Below are positions 1 to 64,000 of a stretch of DNA of 64,000 nucleotides, one piece after another. Numbering within the stretch: the stretch's first letter is position 1; every line of letters begins with the position of its first letter. The translations under genes and the position numbers were made by a program. The notes below the pieces were generated by a model. The model worked only from the letters and a program-made list of their open reading frames with translations, was not told where the DNA came from and searched no databases. Origin of the DNA: Thermoanaerobaculia bacterium (GTDB lineage Bacteria > Acidobacteriota > Thermoanaerobaculia > UBA5066); the NCBI GenBank assembly GCA_963719225.1, contig CAVRAY010000001.1, positions 2,336,001 to 2,400,000 on the forward strand, written 5' to 3'.

Positions 1-528
1 GGCCTCGACGTCCGGATCGAGCTCCGGCTGGCCGACGACGGCCGGCGTCAGCGCGTGACCGCGCAGCGTCACGGCGCCCATCTCCCAGTTTCCGACGTGA
101 CCTGTCACGAGAAGGAAGCCGCGGCCGTCCTTGCGTACCCGGGCGAGCATGGCCGCATCCGTATCGAACGACGTGATCTTCGGGACAAAGGCTTCGCTCC
201 GGAGCCTCCAGACGTCGATCACCGATCGGCCATATTCGAAGAAGAGGCGGCGCGCGAGGCGACGCGCCTCCCGCTCCGAAACACCGAGGGCGAGGCGGAA
301 ATTCTCGCCGATGCCCGCGAGCGTCTCGCGCATGAGAGTCACCGCGAGGCTGTTTCCGAAGAGCGAGATGCCGTGGAGGACGGGCAGAGGCAGCCACCGG
401 GCGCCGTAGTGGAGTCCCCCGTACACGACCCGGTTCGACAACCCGTGCGTGACCCATTTTCTGCGGCCGCGCGGCGCTGCTCCCGAAGGCGCCGCCGCGT
501 CGGCCTCGGGCGTCTCCCGGTTCCGCAT
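1..528 (-). CDS. Lysophospholipid/lipid A (LpxL/HtrB-like) acyltransferase, 3' end outside window
   Basis: Not in the ORF track. Manual translation from ATG at 528: MRNRETPE...FLLVTGHVGNWEMGAVTL...; H-x-G-N-W-E is the LPLAT/lauroyltransferase motif. Open to the window edge. Confidence 0.85.
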   Translation of the reverse strand, partial: MRNRETPEADAAAPSGAAPRGRRKWVTHGLSNRVVYGGLHYGARWLPLPVLHGISLFGNSLAVTLMRETLAGIGENFRLALGVSEREARRLARRLFFEYGRSVIDVWRLRSEAFVPKITSFDTDAAMLARVRKDGRGFLLVTGHVGNWEMGAVTLRGHALTPAVVGQPELDPDVEA

Positions 529-602
529 CTCCCTGACTATATAGAGGCGGTTCTCGATCGAGGAGGTCTCCCGGTCACCTCGCGCGATCGCGCGGCGGAA
601 CG

Positions 603-1262
603 CTACTTCATCGCGCCCTTCGACGAGATCTGACCCGCGACGTTCGAGAGCGCCGCCAGCGCAACGTCGATGCTCTGCCCCACCCGGACTCCCTTGTCAT
701 TGGCCCCCTGGGCGACCGCGGTTTGCGCCACGAGCGTCTGACCCGCGAAGGTGAGGTCGTTGCCGAGGACCTTCTGAACGTCGCCGAGGTTGTTCAGGAA
801 TGGGTCGAACGTCTCGGTCGCGACCGTCAGCGACTCGATGACTCTGTCCAAGTTCGCCCTCACCTCGGAGCGGCGTGCATCGCCGAGCTGCCGGAGCTCC
901 GGGTCGCGCACCTTGCCCTGCTCTTTGCCCCACGCCGCGAGGTAGTCGTTTCTCTTCGTCTTCATGCTCTGAAATCGCTTCTTCGTCTGTACGGCGTCGG
1001 CTCGCAGCTTGTCGACGTCCTTGCTGTACTTGGTGAAGGACGACCGGAGCCGCTCCGGGCTGGCGCTCATCAGATCGCCCAGGGACGTCAAGGTCTGGTC
1101 GATCTGCGCGCGAACCCTGGTGAGGCCCGCGTGGGCCTCTTCCATCGACTCGACCGCCTTCGCAGAGCGGGATGGGCCGCTCGAGGCGCAGGCGATGAGC
1201 CCCAGAGAAAGGGCGCCGGATCCGAGGCCCAGCAATGCAGTCGAGACGGGATTGCGTTTCAT
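603..1262 (-). CDS. Coiled-coil lipoprotein (DUF2959-like)
   Basis: Signal peptide with lipobox LIAC, then a long alpha-helical body. Confidence 0.7.
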   Translation of the reverse strand: MKRNPVSTALLGLGSGALSLGLIACASSGPSRSAKAVESMEEAHAGLTRVRAQIDQTLTSLGDLMSASPERLRSSFTKYSKDVDKLRADAVQTKKRFQSMKTKRNDYLAAWGKEQGKVRDPELRQLGDARRSEVRANLDRVIESLTVATETFDPFLNNLGDVQKVLGNDLTFAGQTLVAQTAVAQGANDKGVRVGQSIDVALAALSNVAGQISSKGAMK

Positions 1263-1298
1263 GTTGACCTTGCCTTTCGTGCGGACTCACGCCGGCCA

Positions 1299-1315
1299 TG
1301 CAAGCGCGCCGCCAA
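1299..1315 (-). promoter_or_regulatory. Putative sigma-54 -24/-12 promoter for the lipoprotein gene
   Basis: Minus strand TTGGCGGCGCGCTTGCA, GG-N10-GC, about 37 bp upstream of ATG 1262. Confidence 0.6.
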
Positions 1316-1450
1316 TGCAGGCCCGCGATCCACGCCCTGATGCGCACGGCGGAGCGGCACGTTTTTCCGGGGAAATCGGCAAAGCGTGCCGGCTGCGTGG
1401 ATTTCCAACTGCTTTTCGAGGAGTCCGCAGACTGGCGATCGGGCAAGAGC

Positions 1451-1465
1451 TGGCAGGAACATTGC
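1451..1465 (+). promoter_or_regulatory. Putative sigma-54 promoter for the AI-2E gene
   Basis: TGGCAGGAACATTGC, GG-N10-GC. Confidence 0.65.
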
Positions 1466-1507
1466 GCTGAGAAGTGCGTGCTTCATGCCGCCCCGCTGAC
1501 TCCTTCG

Positions 1508-2701
1508 ATGCCCGCCGCGGTCGGAGGCGATCGAGCGCGCCTCGTGCGCTTCGAGCTGTCACCGAAGACCATGGTGGCGCTCGTTCTCGTCGCCGCCTCC
1601 GTGTGGCTCTTGATCCGGCTCTGGCCCGTCCTCCTCGTGCTCGTCGTCGCCCTCCTTGTCGCCGGCACGTTGAGCCCGGCCGTCCGCTGGCTCGAGGACA
1701 GGCGCGTGAGGCGCGGAGCCGGAATCGCGATCGTCTTCACGGCCTTCTTCATCCTCGCCCTTCTCGTCGTCGTCCTCACGATCCCGACGCTGGTCTCGCA
1801 GGCAGCGTCGCTTCTCGAACACGAGCCTGCGCTGCGCGCGCGCCTCGCGGACAATCTCGCCGGCTCTCATTTGAGCGCTCCGCTCGCGAACTGGCTTCGC
1901 GGCTTCAAGTACGACGCGCCGACCGGCGCCCTCGGCACGACGGTCTTCGCCTTCTCCGTGCGCGTCTTCGGCGCCGCCGCGTACGGGTTGAGCGCCCTGT
2001 TCCTCGGCCTCTACATCATGATCGACCGGGATCGGCTCCGGGGCGGGCTCTTCGCCGTCGTCCCACGGTCCCACCACATCCGGCTCTCGCGCATCATGAT
2101 GAATCTCGAGACGATCGTCGGCGCGTACATCCGCGGACAGATGGTCACGTCGCTGCTGATGTCGATCTTCACCTTCGTGCTCCTGATGGCGTGCGGCGTG
2201 GAGAACGCCCTGGCGCTCGCGGTGTTCGCGGGCCTCGCAGACGTGCTGCCCTACATCGGCGCGCTTTTCTCGGTGGCGCCGGCGGTCCTCGCGGCACTTG
2301 CGCGCGGCCCGGTCGTGGCCGTCGTCGTTCTCGTCCTCATGCTCGCGTACGAGGAGTTCGAAAGCCGCGTGCTCGTTCCCCGGATCTATGGCCGGGCGCT
2401 GCGCCTTCCCTCGTCCGTCGTCCTGTTCGCGCTTCTGGCGGGCGGAACGCTCATGGGAATCCTCGGCGCGCTCCTCGCCCTGCCCGTCGCGGCCGCGGCG
2501 ATGATGCTGGTCGAAGAGCTCCGAGTGGAATTGCCCGGCGAGCAGGAGCTGCCCGTGGATGCGGACCTGCGTGAAGCCGACGACCGCGGCGAGGAAGAGT
2601 ACGAACGCAGGACGGAGGGCGTGGGCGCACAGGCGGCTGCTGCCATCGCCGTGGAAATCTCGGCGGATCGGAGGAAGGAAGAAGCCGCGGTCGAAGCGTG
2701 A
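1508..2701 (+). CDS. AI-2E family (PerM-like) transporter
   Basis: Multiple TM helices; motifs YIRGQ, LPYIG, VLVPRIYG, GILGALLALP. Start uncertain (1508 or 1571). Confidence 0.9.
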   Translation: MPAAVGGDRARLVRFELSPKTMVALVLVAASVWLLIRLWPVLLVLVVALLVAGTLSPAVRWLEDRRVRRGAGIAIVFTAFFILALLVVVLTIPTLVSQAASLLEHEPALRARLADNLAGSHLSAPLANWLRGFKYDAPTGALGTTVFAFSVRVFGAAAYGLSALFLGLYIMIDRDRLRGGLFAVVPRSHHIRLSRIMMNLETIVGAYIRGQMVTSLLMSIFTFVLLMACGVENALALAVFAGLADVLPYIGALFSVAPAVLAALARGPVVAVVVLVLMLAYEEFESRVLVPRIYGRALRLPSSVVLFALLAGGTLMGILGALLALPVAAAAMMLVEELRVELPGEQELPVDADLREADDRGEEEYERRTEGVGAQAAAAIAVEISADRRKEEAAVEA

Positions 2702-2736
2702 ACGGAAAGCATGCAGCACGGTGGTGTCTTGATCTC

Positions 2737-2752
2737 TGGCAGTGGAATTGCT
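2737..2752 (+). promoter_or_regulatory. Putative sigma-54 promoter for the BON gene
   Basis: TGGCAGTGGAATTGCT, GG-N10-GC, upstream of AGGAG RBS and ATG 2781. Confidence 0.65.
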
Positions 2753-2780
2753 CCGTGATGCTCAAAAGGAGACTCAGACG

Positions 2781-3332
2781 ATGAAAAAGAACGCAATCCC
2801 GGTCCTCACGGCAGCCCTCTCCCTCGCGTGGCTCCTCTCGGCGGCGCCGGCGAACGCCGCGGACAAGTCCGGCATGTCCGCGGAGGTCTCCGAGGCGCTC
2901 GCGGCCACGTCCGTCAAGGCCAAGCTGATCGACAAGCTCGGCACGGACGCGCTTCGGATCAAGGTATCCGTTTCCGGGGAGACGGCAATTCTTACGGGTG
3001 AGGTGGCGAAGTCCTCCAGTCAGGGCCTCGCCGAGCAGGTCGCCCTCTCGGTCGGGGGGATCAAGAAGGTCGACAACAAGGTGACGGTGAAGGAGGCCGC
3101 GGGGCCGGCGGCCGCCAGCGAAGCCTCGGTGAAGAACGTGGCCCTCGAGATGAAGGTGAAGGGCATCCTCCTGACCGAGATCGGCACGAACGCACTCAAG
3201 ATCGAGGTCGAGGTGGTCGACGGCGTCGTCAGCCTCCGCGGCAAGCTGAACAACCCCGAGACCGCGAAGGCGGCGATTGCGAAGACCCGTTCGATCGCAG
3301 GCGTCAAGAAGGTCGTCGACCTCCTCAGCTGA
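2781..3332 (+). CDS. Dual BON-domain (OsmY-like) periplasmic protein
   Basis: Signal peptide; two repeats of VKxxL...IxVxVxxGxxxLxG...GxKKV. Confidence 0.9.
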   Translation: MKKNAIPVLTAALSLAWLLSAAPANAADKSGMSAEVSEALAATSVKAKLIDKLGTDALRIKVSVSGETAILTGEVAKSSSQGLAEQVALSVGGIKKVDNKVTVKEAAGPAAASEASVKNVALEMKVKGILLTEIGTNALKIEVEVVDGVVSLRGKLNNPETAKAAIAKTRSIAGVKKVVDLLS

Positions 3333-3350
3333 GGTCCACGACTCCATTTC

Positions 3351-3383
3351 GGGCGCGGCGGGAGTCCGTCCCCGCCCCGCCCC
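3351..3383 (+). terminator. GC-rich hairpin after the BON gene
   Basis: GGGCGCGGCGGGGA-gtccg-TCCCCGCCCCGCCC; no U-tract. Confidence 0.4.
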
Positions 3384-3422
3384 GAATCCGAAAGGACGAA
3401 AGACGGAAGAAAGGGAAATACC

Positions 3423-3572
3423 ATGCTTTGGACGATCTTCCTGATCCTCGTGGTCCTCTGGGCCGTCGGAATGGTGACCTCGACGACGATGGGTGGCCTC
3501 ATCCACGTTCTGCTCGTCGTCGCCGTCGTAGTGGTGCTGATCCAGCTCATCCAAGGGCGAAGAGTGGTCTGA
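3423..3572 (+). CDS. Small membrane protein (lmo0937/DUF5670-like), 49 aa
   Basis: Manual translation MLWTIFLILVVLWAVGMVTSTTMGGLIHVLLVVAVVVVLIQLIQGRRVV; GGLIHxLL motif; purine-rich RBS. Confidence 0.9.
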   Translation: MLWTIFLILVVLWAVGMVTSTTMGGLIHVLLVVAVVVVLIQLIQGRRVV

Positions 3573-3620
3573 CCGGCACGTCCCCGTCTCCGCGACCCCC
3601 CCGACGTAGGGACCTTCACC

Positions 3621-4013
3621 TTGCCGCCCGGAACGTACATCATCAAGGTCGTGACGCTCGAATCCAACCGCAATATGATTCAGGTCACGAACGAGGACCA
3701 GACGAAGGTTTTCGCCAGCGTTCTCGCTACGCCGCACGCGATTCGGGCGGGCGAGGTGGTCCCGTCGACCCGATACACCTACTACACGACCGCCGCAGGC
3801 CAGCCCAAGGCGCTGCGCACGTGGTTCCCTCGCGACACGGTGAACGGTCAGGACATCATCTATCCGAAACGGCGTGCCATGTTCGTGGCAGAAGCCAGTC
3901 CTGAAAAAGAGCTGCCGAGAACGGCGAGCCACGTTCCTCTTTATGCGGCGCTCGGGCTGCTGTCGCTGGGCACAGCCGTCGGACTCCGCACGTTCGCAAA
4001 TCGGACGGCGTGA
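3621..4013 (+). CDS. Sortase substrate with LPRTA sorting signal, apparently lacking its N-terminus
   Basis: C-terminus ELPRTAS + TM helix + basic tail; no signal peptide; stop overlaps the sortase start (GTGA). Confidence 0.7.
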   Translation: MPPGTYIIKVVTLESNRNMIQVTNEDQTKVFASVLATPHAIRAGEVVPSTRYTYYTTAAGQPKALRTWFPRDTVNGQDIIYPKRRAMFVAEASPEKELPRTASHVPLYAALGLLSLGTAVGLRTFANRTA

Positions 4014-4654
4014 CGAGGCCGACCTTCGTGCGATGGCTCCGGCGAGCCGAGATCGCCCTCTGGGTGGTCGGCCTCTCGCTCCTCGGCGGAGTTCTCGCCG
4101 CGATCGTGCAAAGCCGGGTCTACCAGGCGCGCCAGGGGCGCGCCTTTTTCGACGTGGAGCGAAGGGCCGCCGCATCGACGCACGGCCTGGAGCTTCCGCC
4201 GGGGCCGGCGTCCGCAGGGCCCGCCACTCTTTCTCCCGAAGCCGATCCCCTCGTCCTGGGCCGGATCGAGATCCCGCGGATCGGCGTCTCGGCGATCGTG
4301 CGGGAGGGAGACGACGACACGACTCTCGCCGTGGCCGTCGGCCACGTCCCCGGTACGGCGCAGCCCGGCGAACGCGGCAACATGGCGCTCGCGGGACACA
4401 GGGACTCCTTCTTCCGCGCGCTGCGGGACATCCAGGTTGATGACGTGATCCGGTTTCGCGCTTTCGGGCGGGGGTACGAGTACCGCGTGGAGTCGACCGA
4501 GGTGGTCACGGCGGCGGAGCTGCGGGTCCTCGAATCGACCCGCGACACCGTCCTCACGCTCGTGACGTGCTATCCGTTCGGGTACTTGGGGCACGCGCCG
4601 AACCGTTTCATCGTGCGCGCGCGGCTCTCTCTTCTTCCTGGCGCTCCTCCCTAG
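4010..4654 (+). CDS. Class D sortase
   Basis: N-terminal TM; LAGHRDSFF, TLVTCYPF and downstream Arg (His/Cys/Arg triad). Confidence 0.93.
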   Translation: MTRPTFVRWLRRAEIALWVVGLSLLGGVLAAIVQSRVYQARQGRAFFDVERRAAASTHGLELPPGPASAGPATLSPEADPLVLGRIEIPRIGVSAIVREGDDDTTLAVAVGHVPGTAQPGERGNMALAGHRDSFFRALRDIQVDDVIRFRAFGRGYEYRVESTEVVTAAELRVLESTRDTVLTLVTCYPFGYLGHAPNRFIVRARLSLLPGAPP

Positions 4655-4700
4655 CATTTGCCATCCACGGTCTCGTGCCGCCTGGCCGAAGCGGCTCCGC

Positions 4701-4716
4701 GGGCACGACCATTGCG
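4701..4716 (+). promoter_or_regulatory. Putative sigma-54 promoter
   Basis: GGGCACGACCATTGCG, GG-N10-GC, about 38 bp upstream of ATG 4754. Confidence 0.65.
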
Positions 4717-4753
4717 TCGACGTCGTCTAGATAGAGATAGGGGGACCTGAAAC

Positions 4754-6886
4754 ATGAACAGCACTCTCATACGGGGTCCTGCGCTCGTCGCGCTGCTCGG
4801 CACACTCGCGCTCGCTTCGGTCTCTCACGCGCAATCACCGGCCGGCGATGACATCCAGCAGACGGTCGCACGCGTGGCGTACCTTTCCGGGCAGGTCTCG
4901 TACAGCCGCGGCGACGACCCGGACGAATGGCAGCGCGCGTCCCTCAACTTCCCGATGACGCTCGGCGATCGCCTTTACACGTCGAAGGGTTCGCGCCTGG
5001 AGCTCCAGACCGAGGGCGCCTTGATCTACCTGGCACCCGGGACGGATTTCGCCGCGCTCAACCTCACGTACGAAGTGAAGCAGTTCTCGCTGGGAATAGG
5101 GTCCGCTTCGTTCCGCATCCGGCGAATCGGCTCCGGGGAGTCCTTCGAGGTCGACACCCCGAACGCCGCGGTCACGTTCGACGGTGCCGGCGAATACCGG
5201 ATCGACGTCGACCGCGACGGCAACACTCGCGTCATCGTCAAGCGCGGGCACGCGTACGTGGCTGCGGCGGGCGGCGAGGTTCCGCTCGAAGCGGGCCGAA
5301 TGATGGCGATCGACGGCATCGACTCGCCCGCCTACGACATCGGGTCGCTCCCGCGCCCCGACTCCTGGGATCAGTGGGTCGTGACGCGCTCGCGGCGCGC
5401 CCGCGACAAGGGCTCGCGCCGCTATGTCAACGCCGACATCTCCGGGGTCGACGACCTCGATGAATACGGAGCCTGGTCGCAGATCCCCGAATATGGCAGG
5501 TGCTGGAGCCCGACGAGAGTGTCTGCAGACTGGCAGCCCTACCGCGCCGGACGCTGGGTTTGGCAGGACCCCTGGGGCTGGAGCTGGGTCTCGAACGAGC
5601 CCTGGGGTTGGGCTCCTTATCATTACGGACGTTGGGTGAGGTCTCGAGCGCGCTGGTACTGGGTGCCCGTCGGTCCGGATGTCCGCACGGTCCGCTACGC
5701 GCCGGCGCTCGTCGCGTTCGTCGGCGGTCCCGGCTTCTCATTCTCCGTCTCGGTCGGCAGAGGCGGAAACGTCGGGTGGTTCCCGCTGGCGCCCCGCGAG
5801 CCGTTCGTTCCGTGGTGGGGCTCGCGGGCCCGTGAAACGAACCTCCCCAACGTCACGAACGTCACCTACGTGAACCGCACGTATGTGACGGTGGTCAACC
5901 AGAACACTTTCGTTTCCGGCGCGCCGATCGCGAGGAACATGATCCGCGACGCGAGGGTCGTGCGCGAAATCTCCGCGGCGCCCGTCGTCCGCGGCCCGCT
6001 CCAGGTCGTGCCGGTCGCATCATCGATCCGGGTGTCGACGGATAAGGCCGGCGCGGCGCCACGCCCGCCGGCCGCAGCCCTGACCCGTGCCGTAGTCACG
6101 CGTCTCGCGCCACCCCCGGCGCCAGCTTTGTTTCGTCAGAAGGAGAACCTGATCCGCGAGAACCGCGGCGCCCCCGTGCAGGCCGCGGAGGCCGCACGCC
6201 TTGCGCCGGTCTCCCGGGCCATCCGGCCCACCCGCTCCGTCGTCGTCGAGCCGGGCCGGGTCACACTCACGCCGAAAAAGGCGCAAGGTGCGGGTCCGGC
6301 GCCCGTGCCGGTAGTGCGCGAGGTCGCCCCTGGACCAGCGCGCCGTCCAGCGCCGCCGGTCGGCACCCATGAGGCGCCCCCCGGCCAGGCGAAGAGCGCA
6401 CCAGCGCCGGCGCAGCAGGAACTCGATGCCCGCAAGGCGCAGAAGCAACAGCAGGAGGCCGAAGGCGCTCGCGTGAAGCAGCAGCAGGGGGTCGATGCCC
6501 GTAAGGCGCAGAAACAGCAGCAGGAGGCCGAAGGCGCTCGCGTGAAGCAGCAGCAGGGGGTCGATGCCCGTAAGGCACAGAAACAGCAGCAGGAGGCCGA
6601 AGGCGCTCGCGTGAAGCAGCAGCAGGGGGTCGATGCCCGCAAAACGCAGGAAGCCGAGAGCGCCCGCAAGGGTCAGCAGCAAGAGCTCGATGCGCGCAAT
6701 GCGCAGAAAAAGCAGCAGGAGGCCGAAGCCGCTCGCGTGGAGCAGCAGCAACTCGACCCCAGCAAGGCACAGGAGGCCGCGCAGCCCAAGGCAAAGACGG
6801 ACGACCAGAAGAAGGAAAAGAACGACAAGGACAAGGACAAAGACAAAAACAAGAAGGATCAGCCCGGCGAGAAGGAGAAGGGCTGA
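4754..6886 (+). CDS. Exported FecR-domain/DUF6600-like proline-rich protein
   Basis: Signal peptide; FecR-like N-domain (FEVDTPNAAV, GEYRIDV); aromatic repeats (WQPY, WGWAPYHYGRW); Pro/Gln/Lys-rich tail. Confidence 0.8.
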   Translation: MNSTLIRGPALVALLGTLALASVSHAQSPAGDDIQQTVARVAYLSGQVSYSRGDDPDEWQRASLNFPMTLGDRLYTSKGSRLELQTEGALIYLAPGTDFAALNLTYEVKQFSLGIGSASFRIRRIGSGESFEVDTPNAAVTFDGAGEYRIDVDRDGNTRVIVKRGHAYVAAAGGEVPLEAGRMMAIDGIDSPAYDIGSLPRPDSWDQWVVTRSRRARDKGSRRYVNADISGVDDLDEYGAWSQIPEYGRCWSPTRVSADWQPYRAGRWVWQDPWGWSWVSNEPWGWAPYHYGRWVRSRARWYWVPVGPDVRTVRYAPALVAFVGGPGFSFSVSVGRGGNVGWFPLAPREPFVPWWGSRARETNLPNVTNVTYVNRTYVTVVNQNTFVSGAPIARNMIRDARVVREISAAPVVRGPLQVVPVASSIRVSTDKAGAAPRPPAAALTRAVVTRLAPPPAPALFRQKENLIRENRGAPVQAAEAARLAPVSRAIRPTRSVVVEPGRVTLTPKKAQGAGPAPVPVVREVAPGPARRPAPPVGTHEAPPGQAKSAPAPAQQELDARKAQKQQQEAEGARVKQQQGVDARKAQKQQQEAEGARVKQQQGVDARKAQKQQQEAEGARVKQQQGVDARKTQEAESARKGQQQELDARNAQKKQQEAEAARVEQQQLDPSKAQEAAQPKAKTDDQKKEKNDKDKDKDKNKKDQPGEKEKG
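6412..6760 (+). repeat. 69-bp coding tandem repeat, about 3 near-perfect plus degenerate copies
   Basis: Unit encodes QQQGVDARKAQKQQQEAEGARVK (23 aa). Confidence 0.9.
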
Positions 6887-8862
6887 GAGACCTCCTCTGG
6901 CGCTTTGCCATCCTCATCGCGGGCGCCGTCCTTCCGGCGCGTCCGGCGGTCGCGCAGGACACCGGACGGTGGGAGGTCGGCGCATACGCAGGCGGTTACT
7001 TCGGGAGCCGAATCTTCCTGGACCAAAGCACCGACATCCGGATCGGCAAGTCGGCCGCGTTCGGCCTGCGTGGAGCCTTCAACGTCGATCGCACGTTCAG
7101 CCTCGAGCTCACGCTGTCCCGCGGGAGCGCCCGTCTCGATGCGGTCAGCCCATCGACGGGCGCCTCGCTCGCCCCCTCGGCCCCGGTGGACGTCAATACC
7201 TTCGAGCTCAACGGCCTTTACGGGTTCGGCACAGGCCGGATGCGCGGCTACATGGGGCTGGGCGCGGGCGTCATGACGCTTCACCCGTTCGTTCCGGGCG
7301 TCGCGACGGAGGCGGACACACGGTTCGTCGCGAACGTCGCGCTCGGCGGGAAGCTCTTCCTGAGCGAGCGCCTTGCCCTCCGTTTCGACGCCCGGTATCG
7401 CTGGCGAAGCGCCAGCCGCGGGACCAGCACGGTCGTCTGCGGAAGCCTCGGCTGCTACGGCTTCACGACGGACCTCTACTCGAGCAGCGAGGTCACCGGC
7501 GGGCTCGCGTACCGGTTCGGAGGAGCGCGTATTTGGGATCTCCCGACAGCGCCGGCGACACCGGGCTCTTCCGCCGTCCTCGCGGCCCCGTCGAGGCGCC
7601 CGGCGCCGCCCGAGCGGTTCTTCACGGCCGCGGGCGAAGTCGTCCTCGTCGAGCTCCTGCCCTGGGCCTATGACCGGTACGTCACGAAGGACGACTTCGC
7701 GTTCATCTCCACGGCGAGCGTGAAGGAGAACTTCCGTAACGGCTTCGGCTACGACCGCGATGACTTCAACACGAACCAGGCGGCCCACCCGTTCCACGGC
7801 AGCCTGTACTTCAACGCCGCCAGGTCGAACGGCTACGGCTACTGGGAGTCGGGGGCGTTCACGCTGGCGGGCAGCTTCCTGTGGGAATGCTGTATGGAAA
7901 ACACCCAGCCCTCCATCAACGACATCGTGAACACCACGTTCGGAGGCATGTCGCGCGGCGAGATGGCGCACCGCCTCGGAGTGATGCTCCGCGACAACCA
8001 GGCGACCGGCTTCACGCGCTTTTGGCGTGAGCTCGCCGGCGTCATCGTTGATCCGATGGGGGGGTTCAACCGGCTCGTGCGCGGCGAGATGGCCGGCCAA
8101 TTCCCGAACCCGGACGAACGCTTCCCGAGCCGCTTCAGCGTCGTTGGCGACCTCGGCTACCGGCACATCGGCGGCGGAGCCCCCGATCCGAACCAGGCCG
8201 TCGTCTCTGTTTCCGCGGTCTACGGCGACGCCTTCGCCGGTGAGATACGCAAACCGTTCGACACGTTCTGGCTCGAGGCCGACATCGACACGTCGGGGGG
8301 CGTGTCGCGGGTCGAGGGACGGGGAGTCCTGAAGGGCTGGGAGCTGGGCGACCCGGCCTCGCAGGCGCGGCACATCCTCGGCGTCTTCCAGGAGTACGAG
8401 TACTTCAACAACGAGTCACAGATCTTCGCCGCGCAGATCTTCAGCGCAGGGCTGCTGTCACGATACAGCCTGGGGCCGAACCTCAAGATCTCGGCCGACG
8501 TCACCGCGATCGTGTTTCCTCTCGCCGGCATCCGGACGACCGACTTCCTGAATCCGGCGACGGGCCGGACCTACGACTACGCGCCCGGTGGCGGATTCCG
8601 CCTCGCCGCCCGTCTCTACCGGAAAGAATGGGAGATTATCAGGCTCGGTTACGGCGTCGCTTACGCTCGCACCGCGAACGGGAGCTCCTCCAGCAACACG
8701 CTGCAGTTCTTCCGCGCCTCCGCGCGCCTCCCCCTCACGCGGTCTCTGGGCGTGGGCGCGGGCTATTCGTGGTACAGCCGCAGGTCGACTTACTCCGGCG
8801 GCTTCCAGGAAGCGCCCAAGACTCAGTCCGAATGGCGACTGTTCGTGAGTTGGAGTCTTTAG
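6883..8862 (+). CDS. Outer-membrane beta-barrel domain fused to a DUF3943-like domain; probable CTG start
   Basis: Frame is open from CTG 6883 and gives a signal peptide (RDLLWRFAILIAGAVLPARPAVA-QD); amphipathic strands; D-x-F-x-x-N-x-x-x-HPFHGSLYFNAARSNG; C-terminal aromatic strand. Confidence 0.75.
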   Translation: MRDLLWRFAILIAGAVLPARPAVAQDTGRWEVGAYAGGYFGSRIFLDQSTDIRIGKSAAFGLRGAFNVDRTFSLELTLSRGSARLDAVSPSTGASLAPSAPVDVNTFELNGLYGFGTGRMRGYMGLGAGVMTLHPFVPGVATEADTRFVANVALGGKLFLSERLALRFDARYRWRSASRGTSTVVCGSLGCYGFTTDLYSSSEVTGGLAYRFGGARIWDLPTAPATPGSSAVLAAPSRRPAPPERFFTAAGEVVLVELLPWAYDRYVTKDDFAFISTASVKENFRNGFGYDRDDFNTNQAAHPFHGSLYFNAARSNGYGYWESGAFTLAGSFLWECCMENTQPSINDIVNTTFGGMSRGEMAHRLGVMLRDNQATGFTRFWRELAGVIVDPMGGFNRLVRGEMAGQFPNPDERFPSRFSVVGDLGYRHIGGGAPDPNQAVVSVSAVYGDAFAGEIRKPFDTFWLEADIDTSGGVSRVEGRGVLKGWELGDPASQARHILGVFQEYEYFNNESQIFAAQIFSAGLLSRYSLGPNLKISADVTAIVFPLAGIRTTDFLNPATGRTYDYAPGGGFRLAARLYRKEWEIIRLGYGVAYARTANGSSSSNTLQFFRASARLPLTRSLGVGAGYSWYSRRSTYSGGFQEAPKTQSEWRLFVSWSL

Positions 8863-8880
8863 GGAGGGTTACGATCACTC

Positions 8881-11800
8881 ATGATGCGATCCCTGTTCGG
8901 GCGGCGACGTCCCGTGGAGGAAGTGCCTCTCCGGGGCGAGATCCTGGGCCTCGAGAGCCTCGAGGAGCGCGCGAGGACGCTGGCCGGTATCTTCACGCTG
9001 GCGCGAGACTCCCGGGCGGACAGGCACGACGTCCGAAAGCGGCTGGACGCGAATCTCCGCGTCCTTCGCGAGGCCTACCGGGTCCTGGCCGGCGACGTCC
9101 GTCGGGGTGACGCCGTCGATCCCGCCGCCGAGTGGCTCCTCGACAACTTTCACCTCGTCGAATCCGAAGCGCGGGCGGTACGTCACGACCTCCCTTCGAG
9201 GTACTACCAGAAGCTCCCGAAGCTCGCCGCGCGCGAGCTCTCGGGCCGGGCCCGCATCCACGCGATGGCGCTGGAGCTCATCCGGCACGGCGACGGACGG
9301 CTCGACGCGGAGCGGCTCAACCGCTTCGTCCTCGCTTACCAGACGGTCGCGCCGCTGACGATCGGCGAGCTCTGGGCGTGGCCCAGCATGCTCAAGCTCG
9401 CGCTCCTGGAGAACCTGCGGATCCTGGCCGCGGGGATCCTGTCGGGGCGAGCCGCAAGGCGGGAGGCGGACGCCGCGCTCGAAAGGCTGGCCGGCGGCGG
9501 CCCGCCCGAGCCGCTTCCCGACCCTCTTCACAGCGCATTCGTCGCGCAGCTGCGGCACCGGATGCACGAAGCCGATCCACGCGTCTCGTCGCTTCATGCG
9601 CGGATGGAGGAAGCATTTCCCGAGGGCGGCCCGACGTCCGAGGACGCCGTCCGAGCCGAGCACCAGCGTCAGGCCACCGACCAGGCCTCGACGGGCAACA
9701 CGATCACGAGCCTGAGGCTCTGCGCCACGCTCGACTGGAGCCGCTTCGTGGAGCGGGTCAGCCTGGTGGAGCAGATCCTGCGCCGCGATCCGGCGGGCGT
9801 CTATACGCGCATGGATTTCCAGAGCCGGGACCGTTACCGCCAGGCCGTGGAGGACCTCGCCGAGCCCACGGGCGAGGCTCAGGTGCGTGTCGCCCTGCGC
9901 GCCGTGGAGAGCGCACGCCAGGCGGCGGAGAAAAAGGGAATCGGCGAGAGAGCCGCCCACGTGGGTCACCACCTGATCGGCCCGGGTCGGGTCGGCCTGG
10001 AGATCGACGTGGCATACACGCCGCGGCTCGGCCAGCGCCTCCGCCGGTTCGCCTTCGCCCACGCGACGGCGGCGTACCTCGGCGGCGTCGGCCTCCTGAC
10101 CGGCCTCGTCGTCTACGCGGCGATGAAGTACGTGGGAGCCTCCGGGGCTCCGCAGTTGGCGATCGCCGCGGCGCTTCTCGCGACGATCCCCGGGAGCGAG
10201 CTCGCGGTTCTCATCGTTCAGCGTCTCGTCGCCGCGTTCGTGCCGCCGCGGCGGCTGGCCCGCGTCGACCTCATCGGGGGCGTTCCCGAGAGCGCCCGCA
10301 CGATGGTGGTCGTGCCGGCGCTCTTCGGAGGCGTGAAGGGCGTCGAGGCTCTGCTGGAGCACCTCGAGGTGCAGGCCCTCGGCAACCTCGATCCGCACAT
10401 CCACTTCGCGATCCTCGGCGACTTCAAGGACGCGCCCGCCCAGACCATGGAGGGCGACGCGGAGATCCTGGCGGCCGCCACCGCCGGGATCGAGGACCTC
10501 AACCGGCGCCACGCGACCGAGGCTAAAGACCGCTTCTTCCTGTTCCACCGGGAGCGCCGGTGGAACGCGAAAGAGGGCGTGTTCATGGGCTGGGAGAGAA
10601 AGCGGGGCAAGCTCGAGGAGCTGAACAGACTGCTCCGCGACGCGGGCGACACCGGCTTCATCGTGCGTCAGGGGGAGCTTTCGATCCTGCCGTCCGTCCG
10701 CTACGTCCTCACGCTCGACGCGGACTCGCGGCTTCCGAGAGGCGCCGCGCACACCCTGATCGGGATCCTCTCCCACCCGCTGAACAGACCCGTCTTCGAT
10801 CCGTCGGTGGGACGGGTGACGGAGGGATACGGAATCCTCCAGCCACGAGTCAGCGTCACGCTCGCGAGCGCCGCCGGGTCGCTCTTCGCGCGGGTCTATG
10901 CCGGCCACACGGGAGTCGATCCGTACACGACGGCCGTCTCCGATACCTATCAGGATCTCTTCGGCGAGGGCGTCTTCACGGGCAAGGGGCTCTACGACGT
11001 GGACGCCTTTCGCGCGGCCGTGGACGGGCGCGTCCCCGAGAACGCGCTCCTCTCGCACGACCTCTTCGAGGGCCTGCACGCGAGGACCGGCCTCGTCTCC
11101 GACGTGGAGGTGGTGGACGACTATCCCGCGAACCTCCTTGCGCACGCGCGGCGCCAGCACCGCTGGGTGCGCGGCGACTGGCAGATCCTGGCCTGGCTCC
11201 TGCCGATGGTCCCGACTCCGAGGGGCTTCGCGAAGAACCGCCTGCCGCTCATCAGCCAGTGGAAGATCCTGGACAACCTCCGGCGGAGCCTCGTCGCTCC
11301 TTCCCTTCTCGCTCTCTTCGCTGCCGCCTGGACGGTCCTGCCCGGGAACCCGCTCGCCTGGACACTCGCCGGTCTCGCGGTCGTTTCGTTCCCGCTCGTC
11401 ACGTCGCTCCTCCACCTGCTGAAGAGGCCGCCCGCGTACGAGCCGGCCCGGGTCCACCTGCACGGGCTTCTCGAGGAGCTGAGCACGGCTTCCGCGCAGG
11501 CACTCCTGACGCTCGTCTTCCTCCCCTACCACGCATGGGAGATGGTGCATGCCATCGCCCTGACGCTCGTGAGGCTCGTCATCACGCAGCGCCGCCTGCT
11601 GGACTGGGAGACCGCCGCGGCGCAGGCGGCGCGGGCCGCGTCGCGCGAAGGAATCCGCCCATTCCTGGCGGAGATGGCGGCGAGCCCGATTGCCGCGGCC
11701 GTTCTCGTGGCTCTCACCGCTGTGGCGCGTCCCGGCGCTCTTCCCCTAGCTCTGCCTTTTGCCGTTCTCTGGGCGATCGCGCCCTTCCTCGCCTTTTGGC

Positions 11801-14800
11801 TGAGTCATCCGGTCCCGCCGCGGCGGCGCGAGCTGTCCCCCGCGGATCGCGAGCTCCTCCTCGCGGTCGCCCGGAAGACCTGGAACTACTTCGAGACGCT
11901 GATCGGCCCCGAAGGCCACGGCCTTCCTCCCGACAATCTCCAGGAGGAGCCCGCCCGCGTCGTGGCGCACCGGACCTCGCCCACCAACATCGGCATGGGC
12001 CTTCTCTCGACGCTCGCGGCTCACGATCTGGGTTTCCTGCCGGCGGACGCGATGCTCGAGAGGCTCGAGGAGACTCTGACGACCGTCGAAGGGCTGGAGC
12101 GACACGAGGGGCATCTCCTGAACTGGTACGACACGCGGAATCTCTCGGCGCTCCTTCCGCGCTACGTCTCCACGGTGGACAGCGGCAATCTCGCCGGGGC
12201 GCTGCTCGCGCTGGCCGAAGGATGCCGGCGGCTGGCCGCCTCGCAACCGCCGCTTGCCGCGCGCCTCCTCGACCTCGCCCTGCGCGCCGCGTCTTTCGCC
12301 GACGGAATGGACTTCGCGTTCCTCTACGACCGCGAGCGCCAGCTGTTCTCGATCGGCTACCGGCTGGCCGACTCCGGGGGCCCCGGCCGGCTGGACAGCT
12401 CGTACTACGACCTCCTCGCCTCGGAGGCGCGGATCGCGAGCTTCTTCGCCATCGCCAAGGGGGACGTCGCGCAGAGTCACTGGTTCCACCTCGGGCGGCT
12501 CGTGGTGAGCGTGGACGGCGTCCCGACGCTCGTATCGTGGAGCGCGTCGATGTTCGAGTACCTGATGCCGCTCCTCCTGATGAGGACGTATCCCGGGACG
12601 CTCCTCGACCAGACATATCGCATGGCCGTTCGCAGGCAGCGCCAGTACGCGCGCGACCGTGGCGTGCCCTGGGGCATCTCCGAGTCGGCGTTCAACGTCG
12701 TGGACCGGCTCGGGAACTACCAGTACAAGGCCTTCGGCGTTCCGGGTCTCGGGCTGAAGCGCGGGCTGGCCGACGAGCTCGTGGTCGCGCCCTACGCGAC
12801 CGCGTTGGCCGCGATGGTGGATCCGGCGGAAGCTGCGCGAAACCTGAAGCGCCTCGCGGCCGCGGGGGCCGAGGGGGCGTTGGGCTTTTACGACGCCGTC
12901 GATTACACGCCGCGCAGGCCGGAGGACGCCGCCTCGCCTGCTCCGGCGCGCGGTGTCGGGGCAAGCGAAGGCGTGATCGTGAGAACGTACTTGGCGAACC
13001 ACCAGGGGATGACTCTCGTCGCCCTCGCGAACGTCCTTCTCGGCGACGTCATGGTGGACCGGTTTCACGCGGATCCCAGGATCCAGGCGACCGAGCTCCT
13101 CCTGCAGGAGAGGGTGCCGCGCGAGGCTCCCGTCATCCAGCCGCGTCCCGCGGAGGAAACCCGCGTGGTTCCCACGGTCGCTCGCGCCCCGCGCCGCCTC
13201 CGCTCGCCCCACACGCCGTACCCGCGCGCGCAGATCCTGTCGAACGGCGCCTATGTCGCGATCGTGACGAACGCTGGCGGAGGAGCGAGCTTCTGCCGGG
13301 ACCGGGCCGTCACGCGGTGGCGCGAGGACCCGACGCGCGACCCGGGCAGTCAGTTCATCTATCTGCGTGACGTCCGCGGCGGCGCGGTCTGGTCCGCCGG
13401 CTATCAGCCCGTCGGCGTGGAGCCGGAGAGCTATCTCGTGGAGCTCCTCCCCGAGAAGGCCGTCATCCAGCGACGCGATCACGGCATCGAGACGCGCCTG
13501 GAGGTCGCGGTCTCGCCCGAGGACGACGCCGAGGTCCGGCGGGTCTCCGTGACGAACCGGAGCGACTGGCCGCGCGAAATCGAGCTGACGAGCTACGTCG
13601 AGATCGCGCTCGGATCCATCTCCGAGGACGTCGCGCATCCCGCCTTCGGGAAGCTCTTCGTCGAGACCGAGTGGGTGCCGGAGAGTACCGCCCTCCTCGC
13701 GCGGCGCCGCGCGCGAGGCCCGCACGACCCGGCTTTCTATGCCTTTCACGTCCTGTCCATCGACGGACGGATGCAGGCTCCCGTCGAGTGGGAGACGGAC
13801 CGCATGCGATTTCTGGGTCGCGGGCGCGGCCCCGACGACCCGGTCGCTCTCGACGGGCGGGCGCTCTCGGGCACCACGGGCGCCGTGCTCGACCCGATCC
13901 TCAGCCTGAGGACGCGGCTGCGCCTCGCGCCCGGCGCCTTCGCCCGGCTCTCCCTCGCGACCGGCGTCGCCGCGGACGAGATCGCGGCGCGCGCGCTCGC
14001 GCAGAAGTATCGCGACCCCGGCGTCGCCGCCCGCACGTTTGCCCTCGCCTACACGCACGCGCAGGTCTCGATCCGGCACCTGGGCATCTCCGCCGAGGAG
14101 GCCCAGCTCTTCGAGCGCCTCGGCTCCCGTGTCTTTTTCTCCGACGCGTCGCTGCGCGCCGAACGGGACCTGCTGGAAAAGAGCACCCTGGGACAAGCGG
14201 GCCTCTGGGGACACGGCATCTCGGGCGATCTCCCCATCGTCCTGGTCCGCGTGACCGAGCCGGACGACCTGCCGCTCGTGCGTCACGTCCTGATGGCGCA
14301 GGAGCTCTGGCGCCTCAAGGGGCTGAAGGCGGACGCCGTGATCCTGAACGAGCATCCCGCCAGCTATCGCGACGAGATGCACGAGCAGCTCGTCGAGCTC
14401 GTCGAGGGCGGCGCGTGGGGCGGATGGCAGGGGAAGCCCGGAGGCATCTTCCTTCTCCGCGGCGATGCGATGCCGGACGCGGAGCGGATTCTCCTCAATA
14501 CGGTCGCCCGCACGGTTCTCTCCGGAGAACGCGGGGAGCTGGAGGAACAGCTCGACCGCCACGAGCCGGAGCCCGTGTTTCCTGTCACGGCCCGGCAGGC
14601 CGCCGAGCCGGCGGATGTCGAAGAGCCGGAGGCGCCGGTCGAGCCTCCGCCTCTCGTCATGGAGAACGGGCTCGGCGGCTTCACGCGCGACGGCGGCGAA
14701 TACGTGGTCGTCCTCGAGGGCGAACGCGAGACTCCGCTCCCGTGGGTCAGCGTGCTCGCGAACCCGGGGTTCGGAACCATCGTCACGAGCTCGGGCGCGG

Positions 14801-17132
14801 CCCACACCTGGTGCGAGAACAGCCGTGAGAACCGCCTCACACCGTTCGCGAACGATCCCGTCACCGACCCGACCGCGGAAGCGATCTTCATGCGCGACGA
14901 GGAAGGCGGCGCCGCCTGGGGAGCCACGCCGGGGCCCCTGCAAGCGGACGTCACGCTCCCCGCGGTGGGCGGTACGCCACGCGCCCGGCGTGACGCGCTG
15001 GCAGAGCGCCGGGCGCGGCATCGCGCAGGAGCTGGCGGTCTTCGTGTCCCGGAACGAGCCGGTCAAGCTGTCCCTTCTGACCGTCACGAACCGCTCGAAC
15101 CGGCCTCGCCGGCTCAGCCTCTTCGCATACAACGAGTGGTCGCTCGGACCCCCGAAACCGGGAGTGGCGCGCTCGTGGTGACGGAGCGCGACCCGGACAG
15201 GGCGCGGTCTTCGCGCGCAATCCGTACAGCGAGGACTCAGCGGCCGCGTCGCGTTCGCGGGCGCCAGCGAACGCCTCTTCTCGGCCACCGGCGACCGCCG
15301 GGAGTTCCTGGGCCGCAACGGCTCGCTCCAACGTGCGGCCGCGTTCATGCGCACGCGGCTCTCGGGCCGCTTCGGCGCGGGGCTCGATCCCTGCGCGGCC
15401 CTGCAAGTGGCGTCGACCTCCTGCCGGGCGAGACGCGGCGCGTCGTGTTTCTGCTCGGCCAGGGCCGTGACCTCGTCGAGACGCGCGCGCTCTTCCGGCG
15501 CTACTCGGGAGCGGCCGGCCTCGCCGCGGCCGAAGCCGAGCTCGAAGTGGTGGAGGCGTTCTGGGAGGAGATGCTCGGCGCCGTGCGGGTCTCGACCCCC
15601 GACGACTCCTTCGACCTGCTCGTGAACAGGTGGCTCCTCTACCAGGACCTGGCCTGCCGGCTCTGGGCGCGATCCGGCTATTACCAGCCGAGCGGCGCGT
15701 ACGGTTTCCGCGACCAGCTCCAGGACGTCCTGGCGCTGATGTTCGACGCGACCCGACCTGACCCGCGAGCATCTCCTGCGCGCGGCGGCGCGCCAGTTCA
15801 CGGAGGGCGACGTGCAGCACTGGTGGGACGCGCTCGACCGGCCGCGGAATTCGAACGCGATGCTCGGACGATCTCCTGTGGCTGCCCGTACGCGCTGGCC
15901 CAGTACCTCGAAAGCGACCGGCGACGTCTCTGTCCTCGACGAACGGGTGACGTACCTCGAGGCGCCTGCCGTTCCAGCCGGGAGAGGCGGAGGCCTACGG
16001 GCTGCCGACGGTCTCGACGGAAGAGGGCCCGCTCTTCGAGCACGGTCTCAAGGCCATCGACCGCGCGCTGACGCCGGCTCCCACGGCCTGCCGCTCATCG
16101 GCAGCGGCGACTGGAACGACGGCTACAACCGCGTCGGGCCCCCGGGCCGCGGGGAGAGCGTCTTCGTCGGATGGTTCCTGCACGCGGTCCTGGGCGCCTT
16201 CGCTCCGCTTTGCGACGAGCGAGGCGACGCGCCGCGTGCCGGCGTTACCGCGCCGAGCGCAAGCGCCTCGGGCGCGATGCTCGAGCAGAGCTGGGACGGC
16301 GAGTGGTATCGGCGCGCCTACTTCGACGACGGCACGCCGCTGGGATCCGCCCAGAACGACGAGGGCGGCATCGACTCGGTCGCGCAGACCTGGGCCGTGC
16401 TCTCGGGCGCCGCGCCGAAGAAGCGGGCCGAGCGCGCGATGGATGCGGTGCGCGCCCAGCTCGTGAGACGCGCGTCGCAGGTCATCCTTCTCCTCTCGCC
16501 GCCCTTCGACCGCACGGCCCTCGACCCCGGCTACATCAAGGGTTACCTCCCGGGAGTCCGCGAGAACGGCGGACAGTACACGCACGCGGCCCAGTGGGTC
16601 GTCCTGGCCCTCGCGCGCCTCGGGTAGCGGCGACGAGGCGGCCGAGCTCTTCCACATGCTCAACCCGATCAACCACGCACGCACCGCCGCGGAGGTCGAG
16701 CAATACAAGACCGAGCCCTACGCCGTGGCGGGGGACGTCTACGACCACCCCGCGCACCGCGGTCGCGGGGGATGGACCTGGTACACCGGCTCGGCCGGCT
16801 GGATGTATCGCGTCGGCCTGGAGGGGATTCTCGGGCTCACGCGCCGCGGCGCCACTTCGCGGTGGACCCGTGCATCCCGTCGTCGTGGCCCGGCTTCTCC
16901 GATCGAATGGCGCTTCGGAAAGACCCGATACACGATCGAAGTCGAGAACCCGAACCGTCGCGGCGGCGGCGTCCTGAGCGCCGAGCTCGACGGAGTGGCG
17001 GCGGACTCCGCCGCGATCCCCCTCGTGGACGACGGCGGAGTGCACAGGGTGCGGATCGTCCTGGGGGCGCGGAAGGCGGTCTCCGGCGCCGGGCTGACGC
17101 CGGTTCCGGAAACGACGTCCCCTGCCCGGTGA
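8881..17132 (+). CDS. Cyclic beta-1,2-glucan synthase (Cgs/NdvB/ChvB type, GT84 plus GH94-like); 3' part frameshifted
   Basis: [83 protein letters not shown]. About 2750 codons over several frames after about 14.9 kb. Confidence 0.92.
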
Positions 17133-17174
17133 GCGGCGGCGGGATTTTTTCGCCTACGCCCGGGGTCAGCCGAC

Positions 17175-17669
17175 CTACGCAACCACCTCCGCAAGCACCT
17201 CGCCGAGCGTCACGCGCTGCCCCTCGGCGACGAACAGCTCCGTCACCGTCCCCTCGTGCGGCGCGGCAATCGGGTTCTCCATCTTCATTGCCTCGACGAG
17301 GAGGAGGACCTGACCGGCGCTCACGTAGGCGCCGCGCTCGACGAAGAGGCGCGTGATCACGCCGGGGATCGGGGCCTTCACGCGACCGTCGCCGCTCGCG
17401 GGCCTCGTGCCGGCGCTGTCGAGGTCGCGCACCTCGAGCGGGAAGTAGCCGGCCGCGGACCGCACCCACCTGAGCCCGGTGTCGAAGAGCGCCTCCACGG
17501 GACGGCCCTCGACGACGACGACGCCGAACGAACCCGAGGCGTGCTGGCGCGGCGAGAGCAGGACCTGCTCGCCGTCGACGGTCACGAAGGGCTCGTCCGA
17601 TGCGATCTGGCGCTGATCGAGCTCGACCGTGTAGGTCCGTTCTTCGAGCGTCACCGCGATCCGTCTCAT
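17175..17669 (-). CDS. Biotin carboxyl carrier protein
   Basis: VKAPIPG...VEAMKMEN biotinylation motif. Confidence 0.92.
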   Translation of the reverse strand: MRRIAVTLEERTYTVELDQRQIASDEPFVTVDGEQVLLSPRQHASGSFGVVVVEGRPVEALFDTGLRWVRSAAGYFPLEVRDLDSAGTRPASGDGRVKAPIPGVITRLFVERGAYVSAGQVLLLVEAMKMENPIAAPHEGTVTELFVAEGQRVTLGEVLAEVVA

Positions 17670-17685
17670 GTCGTTGCGCCTTTTC

Positions 17686-19175
17686 TCACGGGACCCGGCG
17701 GCTCTCGCGGAACCATCCGGTGAGCGCTTCCTCGGGCAGCTCGGGTTTGAAGTCGAGGTGGTGACGGACGTACGCGAGCGCCGCGGCGACGGCGAGGTCG
17801 CGGCGGTGGCGCTCGTCCCCGTCTCCCCGGAGCAAAGCGGGCGAGAAGAACGAAGAGTCGTATTCGCCGGCGCGAAAGCGGGGATCACGCACGAGCCTGA
17901 CGTGCAGGGACACGTCGTTCCCCACGCCGACGAACGTCATCTCGACGAGCGCCCGCGTGAGCCTGCGGACCGCGATCTCCCGCGTCTCGCCGCGGACCGC
18001 GACCGTCGCAAGCCCCGGATCGTAGGCTTCGGGCACGTCGGCGCCGGGCACGAGATGCGTGTCGGTGCGGACGTTCGGCCCTCCCGGGAGACGCATCCAC
18101 TGCACGCGCCCGGGTGAAGGCAGGAACCCGTGCCACGGGTCCTGGGCGTTGATGCGGCACTGGATGGAATGGCCGCGCGTCGCCGCCGCCTCCGTCAGCG
18201 ACGCATCGAGGAGCTCGCCCGCGGCCAGACGGAGCTGCCAGGAGACGAGATCGATCCCGGTCAGCATCTCGGTCACCACGTGCTCACGCTGGAGCCGGGG
18301 TTTGATCTCGGTGAAGAGGAACCGTCCGTCCGGCAGCCCGAGAAACTCGACGGTGGAGGCGCCGCGACAACCGAACAGCCGCGTGAGCCGCCCGGCCTTC
18401 TCGTGGAGCTCGCGCCGGGCCGCGGAACCGAGCCACGGGGACGGGGACTCGTCGACCAGCTTCTGGTTTCCGCGCTGGACCGAGCCCTCGCGCTCTCCCA
18501 GCACGGCGATCTCTCCGGCTTCGTCGGCGAGGACCTGGACGCCAAGGACATGGACGCGGCGGAAATAGCGCTCGAGGAAGACCCGGCGGTTGCCGTAGTT
18601 GAGCTCGGTCTGCTCCTGGGCACCTCTGAACGCCTCGACGAACTGCTCCGGCTTGCGCACGAGGCGCATGCCCCGGCCGCGCCCGCCACGGGTCGACTTC
18701 ACGAGGAGCGGGTAGCCGAAGCGGGCCGCGTCCTCCTCCGCCGCCTTCTGCTGCCCCTCGTCGTAGGACCTCGGCGAATGCTCGGGCGTCTCGAAGCCCG
18801 CTGCCTCTGCCGAGCGCATCGCGCCGACCTTGTCCGAGACCGCCGAGAGCGCCGTCGAATCGGGCCCGACGAATCGGATTCCCGCCGTCTCGCAGAGCCT
18901 GACGAAACGCGAGTTCTCGGCAAAGTAGCCGTAGCCGGGGTGGACGGCGTCGCAGCCGCGCGCCTTCGCGATCGCGAGCAGTTGCTCCGCGTCGCGGTAG
19001 CCGAGCGGGCCGGTGAGCTCGGCACACCCGTCGGCGAGCCGGACGGCAAGGGCCTCCCGCTCGAGAGGCTCGTACACGGCAACCGACGAGAGTCCGAGGT
19101 CGCGGCAGGTCCGGAGGACGCGCACGGCGACTTCGCCCCGGTTGGCCACGAGAACGCGCCGGAACGCGCCCGAGC

Positions 19176-19179
<4 letters not shown>
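17686..19179 (-). CDS. Biotin carboxylase subunit of an acyl-CoA carboxylase
   Basis: [42 protein letters not shown]. Confidence 0.92.
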
Positions 19180-20754
<1,575 letters not shown>

Positions 20755-20759
20755 GGTGG

Positions 20760-21503
20760 TCCTTTCCGAGGAGCGCCGACGACCGCGCGGCCAGCGTCAG
20801 GACGAAGCGGCCTCGAACGCTCCAGAGGCCCGAGAAAGGAATCTCGCCGGCGCCAATGCCGGCCGCGCAGAGGGCGTCGAAGCGGCGCCAGGCTTCCCTT
20901 CTGGGGCGGAGAAGCTCGTCCGCAGGCTCGATCGAGAGGCGGATCTCCACGCTTCTCGTGTCGACGGAGAGTCCGAGTGAAAGAGCCTTGAGAACCGACT
21001 CCTTCGCGCTCCAGATCGCGTTCGCGAGAAGGGGTTGCTCCTCAGGAGGGGACTCCTCCCACGCGGCGGCCTCGGCGGGCGTGAAAAAGACGCTCGACGA
21101 AAGCCCGGGAGCGCGGCTCGATCCACTCGACGTCGCCCCCGATCGCGGCTTTGCCCGTCGGCGCCGGGAGGAGCGCGCAGAACGCGGCGCCATGCGCGTG
21201 GCTGACCGAGAGGCAGACCGGCAGCCGCTCTCCCGAGACGAGACGAACGAACGGAGCACCCGAGCCCTCGGTGGCGATCTCGAACGTCTCGGGCCCAAGC
21301 GCGCGACCGAGGATGTCGGATGCGGAGTCGCTCACGAGGCGCTTTGCGGTGAAGCGGCCGAGGAGCCACTCGTCCCGCCTCTTCGGCACGTGAAAGGTCG
21401 CGAGGCGCGCGTTCTCGAACGGCGTGAGCCAGGCAACGGGTGGATTGCAGTCCGGCAGCCCGGCCAAAGTCTCGAAGGCGGTCCGGAGCGACGTCTGCGT
21501 CAT
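20760..21503 (-). CDS. Sfp-type 4'-phosphopantetheinyl transferase, frameshifted; 3' end uncertain
   Basis: [30 protein letters not shown]. Confidence 0.85.
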
Positions 21504-24500
21504 GGATTGCCTCGAGGGTCACGCCCTCCTGGAACGCCACGGTGCGATAGCCGTTCACCTCCACGAAGACGCGCCCGTCCTCGTCCACGACCGCGCGTCG
21601 AAGGAAGACCCGGCGTCTCTCGCCGTGACGAGCGCGAAGAGCCGCCGGCCTCCGCTGTCCTCCTCGCCGCGGGAGACGCGAATGACATCCACGGAGGCCG
21701 GCAGCGCAGGCGCTGCCGCCTGAAAGCTCCCAGACCCCGCCGTCTGGAAGCAGAGCTCGAGCAGACGGGGCGCCGCGAGTGACGCGGCGGACGAGGGCGC
21801 CGCATTCGGGGGCAGATCGGGCGCCATGGATCCGAGAGCCTCGTCGCCGTTCAGCGAGACCCCTTCCAGAACCCGATAGGCCGGCCCGTGGAAGTAAACG
21901 CGGTAAACCGCGTCTCGGGTGATCGGCAGACCGCTCGGTCCGGGAGGCGTGAACGCAACCGCCGGAGGCTCGGGCACGGTTCCGAGGACGACGCGGGCGC
22001 CGGAAGTGGACGAGCCTCACTGCAGCTGAGCTCCGGCTTCGGTCGCACCTCCGAGCGGAGGAGCGTGTCGAAGACGACTCGCCGGCTCGCGGGATGCGCC
22101 GCGGCGCTAAGGTAGAAGGGTCTGCGGCTTCATGCGGTAGAACTTGAACGGGCCTCTCGAAGACGACATCTTCGTGCGCGCGAAGCCGTCCCCCGACGCG
22201 AGCGGTCGCGACCTCGGCGAAGGCTTCGGCGCCCATCACGCCGGCAGCAGCGGCGTCCCCTCGATCTGGTGATCGTAGAGGAACGGCTGAACGTTCGGGT
22301 CGAGCGTCGTCTCGACTTCCAGACCCGCCGTAGAGCGTCGCCGCCTTGACCGCGCCGATCATGCCGAGCGATGCGTACGCCGCCCAGTCGGCTGACCTTC
22401 GGCAGGTCGAGCCCGCCCGTCCCGTCCGAGTTCCTTGCAGGACGCCGAGCCGCTCGCCGACGACGATCTCGCCCCGGAAGCCGCCCGCGACCAGCTCGCG
22501 CCGCACGGTCGGGATACCGGACTCGGGCGGCAGCATGTCGATGCCCGCCATCTCCATGATCCGCGGGATCGAGCCGCGCGTCGCCATGCCGATGCCGCCC
22601 CACGCCGTCCAGTCGATGGCGATGCCGCGTGTTTCTGGTCGCCAGTGGCGTAGAGCTGCTGGTGATCTTGCACAGCAGGTCGTTGGCGGCGCTGTAATCG
22701 GTCTGCCCGCTGTTGCCAAAGCGCCCGGCGACCGAGCTAAAGGCGACCGTCGCGCCGATGCGGCAGATCCCCTTCGCCGCTGCAGCAGGCTGAAGAAGCC
22801 GTCCGCCTTGATGTCGAAGACGAGATTGAACTGCGCCGCGTCCTTATCGCCCAGATTGCGGCTGATTTCGACGCCGCCCGCGTGGACCAGCACGTCGATC
22901 CGCCCGTACGGCTGGCGGATTTCCTCGACGACCGCGCTCGACCGCTGCGCCGTCGAGCAGGTTGACGCTGCGATAGTAGGCTGTTCCGCCCGCCGCCTGA
23001 CCGCCTCGACTGCCCGCAGCGCCGCTTCCTCGCGCTCAATCGCCATGATCTGCTTGTCGATCTGCGCAGGAGTCGGGCTTTCGCCCGCCGCTTTGCGCTC
23101 CTCGATCAGCGCCGCCTTGAGCGCATCCTTGTCGCTGCGGAAAAGCGCGATCTTCGGATCGTTCGCGTCGGGCAGCGCTGACCAGATCGAGCAGGTAGAA
23201 AATGCCGCCGCTCGCTGCCGCCAGATCGCCGACGATGGCGCTGGTGATGCCGCCCGCCGCCCCGGTGACGAGGAACACGGTATCTTTGCCGAGCGTCAGG
23301 CCGGGCGCGCCGTCGGCGGCGGGCTGCTCCACCAGCGTGACGCTGTAGCGATTGCCGTCGTAGTAGCCGACCTCGACCACGCCCGGATCGCTCAGCGTTT
23401 CGGCGATCAGCGCGTCCGCCGGATCAGCCGTCTTGCGGCTGACTTCAAAATCGACCGCTTTGACGAGCGCATCGCCGCGCTCGCGCTTGTAGGCTTTGGC
23501 GAAGCCGGTCACTGCCCCGCCGAGCGGCGCGCTGCGCGCCGTCCGCCGTAGCCATGCAGTCCGCCCAGCCGCGTCGCGGCGATCAGGAAAGTCCCTGCCG
23601 TGCTGATCGCGTCGTAGAGGACGCGCATCGTGATCGAGAGGTTCTTGACGCGCTGGCGGTTGAGTTCGCGCCACAGCTCCAGATCCAGCTTCGAGCGCCG
23701 GTTCCACGTCGAGCGCGGGCAGCCAGTAGACGCCCTGGATCGCGCCTTCGCTCAGCCACGCCTTGACCTGCGCTTCCAGCGTCGGCGCTGTTGGGCGCAT
23801 TCTTCGACCGTCAAGCGCGGTCACGCCGCGTTTTTGCAGCCGGTTGATCAGCGCCTTGACCGACGCCGCCCATGTCGAGCGCGACGATCACGCGGCTGTT
23901 TTCATCGAGCGTCACGCCGTCGGCTTGCACCAGTCGAGCGGCGGGCGCAGCGATGGCACAGGCACGCGGCGCGGGATGCGATCCGCCGCTTCGAGCGAAG
24001 CACTCCGGACGTACGGCGCAGGACGCGACGCCGGCGCAGGCGTCGGCGCGCTTCGGGCTCCGGCGGCTGCGCCAGGTCGGGCGCGACTCGCGCACGAAGT
24101 CGATCACTTTCGCCAGCGTCGGGTAGTCGCGCAGCTTCAGGTCGTCGCGGCGCGGAATGTCGAACGCCTGCCGGATCGCCGCGAACGTCTCCGCCTGCTT
24201 GACCGTATCGATCCCCAGGTCGGCTTCCATGTCGAGATCGAGTTCCAGCATCTCCACCGGGTAGCCGGTCTGCTCGGCGACAATCTCCAGCACTTTCGCC
24301 GTCACTGGCCGCCGCCCGCGCATGCGGGCTGGCGCTTCGGGCGGCGCTTCGGTGATCGCCGAGGCTCCGTCGCGTTCGCGGCGACGGTGCAGGCGGACGC
24401 TATCCGGTTCGGGCGGCTGCGCCAGATCGGGGCGCGAAGTCGCGCACAAAGTCGATCACCTTCGCCAGCGTCGGGTAGTCGCGCAGCTTCATGTCGTCGC

Positions 24501-27500
24501 GGCGCGGGATGTCGAACGCCTGCCGAATCGCCGCGAACGTCTCCGCCTGCTTGACCGTGTCGATCCCCAGTCGGCTTCCATGTCGAGATCGAGTTCGAGC
24601 ATCTCCACCGGATAGCCCGTCTGCGCGGCGACGATTGCCAGCACCGTTCGCGACCAGCGGTCGGTCCGCTGGCGGGCGCGGCTGGCGAGTCGGAACAGGC
24701 GGCTCGACGCGCTGCGGCACCTGCGAGACCGCTCAGGGATTCGGGCTCGACTTCCACCTTGACGCACTGGCACCGGCTGGGCTCGGCACGATCTCCGGCT
24801 TTCGGTCTTGGGACGGATGCGGCGGGTCTCCGGCGCGTGCGACCGCGCGAGCGCTGGACGGCGGCACCGGCAGCGGCGTTGGCGGCAAATGGCGTGCGCA
24901 CCGTCGGCCCGTGCCGGAGCGCCAGACGTTCGGCGCGGGGGCGCGCGGCGGAAAGCCCTGCTCCTTGACGCGCAGCACGCGCTTGACGACTTCGGTCTCG
25001 GCGCTGTCGTAGCCGCTGACGGCATCCAGCCAGTGCTGATAGAGCGGCGCGTTGTCGACGCGGTTCAAGCCGCCGGGGATGCGTCGGGTCAGCGTCATCG
25101 CGATCTGCGAGCCGAAGCCCGCCGCCAGATGCAGCACGTACTGCACCGGGTAGCGTCCGCCCCGGCTCAGGTTGAGCCTGCCGAGGTCGGGATCGACTTC
25201 CTTGAAGTTCGGCACAGGCGGGACAATGCCGTGTTCGAGGATTTTCACGGCGATCACGTCCTCGATGCCGACGCCCATCGGATGCCCGGTGAAGCCCTTG
25301 GTGTTGGCGATGATGATCTCGCTCGGCGGCGTCGCCGAAGGTCTGGCGCAGCGCGACGACCTCGGCCGCAGCGCTGCCGCCGCGCGCGGGCGTGAATGTC
25401 TCGTGCGACATGAAGACCATCTGCGGCGCCATCGCCGCGCGATGCAGGCCGAAGCGCCGCTCCGCCGCCGTGACCAGGCTCTCCATCACCGGGGCGATGT
25501 GGTCAACGTCCAGGCGCGTGCCGTGATAGGCGCTGTTGCGCGTCTCGCTGCTCAGCACTTCGACGATTCCGCGCATCCCGCGCTCGCGCACCGCGTCTTC
25601 GCTCTCGACCACCAGCGCGCAGGCGCCCATGCCGAGGATCGTGCCGTGACGGCGGCGGTCGAACGGGAGCGCCGCTTCGTCGACGCGGTCGTCGGTGGCG
25701 GCTGCGCCCGTCGCCAGAAAGCCCGCGCCGACCCATTCCATCAGGTGTTCGCTGGTCACGTCGTCCGCGCCGATCACGATCACGCGGCGGCAGCGCCCGG
25801 CGCGAATCCAGTCCTCGGCCATGCCGATCGCCTGAGTCGTGCTGGCGCAGGCGGCGTTGACATGGGTGTTCGGGCCGCGCGCGCCGACATACTCGGCGAA
25901 CTGGCTGTGACCCATCGCCAGGATGCGGAAGAGGAAGCGGCGGTCAAATTCATACGGCTCGCGCTCCAGCTAATCGCGCAGGTCAGCCGTCGCGGCGGCT
26001 GATCTCGCTCAGCGTGTCGGCGTCGGTGGTGTAGCGGCGCAGGTCTTCGAGCAGCTCAAGCTGGTCGAGCCGATTTTGATAGGTGTAGTAGCGCCTGAAT
26101 TCGTCGGCGAAGCGGTCGCCGCCGGGGAAGGCGCTGGCGAAGATCACGCCGGTTTCGTCGCGCAGGCTCGGCGGCAGCATCCAGCGATCCGGCAGGTGCT
26201 TGCCGGTCGAGGTGGCGCGGTAGGTCTGCACCAGCGGAATGCCCGCCTCGCGCAGCGCATCCAGCCCGGCAGCCATCGCCAACTGGGTCGTGATGTCGAG
26301 CGCCTCGATCAGTTTTTCCGGCACGCCGTATTCTTCGTGCAGGTCAAACGAGCCAGGGCGCCCGGCCAGCTTGATCACCTCGTCGGGATCGTTGATGGTC
26401 TCGAAGCTGCCGCTGCCGTCCTCGGATTTGACCAGCCGCGTGACGTGCTTGGCGAGCATCCGCTTGCGGAAGCGCTCCGGGATCAGGTCGATGAACTGCT
26501 CGCCGCGCAGGATGCGCTGCGGCGTTGTCGGGGTCCATCACCGGCTTTTCGGCGCCCGGCAGACCCAGACCCGTCCCGCTGATGATGATCGAGCCGGCGG
26601 GCGGATCGTTGCGGTCGAACGGGCGCGGCGCGACTGCCTGCTGAAGCGTCTGTACCAGCGCGCTGAGCAGTCTCCAGCGAATAGCGGCGCTGAGCCGTTG
26701 GGTGAGGGCATGGTTCACGTCAGTCCTTCTGGTTGAGTGAATGGCGACAGGTGGCGGCGCAGACGGCTGTCTGCGCGCTCGCGGATTCGCTGTAGTAGCC
26801 GGCTGCGTACAGGCCGCACAGCGCCTGATTAAACGAGGGAAGCTCGCCCTGCTTGGGATGGCAGGTGAACAGCGAGAGCACGTCGGTCTGCCCGGCGAAC
26901 ACGTCGTCGGCAAAGCCCTTGAGCGCCCGCTTGGGCCCGACTTCGACGAAGGTGCGCACGCCGTTGGCATAGAGCGTTTCCAGCCCCTTGACCCACTGCA
27001 CGGGCGAGGCGATCTGCCGTTGCAAATGTCCTTGATCGCTTCGACGCTCGTCGGGTAAAGCTCGCCGGTCACGTTGGCGACCAGCGGCAGCTTCGGCGGC
27101 GCGATGTGCAGCCGATCCAGCACGCGGCGCAGCGGCTCGCTGGCCGGAGCGACGATCCGGGTGTGGAAGGCGTGGCTGACCGGTACCTGCACGACCTTGT
27201 AGCCCTTCGCCTCGAACAGCGCGATCGCCTGCTGCACCGCATCGCTGTCGCCGCCGATCACGCACTGGCTGCGGCTGTTGATGTTCGCCGGGACAACGTA
27301 GCCATCGATCTCCTTGAGCGTCGCCTCGACCACGTCAATCGGCGCGATCACCGCCGCCATCTGGCCGTTGTCGTCCATGCTGACCTTGCTCATCTCGCTG
27401 CCGCGCGCGGCGGCGGCTTCGAGCGCGTCGGCAAACGGCATGATCCCGGCGGCGATCAGCGCGGCATATTCGCCGAGCGAGTGCCCCATGACCATATCCG

Positions 27501-29607
27501 GCTTGAAGCCGTAGGCGTCCAGCAGGCGGTAGATCGCGATGTCGAGCGTCAGCATGGCGGGCTGGGTGATCGCCGTCTGCATCAGATCGAATTCGGCCTG
27601 CATCAGCGCGGACGGATCGTCGGCATCGACGAAGATATACGAGGTCAGCGGCTTGCCGAGGATCGGCGTCATGACGCGCGTCGGCTTCCGCGAACACCTC
27701 GGCGACCAGCGGCGAGACGCTTCGCCAGATCGCGCCCCATGTTGACATACTGGCTGCCCTGACCGGGGAACAGGAAGGCGACCTTGCCGGGCTTGGCCGC
27801 TGCCCCGGAAAATCCCCTGCGGCTGCATCGCCTTCCATGCCTGCGGGTTGTCGAAGCTCATGGCTTTGCTGGCGGTTTGCAGCCGCGCCAGCAGTTCGTC
27901 GTGATCGCCGAAGTCGATCACGAGGCGTTCGCTGCGCGCGCAGATCGAGCGGGTTCGGGAAGGCGACCGGCGGCGTCCAGCCGGACTGCACGCGCTTGAG
28001 CGCGGCATCGAGTCTTCTCTTGCAGTTCTTTCGGCGTGGCCGCGCCGAGCGCGAGAGATGCCGCGCAGCGGCGCAGGACGGCGGGGTCGAGACTTGGCCG
28101 TTGGATGGCGATCGCCGTTCGTCGCTGGCGCTGTCGCCGTTGACCGACACGCCAGCGTACGACTTGCTCTTTTGCGTCAGCGTGCCGGGGACATGTTCCT
28201 CCATCACGAGGTGGAAGTTCGTGCCGCCGAAGCCGTAGGCGCTCACGCCCGCAGCGGCGCGGCGTGCCGTCGGGCTTCGCCCATTCGCGCGCTTCGTGAT
28301 TCAGGTAGAAAGGGCTGTGCGCGAAGTCGATATTCGGGTTCGGGCGCTCGGAGTTGAGCGTCGGCGGCAGAATTTTGTGGTAGACGGCCAGCGTCGCCTT
28401 CAGCAAGCCCGCCGCGCCCGCGCCGGCTTTCAGGTGGCCGATGTTGCTCTTGACCGAGCCGAGCGCGATGCTGTGCCGCGCGGCGCCGTGCTGCCGAAAA
28501 TCTTCGCTCAGGCTCTCGACTTCGACCACATCGCCGACTCTGTGTGCTGGTGCCGTGCGCCTCGACCAGCGTCGCCGTCGCCGGGTCAAGCCCGGCGTTT
28601 TCCCAGGCGCGCTGGATGGCGAACTGCTGCCCGACCGGGTTCGGCGCGGTGATGCCCTTGCCGCTGCCCGTCGCTCGAGCCGCCGACGCCGCGAATGACC
28701 GCGTAGATCTTGTCGCCGTCGCGCTCGGCATCGTCCAGCCGCTTGAGCAGGAACGCCGCCGCAGCCTTCGCCCATGACAAAGCCGTCGGCGCCGTCGCCA
28801 AACGGGCGGCTGCCGGTCGCGCTCAGCGCGCCGATCTTGCAGAACTTGACGAAGCGTCGAAGCGCCCATGTTGCGATCCACGCCGCCGGTGATCACGGCA
28901 TCGACACTGATGCTCGATCAGCAGCTCGACGGCGGCATTGACGGCGGCGAAGCTGGAGGCGCAGGCGGCGTCGGTGATGAAGTTGGGTCCGCGCAGGTCG
29001 AGCACGTTGGCGACGCGCCCGGAGACGATGTTCGCCAGCTCGCCGGGCATCGAGTCTTCGGTGACGGGCGGCAGCGTGTCGTCGATCACGCCGTGCCAGT
29101 GGTCGCGGATGGCGCTGCGCACGTCCTGCAGGCAGCGCCTGAAATTCGGGCGACGGCTTCGAGCGCACGCGCGTATTCGGGGAACGAAACGCGCAGATGC
29201 GTCTGATAGTGCAGCTCGCCGCCCATCGCCGTGCCCAGAATGACCGCCGTCCGCTCGGTGTTCAGCGGTCGTTCGGGATAGCCGTAATCGGCCAGCGCTT
29301 CGGCGGCAATCGTCACCGCCCACTGCTGCCCCTGATCCATGGCGGCGGCGACTCGCGGCGGGATGCGAAAGCGCTTCCAGTCGAACTCGAAGCCGCGCAC
29401 CCAGCCGCCGATCTTGCTGTAGGTCTTGTCCGGGCGGCTCGGGTCGGGTCATAGTAGTCGGCCGTGCTCCAGCGCTCCGGCGGCACTTCGGTGATGCTGT
29501 AGCGTTTGTTGAAGATATTGTTCCAGAAAGCGGACGCGTCGGGCGCGTCCGGGAGAATGGCGCCCAGCCCCACAATCGCGATGGCTCGTTCGGCGTCTTT
29601 CGCTCAT
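21500..29607 (-). CDS. Type I (PfaA-like) PKS/FAS: KS-AT-KS-ACP-ACP-KR-DH; heavily frameshifted
   Basis: KS1 DAACASS (Cys codon 28961-28963), [12 protein letters not shown]; AT GHSLG, HAFH; KS2 NAACAST (25847-25849), [16 protein letters not shown]; two ACPs; [11 protein letters not shown]; DH-like LYDHQI, YFHGPAY. Confidence 0.88.
24075..24650 (-). repeat. Two near-identical tandem ACP-domain copies within the PKS
   Basis: Both encode [43 protein letters not shown](L/M)[16 protein letters not shown]. Confidence 0.9.
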
Positions 29608-29617
29608 GCTCTTCCCT

Positions 29618-31251
29618 CTAGCCGCCGCGAACGCCTCGACGAGCCCTCTGGCGACCACGTCCATATCGGCGATCAAGCCGGTCTGCGCCTGATAGAGCGC
29701 CGGCGAGGTTGAGTGCCGACGCGAGATCGGGTCGGTTTGCCCCGCGCCGATCGTCCAGCGCAGCCCGTCGAGGCGACCTTGAGGCCGCTTCGCGGGCGAA
29801 AATGCGGGCCAGCGCCTGGCGCGGCGGATATCCAGCGGGATCGCTTCGGTCGGTTTCTGACGACGCGCTCGGCGAAGACCGCCGCCCCTTCGGCATAGGC
29901 GATCAGCTCGCCCAGCCGGAACAGGACGTGCTGGCTGCGCGTCAGCCGGTCGAGCCGGCAGCGCTCGAAGAACGCGCCAGCGCGCGCATCGCCAGCGCCG
30001 CGAAGCGGAGCGCCCGTTGTCCGGCTCGAGCTGCCGCTCTGCGCTCGAGCCGCGCCGCCCAGTCGTTGTAATATGCGCCGCGCGTCTTCAGGTGGAGCTG
30101 CCAGCGGTCGCGCGCAATCGTCCACTCCATGATCTCGGACGTGCCTTCGTAGATCGTCGTGATGCGCACGTCGCGCTTGATCTTCTCGACCATGTATTCT
30201 TTGGTGTAGCCGTAGCCGCCGTGACGCCTGAATGGCGTCTTCGGCCGCTTTGTTGCCGGCCTCGGTCGCCAGATATTTGGCGACTGCGCCTTCGGTCGCC
30301 AGATCCTGTTCGCCGCCGTCGAGCCGCTCCGCCACCCATTCGATGTAGGTGCGCGCCGCTTCCAGCCGCGCGGCATTGGGCACGATCAGCTTATGGGTGT
30401 AGCCCTGTTTCTTGCTGAGGGGCCCGCCTGCCTGCACGCGCTCCTGCGAGTAGCGGATCGCGCGGCGCAGCGCTTCCCAGCCCGCGCCCAGACCGAACGC
30501 GCCGACCATCAGGCGGGTGTAGCCGAAGACGGCCTGCGCCTGCGCCAGACCCTGCCCTTCGACGCAGCCAACCAGCCGATCCGGCGTGACGAACACATCT
30601 TCGAGAAACAGCGCCGCCGTGTTGCTGGCGCGGATGCCATGCTTGTCTTCCGGCTTGCCCTGCGTGAATCCGGGCTGTCCCGCTCGACGATGAACCACGA
30701 CGGACCGCCCGGCGCGAGCGCCAGAATCGTGTACAGGTCGGCGACGCCGCCGTTGCTGATCCACTGCTTGCGCCCGGTGATCTTGTACCCGGTCAGCTGC
30801 CCGTCTTCGAGCACGGGGACGGCTTTGGTCGTCAGCGACGCCAGATCGCTGCCAGCCTGAGGCTCGGTCGCGCCGTAGGCGACCAGCAGCGACTCGTCGG
30901 CGAGCCGCCTCATCCAGTCGACTTCTGCTCCGGCGTCGCGCCGACGGTGATCGGGTCGGTTCCGAGGAACGTCGCCAGCACGCCGGTCGCAATGCCGAGG
31001 TCGATGGCGGCCATGACCTCGGAGACGCGATAAATGTCATGCGCTCCGCCGCCGAGCCCTCCGGCCTCTTCAGGAATAAAGAGGAGATGGAGACCGATCT
31101 GCGACGGGTCGTACAGATCTTTCAGGGTTTTCGCCGGGAAGGCATCTTCTTGATCGAGCTTCAAAAGGAAGGCAGGCGTGAGCTCCCGTTCCGCGTAATC
31201 GCGCACCGTCGACAGGAGCATCTCGAGCACGTCGGTATCGAGCCGCGGCAT
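29618..31251 (-). CDS. Acyl-CoA dehydrogenase family protein, frameshifted
   Basis: [53 protein letters not shown]. Confidence 0.9.
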
Positions 31252-31416
31252 ACCAAACTCCGCTACGTCTGGAAGTCCAGCAGACGTCGAAGAGAGGATA
31301 GGGTCCAGCCGAGACGCAAACTTGATGCATATGCACTGTTCAATCCCGCATAAACGCGCACGGTTGCAGTGGATCGCGAGGGCGCGAGGGCTAAGATCCG
31401 GCGCTGGAGGTGAATC

Positions 31417-31902
31417 TTGAAAACCACTCGTCACGGGGCTGTCCTGGCCGCAGCGCTCCTCCTCATGGCATCTCCCGCGTTCACGCAAGAGCATCCGGCG
31501 GGGCACGAGCATCCCGCGAAGGGTGAGCACCCGAAATCCGAGAAGGCGAAGACCGTCACGACCGCCGACCTCGACAAGGCCATCAAGGCGAGGATCGCCG
31601 AAAAGACGAAGTCCGACGGCGGGGTCTTCAAGGTGGAGGACAAGGTTCTGAACAGGACCTGGGACCTCACGCTGGTCAAGGTTCACACCGACAAGCTGAC
31701 GCCGCTCTCGGCCGACACCTACTTCGCGTGCACGGACTTCAAGGCCAAGGACGGCACGCTGGTGGACGTCGACTTCTACTTGAAGAACGAGTCCGGGAAG
31801 CTCGTGATCACCGACACGACGGTTCACAAGATCAACGGCAAGGCCCGCTTCAACTATGTCGAGAAGAACGGCGTGTGGGTCCGGGAAGAGGTCAAGGGCT
31901 AG
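31417..31902 (+). CDS. Secreted hypothetical protein with N-terminal EHP repeats
   Basis: GGAGG RBS, TTG start, signal peptide, [17 protein letters not shown]. Confidence 0.8.
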
Positions 31903-31907
31903 AACGG

Positions 31908-31931
31908 GCGCCTGGCCGAAAGGGGCAGGCG
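31908..31931. terminator. Hairpin between convergent genes
   Basis: CGCCTGGCC-GAAA-GGGGCAGGCG, GNRA loop. Confidence 0.45.
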
Positions 31932-31936
31932 GGCCG

Positions 31937-32272
31937 TCAGCGCCCCCTGAGCGACTGGACGAACTCGCGGTTGACGAGCGGTCTCTCGGCGCCGGTGTCG
32001 CGGTGTCGCCGCACCTGTCGCAGGACCGCCTGTCTCAGGTTCGCGTCGGCGCGTAGGAGGCCCATGGCTTCGACCGTCACCTCGCACGCCCCGCAGGTTG
32101 AACAATCGAGCTGCACCGTGGACGTAAGAGACCGGATGGACGCCGTTCGACCGCAGAAGAGGCAGACGGCCATCTCCGAGTCGCTCACGCGTCTCACCCG
32201 TTCGCCGCTCTTGCTCCTCGAAGGGGCCGGCCGCTTCCTGAAGAACCCGGCGATACGGGAGATCCATCCCAC
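31937..32272 (-). CDS. Small hypothetical protein with CxxC...CxxC (zinc-ribbon-like)
   Basis: CLFC...CSTCGAC. Confidence 0.55.
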
Positions 32273-32360
32273 GCGCGAATCCTACAGCCGCGAGGAAGCT
32301 CTCGACGTGAAGTGACTTCGCCGGCTTCCGCTTCGACGCGCCTGAGGAAGGGAAGGAAAG

Positions 32361-32516
32361 GTCGTTCCCATCCCGGTGACCCGGAAGCTGGAGCGCCTCG
32401 ACCAGAACCTCGGAGCCGCCGAGCTTCAGCTCACGCCCGAAGACGTCCGTGAGATCGAGAGCGCCGCCTCGGAGATCACGGTGCAGGGTGCACGGTACCC
32501 GGAACACCTGCAGTAA
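32361..32516 (+). pseudogene. C-terminal fragment of an aldo/keto reductase
   Basis: VVPIPVTRKLERLDQNLGAAELQLTPEDVREIESAASEITVQGARYPEHLQ*; no N-terminal part. Confidence 0.75.
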
Positions 32517-32544
32517 CTGGTCGGTCGCTGAGAAGGGGGACTCT

Positions 32545-32630
32545 ATGCGAGTCGGCATCCTCGGCTCCGGGTTGATGGGCAGCAAGCTTGGAACGCTCTT
32601 CGCGCGGGCGGGGCACGAGGTTGTCTCCGA
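32545..32630 (+). pseudogene. N-terminal fragment of an NADPH-dependent F420-reductase-like oxidoreductase
   Basis: GGGGGA RBS + MRVGILGSGLMGSKLGTLFARAGHEVV, then similarity stops. Confidence 0.7.
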
Positions 32631-32641
32631 TGAAGGGCCTG

Positions 32642-32872
32642 TTAGCCGACCGGCACGCCCACTGCCAGATCCTCGGGAAGGAAGTAAAGCTCACGCGGCG
32701 GCCCCGACTGGACGAACGCGCCGCTGAAGTCGATCGTTACTTTCGCCGTCGTGCCCGACAATCTCGCGAGCACCTTGTTACAGATGTAGCCCGGATCCCA
32801 GGAATAGGTGCGGCCGTCCTCGAGGCGATAGATCCAAGCGGAATCCGAATAACTAGAGAGTGTTCCTTTCAT
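32642..32872 (-). CDS. Small hypothetical protein (76 aa)
   Basis: GGAG RBS; ATGA overlap with the kinase stop. Confidence 0.55.
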   Translation of the reverse strand: MKGTLSSYSDSAWIYRLEDGRTYSWDPGYICNKVLARLSGTTAKVTIDFSGAFVQSGPPRELYFLPEDLAVGVPVG

Positions 32873-34227
32873 CGCGGTTCGTTCTCCGATTGTCTCGCAG
32901 TGAGGCCGCGATCGCTCCACGCCCGCTCCAGCTGGTACCAGTTTGCCTCTGCGCCGATCCGCGCGAGGAGCGAGTGGAGGCCGAAGCGGATCCGGAAGAG
33001 GAAGAGCATCTCCCCGGGGAGGTTCAGGTCGGCAATTGTCCGCTTGTCCGCGACGAGCTGCCCAAGCCCGGTTTGAGATGTGGGCAACACGAGCTGGACG
33101 CGATCGACGAGCGTCGGCCCGAAGAATGATCTGAGCAGGATGCGTACGGCCGCGTAACGCTCGCCGCTCCCCGGGTCTTTGGCGCCGAGGGCGCTGAGCG
33201 CCGCGCGCACCATCCCCTGATCGTCGCGTTGGACCGCATCTCGAAGCGCCTGGAAGCCGAGGACACGCTCACGAGAGAACTCGCGCACACAGCCGTAGTC
33301 CAGGATCACCAGCTTGCCGTCGCCCCGGAAGAGGTAATTGCCCGGATGCGGGTCCGCGTTGAAGACACCGTGGCGGAGGAACGCACCGACGTAGAACTCG
33401 TACAGGGCGACTCCGATGCGGTTCCGCTCCTCGTGGGACGGGCGGCTGGCGAGCCAGGAATCGAAGCGTCTCCCGTCCTGCCACGCGCTCGTCAGGACGC
33501 GCCGGCTCGAGTAGCCCGGGTACACCTTCGGCACGCGGAGCACGCGATGGCGGGCGAAGAGGCGCCTGAAACGCTGCTGCCAGGCGAGCTCCTGCACGTA
33601 GTCGCACTCGGCGAGAATCCGCTCCCGAGCCTCGGCGATGAAGTCCTCGATGTTGCCGGCCGGCGCCAGGAGCCGCGCGAAGCGGGCGCCGCTGGCCGCG
33701 GCACGAAAGTCTGACGACAGCGCCGTATCGATGCCCGGGTACTGGATCTTCACGGCGACGTCGTGCCCGCTCGGGAGCGTCGCGCGGTGGACCTGCCCGA
33801 TCGACGCGGCGGCGACCGGCCGCCGATGCATCGTCGAGAGGAGCGCCTGGCCCTTCGTTCCGAGCTCGTCGAGAACGACGCTACGCATTCGATCGAACGG
33901 TACGTGCGCGGAGTGCGTTTGCAGCGTCGCGAGAATGCGGCGGGCTTCCTCGGGAAGAGATTCGTCGGTGTAGCTCAGGATCTGGCCGGCCTTCATCGCG
34001 ACGCCCTTCAGTTTCCCGAGCCTCTGGACGAGCCGCTCCAGCGTCTCCTCGTCGCGCGCACCCTTCACGCCGAGTCGCCGGGCTCCGAACGCGACTCCCG
34101 CCCGCGCCATCGTGCCGGCAAGCCAGGAGACACGGCCCAGGACGCCGGAGGGCACGCCGTCTACCGCGGTCCTGAGGAGCCGGCCGAGCAGCGCCATCGT
34201 CGCCTCGTCGTCGCGCTCGTCGGTCAT
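32869..34227 (-). CDS. ABC1/AarF/UbiB family atypical kinase
   Basis: MKAGQ, AAASIGQVHRA, VAVKIQYPG, FNADPHPGN, ILDYGC. Confidence 0.93.
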   Translation of the reverse strand: MTDERDDEATMALLGRLLRTAVDGVPSGVLGRVSWLAGTMARAGVAFGARRLGVKGARDEETLERLVQRLGKLKGVAMKAGQILSYTDESLPEEARRILATLQTHSAHVPFDRMRSVVLDELGTKGQALLSTMHRRPVAAASIGQVHRATLPSGHDVAVKIQYPGIDTALSSDFRAAASGARFARLLAPAGNIEDFIAEARERILAECDYVQELAWQQRFRRLFARHRVLRVPKVYPGYSSRRVLTSAWQDGRRFDSWLASRPSHEERNRIGVALYEFYVGAFLRHGVFNADPHPGNYLFRGDGKLVILDYGCVREFSRERVLGFQALRDAVQRDDQGMVRAALSALGAKDPGSGERYAAVRILLRSFFGPTLVDRVQLVLPTSQTGLGQLVADKRTIADLNLPGEMLFLFRIRFGLHSLLARIGAEANWYQLERAWSDRGLTARQSENEPR

Positions 34228-34403
34228 GCCCGGCATCGTATGCGGCTTTGGCGGTCTCGCGCGTGCGGAAGGCGCGAGCCAACGGGCTCGTTCAAACAAG
34301 GCCGTTGGAATCGCTGCTCCGCTTCAGCGCGCCTTCCCCCACGACCCTGGCGCGCGGAGACGTTCGAGGAGCAGGAGGTCCGCGGAGGCGCTTCGCGCGG
34401 CGG

Positions 34404-34880
34404 TCAGCCCCGCCGCGCGGCCTCGATGGTGGCGATGTGGATCTTCTTCATCGGCATCATCGCCTCGAAGGCACGCTTTGCCTCTGCGCCACCAGCCGCA
34501 AGCGCGTCGGTCAGAACGCGCGGGGTAATCTGCCACGACAGGCCCCAGCGGTCCTTGCACCAACCGCACTGGCTCTCCGCGCCGCCATTGCGGACGATCG
34601 CATTCCAGTAACGATCCGTCTCTTCCTGATCGTCCGTCGCGATCTGGAAGGAGAACGCTTCGCTGTGCTTGAACGTCGGGCCACCGTTGAGACCGAGACA
34701 GGGAATGCCCAGAACGGTGAACTCCACCGTCAGCACATCGCCCTTCTTGCCTCCCGGGTAGTCACCAGGCGCCTTGTGAACGGCAGTCACTTCACTATCC
34801 GGAAAGGTGGCGGAATAGAAGCGCGCCGCCTCCTCCGCGTCCTTGTCGAACCAAAGGCAGATCGTGTTCTTTGGCTTCAT
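34404..34880 (-). CDS. VOC family protein (PhnB/3-demethylubiquinone-9 methyltransferase-like)
   Basis: ICLWFD, LNGGP, CGWCKDRWGLSWQI. Confidence 0.92.
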   Translation of the reverse strand: MKPKNTICLWFDKDAEEAARFYSATFPDSEVTAVHKAPGDYPGGKKGDVLTVEFTVLGIPCLGLNGGPTFKHSEAFSFQIATDDQEETDRYWNAIVRNGGAESQCGWCKDRWGLSWQITPRVLTDALAAGGAEAKRAFEAMMPMKKIHIATIEAARRG

Positions 34881-34910
34881 CTTCGTGTCCTCCGGCGCTT
34901 GACTCAACAG

Positions 34911-34987
34911 TGGTCGGGACGGCGGGATTCGAACCCGCGACCCCTTGAACCCCATTCAAGTACGCTACCAGGCTGCGCCACGTCCCG
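34911..34987 (-). tRNA. tRNA-Pro(GGG)
   Basis: CGGGACGTGGCGCAGCCTGGTAGCG...anticodon loop ATGGGGT...GGTTCGAATCC...CCCGACCA; 77 nt with encoded CCA. Confidence 0.97.
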
Positions 34988-35100
34988 ACCGAGGACAGGT
35001 ATCGGACACTCGTTTGTCGAGCTCCGGGGGTCGCTGTTTATAGCATTTCCTGGCGGCTGAACTACCGGCGTTCTATCCTTGCCGAGAGGAGAGGACCCAC

Positions 35101-35562
35101 ATGTTGATGGCCCTCGCCCTTCTCGCAGCGATCGACGCCGTTCCGTCCTCCACCGTCTCGCTGATTCTCTCCGGGGAAACCGACAGGCCGCCGGTCAGCG
35201 CCGCGCGGCGCAGCCTCTCGGACGTCGCGCGCGAGCTGCGCGCGGGGAGAAAGGCCGTCGGGAGCTTCTCGGCGGCCGAGACCACCCTGCCGCAAAGCCG
35301 GATCGTTTTCGTTCCGATGATCGCTCCGGAACTCGAGAGGCAGGAGCCCGAGCCCGAAGTCGTCCCGGAGGCGCGGCCGGTTTATGTTCCGACGTACCTT
35401 CCGACGTGGTTCGGCGGCGGCCAGAAGATCGCCCGCCGCCACCACCATCACCGTGCCGCCGCTCACACCGCGACTCCGCGGCCGGGCCCAGCCAATCGCC
35501 TCTCCGGTCCGCCGCCGTTTCATCCTCGCCACGGCGGCAGCGGATTCTTTCGCGAACGCTGA
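35101..35562 (+). CDS. Hypothetical, possibly exported protein
   Basis: GAGGAGAGG RBS, hydrophobic N-terminus, Pro/His-rich tail. Confidence 0.5.
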   Translation: MLMALALLAAIDAVPSSTVSLILSGETDRPPVSAARRSLSDVARELRAGRKAVGSFSAAETTLPQSRIVFVPMIAPELERQEPEPEVVPEARPVYVPTYLPTWFGGGQKIARRHHHHRAAAHTATPRPGPANRLSGPPPFHPRHGGSGFFRER

Positions 35563-35629
35563 CGTCACAGCACGCCGCGCGCTGATTCGACCGTGACACG
35601 CCCAGCGGGCTCGCAGCTCGGACCCTATG

Positions 35630-36028
35630 TCAGCGCACGAGCCTGAAGCCCTGCTCGGCGAAATGCCGGTCGAGCGCGAACGCCTCCTCGAGACCTTCCC
35701 GGCGCATCACTTCGAAGCTCACGCAATCCACGAGACTCAGGCGACGACGCCCCGCGGTGACGAGCGCGGTCATCGCCGCCTGATGTACCTCTGCCGTTAC
35801 CCAGATCACGCGCAGAACGGGTACGACGTCCTGCTGGAGCGCCCGAGTTGCGTCGAGGCCCAGGCGGCTCTGTGCGAGCGCCACCGTTTCCACGAGAACG
35901 TAGTTCGTCGTCACGAGCGGTCGGCGCTCCCCGAGGAGCCTTCTCCAGATTGCGTCGACGCGAGAATGCGGTGCTTCGTCGGCGTCCAGCACGGCCAGGA
36001 GAGCGGACGTGTCGAGAAAGACGCTCAC
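35630..36028 (-). CDS. vapC: PIN-domain toxin (VapC)
   Basis: VFLDTSA, YVLVET, SLVDCVSF, ALDRHF. Confidence 0.92.
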   Translation of the reverse strand: MSVFLDTSALLAVLDADEAPHSRVDAIWRRLLGERRPLVTTNYVLVETVALAQSRLGLDATRALQQDVVPVLRVIWVTAEVHQAAMTALVTAGRRRLSLVDCVSFEVMRREGLEEAFALDRHFAEQGFRLVR

Positions 36029-36270
36029 CCGGCAAACGCCGATGCGAGGTGTTCGTCATGGCGGCGCGCGAGATCGCGCCGCGACGACCGAAACCGTCCG
36101 CTGACAGCCGCTGCGCGCTCCCAGGGATCGCCTCCCGCCGACCCGGTTTCCCGAAGGAGAACGTCCACGCCCCGTCGAACGAGCTCGGCGACGGAGGAAC
36201 CCTCATGGGCTGCGGCTTCCTTGAGGGCCTGCATCTGCTGCTCCGTGAGCTGAATCTGGGTTCTGATCAT
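36025..36270 (-). CDS. vapB: Ribbon-helix-helix (CopG) antitoxin
   Basis: MIRTQIQLT...SVAELVRRGVD, DLARRHDEHL; overlaps the toxin start. Confidence 0.88.
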   Translation of the reverse strand: MIRTQIQLTEQQMQALKEAAAHEGSSVAELVRRGVDVLLRETGSAGGDPWERAAAVSGRFRSSRRDLARRHDEHLASAFAG

Positions 36271-36281
36271 GGAATCTCACT

Positions 36282-36308
36282 ATGGCGACATGGCGACATG
36301 TGGCGCCA
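36282..36308. promoter_or_regulatory. Possible vapBC autorepression operator
   Basis: ATGGCGAC-ATGGCGAC-ATG-TGGCGCCA repeats just upstream of the antitoxin ATG. Confidence 0.45.
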
Positions 36309-36367
36309 ACATATCACACCTCGCGCCGTGTCGGTCCCAGGACGGCGCGCGGAGCCGTCAACGCTCG

Positions 36368-37741
36368 TCAGGATGGCTTGATGTTCTGGTTGATGTGGAA
36401 CAGGTTGCCCGGGTCGTACTTCCTCTTGATCGAGGCGAGCCGATCGTAGTTGCCCTTGTAGTTGTCGCGGATGCGGCCCTGGTCGTCGTCGGCCATGAAG
36501 TTGACGTAGCCGCCGGCCAGCGAATGCGGCTGGAGCGCGCCGTAGTAGTCCTTGACCCACTGGATGTTCTTCTCGTTGTCGGCTGGGTCCGGCCACATGC
36601 CCGCGATCACCGTCGCGAAGCGCGCGTCCCGGTAGGCGAACGCGGTCGCGTCGGCGGCGACGCGGTTGCAGGCGCCGTTGATCGGATAGATGTGCATCGT
36701 CGAGTTGACGACGGGCACCTTCGGCCCGTGCCGCACGTGAGCCGCGATGGCTCCGTCCGTGATCTCGTCCAAGAAAGCGGCCTTCCAGTAATGCTGGAGT
36801 CCCGGGGGCAGGAGCGCGTCGAACGCGCTGTTGAGAGCCGGAAACGGCATGGGCGTCACGAGCTCGGCCGCGACAGGTCCCGCCTTGCGGATCGACTGGA
36901 GCGCCTGCTCTCCCTTCTCGAGCGGCCCGGACCAGCACGCCACGATCAAACACAGGGTCTCGCCGTGTCGCTTCTCGGGAATGAACGGCAGCGGAGGCGC
37001 GATCTGGTAGGCGAAGAACGCTCCCATCTCCTCGGGCGCCGTCGCGATGTACTCGCGGTAGAACTCCATGATCTGTTTGGCGGCCGACAGCTCGAAGAAA
37101 ACCAGACCCACGAAGACGTCCTTGACGGAGTGGAGCCGGTACTCGAACGAGGTGACGACGCCGAAGTTGCCGCCGCCGCCCCGGAGCGCCCAGAAGAGGT
37201 CCGGGTTCTCTCTCTCGCTCGCGACCCGGAAGCTCCCGTCGGCCGTGACGACGTCGGCCGATAACAGATTGTCGATGGATAGCCCGTGCCCGCGCGACAG
37301 GTGGCCGATGCCTCCCCCGAGCGTGAGGCCGCCGATTCCCGTCGTGGAGATGATGCCGCCGGCCGTGGAGAGCCCGAACCCGTACGTGGCATGGAAGAAA
37401 TCGCCCCAGGTGCAGCCACCCTCGGCCCGGGCCGTCCGCGCTGCCGGGTCCACGCGGATCCCATTCATCTTCACGAGATCGATCACCACTCCCCCGTCGT
37501 TCGTGCCGAATCCGGGCACACTGTGCGAGCCGCCGCGGATCGACAGGTCGAGGCCGTTCTCACGTGCGAAGTTCACGGCCGTCATGACGTCGGCGGCGTC
37601 GACGGCCCGGACGATGACGCGAGGACGCCGATCGATCATCCCGTTGTAGACCTTGCGGGCGGCGTCGAAATCGGGGTCACCCGGCGTGATCACCTGGCCT
37701 CGGGACGCTCCGCGCAGCTCGTCGATCGTGGGCTTGGCCAT
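36368..37741 (-). CDS. FAD-binding oxidoreductase with BBE domain
   Basis: RGGSHS, GLTLGGG, LFWALRGGGGNFGVVT, YVNF, KRKYDPGNLF. Confidence 0.93.
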   Translation of the reverse strand: MAKPTIDELRGASRGQVITPGDPDFDAARKVYNGMIDRRPRVIVRAVDAADVMTAVNFARENGLDLSIRGGSHSVPGFGTNDGGVVIDLVKMNGIRVDPAARTARAEGGCTWGDFFHATYGFGLSTAGGIISTTGIGGLTLGGGIGHLSRGHGLSIDNLLSADVVTADGSFRVASERENPDLFWALRGGGGNFGVVTSFEYRLHSVKDVFVGLVFFELSAAKQIMEFYREYIATAPEEMGAFFAYQIAPPLPFIPEKRHGETLCLIVACWSGPLEKGEQALQSIRKAGPVAAELVTPMPFPALNSAFDALLPPGLQHYWKAAFLDEITDGAIAAHVRHGPKVPVVNSTMHIYPINGACNRVAADATAFAYRDARFATVIAGMWPDPADNEKNIQWVKDYYGALQPHSLAGGYVNFMADDDQGRIRDNYKGNYDRLASIKRKYDPGNLFHINQNIKPS

Positions 37742-37861
37742 GAAATCCTCCTTCCACCGATGAATCGTCGAGGTTGAGACGCTATCGCAACAAATTCAAG
37801 GCGCTATGATCCTACGTCACTCGAGAACCCGACAACGACGGCTCGGCGGAGGCAGCTCATC

Positions 37862-40800
37862 GTGACGAGTCTCGACCGGAGCGCACAACGAAAACGTGTG
37901 ATGATCGTTGCCTCGGTCGTCGCTTTTGGCGGGTTCTGTTGTGTTTCGGGCCTTTTCGGGTGTCGCACTGAGCCCAAGCCGACGGCCGAGAGGGTCGCAG
38001 CCGCCGCGCCTCCGGGCGGGATTGCACGCAGGGGTCCGGAGGCCGAAGAGATCGGCTGGCTCACCGTCCGCGTGGAGAACCCGCCGCCAGATTCGCTGAT
38101 GGCGGTCAAGCCGGAGAACCTCCCGGAACACGTGAGGAGCCTCTACCGCCTGCGCCCGGACCGCCGCTTTCTGTACGCAGCCGCGGAAATGGTCCGTCTC
38201 ACCCAGGGCGGCCCGCGCAAGGGAACCGTGACCCTCCACTTCGAGAAAGGCCGCTGGCACCTCGTCCTGGATGGAGAGCCGCTCGGCGAACTTCCCGAAT
38301 CTCCGAGCTTCGCCGACGCGAAAAGCCTCCTCGTCTCGTGGCTCCGTGCGCACCCGAAGCCCAACGGGTCGGCATCGCCCTTCGGCGCCGAGGCGCTTGG
38401 AGGTGTAAACCGCGCCACACTCGAGAGCGGGCTGCCGGCCGACGTTTTTGCTGCACTCGCGCGCCTGAACGCTGGGTGGACCGCGTCGCCGGGCGATCCT
38501 GCCCTCGCCGAGGCGGGCCTTCGTGGCCTGCTCTGGCTTTCGCTCCAGACTTTCGACGAGCTCGAGCTGGCGGATCCGGTTCTCGGAAAGGCAATGGCGC
38601 TCCTCGCGATCGCCGAAGCCGGGAGCCCGGGCAGACGCGCCCGTGAAGAGTCCCTCCTAGCCAGTCTCCTCGGATACGAGGATCATGCGCAGCTTCTCGC
38701 ACGAAGCCTTCCCACGGGGGATCCCATCCGGTACTTCGCGGCTTGGGATCTCGCCCGGCTCAAGGAGGTGGCGCATCGCGCCAAGGCCGACCCGCGAGCG
38801 GAATACCTCTATCTCCTGCGGCTCGCCGAGAACGAGACGAAGGAGGCCTGGATGCGGGAATTGGAGTCCTCCTCGTGGGGCCGCCAAGTCGAAGGGCCCA
38901 GCCTCCGACTCGTGTTGAGGTGCGACCCTTTTCAGCTGGGCGCCTCCCCGGCCACCCTCATGGAATCTCAAGTGCTCGAGGATCTCGTTCCTGCTTCTCG
39001 CGTCGCTGGAAAACTCGCGTCGGCCGAGGGAGGTCCCACTTGGCGCGAGATCGCCACACAGCGGCTGACCGCTCTCCGGCTAAGCGGCCAGAAACCGCCC
39101 GAAAGCCGTCTCACGGAGATCGAAGAGGCGGTCAATCGCCGGGCCTCGGGTCTGGACGGCCCACTCCTGGATCGACACGTGGTGCGAGGCTTCTATCTCG
39201 CCAGCTTCTATTCTTCCATCTATGCGGCCGCCCGCCACTACTTCGACCGCCTCGGTTCGACGGAAGGCGCTGAGAGCGTTGCGAACGCTCTGACGAATCC
39301 CCCGGCCGGAACGGCGACCGAGCTGAAGGACTGGATTCTCCATCGCGTGCATCTCCGGCGCTCGGCAGACGGCGTCCGGGCCGTCGCATCCGACCTGTCC
39401 CACCTCCGGCATATCGGAGTTGCACCGCTAAGCCGGATCTCATACTCGGTGGTCATCTCGGGCAGCGATCGAAACGACCCAACTCGGCGCGCTCCCGTTC
39501 GCGGGTACTTCGAGCGCCTTGACACGCGCCCCTCGAGTCTTCACGCGGCGGCCCGCTCCGCTTCCGAACTGCTCGACGACTTCGCAATCATGGAACAGTG
39601 CATGCGGTTGGCGGCCGAAAGATGTCCACGAGAAGTAGGCCGGGATCTCCCCTGGTTCCTCCGGTTCCTCGGCGACCGGGCGCGCCTCACAGCGCTCGCC
39701 GGCGACAAGACGTGGCCCGCGTTCGTGCGCTCCTCCGCTCTCTCGTCTCTGGCGCAGATGGAGAAACCCGATCCGGACGTCCTTGCGGGCCGCTACGCCG
39801 AGCTGATTCGGGAGGATCCTGGAAACGACGAAGCGCTTCGGACGGCCGTCGGTCTTCTGGAGGAGGAGGGACAGCTCGAGAAAGCAGGACAGCTCGTCAA
39901 CGAGTGGCTTGCGGCTCACGGCGAACACGATCTGAAGTGGGCTGGAGTTACGTCCCTCGAGTCGCGTCTCCTTCGAAAACGCGGCAGGTTCCGGGAGGCG
40001 TGGGAGGTCGCGGAGACCGCCGCCGGCACCTGGAAGGAGGAGTGCCTCGAGGAGGCGTCGCTCGCCCTGCTGGATCTCGGGCGACGAGGCGAGGCCCTCC
40101 AGATGGCAAGGAGGATGCTCGACCGCTACGGGAGCGTCGAAGGTTCGGCGCTCGTTGCGCGGATTCTCTGGATGGACGGGAATGACGACGAAGCGAGTCG
40201 GCTCCTGACCTCGCCCACGAGGCGGCTCGACAGCTCGAGCTGGGCCGGGGTCATTCCGGCCGCGTTCATTGAAGCATTCAGGAAAGAGAGCGACGAGAGG
40301 GCTGCCGCGGCCTTTCTGAAGCTGAACGTACCGAGCGTCCCGTTGCTGAATCTCATCTGGTTCGTCGGGAACCTGACCGACAACGGCCGAGCCGAGCTGG
40401 CGGTGAAACTGTGTGAGCATCTGCGGAAACGAGGTGGGCCTCAGGGATGGGCCACCGTGGCCACCTATCGGGCGTTCGGGAAGGCCCGAGGTCCCGCGGC
40501 GGCACGTGACTGGCTTCGGGCGAACGCCACTGCGGCCGATCTCGACGTCATCGCCAAGCAGGGGCTGGTGGACGGAGAGTACGACCTGGTCTGGGATCTC
40601 CCGGACCACCCGGACCCGACGAAGAACGAGATCCTGCACATGGCCCGCGCGGCCGCCCTTCTCTATCGGAAGGTGCCCTCGGAACCCGAGCGGAAAGGGC
40701 TGATCGAGTACCTCGAAAGCCGCCCGAAAAAGGACTTCGTCGTCTATGCCCTCTTCTTCCTCGGCCAAGTCGACCGGGCGGCGCTGTTCGGGCAGATCAA

Positions 40801-41008
40801 GGACCCCTCGTACGTCTGCAGCATTGGCTGGATTCTCGGGCTGACCTCGGCTCACGAAGGCCGGTTCGAAGAAGCTAACGCATGGTTCCAGGTGTCCCTG
40901 GAGGCCGGCGTGAGCGTCCCACCTCGACTCTGGACGTTTGCCGTCCTCGACCGCTGGACCAAGTCGGGTGGTGATCTAGCGGAAGTGGCTCGAAAGGGAA
41001 TCTACTGA
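37862..41008 (+). CDS. Large helical (TPR-like) hypothetical lipoprotein
   Basis: 1048-aa intact ORF; hydrophobic N-terminus ending GLFGC; helical repeats. Confidence 0.7.
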   Translation: MTSLDRSAQRKRVMIVASVVAFGGFCCVSGLFGCRTEPKPTAERVAAAAPPGGIARRGPEAEEIGWLTVRVENPPPDSLMAVKPENLPEHVRSLYRLRPDRRFLYAAAEMVRLTQGGPRKGTVTLHFEKGRWHLVLDGEPLGELPESPSFADAKSLLVSWLRAHPKPNGSASPFGAEALGGVNRATLESGLPADVFAALARLNAGWTASPGDPALAEAGLRGLLWLSLQTFDELELADPVLGKAMALLAIAEAGSPGRRAREESLLASLLGYEDHAQLLARSLPTGDPIRYFAAWDLARLKEVAHRAKADPRAEYLYLLRLAENETKEAWMRELESSSWGRQVEGPSLRLVLRCDPFQLGASPATLMESQVLEDLVPASRVAGKLASAEGGPTWREIATQRLTALRLSGQKPPESRLTEIEEAVNRRASGLDGPLLDRHVVRGFYLASFYSSIYAAARHYFDRLGSTEGAESVANALTNPPAGTATELKDWILHRVHLRRSADGVRAVASDLSHLRHIGVAPLSRISYSVVISGSDRNDPTRRAPVRGYFERLDTRPSSLHAAARSASELLDDFAIMEQCMRLAAERCPREVGRDLPWFLRFLGDRARLTALAGDKTWPAFVRSSALSSLAQMEKPDPDVLAGRYAELIREDPGNDEALRTAVGLLEEEGQLEKAGQLVNEWLAAHGEHDLKWAGVTSLESRLLRKRGRFREAWEVAETAAGTWKEECLEEASLALLDLGRRGEALQMARRMLDRYGSVEGSALVARILWMDGNDDEASRLLTSPTRRLDSSSWAGVIPAAFIEAFRKESDERAAAAFLKLNVPSVPLLNLIWFVGNLTDNGRAELAVKLCEHLRKRGGPQGWATVATYRAFGKARGPAAARDWLRANATAADLDVIAKQGLVDGEYDLVWDLPDHPDPTKNEILHMARAAALLYRKVPSEPERKGLIEYLESRPKKDFVVYALFFLGQVDRAALFGQIKDPSYVCSIGWILGLTSAHEGRFEEANAWFQVSLEAGVSVPPRLWTFAVLDRWTKSGGDLAEVARKGIY

Positions 41009-41014
41009 GCGGCG

Positions 41015-41557
41015 TCAGGACAGGAGCTTCAGGATCTCCCTGAGCTCCGTGACGACGAGTGCGACTCGCGGGTCCGGCGCCGGCTCGGCCAGTGTCGAGG
41101 CGGCCGGAGACGCTGGCGAGCCGGCGATCGGAGCCGTTTCGACGAAGAGGGGCATGGCCGGCTTCGACGAGGGCCGCGTGCGCATCGGGACCTTCTCGGA
41201 GGGCCTTCCCGCCGGCTTCGACTTCTCGGCCTTCTCGTCCTTCACGTCCTTCACGTCCTCGAGCGGCATGATCGCGGGATTGGTGTCGTGCGACTTCGCC
41301 CCCGAGGACTCGCTCTCGAGGCGCTTCTTGGCGCCGGCGATCGTGTAGCCCTCGTCGTAGAGAAGCCTCTTGATCTGCCCGATGAGATCCAGCTCCCGCG
41401 CGCTGTAGGTGCGCGGGCCGGGAACGGAACGGTCGGGCGCGAGGACGGGGAATTCCGACTCCCAGTATCTGAGGACGTACGGCTGCACGTCCGCGATGCG
41501 GCAGACATCCCCGATCTTGTAACGGACTTCGGCGCTGGAGCCAGCAGTTTCGGCCAT
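41015..41557 (-). CDS. MerR family transcriptional regulator
   Basis: YKIGDVC...VLRYWESEF...LLYDEGYTIAGAK. Confidence 0.92.
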   Translation of the reverse strand: MAETAGSSAEVRYKIGDVCRIADVQPYVLRYWESEFPVLAPDRSVPGPRTYSARELDLIGQIKRLLYDEGYTIAGAKKRLESESSGAKSHDTNPAIMPLEDVKDVKDEKAEKSKPAGRPSEKVPMRTRPSSKPAMPLFVETAPIAGSPASPAASTLAEPAPDPRVALVVTELREILKLLS

Positions 41558-41593
41558 CTGAACCGATCACTTTTTAGCACATTGCGGGGGGAT

Positions 41594-42910
41594 TTAGTCC
41601 CCCGACTTCACGACGAATTTCAGCGGTACGCCGTTCAGGTTCCACTTCTCCCGAATGCGGTTCTGGAGGAATCGCTCGAAGGAGAAGTGCAGGGCTTCCG
41701 TTCGGTCGGCGAAGAGACGCACGAGCGGGGGCTCGGCGGCGACCTGGACGGCATAGCGGATTTTCATGTCGCGGCCCGAGCGTGAACGGGGCGCCTCGCG
41801 CTCGAAGGATTTCTGCAACAAGCGGTTCAGCTCGCCCGTGGACATGCGGGTCGCGAACCGCTTCGCGAGCGCGTCGGCTTCCGGGAGGAGGCGCTGGACG
41901 CCCTTCCCCGACGTGGCAGACAGGGGCAGGAAGGGGGCCCGGCGCAGGAAGATGAACCGGCGCTCGGCATCGTGCTTGAGCTCCGCCGTCTTCTGATGGT
42001 CCTTCTCGACGAGGTCCCACTTGTTCGCGACGAGAAGGACGCCGCGGCCCGCCTCCTCGGCGTATCCCGCGATCGTGGCGTCCTGCGACGTGATCCCGGC
42101 CGAAGCGTCGAAGACGATGACGACGAGCCGCGCCCGGTCGATGGACTTCCGGGCGGCAACGATCGAAAGCAGCTCGGCGGAGTCCGTCGTCTTCCCTTTT
42201 CTGCGGATGCCGGCCGTGTCCACGAAGACGTATTCGCGGCCGCCCCTGGAGAGGCGCACGTCGATGGAGTCGCGCGTCGTACCGGCGATCTCCGACACCA
42301 TGACGCGGTCGGCGCCGACGAGCGCGTTCACGAGGGAGGACTTCCCGACGTTCGGCCGGCCCACGATCGCGATCGGGAGCGGCTCGGTGCGCGTCTCGGG
42401 ATCGAGGTCGGGAGGCAGCGCTTCCTCGATCGCCTCGAGGAGCTCGTCCGCGCCCGTGCCGTGGAGCGCCGAGACCCCGATGACTTTCGGGAAGCCGAGC
42501 GCGAAGCCGTCGGCGAGCGCCTCGGCCGCGGTCCTGGTGTCGCACTTGTTCCACGCGACGACGACCGGTTTGCCGAGCGCGTGGAGCCGCCGGGCGAGAC
42601 GCTCGTCCTCGGGGAGGCGTCCGGCCACCCCGTCCAGCACGAAGAGGATGAGGTCGGCGTCGGCCACGGCGGCGAGCGCACGGTCGCTCGTCCACGCGGC
42701 GAAGCCGCCCGCGGCGTCGAGATCGAGCCCCCCGGTGTCGACGAGCGTGTAGGGACGGCCCGACGGCGTCTTCGCCGTCATCTCGAGCGCGTCGCGTGTC
42801 ATCCCGGGCCGATCGTGCACGAGGGCCCTCCGCTCGCGCGCGAGCCGGTTGAAGAGCGCCGATTTCCCGACGTTCGGGCGGCCGACGAGAACGACCTTGA
42901 ACGCGCTCAC
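41594..42910 (-). CDS. der: Ribosome biogenesis GTPase Der
   Basis: Two GRPNVGKS/TRD/DTxG/NKxD domains; GTG start overlaps the rnr stop. Confidence 0.96.
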   Translation of the reverse strand: MSAFKVVLVGRPNVGKSALFNRLARERRALVHDRPGMTRDALEMTAKTPSGRPYTLVDTGGLDLDAAGGFAAWTSDRALAAVADADLILFVLDGVAGRLPEDERLARRLHALGKPVVVAWNKCDTRTAAEALADGFALGFPKVIGVSALHGTGADELLEAIEEALPPDLDPETRTEPLPIAIVGRPNVGKSSLVNALVGADRVMVSEIAGTTRDSIDVRLSRGGREYVFVDTAGIRRKGKTTDSAELLSIVAARKSIDRARLVVIVFDASAGITSQDATIAGYAEEAGRGVLLVANKWDLVEKDHQKTAELKHDAERRFIFLRRAPFLPLSATSGKGVQRLLPEADALAKRFATRMSTGELNRLLQKSFEREAPRSRSGRDMKIRYAVQVAAEPPLVRLFADRTEALHFSFERFLQNRIREKWNLNGVPLKFVVKSGD

Positions 42911-45306
42911 CGCCGCCGCGCCCGGCCGCGCGGAGCCTGGGACGGGCGGCGGCCTCGACCCTGCCGCTGCCGCTCGATCGCCTCGACCCGGCTTCCCCGC
43001 CGCGGCGGCGCGCTCTCCCCCACGGGAACGAAATCCAGGCCGCGCTTTTCCGGGTCCGCCTGGACGAGCTTCACGCGCAGGCGGTCCCCGAGCCGGTAGA
43101 CGCGCCCCGACGAAGAGCCCACGAGGCGATGCTCCACGTCCTCGTATCGATAGAAATCGTCCCCGAGCGACGAGATCGGAACGAGGCCGTCCACGTAGAT
43201 GTCCTCGAGCGTGACGAAGAAGCCGAAACCCACGACGGCCGAGACGTACGCCCAGAACTCCTCGCCCACGCGCGACGACAGGAAGACGAACTTCTTCCAC
43301 GCGACGGCCTCGCGTTCGGCGGATTCGGCGCGCCTCTCGCGCGACGAGCAGTGGGCCGCCGCCTCGTGGAACCAGCGCGTGCGGCCTTCCGCTTCCTCGG
43401 CGGGAGGCGGCCGGCGGATGGCGAGCCATTCCACGAGCGCGCGATGCACGAGAAGGTCCGGGTAGCGGCGGATAGGCGAGGTGAAATGGCAGTAGTGGGT
43501 CGCCGCGAGCGCGTAGTGCCCGCGGCACTCCTCGGAATAGACTGCCTTCTTCTGGGCCCTGAGGACGAGATCCGAGACGAAGCGCTCTTCGGGCTTCCCG
43601 GCCGCCTGGTCGAGGATGGCCTGGAACGTGGCGGGCGTGACCTCCTCCTCGTCTTCGGGAAGGTCGTAGCCGAGCGGCCCGAGCACGACGCGAAGGTCTT
43701 CTAGACGGCTTTCGTCGGGCCGGTCGTGCACGCGGTAGAGGGCCGGCGTCGGAACGAACTCCAGGTGCTTGGCGACCGCCTCGTTCGCGGCGAGCATGAA
43801 CTCCTCGATGAGCCGGTGCGCCTCGTTGCGCACGGCCCGCACGATCTCGACCACGTCTCCCGCCTCGCCGAGGATCACGTCCGCGTCCGGCAGGTCGAAG
43901 TCGAGGGAACCCCGGCGGGATCTTTTTGCTCGGAGAAGACCCGACGCCTTGTGTGCCGCGCGGAGCATGCTGGTTATGTCCGAAGAGAACGGGGATTTCT
44001 TAGAAAGTGAATGCGCCAGCGCCTCGCTTCCCCCCTCTGCGGTGCTCGAATGCTGCGCTGTAGGTTTGGAATGAGCGGCTCCCGGCGCTCCGGGCCGCTG
44101 ACCCTCCCTCTCTTTACTTTCAAAGAACTCTTCTATTAATCCCCCGACCCCTGTGTACGTCAGTCGTGCGCGGCTCTTGATCAGGCTTCTGAAGAATTCC
44201 GCCTTGACCGTTTCTCCATGCTTGTCCAGCGTGAGCACCGCCGAGACGGTGCGGCGCTCCTCGTCCGGGCGCAGCGAGCAGAGGTCGTTCGAGAGGCGCT
44301 CGGGGAGCATGGCGATCGCGCGGTCGGGGAAGTAGACCGACGTGCCGCGCTCGAAGGCCTCCGCGTCGAGGGCGCTCCCGACGGGCACGTAGTGCGACAC
44401 GTCCGCGATGTGGATGCCGATCCGGAAGCTTCCGCCCGGCAGCTCTTCCGCTTCGATCGCGTCGTCGAAGTCGCGCGCGGTCTCGCCGTCGATCGTCACG
44501 ATCGTGCGTCCCGTGAAGTCGGAGCGGAGCTTCCGCTCGTCCTCCCCGACGGCGCCGCTCGCGGCCTCGGCCTCGGCAAGGACTGCCTGCGGGTACTTGC
44601 GCGGGATTCCCCACTTGCGGGCCACGACCTCGACGTCGACGCCCGCATCCCCTTCGAACCCGATCAGCTCGAGAACCTCCGCGAGGGCGAGCCGGCGGTC
44701 GTCGGGATACGCGATGATGCGGGCCTCGACGAAGATGCCGTCGGGCGCCGCCAGATCCTTCCCGTCCGGCACCGCGAGGCGCGCGTCGATCTTGCGGTCG
44801 AAGGGCACGACGAAGGTGCCCTCGGGAGAGCGCGCGATCTTTCCGACGACCGTCTCGCGGCGCCGTACGAGCACCTTCACGACGGCGCCCGTCGAGCGCG
44901 GCTCGAAGCGCGGACGCCGCCCCCTGGGGGCGCCCTTCGGGGCAGCCCTCGGCTTCTCGAGACGCACGAGCACGAAGTCGCCGTCCAGAGCGCTGCCGAG
45001 CGCCGTGACGGGCACGTCGGGAACGCCCGTCTGGCCGGAGAGAAGGAAGGCCCGGCCCTCGCCGCGGATCGCGAGCACGCCGGCCTGGAACTCCGTGAAC
45101 TCGATGCGCGAGAGCTTCTCGCCCTTGACGCGCACGATCTCGCCGCGGCGCTCGAGGTCGGCCACCGCGGCGCGCAGAGCGTTCTCGCGCGCGGGATCGA
45201 GATCGGCGCCGAGCACACGATTCGCGAGGTCCGAGAACGTGAGAATCCGCGAGCCGCGCGGATGAAGCGCGTCGAGGATCGCTTTGGTCAATTCGAGGTT
45301 CTTCAT
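42907..45306 (-). CDS. rnr: Ribonuclease R
   Basis: TIDGETARDFDDA, HIADVSHYV, LIEEFMLAANE, HFTSPIRRYPDL, C-terminal S1 domain. Confidence 0.94.
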   Translation of the reverse strand: MKNLELTKAILDALHPRGSRILTFSDLANRVLGADLDPARENALRAAVADLERRGEIVRVKGEKLSRIEFTEFQAGVLAIRGEGRAFLLSGQTGVPDVPVTALGSALDGDFVLVRLEKPRAAPKGAPRGRRPRFEPRSTGAVVKVLVRRRETVVGKIARSPEGTFVVPFDRKIDARLAVPDGKDLAAPDGIFVEARIIAYPDDRRLALAEVLELIGFEGDAGVDVEVVARKWGIPRKYPQAVLAEAEAASGAVGEDERKLRSDFTGRTIVTIDGETARDFDDAIEAEELPGGSFRIGIHIADVSHYVPVGSALDAEAFERGTSVYFPDRAIAMLPERLSNDLCSLRPDEERRTVSAVLTLDKHGETVKAEFFRSLIKSRARLTYTGVGGLIEEFFESKEREGQRPGAPGAAHSKPTAQHSSTAEGGSEALAHSLSKKSPFSSDITSMLRAAHKASGLLRAKRSRRGSLDFDLPDADVILGEAGDVVEIVRAVRNEAHRLIEEFMLAANEAVAKHLEFVPTPALYRVHDRPDESRLEDLRVVLGPLGYDLPEDEEEVTPATFQAILDQAAGKPEERFVSDLVLRAQKKAVYSEECRGHYALAATHYCHFTSPIRRYPDLLVHRALVEWLAIRRPPPAEEAEGRTRWFHEAAAHCSSRERRAESAEREAVAWKKFVFLSSRVGEEFWAYVSAVVGFGFFVTLEDIYVDGLVPISSLGDDFYRYEDVEHRLVGSSSGRVYRLGDRLRVKLVQADPEKRGLDFVPVGESAPPRRGSRVEAIERQRQGRGRRPSQAPRGRARRR

Positions 45307-45421
45307 TTTTCTTGGAGGGTTAGAATACCGGGGCACGGCAAACTGGGCCGCCGTCGCCCGATGCGGCCGGATCTTCTACCTTTCCAAGAAAACCCAGTTG
45401 CGTCCGCGGATCGGGCCGCGT

Positions 45422-45829
45422 CTATCCCGCACCGATGCAGCGAACGCTCTTTTTCACCAGCGTGCCGTCCATCTTCATTTGAAACGACACGCCGTAACGG
45501 AACGGATCCTCTCCGGGCACGTGGACGAACTCGATCTGGCACTGCCAGCGCCGCTCGCCGTTGGGCAGCTTGACGGGTGTGACTTTCACGGCGATGGAGT
45601 TCCTGGCGGACGCATCGGTGAAGTTCTCCAGCAAACCGCTGACGTAGTCGCGCAGGTTCGCGTCCTTCGGTTCCGAGCCCACGCCTTTGCAGGACGCATC
45701 GACCGTGAGCGGAGTGTCTCCGTTGGCGAGCAACACCGAGATGACCCGCTTCGGCGTGGGGGGGTCCGCCCCCGGGCAGCGCGCGGCCGCCGACAGCAGC
45801 AGCAACAGAAAAGGGACGGACCGGCGCAT
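45422..45829 (-). CDS. Small exported Cys-containing protein (possible immunity partner)
   Basis: Signal peptide MRRSVPFLLLLLSAAARC; further Cys residues in the mature part. Confidence 0.6.
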   Translation of the reverse strand: MRRSVPFLLLLLSAAARCPGADPPTPKRVISVLLANGDTPLTVDASCKGVGSEPKDANLRDYVSGLLENFTDASARNSIAVKVTPVKLPNGERRWQCQIEFVHVPGEDPFRYGVSFQMKMDGTLVKKSVRCIGAG

Positions 45830-45840
45830 GACGGCCGTAC

Positions 45841-46329
45841 TCACGGTGGGAATGTCCCGTAATAGACCGCGAAGCCGCTTCCCGGGTAATGATGGCTGAA
45901 GTCCTCGGGGCTCTCCTTGACCACGAAATGCTTCGAATTGCTGTAGTGATAGATGCTCCCGAGGTTGTAGATACCGATGTGCTTCTTCGGGATGTTCGCC
46001 ATGGTGTGGGCGCCCACATCCACCGCGGAGCTCCTGGTGACGAAGGCAAGGCAATCGGTCACGCTGGACGGCCGGTCACTGAAGAGACCGACATCTCCGC
46101 ACCGGGCGAATACCTCGTGAACACGCAGACACGCGGCGTCGCCCTTTCCATTTCCCGCCGACTTGCAGGTATAGCCGAAGGTGAATCCCCGGCTGTGACT
46201 CACGAAGTGAGCGCAGTGGTTGTCGGAGTCATCCTTGAAACCGTTACCGCAGAACTCCGAGATGTGCTTGTTCAGACAGCTCTCCAAGAGAGCGTAAAGC
46301 GTCATCAGTCTTTGCGGAACCGCGGACAT
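45841..46329 (-). CDS. Hypothetical papain-like/NlpC-P60-type hydrolase
   Basis: NHCAHFVSH and KHIGIY motifs; GGGAGGGAAG RBS. Confidence 0.6.
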   Translation of the reverse strand: MSAVPQRLMTLYALLESCLNKHISEFCGNGFKDDSDNHCAHFVSHSRGFTFGYTCKSAGNGKGDAACLRVHEVFARCGDVGLFSDRPSSVTDCLAFVTRSSAVDVGAHTMANIPKKHIGIYNLGSIYHYSNSKHFVVKESPEDFSHHYPGSGFAVYYGTFPP

Positions 46330-46364
46330 GTTCTTCCCTCCCGTCGGCTGGGTCAGGCGAAGCC

Positions 46365-46453
<89 letters not shown>

Positions 46454-46493
46454 GCGGAGCGGCAGGATAAAGCCGGGGCTAACCCGCGTCAAA

Positions 46494-47237
46494 TCAGCGG
46501 CGGAAGCCGGCGCGCTCGCGCTCCGTGACGAAGGCGTCGATGCGGAGCTGGTCCTTTTCCGAGATCTCCGTGAACCGCAGGCCGAACGCCGGGTGGAAGT
46601 GGTCCAGCTCGGTCGTGCGGCGCATGATCCGGCCCTTCGCGCTCAGGGGAACGGGATCGTCGGGCAGGAAGAACTCGATCTCCACGACGCGCCCGATCGC
46701 GATCGCGCTCTCGATCTCGACGAGCATCCCGTTCCCCGAGACGTTCAGGAGCTTGCCGAGCAGGACCGAGCCGTCGGTGCGCCCCTCGCGCACGCGCGCC
46801 AGGGTGTTCAGCTCGCGCCGCGCCGGGATGAGCGTGAGGCGCTTCGTCTTGTCGAGAAGCTCGTCGGGCGGGAACGGCGCGAGGATGAAGTCGTTCACGC
46901 CGGGCACGAGGGCCTCTTCGAGGTGCGGTTCTCCCGCCGGCACGACGAGCATCATGGACACGGTCCGCCAGTGTTTCTCCTCCCGCAGCCTCCGGCAGGC
47001 CGCGACGCCGCCGTCGGGCGGAAAACCGGCGTCCATGATCGCGAGGTCCGGAACTTTCGCGGCCGGAATCTGGAGGAGGTCCTCCAGCCGCTCCGCCACC
47101 ACGATCGAGTAGCCGGCAGTCTCGAGCGTTCCCGCGGCCCCGCGCAGCAGTCCCGCGGGCGCCCCCGCCAGGGCGACCTTCTTCTTCGCGAAGAGGCCCG
47201 ATCCCCGCGGGAACGTGCCCGAATCCTCGACCGTCAT
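46494..47237 (-). CDS. Response regulator receiver plus PilZ domain protein
   Basis: PDLAIMD receiver motif; NVSGNG, GRIMR, FGLRF PilZ motifs. Confidence 0.85.
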   Translation of the reverse strand: MTVEDSGTFPRGSGLFAKKKVALAGAPAGLLRGAAGTLETAGYSIVVAERLEDLLQIPAAKVPDLAIMDAGFPPDGGVAACRRLREEKHWRTVSMMLVVPAGEPHLEEALVPGVNDFILAPFPPDELLDKTKRLTLIPARRELNTLARVREGRTDGSVLLGKLLNVSGNGMLVEIESAIAIGRVVEIEFFLPDDPVPLSAKGRIMRRTTELDHFHPAFGLRFTEISEKDQLRIDAFVTERERAGFRR

Positions 47238-47632
47238 GCGGTCCCCTGCTTCACGATCACCGACCCGCGGGCGACCGGTCCTCCGTCGCCGTCCGTCACC
47301 ACGCCCTCGAGCTTGACCGTGTCTCCGAATCGCCCGGCGATCCGCACGTCGACGTTCAGGACGTCGCCCGCCACGGGCAGGCGTTCGACCGAGAAGTCGG
47401 AAATGCCGGCGAGAAATCCCTTCCGCCCGAGCGCGGCGTCGCCGCCCTCGAGGAGCAGGGCCGACTGAGCCACGAGCTCGGCCAGGGCGGCCGTCCGAAA
47501 CCCCGTGGCTCTCACCGCCTCCGCGTCCGCGCTCACGGTCGCCCGGACGCGCCCCTCGGCACGGCCCGTCCGCGCGACGACACCGTCCGCGAAGCGGAAC
47601 GGGAACGCATGCGGCAAGGGCTGAAAGTCCAC
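47234..47632 (-). CDS. FabA/FabZ-like hotdog dehydratase
   Basis: LPHAFPFRFAD, ELVAQS, PVAGD. Confidence 0.8.
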   Translation of the reverse strand: MDFQPLPHAFPFRFADGVVARTGRAEGRVRATVSADAEAVRATGFRTAALAELVAQSALLLEGGDAALGRKGFLAGISDFSVERLPVAGDVLNVDVRIAGRFGDTVKLEGVVTDGDGGPVARGSVIVKQGTA

Positions 47633-47637
47633 GGGCG

Positions 47638-47901
47638 TCAGGCAGCCTTCTCGCGCACGAAGTCGCACAGGGCGTTCACGGATGCGAATGCCTTCACACC
47701 CACTTCCTCGTCCTGTACCTTGATGCCGAATTCCTTCTCCACGCCGAGGACGAGCTCGAGCGCGTCGATCGAATCGAGGCCCAGGCCTCCCTCCGCGTCG
47801 CCGAAGAGCGGCGCGTCGTCGGCGATCGTCGCGGGGTCCATCTCGAGCTTGAGTTGACGAACGATCAGCTCCTTGACTCTTTTCTTGAGATCTTCTGGCA
47901 A
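47638..47901 (-). CDS. Acyl carrier protein
   Basis: GLDSIDALEL (canonical Ser); TTG start with GGGAG RBS; TATACT box upstream at 47937-47942. Confidence 0.93.
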   Translation of the reverse strand: MPEDLKKRVKELIVRQLKLEMDPATIADDAPLFGDAEGGLGLDSIDALELVLGVEKEFGIKVQDEEVGVKAFASVNALCDFVREKAA

Positions 47902-47967
47902 CGACGTACTCCCTCCCGGGTTGGCCGGAGCCGAGGAGTATACGAGCGTCGGCGCCGGAAGAGCTCC

Positions 47968-48735
47968 TCAGCCGACGAAGCCGCCGTCGATGCGGACCGT
48001 CTGCCCCGTGAGATAGCTCGCACCGTTGGTGCACAGAAACGAGACGAACGGCGCGATGTCGTCGGGGCGGCCGAATCGCTGCACCGGGACCCGCTTCAGG
48101 AAGTCTTCCCGGACCTCTTTCGTGAGGAACGAGATCATCTCCGTTTCCACAAATCCGGGCGCGACGGCGTTCACGGTGACTCCGAACGCGCCGACCTCGG
48201 CCGCGAGAGATTTCGTGAAGGCGACGAGCGCGCCTTTTGCGGCGGAATAGTTCGTCTGGCCGGCGCTGCCGGAGAACGCCGCGAGCGACGAGATGTTCAC
48301 GATGCGGCCCCAGCGTCGGCGCAGCATCCCGCGCATCACGGCTTTCGTCATGCGGTAGGTCCCGCCGAGCGCCGTGTCGAGGACGAGATTCCAGCTCGCG
48401 TCGGGCATGAGGGCGAAGAGGCCGTTCTTCAGGACGGCGGCGTTGTTCACGAGCACGTCCACGCCCTCGCGCTCCCGATCGAGCCGGTCGGCGAGCGCCG
48501 CGATGTCGGCCGCGGACGTGACGTCCGCCTTGGCGGCCTCGGCGCTGCCCCCGGCCTCACGGATTGCCGCGACCGCGGTCTCGGCCCCCGCCGCGTCGGC
48601 ACGGTAGGTGAGGACCGCGTGATACCCGTCGGCGGCGAGACGCTCGCCGATGGCGCGGCCGATGCCGCGCGACGCGCCGGTGACGAGCGCGACGCGCGTT
48701 CGGGCAGAGGAAGTCTGCGGATTCGGAGAATTCAT
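47968..48735 (-). CDS. fabG: 3-oxoacyl-ACP reductase
   Basis: TGASRGIG, NNAA, YSAAK, VAPGF. Confidence 0.88.
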   Translation of the reverse strand: MNSPNPQTSSARTRVALVTGASRGIGRAIGERLAADGYHAVLTYRADAAGAETAVAAIREAGGSAEAAKADVTSAADIAALADRLDREREGVDVLVNNAAVLKNGLFALMPDASWNLVLDTALGGTYRMTKAVMRGMLRRRWGRIVNISSLAAFSGSAGQTNYSAAKGALVAFTKSLAAEVGAFGVTVNAVAPGFVETEMISFLTKEVREDFLKRVPVQRFGRPDDIAPFVSFLCTNGASYLTGQTVRIDGGFVG

Positions 48736-49799
48736 TTGGTTTCGGACCCGAGCGAATCCTGTCGCGCCGAAGCGTGTGCAGAGGTGGATTTTTCCTTGAA
48801 GGGGAAGAGGGGAGGAGGAGCCAGCGATTTCGCGAACGACTCGATCGACTCTGGATCTTCCAGGGCGGGATTCGCGACCTTCGCTTCGCGAAGCGTCCAG
48901 CGCGTCATCTTCGTGAGGACGTCGCCGGGCCCGACCTCGGCGAAGCGTGAGAGGCCCGAATCGCCCATTGCCCGTAACGTCGGAGCAAAGAGCGATGGTC
49001 TGCAAATCTGCTTAGAAAGGACATGAGCGGCCTCTTCGGCGTTCTCCACGCGGCGCCCCAGCATGGGAGCGAAGAGAGCCGTACGCGGATGCGCGGTCCT
49101 GATACCCCTTTCTAAGAAATTTTGCAGACCATCACACACCGAGGAGAGGCTGCTCGAGTGCATCGGGACGTTGATCGAAAGCAATTCTGCCTTCAGCGCC
49201 TTCGGCCTTAGCGCTTCGACGGCCGCGGCGACGAGCGCCCGCTCACCCGTGAGGACGAACTGCGCCGCCGCATTCTCCGTCGCGATCGCGAGGCGAGCGC
49301 GATCGCCCGTCAGCGTGTCGAGCGCGTCCTCGACAGCCGGGCGCGCGAGGCCGATGACGTACGCCATCGTGCCGTCCACCGCGCCGCGCCGCGAGAACTC
49401 GGAGAGGAGCCGTTCGGCTTCGAGAAGGACGTCGAGCGCTGCCCAATTCTCGACGGCTCCCGCCACGGCGAAGGCGGCATAAGTGCCGAGGCTGTACCCG
49501 GCCACGGCGACGGGCTCGAGGTGATGGATACGGCGCAGCGTCTCGAGCGCCGCGAGCGAGACGGCAAAGACGCCGACTTGCGCGGGGAGGTCGTCGTGGA
49601 GGTTCTTTGCACCCTCGCCGAAGAACGTGTCCGCGAGGCGTACTCCAGACCTTCTGGAAATTTCTTCGAATAGTGAAGAGGCAAACTCGAATCGGCGGGC
49701 GAGGGCTTCGCCCATCCCGGCCTTCTCGGAGAGCTGACCCGGGAAGAGCGCCGCGAAGGCCGACGAGGACGGCCCCCTGACGACGAGAGGAGCCTTCAC
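48732..49799 (-). CDS. fabD: ACP S-malonyltransferase-like protein
   Basis: LFPGQ, AGYSLG, PMHS, EVGPG. Confidence 0.8.
   Translation of the reverse strand: MKAPLVVRGPSSSAFAALFPGQLSEKAGMGEALARRFEFASSLFEEISRRSGVRLADTFFGEGAKNLHDDLPAQVGVFAVSLAALETLRRIHHLEPVAVAGYSLGTYAAFAVAGAVENWAALDVLLEAERLLSEFSRRGAVDGTMAYVIGLARPAVEDALDTLTGDRARLAIATENAAAQFVLTGERALVAAAVEALRPKALKAELLSINVPMHSSSLSSVCDGLQNFLERGIRTAHPRTALFAPMLGRRVENAEEAAHVLSKQICRPSLFAPTLRAMGDSGLSRFAEVGPGDVLTKMTRWTLREAKVANPALEDPESIESFAKSLAPPPLFPFKEKSTSAHASARQDSLGSETK
48994..49133. repeat. 27-bp inverted repeat (24/27 match, 86-bp spacer) inside fabD
   Basis: GATGGTCTGCAAATCTGCTTAGAAAGG ... CCTTTCTAAGAAATTTTGCAGACCATC. Confidence 0.85.
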
Positions 49800-50755
49800 G
49801 CCGCGACGCCTCCCTTCTTCCCATTCTCAGAAATCTTCTCTTCCGTCTCGGCACTTACAGAAATCTTCTCTTCCCTATTCCTATTCGCAGAAATCTCTTC
49901 TTCTTTCTCTTCTTTCTCTTGGAGCTCCGCTCGAATCGACGAGATCGGCGCGAAGCGATGGCGCGCGAGGAGGCGGCGCCAATGCCCTTCCGTGCGCGTG
50001 CGTCCCGCGAAGTGGACGAGGCTCTGAACGGGAGAGAGGCCGGGCATCGCAGGGTGGGCGTCGTCGAACTCCCAGGGATGCGCATAGAGGACAGGCGGGA
50101 TGCCGTTCGCCAGGGCCCGTTCGAGCGCCGCGGAGATGCGGTTTTCGCGCGTGAGGCGCGCGCACACGCCGCCGCCCCACATCGCCCGGAAGCCGAAGAA
50201 CGTGCCCATGAGCGGTGGGATTTCCAGAATCGGACCGGAGGCGGTTTCGAGCATTGCGGGTCGATCCGGATTCGAGCGCACTCCGACTGGCGGTGCTGTC
50301 GTGAGCGAAGAGTCCCGCTCGAAACCCTCCTCGACGAGGACCGTGAAGGCTGGGTTTCTCGCGCTCCTCATCGACCACTCCGGCGCCCGGAAAGACGTCA
50401 CCGGCTTCCCGACGAGCTCCCGCAGCGAGTCGCGGCTCTTCCGGAGGTCCCCGCGAAACTCCTCGGGCGTCATCTCGAAGACGCGGCGGTGCAGGTCTCC
50501 GTGGCAGCCGATCTCGTGGCCCGCGTCCGCGATCCGCCTGACGAGCGCCGGACTCTGGCGCGCGATCCAGCCGAGGACGAAGAACGTCGCGGTCGAACCG
50601 GTTCCGTCGAGGAGCGCGAGGATGCGCTCGAGTCCCACGTGGACCCTCTTCTCGCGTCCCGCCCAGGTTGCCGGATCCGAATACGCGCGATGTCCGCAGA
50701 CGTGGAACCAGTCCTCCACGTCGACGGTCAGGATCGGGGCCACGCTCGCGCTCAC
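49796..50755 (-). CDS. Polysaccharide deacetylase (DUF3473-type)
   Basis: TVDVEDWF, TFFVLG, HEIGCHG, FRAP, YAHPWEFD. Confidence 0.9.
   Translation of the reverse strand: MSASVAPILTVDVEDWFHVCGHRAYSDPATWAGREKRVHVGLERILALLDGTGSTATFFVLGWIARQSPALVRRIADAGHEIGCHGDLHRRVFEMTPEEFRGDLRKSRDSLRELVGKPVTSFRAPEWSMRSARNPAFTVLVEEGFERDSSLTTAPPVGVRSNPDRPAMLETASGPILEIPPLMGTFFGFRAMWGGGVCARLTRENRISAALERALANGIPPVLYAHPWEFDDAHPAMPGLSPVQSLVHFAGRTRTEGHWRRLLARHRFAPISSIRAELQEKEEKEEEISANRNREEKISVSAETEEKISENGKKGGVAA
49822..49920. repeat. Three 30-bp-period copies of CAGAAATCT(TCTCTTCC)
   Basis: CAGAAATC starts at 49828, 49858 and 49888; encodes the EEKIS-type tail of the deacetylase. Confidence 0.8.
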
Positions 50756-50801
50756 CTTCCTGGGATTATGCCGCTCGGGAGAGTCTCCGTGAGACCGCGC
50801 G

Positions 50802-51866
50802 TCACCTGACGGCCGGGTCGATTCTCTTTTCGGTCGCCGCCGAAAAGACGTGGACCCTTTCCTTCGCCACGCGCACGCGGAGCTTTTCCGGCCACTCGCG
50901 CGGCGCGCTCAGGGCGCGCAAGGTCTCCTCACCGGCGCGGAGGCTGACGAGATCGCGGTCCCCCGCGTGCTCGACGAGCGTCACGTCCGCTTCGAAGCTG
51001 CCGCCCGGCGCGTCCACCATGGTCTCGACGTCCTCCGGCCGGATCCCGACGCACACCTCGCTTTCCGCGATTCCGTCGGGAAGAGGAAGGCGGACGCCTC
51101 GCCCCGCGAACGCTCCGTTCTCCACATGCCCCCGCCAGACCGTCATCCGCGGGCTGCCCACGAACGTCGCCGTGAAGAGGTCCGCCGGCCGGCGATAGAG
51201 GTCGAGAGGCGCGCCGGACTGCAGCGCCTTCCCCTCCTTCATCACGAGGATCTCGTCCGACAGCGCGAGAGCTTCTCCCTGGTCGTGCGTGACGTAGACG
51301 ACCGTCGCTCCGAGGCGGCCGAAAAGAGACCGCAGCTCGGACCTCATGCCTTCGCGCAGGAGCGCGTCGAGGTTCGAGAGCGGCTCGTCCATGAGATAGA
51401 TCCGGGGACGCTTGACGAGCGCGCGCCCCAGCGCGACGCGCTGCTGTTCGCCCCCGGAGAGCTGCCGGGGACGACGATCCAGGAGCCTCCCGAGGCCGAG
51501 GAGCTTCGCCGCGTCGCCGACGCGGCTCGAGATCTCCGCCCGCGGGACCTTCCGCGTCTCGAGCGCGAGCGAGAGGTTGCGCGCCACGCTCAAATGCGGA
51601 TAGAGCGCGTAGTTCTGGAACACGAACCCCACGTCGCGCCTCCCCGCCGGAACGTCGGCGAGGGACGCGCCGTCCAGCGTGAGCGAGCCCGAGGTCGCCG
51701 TCTCGAGCCCCGCCACGATCCGGAGCAGCGTGGACTTGCCGCAGCCCGACGGGCCGAGGAGGGTGAGGACGCGCCCCGCGTCCACCGAGAAGCTCACGCC
51801 GTCGAGCGCGCGCGCTCCCCCCGGGAAGTCCTTCGTGATCCCCTCGCCGCGAAGAGCCCCCGCCAC
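50802..51866 (-). CDS. Sugar ABC transporter ATP-binding protein (MalK/MsmX-like)
   Basis: GPSGCGKS, FQNYALYPH, LSGGEQQR, DEPLSNLD. Confidence 0.93.
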   Translation of the reverse strand: MAGALRGEGITKDFPGGARALDGVSFSVDAGRVLTLLGPSGCGKSTLLRIVAGLETATSGSLTLDGASLADVPAGRRDVGFVFQNYALYPHLSVARNLSLALETRKVPRAEISSRVGDAAKLLGLGRLLDRRPRQLSGGEQQRVALGRALVKRPRIYLMDEPLSNLDALLREGMRSELRSLFGRLGATVVYVTHDQGEALALSDEILVMKEGKALQSGAPLDLYRRPADLFTATFVGSPRMTVWRGHVENGAFAGRGVRLPLPDGIAESEVCVGIRPEDVETMVDAPGGSFEADVTLVEHAGDRDLVSLRAGEETLRALSAPREWPEKLRVRVAKERVHVFSAATEKRIDPAVR

Positions 51867-51876
51867 GCGCCCGTCC

Positions 51877-52710
51877 TCACCCTTTGATCGCGCCGCGGGT
51901 CAGACCGCTCGCGATCCGTTTTTCGAAGAGCAGCACGAGGAGGACGAGCGGCAGCGTCGCGATCACGATCGCCGCCGAGAGCTGGCCCCACGGGATCTCG
52001 AACATCGAGGATCCGCTGACACTCGCGATGCCGGCGGTGATCGTCTTGCGCGCGTCCCGCGTCATGAACGTCAGGGCGAGCATGAACTCGTTCCACGAGA
52101 AGATGAAGACGAGAATCGCGGCCGTCACGACAGAGGGAGCGGCCAGCGGGAGCTGGATCAGGAGGACGCGGCGCGACGGGCCGAGCCCGTCGAGCGTCGC
52201 CGCCTCTTCGACGGCACGCGGGATCTGGGAGAAGCCGCGCTCCAGGATCCACACCGAGAGCGGAAGGGACAGCGCCGCGTACGGCAGGATGAGCGCGAGC
52301 GGGTGGTTGAGCCAGCCGAGGATCCGCACGCCCTGGTACAGCGGGTAGAGCAGCAGGATCGGCGGAAACACGGTGAGAGCGAGGAGCGCATGCAGGATGT
52401 TCCGCCTCCGGCGCTCCGTCGCCCGGCCCAGCGCGCTGGCCGCCGGCGCCGCGAGGAGGATCGAGAGAAGCGTCGAGGCGCCCGAGATCGCGGCGGAGTT
52501 CGTGAGGTACGCGCCGATGGGCTTTCGTTCCCAGAGCGACGTCACGTGCTTCCACGTCACGGGACGCGGAAGGTAGACCGTTGGAACGCGCGCCACGTCG
52601 CGATCCGGCTTCAGGGCCGTCAGGACCTGCCAGGCGGCCGGCGCGAGGCTCCACACCACGAGCATGAGGACGGCGAACGCGAGGCCGGCACGCGCAACCA
52701 GGCTTTTCAC
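51877..52710 (-). CDS. Carbohydrate ABC permease (MalG-like)
   Basis: EEAATLDG, FIFSWNEF. Confidence 0.92.
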   Translation of the reverse strand: MKSLVARAGLAFAVLMLVVWSLAPAAWQVLTALKPDRDVARVPTVYLPRPVTWKHVTSLWERKPIGAYLTNSAAISGASTLLSILLAAPAASALGRATERRRRNILHALLALTVFPPILLLYPLYQGVRILGWLNHPLALILPYAALSLPLSVWILERGFSQIPRAVEEAATLDGLGPSRRVLLIQLPLAAPSVVTAAILVFIFSWNEFMLALTFMTRDARKTITAGIASVSGSSMFEIPWGQLSAAIVIATLPLVLLVLLFEKRIASGLTRGAIKG

Positions 52711-53588
52711 GTCAGGCCCCGGCGCCGGCTGGACAGAGCGATCACGAGCGCGAGGGCGGCCACGAGGAGAGTGCCGTGCGCCGCGATGGCGGAACCGTAT
52801 CCGAAGTCGAGGTACCGGAAGAAGCTCTGGAACGCATAGAGCGAGACGGTCTCGGTCGACCCGCCGGGGCCGCCGCCCGTCATGACGTAGACGATGTCGA
52901 ACGCGCCCCAGGCCTGGGCAGCCCGGAAGAGCGCCGCGACGGCGATCGAAGGGAGGAGGAGCGGCAGGACGACGTGCCGGAACCGCTGCCAGGCGCCGAG
53001 CCCGTCCACGCGCGCGGCCTCGAGGACGCTCTCGGGAATTCCCTGCAGGCCGGCGAGGACGATGAGCGCGACGAAGGGCGTCGTCTTCCAGACGTCGGCG
53101 AACACGATCGCCGCCATCGCCGTGCGTGGGCCGCTCAGCCACGCGATGGAGCCCGACACGAGACCCGTGCGGCGGAGCAGGTCGTTCGCCACCCCGAAGG
53201 AGTCGTTGAAGATCCAGGAGAACGCGAGGGCCATGACCGCGGTCGGAAGGGCCCAGGGCACGAGCATGACGGAGCGGACGAGGCCCCGGCCTCGAAACGA
53301 CCGGTCGAGAACGAGCGCGAAGGCGACGCCGAGAAAGGTCTCGAGGAGCACGGACGCTCCGGTGAAGACCGCCGTGTTCCTCAGGGCGCCCAGGAACCGG
53401 CTGTCCGACCAGAGGCGGGTCGCCGGTTCCAGGCCGGCCCACCGCGTCGCCATCCCTCCCTCGAGCTCGACGCGCGTGAAGGACAGCGCGACGACGTCGA
53501 GGATCGGCAGAGCGACGACGAGCGTCACGAGCGCGAGCGCCGGAAGGAGCGGAAGCAGGTTCTCGCGGAAACGAGAGCCCCTGTTCAT
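52707..53588 (-). CDS. Carbohydrate ABC permease (MalF-like)
   Basis: WKTTPF, EAARVDG, MTGGGPG. Confidence 0.92.
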   Translation of the reverse strand: MNRGSRFRENLLPLLPALALVTLVVALPILDVVALSFTRVELEGGMATRWAGLEPATRLWSDSRFLGALRNTAVFTGASVLLETFLGVAFALVLDRSFRGRGLVRSVMLVPWALPTAVMALAFSWIFNDSFGVANDLLRRTGLVSGSIAWLSGPRTAMAAIVFADVWKTTPFVALIVLAGLQGIPESVLEAARVDGLGAWQRFRHVVLPLLLPSIAVAALFRAAQAWGAFDIVYVMTGGGPGGSTETVSLYAFQSFFRYLDFGYGSAIAAHGTLLVAALALVIALSSRRRGLT

Positions 53589-54877
53589 CGCGGACGTCCG
53601 AGCAGGAGCCGGGTCTCTTTCGCCGCGTCCGCGAGGGCACGTTGCGCCGTCACGAGACCGGCGAGGCAGGCGCTGACGTGACGTTGAAGGATGTCGGAGG
53701 CGAGCGCGTACCGGGGAATCGGCGGCCGCATCACCGCATCTCCATGAAGCTTCAGGATCTCGGGAAGGAGCGGATTCGAAGCGAGGAGCTGCGGGTCGCG
53801 GTAGGCCTCGAGGCGCGCCGGAGCGTAGCCGGACGTGAGACAGAGGGCGCGCTGCGCGTCGAGGGAGACGGCCTCGCGAATGAAATCCGCGGCGAGCGAG
53901 GGATTCCTGCTGAAGCGCGAGATGCCGAAGCCCCAGCCGCCGAGCGTGCCGGCGCCCGGCCGGCCCGGAGCATGGGGCACGGCCTCGACGCCGATCTTTC
54001 CCGCGACGCGCGAGTCCTTCGCCTGGGCGAGGCGCCAGACGTACGGCCAGTTGAGGAGGAAGACGGCCTGTCCGTTCTGGAAGATGCGGCGGCTGTCGTC
54101 CTCCTTCAGGCTCGTCACGCCCGGCGGACTGATGGCGTCCACTGAGCGCGATCGCCTCAGGAATTCCAGCGCCGCCACGGCTTCCCTTCGGTCGAGCCCC
54201 ACCTCGAGCGACTCCGGGTCGACCCAGAAGCCGCCCGCGCCGGAGAGGAGCTCCAGAAAGACGCAGGTGAGGCCCTCGTACTGGCTCCCCTGCCACAAGA
54301 AACCCCACCTGTCCGGAGGAGCCTGGAGGCGTCGTGCCGCGGCGGTCAGCTCCTCGAACGTCTCGGGCGGTGGGATCCCCGCCTCCTCGAGCAGGTCCCG
54401 GCGGTAATAGAGGAGTCCGACGTCGGTCCTGACGGGAATCCTGTAGAGGTACCCGCGGTACCGGCCGGCGTCGAGCGCGCGCGGGAGCAGCGCTCCCAGC
54501 TCCTCGGGCCGGAAGACGTCGTCGAGAGGCAGGAGCCATCCGGCCGCGGCGAACTTCGGCGTCCAGGTGACGTCCATGTAGACGACGTCGAGCGAATCGT
54601 CGCCCGCGAGGAGCGACGTCGTGTACATGTTCTCCCGCAGGTCGGTGGCGTTCGGGCCCTCGACCATCTCGACCCGGACGCCGTGCGTCCTTCCGAACCG
54701 CTCCACGATCGGCGCCCACAGCGCTCGCTCGCTCGCGAGGACGATGAAGGAGAGGCGGTCCAGGACGGTTGCTTTCCGCCCGCCGCCGAGCCCGCATCCG
54801 CCCGACGCGAGCAGAGCGGCGAGCGCGGCGGCTCCGACCCATCGCCGCGTCACGAGAAAGACGTGAGAACGAGGCAC
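53585..54877 (-). CDS. Sugar ABC substrate-binding lipoprotein (trehalose/maltose-like)
   Basis: Lipobox-like GGC; MDVTWTPKFAAAGWL, QYEGL, NWPY, LGGWG. Start approximate. Confidence 0.9.
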   Translation of the reverse strand: MPRSHVFLVTRRWVGAAALAALLASGGCGLGGGRKATVLDRLSFIVLASERALWAPIVERFGRTHGVRVEMVEGPNATDLRENMYTTSLLAGDDSLDVVYMDVTWTPKFAAAGWLLPLDDVFRPEELGALLPRALDAGRYRGYLYRIPVRTDVGLLYYRRDLLEEAGIPPPETFEELTAAARRLQAPPDRWGFLWQGSQYEGLTCVFLELLSGAGGFWVDPESLEVGLDRREAVAALEFLRRSRSVDAISPPGVTSLKEDDSRRIFQNGQAVFLLNWPYVWRLAQAKDSRVAGKIGVEAVPHAPGRPGAGTLGGWGFGISRFSRNPSLAADFIREAVSLDAQRALCLTSGYAPARLEAYRDPQLLASNPLLPEILKLHGDAVMRPPIPRYALASDILQRHVSACLAGLVTAQRALADAAKETRLLLGRPR

Positions 54878-54925
54878 GGCCACCTCCCCGGGACGACGCA
54901 ATCACGATGCCCGTGGATGATCCGC

Positions 54926-55630
54926 TCAGGAGGCGTCGGAATCGAGGGTCTTGTAATAAACGCTCAGCCAGGAGGTGACCCAGGTGTCGCGGAAAGGCCG
55001 GTAGTGCGAGCGGGAGGGGCCGTAGATGGTCTTCACCGGCACGGTCGCGAAACGTTCCACGTTCGGGGCCGCCTTGATGAGGATCTCGTTCTCGATGGAG
55101 TACCGCGCGGCGCCGAGCCTGAGTCTCCGCAGCAGGTCCGCCGCGATCACGCGGTACCCCGACTGGCCGTCCTCGATCGGCAGTCCGGTCATGCGCGAAA
55201 GCACCTTGTCGCCGATCGTGTTCGCCCAGAAGTTCTTGGCCGGCATCGCCGCCACGTCCTTCAGCCGCGACCCCACGACGAAGTCGGCGCCCGCGCGGGC
55301 GGCCGACAGCAGAGCCGGGAGGTCGTCGGGATCGTGCTGCCCGTCGGCGTCCACGAAGGCCACGTGCGAAACGTCACGCGCCAGAAGGTCCGCGAGCCCG
55401 TCCCGGAGCGCGCGCCCTTTTCCTCCGTTCCGCCCGCGGACGAGAACCCGGGCGCCCGCGGTGACTGCCTCTTCCGCGGTCCCGTCGCCGCTCCCGTCAT
55501 CGACTACGAGGACGTCGGGAAGATGGGCGAGGAGTCCCCGGACGACGCCCCCCACGGCACCGGCGCAGCGGTAGGCGGGGACGAGCGCGGCGGGGTGGAA
55601 AGGCCCCCGGGATTCGCCCGGGGATGTCAA
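54926..55630 (-). CDS. Glycosyltransferase family 2 (DPM synthase-like)
   Basis: VVDDGSGDGT, GKGRAL, DADGQH, DGQSGYR. Confidence 0.92.
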   Translation of the reverse strand: MTSPGESRGPFHPAALVPAYRCAGAVGGVVRGLLAHLPDVLVVDDGSGDGTAEEAVTAGARVLVRGRNGGKGRALRDGLADLLARDVSHVAFVDADGQHDPDDLPALLSAARAGADFVVGSRLKDVAAMPAKNFWANTIGDKVLSRMTGLPIEDGQSGYRVIAADLLRRLRLGAARYSIENEILIKAAPNVERFATVPVKTIYGPSRSHYRPFRDTWVTSWLSVYYKTLDSDAS

Positions 55631-55674
55631 GGAATCGCCTGCATACGAATGAGGGGTTGACGAACGCGCCTACT

Positions 55675-55692
55675 TTGTGAAAAGTATCACGA
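55675..55692. promoter_or_regulatory. Rex- or CRP-type operator upstream of nuoA
   Basis: TTGTGAAAAGTATCACGA against Rex consensus TTGTGAA-N4-TTCACAA; TTGACG at 55657. Confidence 0.6.
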
Positions 55693-55699
55693 GCGACGC

Positions 55700-56062
55700 A
55701 TGGGCACTCCGCTGGCTTTCTTGCCGATTCTGCTCATGGTGATGGGCGCCGTCGGCGTCGGCATCCTGCTGCTCGGCTTGAACATCCTCCTCGGCCGCAG
55801 GATCCGCACGGTGCGCAAGCTCTCCCCCTACGAGAGCGGCATGCCCCTTCTCGACGACAGCCACAAGCGCATCAGCGTCAAGTTCTTCATCGTCGCAATG
55901 GTCTTCATCCTGTTCGACGTGGAGGCGGCGTTCCTCTACCCGTGGGCGGTCGTCTTCCGGCAGGGCGGATGGCCGGTCTTCGTGGAGATGCTGGTCTTCG
56001 TCCTCGTCCTCTTCCTCGGGTTCGCGTACCTGTGGAAGAAAGGCGCGTTCGACTGGGATTGA
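55700..56062 (+). CDS. nuoA: NADH-quinone oxidoreductase subunit A
   Basis: PYESG, FILFDVE, YPWAV, KKGAFDW. Confidence 0.95.
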   Translation: MGTPLAFLPILLMVMGAVGVGILLLGLNILLGRRIRTVRKLSPYESGMPLLDDSHKRISVKFFIVAMVFILFDVEAAFLYPWAVVFRQGGWPVFVEMLVFVLVLFLGFAYLWKKGAFDWD

Positions 56063-56063
56063 C

Positions 56064-56621
56064 GTGAGCGGCGCACAGATGCTCCCCTCGGCCGACCCGG
56101 CCCAGAACCCGCGTGTGGGAGAGCACGGCGCGCTCTCCTGCGGGCGCGCCCTCTCGTTCTCGCGGGAGACACGCGACGACTTCGAGCGCCTGCTCACGCG
56201 ATACCCGACCAAACAGGCCGCGCTGCTGCCGACGTTGTGGCTGGCGCAGCGCGAATGGGGATGGATCTCGCGCGAGGCCGTGGATTACGTCGCCACGCTC
56301 CTCGGCCTGGCGCCGGCGTTCGTCTGGGGCGTGGTGACCTTCTACACGATGTACAACCGTGCGCCGGTCGGCACGCATCTGATCCAGGTCTGTACGTCGA
56401 TCTCCTGCCACCTGAACGGCGCGAGCGAGGTCTACGCCGAGTGTCGCAAGCGCCTCGGCGACCTGAAGCCGGGAGAGACGACGCCCGACGGGAAGTTCAC
56501 CGTCGTCGAGGTGGAGTGCCTCGCCCAATGCGACAAGGCGCCCGCGGTGATGGTCAATGACGACGACCACTTCGAGATCACGAAGGACAAGCTCGACGCC
56601 TTCCTCGGGAGCCTGAAATGA
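56064..56621 (+). CDS. nuoE: NADH-quinone oxidoreductase subunit E
   Basis: TFYTMY, CTSISC, ECLAQC. Confidence 0.93.
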   Translation: MSGAQMLPSADPAQNPRVGEHGALSCGRALSFSRETRDDFERLLTRYPTKQAALLPTLWLAQREWGWISREAVDYVATLLGLAPAFVWGVVTFYTMYNRAPVGTHLIQVCTSISCHLNGASEVYAECRKRLGDLKPGETTPDGKFTVVEVECLAQCDKAPAVMVNDDDHFEITKDKLDAFLGSLK

Positions 56622-57994
56622 GCGGCCTTTCCCCGATCGAGCCCGTCCTCCTCGCCCGGCGCGGCAAGCCCGACTCGGCGATGATCGAGACGTATCTCGC
56701 CGACGGCGGCTATGCCTCGTGGAAGAAAGTCCTCGGCGGCGCGAAGTCCGGAGAGTGGACTCCGGCGAAAGTCACCGATCTCGTCAAGGCGTCGGGCCTG
56801 CGCGGCCGCGGCGGCGCGGGGTTCCCGTGCGGCATGAAGTGGACGTTCGTCCCACCGAAGGAGAAGCGGGGCGTCAAGCCCGTCTACCTCCTCTGCAACG
56901 CGGACGAGTCGGAGCCCGGCACGTTCAAGGACCGGCTCCTCATGGAGACCGACCCGCACCAGGTGCTCGAAGGGATGATGCTCGCGAGCTTCGCGCTGGA
57001 CGTGAGGCACGCTTATCTCTACATCCGCGGCGAGATGGTGCATGCGGCCGAGACTCTGGACAAGGCCGTCTCCGAAGCCTATGCGAAGGGGCTCCTCGGA
57101 AAGGACGTCCTCGGGTCCGGGATGGATCTCGAGATCACGATCCACCGCGGCGCGGGCGCCTACATCTGCGGCGAGGAGACCGCGCTCATCGAGAGCCTCG
57201 AGGGCAAGCGCGGCCATCCGCGCATCAAACCGCCGTTTCCGGCCGTCTCCGGCGTCTGGGGCTGCCCCACCGTCGTGAACAACGTCGAGACGCTGTGCTG
57301 CGTCAAGCACATCCTCGACCGCGGCGCGGACTGGTTCAAGGCGATCGGCCGCAACGAGAAGAACACGGGTCCGAAGCTCTACTGCATCTCGGGGCACGTG
57401 GAGAAGCCCGGCGTCTACGAGGCCCCGATCGGGGTCCCGTGGGAGACGCTCCTCGCGATGGCGGGAGGCGTGAAGGGCGGACGGAAGCTCAAGGCCGTCA
57501 TCCCTGGCGGCGCGTCGGCCGCGATCCTCACGGCGAAGGAAATCGAGAATCTGCCCATGGATTTCGACGGCGTCGCCGCCGCGAAGTCGATGCTCGGCTC
57601 GGCCGCGATCATCGTGATGGACGAGACGACGGACATCCCCAAGGCCGTCACGAACATCGCGAAGTTCTTCGCGCACGAGTCCTGCGGCCAGTGCACGCCC
57701 TGCCGCGAGGGCACGCCGTGGATGCACAAGATGCTCAAGCGCATCCTGAACGGCGAGGGCAAGAAGAGCGACCTCGACCTCCTCCTCCAGATCGCGGGCC
57801 AGATGGGCAACGGCATGACGATCTGCGTCTTCGCAGACGCCGCCATCGCGCCGGTCCTTTCGGGCATCGCGAAGTTCCGCGAGGAGTTCGAGGCCTACAT
57901 AACGAAATCGAAACATCCGGATTTCGCACTGGCGGCGTCAGAAGACGTCACGAACAAGGTTGCCGACAGAACGGCCGCCGGAATTCATTCTTAG
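56618..57994 (+). CDS. nuoF: NADH-quinone oxidoreductase subunit F
   Basis: GRGGAGF, NADESEPG, GAGAYICGEE, ESCGQCTPCREG. Confidence 0.96.
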   Translation: MSGLSPIEPVLLARRGKPDSAMIETYLADGGYASWKKVLGGAKSGEWTPAKVTDLVKASGLRGRGGAGFPCGMKWTFVPPKEKRGVKPVYLLCNADESEPGTFKDRLLMETDPHQVLEGMMLASFALDVRHAYLYIRGEMVHAAETLDKAVSEAYAKGLLGKDVLGSGMDLEITIHRGAGAYICGEETALIESLEGKRGHPRIKPPFPAVSGVWGCPTVVNNVETLCCVKHILDRGADWFKAIGRNEKNTGPKLYCISGHVEKPGVYEAPIGVPWETLLAMAGGVKGGRKLKAVIPGGASAAILTAKEIENLPMDFDGVAAAKSMLGSAAIIVMDETTDIPKAVTNIAKFFAHESCGQCTPCREGTPWMHKMLKRILNGEGKKSDLDLLLQIAGQMGNGMTICVFADAAIAPVLSGIAKFREEFEAYITKSKHPDFALAASEDVTNKVADRTAAGIHS

Positions 57995-58072
57995 AATGAG
58001 AAAGAACGAATTCCCCTCTTCCCTTTCTAAGCAAATCTTCCTCTTCTCTTTTTCTTCTTCTTCGGACGTGTC

Positions 58073-59872
58073 ATGGCGAAAGTGACCGTCGACGGGAAGA
58101 CCGTCGAAGTCCCGAACGACGCGAACGCGCTCGAGGCGTGCCGTGCTGCGGGCGTCGACGTGCCGCACTTCTGCTACCACCCGCGCCTGTCGATCGTCGG
58201 CCAGTGCCGCATGTGCATGGTCGAGGTCGAGGGCGTGCCGAAGATCCAGGCGTCGTGCACGGTGCCCGTCCGGGACGGCATGGTCATCAAGGCTTCGACC
58301 GAGAAAGCCCTCGCCGCGCGCAACGCGACGATGGAGTTCCTCCTCATCAACCATCCGCTGGACTGCCCGATCTGCGACCAGGCGGGCGAGTGCAAGCTGC
58401 AGGACAACGCCGTGAGCGCGGGCCTGCCGGTCTCGCGCACCTCGGAGGTCAGGCGGCAGTTCCCCGGCTACGACCGCACGCCGATCGGGCCCCACGTCAT
58501 CGCGGACATGACGCGCTGCATCCAGTGCACGCGCTGCATCCGCTTCTGCGCGGAGATCACCGAAACGGGCGAGCTCGCGTTCGTCGAGAGGGGCGGCCAT
58601 ACGTTCGTCTGGACGCACGAGGGCCGCGCGCTCGACAACGACCTCTCGGCCTGCGCGGCGGACGTCTGCCCCGTCGGCGCGCTCACGACGAGGGAGTTCC
58701 GGTTTCGCAAGCGCGTGTGGTGGCTCGACAAGACGCGCTCGGTGTGCGACGGCTGCGAGATCGGCTGCAACATGTCCATCGAGCACCGCGACCGCGTCGT
58801 CTACCGGTACCTTCCCCGCGTGCAGCCGGCCGTTAACGACTTCTGGATGTGCGACTACGGCCGCTTCCGCTCCGAGGACCTCAACCGGCAGGATTTCACG
58901 AAGCCCGAGATCCGTGTCCCCGGCAGCGACGCGCGCAAGCAGACGAACTGGGGCGAGGCGCTCGACGCCGTGAAGGTCGCGATCGACCGCGCGCTGGGAG
59001 AAGAGAAGAAAGAAGATTTTGCTTCGAAAGGAAGAGAAGAAAGAGTCCGGTTCATCGGGTCGGGACATCACACGACCGAGGAAGCCTGGCTTCTCGCCAC
59101 GCTCTGCAAAGTTTCTTTGAAGGTGAATGTGCCCGAGTTTTTCGTCGACGAAGGGCCGAAGCGGCGGATCAGGAACAAGGTGGACGGGTGGATTTACGGG
59201 ACGGAGGCCGCGCCCAACAGCCGTGGCGCCGAGGCGGCCGGCCTGAAGCGCACAACCGCGGGCGACGGCTCCGCCCTTGGATCGGCTCTTTCCCTCTTAC
59301 CTTCTAGGAAATCTTCCTCTTCCTCTTCCGATCTCCCCCTTTCTAAGAAATCTTCCTCTTCGTCTTCTATCCCCGCAGTCCTCTACATCGCCGACGCGGA
59401 CTTCAGCGAAAAGTGCGCCGATCCCGCGTTCGTCGCCCAGCTGCGCAAGGCGAGCGTCCTCATCGTCCACGCCCGCAAGCGCAACGCGCTGACCGACGCG
59501 GCAGACATCGTGCTCCCCGCCGCGCCGCTGTCGGGCAAGGAAGGCACGTTCGTGAACGCCAAGGGGCGCGTGCAGCGCGTGGACATGGCGATCGTGTCGC
59601 CGCCCATCGTGCGCACGGACCTCGAGATCCTCCTGCACCTCGGCGCGCGCTGGGGAGCATTCGACACGCAGTGGACCGCCCGCGACGTCTTCGAAAAGAT
59701 GCGCGGACAGGTCGCAGGATATGGCGACCTCGCCTGGGACTCCGATGCCCTCGTCGGAAACCCGCCTTCCATCTCACCCGCCGTCGCCTACGATGTCATC
59801 GGCCTGGATCGCAACCCCGACGTCGAGGTCTTTTCGCGCCCGTCCGTCGCGGCGCCGGATCGACTCCCATGA
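58073..59872 (+). CDS. nuoG: NADH-quinone oxidoreductase subunit G (short form)
   Basis: PHFCYHP, CRMC, NHPLDCPICDQAGEC, RCIQCTRCIR, CPVGAL. Confidence 0.9.
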   Translation: MAKVTVDGKTVEVPNDANALEACRAAGVDVPHFCYHPRLSIVGQCRMCMVEVEGVPKIQASCTVPVRDGMVIKASTEKALAARNATMEFLLINHPLDCPICDQAGECKLQDNAVSAGLPVSRTSEVRRQFPGYDRTPIGPHVIADMTRCIQCTRCIRFCAEITETGELAFVERGGHTFVWTHEGRALDNDLSACAADVCPVGALTTREFRFRKRVWWLDKTRSVCDGCEIGCNMSIEHRDRVVYRYLPRVQPAVNDFWMCDYGRFRSEDLNRQDFTKPEIRVPGSDARKQTNWGEALDAVKVAIDRALGEEKKEDFASKGREERVRFIGSGHHTTEEAWLLATLCKVSLKVNVPEFFVDEGPKRRIRNKVDGWIYGTEAAPNSRGAEAAGLKRTTAGDGSALGSALSLLPSRKSSSSSSDLPLSKKSSSSSSIPAVLYIADADFSEKCADPAFVAQLRKASVLIVHARKRNALTDAADIVLPAAPLSGKEGTFVNAKGRVQRVDMAIVSPPIVRTDLEILLHLGARWGAFDTQWTARDVFEKMRGQVAGYGDLAWDSDALVGNPPSISPAVAYDVIGLDRNPDVEVFSRPSVAAPDRLP

Positions 59873-60918
59873 GCCCGACGCTCGCCGCCGCCGTGGAAGG
59901 CGCCGCCAAGATCGCGTTCGTCTGGGCCTGCGTCCTCGGCGCCGTTCTGCCGAATCTCATCTGGGTGGAAAGGCGCATGGCGGGATTCATCCAGGACCGC
60001 CCGGGCCCGAACCGGGTGGGCCCCTTCGGACTCTTTCAGGCCGTCGCGGACATCCTCAAGCTCCTCATGAAGGAGGATGTGGTCCCGATGTACGCGGACC
60101 GGCTCCTCCACACGCTCGCGCCGCTCATCCTCCTCGTGCCGGCGATGACGACGTTCGCCGTGATCCCGTTCGGGTCGACGATTCACCTCTTCGACCGAGA
60201 CATCTCGCTCGTGGTCGCGGACGTGAACATCGGCATCCTCTACGTCTTCGCTCTGACGTCCGTCGGCGTCTACGGGCTCGTCCTCGCGGGCTGGTCGTCG
60301 AACAACAAGTTCGCTCTTCTCGGAGGGCTTCGCTCCTCGGCGCAGGTCATCAGCTACGAGCTGGCGATGGGCATCTCGGCGATCGCGGTCTTCCTCGCCG
60401 CCGGCTCGCTGAGGCTCCAGCGGGTGGTCGAGTACCAGGCCTCGGGGACGTTCCTCGGCTTCCTGCCGCTCTGGAACTGCTTCCCGCAGGCCATCGGGTG
60501 CGTCATCTTCGTCGTGTCGGCGTTCGCGGAGACGAACCGCGTGCCGTTCGACCTGCCCGAGGCCGAGGCTGAGCTCGTCGCGGGCTATCACACCGAATAC
60601 TCGGCTTTTCGGTTCGGCATGTTCTTCATGGCGGAGTACCTGAACCTCATCGCCGCCTCGGCCATGATGGCCACGCTCTACTTCGGCGGCTGGTCCCTGC
60701 CGTTCCTCCACCTCACGGGAATCGCGGGGAGCCTCGCCTCGATCGCGGTTTTCGCCCTGAAAACGGCGTTCTTTATCTTCCTTTTCGTCTGGGTGCGCTG
60801 GACGCTTCCCCGCTTCCGCTTCGACCAGCTGATGGACCTCGGCTGGAAGGTCTTCCTGCCGCTCTCGCTGCTCAACCTCCTGTGGACGGGCGCGCTCGTC
60901 CTCTGGAGGGTCATCTGA
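59869..60918 (+). CDS. nuoH: NADH-quinone oxidoreductase subunit H
   Basis: RPGPNRVG, AETNRVPFDLPEAE, LPRFRFDQLM. Confidence 0.96.
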   Translation: MSPTLAAAVEGAAKIAFVWACVLGAVLPNLIWVERRMAGFIQDRPGPNRVGPFGLFQAVADILKLLMKEDVVPMYADRLLHTLAPLILLVPAMTTFAVIPFGSTIHLFDRDISLVVADVNIGILYVFALTSVGVYGLVLAGWSSNNKFALLGGLRSSAQVISYELAMGISAIAVFLAAGSLRLQRVVEYQASGTFLGFLPLWNCFPQAIGCVIFVVSAFAETNRVPFDLPEAEAELVAGYHTEYSAFRFGMFFMAEYLNLIAASAMMATLYFGGWSLPFLHLTGIAGSLASIAVFALKTAFFIFLFVWVRWTLPRFRFDQLMDLGWKVFLPLSLLNLLWTGALVLWRVI

Positions 60919-61442
60919 TGCCGGCCATGAGCGGGCAGCTCGTCGTCTTCTCCGTGGCGTCGTTCCTCGCGCTCGCCTTCGCGCTCCTGATGGTCGTCCA
61001 GAGGACTCCGGTGAGGAGCGTCCTGTCACTCGTCGTCACCTTCTTCGGGCTTTCGATCCTCGCCATCCTGCTCGCGGCGCCTTTCATCGCGGCGCTGCAG
61101 ATCTTCGTCTACGCGGGGGCGATCCTCGTTCTGTTCCTCTTCGTCATCATGCTGCTCAACCTGAAGGAGGAGGCGGCGGACCGGGACGACCGGCCCGTGC
61201 AGCGCACGCTCGGCCTTCTCGTCGCGCTCGCGCTCGGGGGCCTCCTCTCGGGCGCCACGCTCCGCGCGCCCACGCCGACGCGCGGGACGGCATCGACGAG
61301 CGCCATCCCATCGCTCGACGAGATCCCCGCCCTCGGGCGGCTTCTCTTCTCCGACTACCTTCTCGCCTTCGAGGCCCTGTCGCTGCTCCTCCTGGTCGCC
61401 GCGGTCGGCGCGCTGCTCCTCTCCAAGAGGAAGTTCGAATGA
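60918..61442 (+). CDS. nuoJ: NADH-quinone oxidoreductase subunit J
   Basis: QIFVYAGAILVLFLFVIMLL. Confidence 0.94.
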   Translation: MPAMSGQLVVFSVASFLALAFALLMVVQRTPVRSVLSLVVTFFGLSILAILLAAPFIAALQIFVYAGAILVLFLFVIMLLNLKEEAADRDDRPVQRTLGLLVALALGGLLSGATLRAPTPTRGTASTSAIPSLDEIPALGRLLFSDYLLAFEALSLLLLVAAVGALLLSKRKFE

Positions 61443-61774
61443 CGGGCGTGCTTCCCGGGGTCGCCCCCATGGCCGTCCCGCCCGGCGCGTTTCTCGTCGT
61501 CGGGACGCTGCTCTTCGCGATCGGGCTCGCGGGCGCCCTCCTCAAGCGGAACGCGCTTTCGATCTTCCTCTCGATCGAGCTGATGATGAACGCCGTCAAC
61601 CTGCTCTTCCTGACGTACGCCCGGATGCGCGGCGACCTCGCGGGGCAGATGATCGTCTTCTTCGTGATCGCCGTGGCCGCCGCCGAGGCAGCCGTCGGCC
61701 TCGCGATCTTCGTCGCGCTCTTCCGCGCCCGCCGGACGGTGGACGTGGACAAGATCGCGCTTCTGAAATGGTGA
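61439..61774 (+). CDS. nuoK: NADH-quinone oxidoreductase subunit K
   Basis: IELMMNAVN, AAAEAAVGLAI. Confidence 0.95.
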   Translation: MTGVLPGVAPMAVPPGAFLVVGTLLFAIGLAGALLKRNALSIFLSIELMMNAVNLLFLTYARMRGDLAGQMIVFFVIAVAAAEAAVGLAIFVALFRARRTVDVDKIALLKW

Positions 61775-61781
61775 GCCGCCC

Positions 61782-63785
61782 ATGAACAGCCTCTGGCTCA
61801 TCCCCGCGCTTCCGCTCGCGGGCTTCCTCCTGAACGGCCTCGTCGCGCTCGTGGCGAGCTCGACGCGCGCCGAAAAGGAAGCGGGCGCGGACCATTCGCT
61901 CTCGCCTCTCCCCTATGCGCAGCGGCTCTTTCACGGGGTTGTCGGCGTGGGTTCCGTGGGACTTGCCGCCGTGCTCTCCTTCGGCGCGCTCGTCCCATAC
62001 GTGCTCGGCTCTCTGCGCTCTCCCGAAGGCCTCGCGCCGGTCGTGCAGAAGGTCTACACGTGGATGGCGGCCGGGACCTACGCTGTCGACGTCGCATTCC
62101 GGCTCGACGCCCTCTCGGCCCTCATGCTGTCGTTCGTCACGTTCGTGGGAACGCTCATCCACGTCTACAGCGTCGGCTACATGCAGAAAGACGAGGGATA
62201 CGGGCGGTACTTCGCGTATCTGAACCTCTTCATGTTCGCGATGCTCATGCTCGTTCTCGCGGACAACCTGCCGCTGCTCTTCGTGGGCTGGGAAGGCGTG
62301 GGCCTGTGCTCGTACCTCCTGATCGGCTACTCCTACGACAAGGACTTCGCCGCGGCGGCCGGAAAGAAGGCGTTCATCGCGAACCGGGTGGGCGATTTCG
62401 GAATGATCCTCGGCATCTTCGGTGTGTTCGCCCTCTTCGGGACGGCCGATTTCTCGTTCGTGGACGCTGCGAAGCACCAGGCGCTCTCGGGCTCTGCGCC
62501 CCTCGGCGTCTATGCGGTCTGCGTCCTCCTCTTCCTGGGGGCGTGCGGAAAGAGCGCGCAGGTACCGCTCTACGTGTGGTTGCCGGACGCCATGGCGGGT
62601 CCGACGCCCGTGTCGGCTCTCATCCACGCCGCGACGATGGTGACGGCGGGCGTCTACCTCGTCGCGCGCTGCAGCGCGCTTTTCGTTCTCGCTCCCGACG
62701 CTCTGACGCTCGTCGCGTGGATCGGCGCGGGAACGGCGATCTTCGCGGCCACGATCGGCCTGGCTCAGAACGACATCAAGAAGGTCCTCGCGTACTCGAC
62801 GGTCTCGCAGCTCGGCTACATGTTCCTCGCGTGCGGCGTGGGCGCTTTTTCGGCCGGCATGTTCCACGTCTTCACGCACGCGTTCTTCAAGGCCTGCCTC
62901 TTCCTCGGGTCGGGGTCCGTCATCATGTCCATGCACCACGAGCAGGACATGCGGAAGATGGGCGGCCTCGCCGGGCGGATTCCGCAGACGTTCCGGACGA
63001 TGCTCGTCGCGACCCTCGCGATCGCCGGCATCTTCCCGCTCGCGGGCTTCTTCTCGAAGGACATGATCCTCGGTTCGGCCGCCGCCTCGGGCCACTGGGG
63101 CCTCTACGCGGTCGGACTCTTCACGGCCGGCCTGACGGCGTTCTACATGTTCCGCCTCGTCTCGATGACGTTCTTCGGAGCGGCGCGCGGTGGCAGCCAT
63201 GGTCCCGGAGAGCACGCCCACGAAAGCCCCCCGACGATGACGATCCCGCTCTGGATCCTCGCGGCGTTCTCGGTCGTCGCCGGACTCGTCGGGATTCCGG
63301 CGGCCCTCGGCGGCTCGGACCGGATCGGGCGCTTCCTCGAGGCTTCCGTCGCGCACCCCGAGATCCACGAGATGTCGCACGGGCTCGAGCTCGGTCTCAT
63401 GCTCCTTTCCCTCGGCGTCGCCGTGACGGGGCTCGCCTGGGCATGGCGCTGGTACGGCAAGGCCTCCGGGCCGGCCGAGGCCGTCTCGCCGCAGGCGCAC
63501 GCCTTCTACGAGAGGAGCGGCGTCCTCGGCCGCCTCGTGGCGAGCAAGTGGAACGTGGACGAGGGCATCGAGGCGCTCGTTCTCTCGCCGTTCCGGAAGA
63601 TCGGGACGTTCCTCTGGCGGGGGTTCGACGCGCTCTTCATCGACGGCATCGCGAACGCCTCGGCCTTCCTCGTGGAGCTCGCGGGCGATCTCCTGCGCTT
63701 CTTCACGACGGGGCACGTCCGCAACTACGCGCTCGCGTTCACGCTGGGAATCGCCGTGTTCCTCGTGTACGTGTGGGTGAGGTAG
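61782..63785 (+). CDS. nuoL: NADH-quinone oxidoreductase subunit L
   Basis: GKSAQ, WLPDAMAGPTPVSALIHAATMV, THAFFKA. Confidence 0.96.
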   Translation: MNSLWLIPALPLAGFLLNGLVALVASSTRAEKEAGADHSLSPLPYAQRLFHGVVGVGSVGLAAVLSFGALVPYVLGSLRSPEGLAPVVQKVYTWMAAGTYAVDVAFRLDALSALMLSFVTFVGTLIHVYSVGYMQKDEGYGRYFAYLNLFMFAMLMLVLADNLPLLFVGWEGVGLCSYLLIGYSYDKDFAAAAGKKAFIANRVGDFGMILGIFGVFALFGTADFSFVDAAKHQALSGSAPLGVYAVCVLLFLGACGKSAQVPLYVWLPDAMAGPTPVSALIHAATMVTAGVYLVARCSALFVLAPDALTLVAWIGAGTAIFAATIGLAQNDIKKVLAYSTVSQLGYMFLACGVGAFSAGMFHVFTHAFFKACLFLGSGSVIMSMHHEQDMRKMGGLAGRIPQTFRTMLVATLAIAGIFPLAGFFSKDMILGSAAASGHWGLYAVGLFTAGLTAFYMFRLVSMTFFGAARGGSHGPGEHAHESPPTMTIPLWILAAFSVVAGLVGIPAALGGSDRIGRFLEASVAHPEIHEMSHGLELGLMLLSLGVAVTGLAWAWRWYGKASGPAEAVSPQAHAFYERSGVLGRLVASKWNVDEGIEALVLSPFRKIGTFLWRGFDALFIDGIANASAFLVELAGDLLRFFTTGHVRNYALAFTLGIAVFLVYVWVR

Positions 63786-63789
63786 GGCC

Positions 63790-64000
63790 ATGAGCTTCGC
63801 GACGTTCCACCCCCTCGGCGCGGACCTCCTCACGACGCTCGTCTTCCTCCCGACGCTGGGCGCTCTCGTCCTCGCGTTCTTCCCGGCTTCCTCGAAGGCC
63901 GGCGCGAAGGCCGTCGGCCTCCTGACGTCGCTCCTCACGTTCGGCGCCAGCGTCATGCTGTACCGGGGCTTCGACGCGGCGACCGCGACGCCGACCGCGT
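63790..64000 (+). CDS. nuoM: NADH-quinone oxidoreductase subunit M (partial)
   Basis: ATG 63790 MSFATFHPLGADLLTTLVFLPTLGALVL...; hydrophobic, follows nuoL. Confidence 0.8.
   Translation, partial: MSFATFHPLGADLLTTLVFLPTLGALVLAFFPASSKAGAKAVGLLTSLLTFGASVMLYRGFDAATATPTA

Follow-up and report, generated by a model that had tools for sequence, protein, structure and literature searches.

The ACP domains of a megasynthase encoded in the window (the whole stretch of DNA analysed, 64,000 nucleotides from a Thermoanaerobaculia bacterium) carry threonine at the site where canonical carriers have serine, and the same threonine recurs in nearly all examined members of a large synthase family. From these sequence patterns we predict that phosphopantetheine is borne by the threonine and loaded by the phosphopantetheinyl transferase (PPTase) of the same cluster, with a probability of roughly 0.8. 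To our knowledge, the attachment serine is regarded as invariant, and changes from serine to other residues are routinely taken for dead carriers.

Gene cluster and state of the window copy

The megasynthase has the domain order KS-AT-KS-ACPn-KR-DH, with two ACPs in the window copy. The features of the cluster are as follows.

29623..31251 (ends approximate), minus strand: acyl-CoA dehydrogenase-like flavoprotein (ACAD), putative enoyl reductase; about 7 shifts
21510..29600 (ends approximate), minus strand: megasynthase gene, of which L001 is an intact relative; about 43 one-base shifts, no in-frame stop
29591-28184, minus strand: KS1 of the megasynthase (tblastn, approximate)
27791-26795, minus strand: AT of the megasynthase (tblastn, approximate)
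26595-25108, minus strand: KS2 of the megasynthase (tblastn, approximate)
24454..24662, minus strand: ACP domain 1 (tblastn limits, approximate); one base missing near 24570
24556..24558, minus strand: threonine codon at the ACP 1 attachment site, reads ACG
24102..24305, minus strand: ACP domain 2 (tblastn limits, approximate); single frame, core of the domain without serine
24204..24206, minus strand: threonine codon at the ACP 2 attachment site, reads ACG
23380-22507, minus strand: KR of the megasynthase (tblastn, approximate)
22313-21591, minus strand: DH of the megasynthase (tblastn, approximate)
20745..21503 (3' end approximate), minus strand: phosphopantetheinyl transferase of Sfp size, from a clade linked to this synthase; about 3 shifts
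19182..20719, minus strand: carboxyltransferase subunit of an acyl-CoA carboxylase; about 10 shifts
17686..19206, minus strand: biotin carboxylase; frame intact
17175..17888, minus strand: biotin carboxyl carrier protein; the ORF probably extends upstream of the real start

The heavy frameshifting of this copy is probably sequencing error. Alternatively, the copy could make nothing, either as a pseudogene in decay or as foreign DNA that was badly assembled, and several observations point that way. By rough counts, one-base shifts affect the synthase (about 43), the ACAD (7), the PPTase (3) and the carboxyltransferase (10), with none in the biotin carboxylase; a KS2 match is found in 0 of 3 congeners; the nearest synthase DNA belongs to Chloroflexota, with 78-83% identity over the best segments; and assembly contamination stands at 6.2%. 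However, the best path through the gene has no in-frame stops, the catalytic motifs remain legible in their frames, and the GC content of the locus is in line with its surroundings. Insertions and deletions without nonsense changes are the typical look of long-read errors. Decay or misassembly is thus unlikely, and the reading of the family would hold even then.

Threonine codons and the two ACP domains

The sequence-only reading had reported ACG codons in both ACPs, and these are indeed read on the minus strand at 24204-24206 and 24556-24558, each directly preceded by the conserved Gly-x-Asp of an ACP. In ACP 1, one base is missing just upstream of the motif, which is therefore out of frame with its own N-terminal half; with this correction, the codons stand in both copies.

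ACP 2 scores 32.8 bits against the Pfam PP-binding model (PF00550; cut-off 20.8), and its threonine aligns with the column of the attachment serine in PigH and Streptomyces ACPs. In the predicted structure (mean pLDDT 79, superseding a single-sequence fold with pLDDT 56), helix II (H32-46) begins with the threonine. The model resembles ACP folds in a structure search (probability 1.0, with no match at E<=0.001). Of the canonical features of a PF00550 carrier, ACP 2 thus shows the four-helix fold and the family score, with threonine in place of serine at the start of helix II.

A codon that is read or edited as serine, or a threonine that is itself a sequencing error, would explain the observation trivially, and the assembly is error-rich at this locus. 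The synonymous base just 5' of the ACG codon differs between ACP 1 and ACP 2, however, so that the two codons do not stem from one shared read error. Moreover, all four threonine codons are used at the site in homologues (ACG 144, ACC 100, ACA 13, ACT 10), across many phyla; Nonomuraea gerenzanensis, represented by a RefSeq record, is among those with threonine at the site. The threonine is therefore real, and the earlier view that a single random error is improbable is upheld; we consider misreading or error a negligible prospect.

Conservation of the threonine across the family

The sequence-only reading had allowed for homologues that all carry serine. Instead, searches with the ACP found threonine in 267/267 copies from 80 loci, and searches with KS1 in 140/140 copies (from 56 of 60 proteins). 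With KS2 as the query, threonine was found in all 410 copies obtained from 119 of 120 proteins and in 47/47 copies from 17 genomes of the host phylum. Starting from the PPTase, where an ACP was reached in 24/80 loci, 76/76 readable sites have threonine. Among 354 ACP-like domains of distant representatives, 329 have threonine, 13 serine, and 12 are truncated or degenerate. In contrast, 269 ACPs in 58 unrelated synthases show no threonine, 262 serines and 7 other residues. This set, used as a control only, consists of unrelated multi-KS PKS and represents half of the KS1 outgroup listing; family members were removed by their own motif, and the control therefore cannot contain the family. The family comprises at least 543 confirmed stretches; it occurs in many bacterial phyla and in Asgard, Thermoplasmatota and other archaea.

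Serine is the sole alternative to threonine among intact motifs. The five serine-bearing proteins represent five separate changes, and a single clade was rejected (AU p=2.2e-11). As only serine replaces threonine, and does so independently, the site appears to be held to a hydroxyl. The remaining catalytic apparatus is conserved as well: 51/51 long relatives keep the KS1 Cys/His/His, the AT Ser/His and the KS2 Cys/His/His, and the KR Tyr and DH His are retained in the variants listed.

The threonine domains might instead be docking or structural modules rather than carriers, with a stand-alone serine ACP carrying the chain in trans. Consistent with this, the accessible text of PMC3340395 reports that E. 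coli ACP S36T is neither modified nor functional, so that threonine is not accepted by default. Stand-alone ACP-size matches, which could act in trans, are present in 10/10 genomes of relatives checked and in the host genome (11/11 in all), and degenerate ACP copies do occur (6/354, in a few arrays). However, these degenerate copies have lost the whole motif, whereas threonine copies keep 21 invariant columns (49 sequences) and intact motifs hold threonine or serine only. No column of the ACP alignment has a conserved serine. Arrays of 1-6 copies occupy the usual carrier place in relatives, and 35 threonine-only synthases have a fused PPTase. Local HMM searches for an in-locus serine ACP had low sensitivity, recovering 174, 42 and 0 of 395 known threonine domains; the absence of such an ACP therefore rests mainly on gene spacing and on neighbour clustering, which revealed no recurrent ACP gene in ORFs of at least 120 aa. 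The stand-alone serine ACP of the window is real (47638-47901), as had been claimed, yet it is part of another cluster. Taken together, these observations make non-carrier domains quite unlikely, and of the two branches that the sequence-only reading had left side by side, the threonine-bound carrier is strongly favoured by conservation, by PPTase fusion to threonine-only synthases and by serine as the sole exchange.

The partner PPTase

The PPTase lies directly downstream of the PKS, as had been stated, from 21503 to about 20745. On the proposed check for co-occurrence, a PPTase is found within 10 kb in 64/67 loci, and it is fused to the C-terminus of the synthase in 39/150 representatives. 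Of these 39, 35, P0155 and P0217 among them, have threonine-only carriers and 24 pass all five motif checks with threonine only. Seven PPTase-fused synthases additionally have an N-terminal reductase-like domain, every one of them threonine-only.

The enzyme has the features of an Sfp-type PPTase, with about 240 aa, a His for CoA binding, Asp/Glu as Mg ligands and a catalytic Glu/Lys pair (the window copy being read across frameshifts), and it retains the residues known from Sfp (1QR0/4MRT) and human PPT (2CG5), namely His, Asp, Glu, Glu and Lys. Fungal FAS PPT domains also appeared in this comparison. A model of the L001 PPTase-ACP complex with CoA and Mg scored 0.84, the best control reaching 0.05; the mark applied to this score is reached by 116/157 solved complexes and 2/215 mismatched pairs. 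At least 92% of contacts were shared between runs, the partner pLDDT was at least 85, and the catalytic Glu180 contacts the threonine. Similar complexes have already been solved, so the pass may reflect memorisation by the predictor. By analogy with the mechanism described for human PPT (PMC2148441), the catalytic Glu would activate the threonine hydroxyl, which would then attack CoA, as serine does with known PPTases, to give an O-phosphopantetheinyl-threonine arm.

A hydroxyl-only constraint is compatible with any O-linked modification, and the threonine might be acylated directly as an ester, be phosphorylated by a Ser/Thr kinase or bear some other group derived from CoA, with no standard thiol arm. 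Since the partner is a PPTase with full catalytic residues, the KS and AT active sites imply standard thiol chemistry, and neighbour clustering shows no recurrent kinase or other modifying enzyme next to the cluster, we regard this as very improbable and retain phosphopantetheine as the predicted group.

Five residues past the second acidic Mg ligand, the PPTase has an Arg in 58/68 aligned stand-alone rows and an Arg or Lys in 38/39 of the fused set, and the PPTases share a small residue three before a conserved Trp. In the complex model, both positions are located at the predicted ACP interface. The triplet Asp-Thr-Arg was considered as a threonine-specific signature and rejected: it is present in 61-62/65 close PPTases, but the fused PPTases of threonine synthases do not generally share it, and no threonine-specific signature is thus established. 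Furthermore, PPTases of the same type also occur fused to one all-serine array (P0178) and, in P0220, P0287 and P0290, to Ser-Thr-Ser arrays, which does not support strict orthogonality. Ca. Heimdallarchaeum has an array of the Ser-Thr-Ser kind. Judged by these sequences, the PPTase is probably relaxed, accepting threonine or serine, and not threonine-only. The orthogonality of the PPTase proposed earlier is thus only partly supported. One-way insulation, in which host PPTases are unable to load the threonine carrier, is conceivable, at somewhat less than even odds.

Predicted function of the cluster

We slightly favour the view that the cluster works on its own as a fully reducing synthase of the fatty-acid type. 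The carboxylase would supply malonyl-CoA, the AT would load malonyl, the KS domains would condense, and KR and DH would process the chain. The last reduction would fall to the ACAD-like flavoprotein or, in other lineages, to a PfaD/FabK-type domain. As the cluster has no thioesterase, priming or release of the chain is probably the task of the second KS.

The ACAD lies upstream of the synthase in 59/60 loci; the exception carries PfaD, which is found in three further loci (4 in total). ETF genes adjoin the cluster in 8 loci. From this neighbourhood we infer that the ACAD is the enoyl reductase of the cluster, although its best NCBIfam match, acryloyl-CoA reductase, lies at 233 bits far under the cut-off of 640. 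A role as the host's only fatty-acid synthase was also considered and is unsupported for these bacteria, given the stand-alone ACP-size matches described above.

Comparison with known systems

The enzyme matches the 'Type R' secondary lipid synthase that Shulse and Allen catalogued from Koribacter, Solibacter, Elusimicrobium and Roseiflexus (2011, PMC3098273). As far as the accessible text of that paper goes, the two share a single pfaA homologue with KS-MAT/AT-second KS-fold domain-tandem ACPn-KR, a downstream PPTase gene, often a carboxylase, and an occurrence in Acidobacteriota and Chloroflexota. Type R has 3-6 tandem ACPs (five genomes), compared with 2 here and 1-6 in relatives. The same text describes the second KS as a chain-length factor; in the present family, 51/51 relatives keep Cys/His/His in this domain, which is therefore probably not a chain-length factor in the strict sense. 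Within the portions available, the paper gives a domain string without DH, no mention of an ACAD, no product and no biochemistry, and the words 'threonine' and 'serine' are absent from its main text. The founder proteins named in its supplement (YP_589544, YP_824341, YP_001277223 and YP_001875990) did not appear by name among the protein matches listed, which did include one partial Roseiflexus sp. protein (P0116).

Canonical serine ACPs and Sfp-type PPTases (Sfp, human PPT) share with the present pair the ACP fold, an attachment position where helix II begins, the PPTase catalytic residues and, according to the model, the docking mode; they differ in having serine where this family has threonine. 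The PUFA synthases PfaA-E, whose PfaA carriers have serine, share tandem ACPs, and L001 scores 1061.8 bits with the PfaA model TIGR02813, above its cut-off of 1010.1. In contrast to PUFA synthases, the one chain also holds a PKS-type DH and another active KS, and an ACAD usually replaces PfaD. Of the PfaB, PfaC and PfaD partners, the first two are absent among the recurring neighbours found by clustering and the third is limited to its 4 loci. Fungal FAS and enediyne PKSE, two self-activating synthases with serine carriers and one KS, resemble the 39/150 representatives with a C-terminal PPTase fusion.

We found no literature report of threonine-linked phosphopantetheine or of archaeal members of this synthase family, most subscription papers being outside the search. 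The threonines discussed in the accessible parts of PMC8683515 and PMC11744666 are other ones, and the main text of PMC8813620 contains no mention of polyketide, acyl carrier or phosphopantethein.

Implications

If the threonine is loaded, the invariant-serine rule and the annotation habit that depends on it fail in a family with hundreds of species. In its broadest form, which we hold only tentatively, the proposal is a large and ancient family of fatty-acid-like type I synthases, spread over bacteria and archaea, that runs on a new protein modification, O-phosphopantetheinyl-threonine, installed by its own PPTase and inaccessible to host PPTases. Such a pair would constitute a natural insulated carrier system, and a threonine-loading PPTase would lend itself to labelling proteins selectively and to building carriers shielded from the metabolism of the host. 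Serine revertants and mixed arrays provide ready controls in nature, and a cultured host, Nonomuraea gerenzanensis, is available, with an intact cluster on NZ_LT559118.1.

The archaeal members bear on the question of ACP-dependent fatty-acid synthesis in archaea, which seem to lack it according to the accessible text of a 2024 preprint (10.1101/2024.07.05.601840). If the proposal is true, archaea would possess self-activating, ACP-dependent fatty-acid synthases in the form of the single-chain versions, which combine a reductase, two KS, AT, threonine carriers, KR, DH and PPTase.

Threonine at the carrier site of the megasynthase

The megasynthase lies within a conserved gene cluster, and two further features of the window are listed with it.

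about 21510-29600, minus strand: megasynthase, domain order KS1-AT-KS2-ACP-ACP-KR-DH; an acyl-CoA dehydrogenase-like (ACAD) gene ahead, a PPTase and then a three-gene biotin carboxylase after it
24204-24206 and 24556-24558, minus strand: ACG (Thr) codons of the two ACPs
47638-49772: another cluster, holding a stand-alone Ser ACP and genes with a weak resemblance to AT and KR
8881-16071: 2,396-aa ORF, apparent frame shift near its end; by eye, presumably cyclic beta-1,2-glucan synthase-like

Both ACG codons named by the sequence-only reading are indeed present, and the PPTase lies directly downstream of the synthase, as it had claimed. ACP domain 2 is translated in a single frame, scores above the Pfam PP-binding cut-off, and has its Thr at the alignment position where PigH and Streptomyces ACPs have their attachment Ser. 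In a structure model built from 49 family sequences, the predicted fold of this domain matches ACPs, with the Thr modeled as the opening residue of helix II. ACP domain 1 lacks one base directly ahead of the motif. By a rough count against a single relative, the gene contains about 43 one-base shifts and zero in-frame stops; the shifts are probably long-read error. Because they break the megasynthase, we worked mostly with intact relatives.

The gene order and domains match the Type R cluster in the available text of Shulse and Allen (PMC3098273), and the window synthase likely belongs to this class; within that text, the main part contains neither "threonine" nor "serine". A scan of species genomes confirmed at least 543 stretches, the best 80 of which were kept for locus analysis. 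These 80 loci come from Chloroflexota, Acidobacteriota, Myxococcota, Gemmatimonadota, Actinomycetota and others, and gene order is kept across them. A KS2 search of three congeners gave no match, and the best-matching relatives of window 17175-31251 are Chloroflexota; together these results suggest either transfer or a fault in the assembly. A tRNA-Pro (34911-34987) lies about 3.7 kb upstream of this region, for which no difference in GC was found.

Breadth of the threonine carriers

Occurrence of Thr at the carrier site, by selection of sequences
ACP-selected loci (set biased by query): 267/267 copies, all four Thr codons in use
KS1-selected proteins (60 family proteins picked out of 120 matches): 140/140 motifs, 56/60 proteins
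PPTase-selected metagenome loci (ACP reached in 24/80; one site offset, one unreadable): 76/76 fully readable sites
Host-phylum genomes (KS2 match in 18/301): 47/47 copies read, in 17 genomes other than the present one
KS2-selected proteins: 410/410 sites, 119/120 proteins
Distant representatives (top 150 of 650 with E<=1e-30, lowest KS2 identity ~41%): among 354 ACP-like domains from 125 proteins, 329 have Thr and 13 have Ser, and the other 12 are truncated or degenerate
Control, 58 unrelated PKS proteins: 0/269 ACPs

The sequence-only reading would have been refuted by homologues that all have Ser; they instead show Thr, as in the sets of 267 and 410. Kinship links the counted sequences, and the counts are a measure of breadth, not a statistical test. 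By protein, the 125 distant representatives divide into 117 Thr-only, four Ser-only, two mixed and two with neither. On a KS2 tree of 123 rows, which leaves out proteins without a readable ACP and has a weak KS1-domain root, the five proteins whose intact motif has Ser represent five separate changes; a tree holding these five together was rejected (AU p=2.2e-11). Since Thr relatives surround each of them, the Ser carriers look like reversions.

The cluster PPTase

A PPTase is found within 10 kb in 64 of the 67 loci with enough flank and is fused to the synthase in 39/150 distant representatives. The fused proteins comprise 35 Thr-only, one Ser-only, one mixed and two without a readable ACP. 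All five motif checks were passed, with Thr only, in 24 of them, and seven also have an N-terminal flavin-reductase-like domain; Pfam NMO was confirmed in 4/5 scanned proteins with such an N-terminal domain. In sequence comparison, the cluster PPTase retains the residues active in Sfp and human PPT, the PPT mechanism being taken from the available text of PMC2148441.

The PPTase and ACP of an intact relative (L001), modeled with CoA and Mg, scored 0.84 (best control 0.05), a mark reached by 116/157 solved complexes and 2/215 mismatched pairs. Runs agreed on at least 92% of contacts, partner pLDDT was at least 85, and the catalytic Glu is predicted to contact the Thr. As similar complexes have already been solved, this model shows likeness only.

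The sequence-only reading had proposed an orthogonal PPTase belonging to the synthase. A linked or fused enzyme stands, but strict orthogonality is not supported: since the same PPTase type also serves one all-Ser array and Ser-Thr-Ser arrays, the enzyme is probably relaxed rather than Thr-exclusive. An Arg and a small residue at the interface are common to stand-alone and fused PPTases, with three PPTases of the window's genome as the Ser-type comparison. A candidate Thr-PPTase signature motif was rejected as general, being confined to a close PPTase clade.

Threonine as the probable working site

Family alignments show no conserved Ser in any other ACP column. A stand-alone ACP could instead act as a carrier in trans: matches of that size occur in 10/10 relatives' genomes examined and in the window's genome, and our searches for a Ser ACP inside the loci had low sensitivity. 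In E. coli, moreover, ACP S36T is unmodified and non-functional, according to the available text of PMC3340395. Loading of the Thr itself with phosphopantetheine is nevertheless the reading we favor, with a probability of roughly 0.8. In 51/51 long relatives KS1, AT and KS2 retain their catalytic residues, as do KR and DH in the listed variants. A chain that has all its catalytic domains and its own activating enzyme, yet Thr-only carriers, is difficult to account for if that Thr stays unloaded.

Reducing system and carboxylase

The AT motif is of one type in 51/51 long relatives, which we take to be malonyl. Many loci have a linked carboxylase: a PccB-like subunit occurs in 42, and a one-chain form with an ACC-central domain in 34, where its usual place is between synthase and PPTase. 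No enoyl reductase domain is present in the synthase. An ACAD gene is found upstream in 59/60 loci, the exception being L072, and a PfaD gene is present in L072, L075, L140 and L149.

L076:13583-19207: single-chain eukaryote-like acetyl-CoA carboxylase (BC, BCCP, ACC-central, CT; ~1850 aa)
L072:17478-18896, L075:5511-7124, L140:10875-12509: PfaD gene facing the PPTase, no ACAD seen in these loci

The ACAD query found no match in the L072 and L075 genomes, both possibly incomplete. L072 and L140 have an additional ACP between KS1 and AT. ETF alpha and beta genes lie beside the cluster in eight loci, and an N-terminal reductase-like domain occurs in 19/150 distant representatives. We infer a shared role for ACAD, PfaD and the fused domain, and the cluster would therefore be a complete reducing synthase. 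An AMP-ligase-ACP(Ser)-acyltransferase gene lies near the PPTase in L047 (14934-17873), L134 and L138, and FabH lies upstream in six others (L016, L024, L030, L045, L061, L071); these neighbors may point to how the chain is primed and to a use in lipids.

Cultured and archaeal hosts

In the cultured Nonomuraea gerenzanensis the cluster is complete, and it includes a single Thr carrier. The 11.85-Mb Nonomuraea record (L180, NZ_LT559118.1) is filed as a plasmid and, given its size, is probably the chromosome. By their source names, members, most of them from bins, also occur in Ca. Heimdallarchaeota, another Asgard archaeon, Thermoplasmatota and "Euryarchaeota" (P0148, P0155, P0160, P0178, P0217, P0230, P0287, P0290), with two Ca. 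Heimdallarchaeum species represented by 3-Mb contigs. Some are a single chain of reductase-like domain, two KS, AT, ACPs, KR, DH and PPTase, and are candidate archaeal type I fatty-acid synthases. A Ser-Thr-Ser array is constant in Ca. Heimdallarchaeaceae (P0220, P0285, P0287, P0290, P0294), with the PPTase fused in the full-length proteins, and provides a natural internal control.

We found no report of Thr-linked phosphopantetheine in the literature covered, with most subscription papers outside its scope; the cluster is already catalogued, and its Thr seems to be unpublished. If true, attachment of phosphopantetheine to Thr would extend a known modification to a new form.
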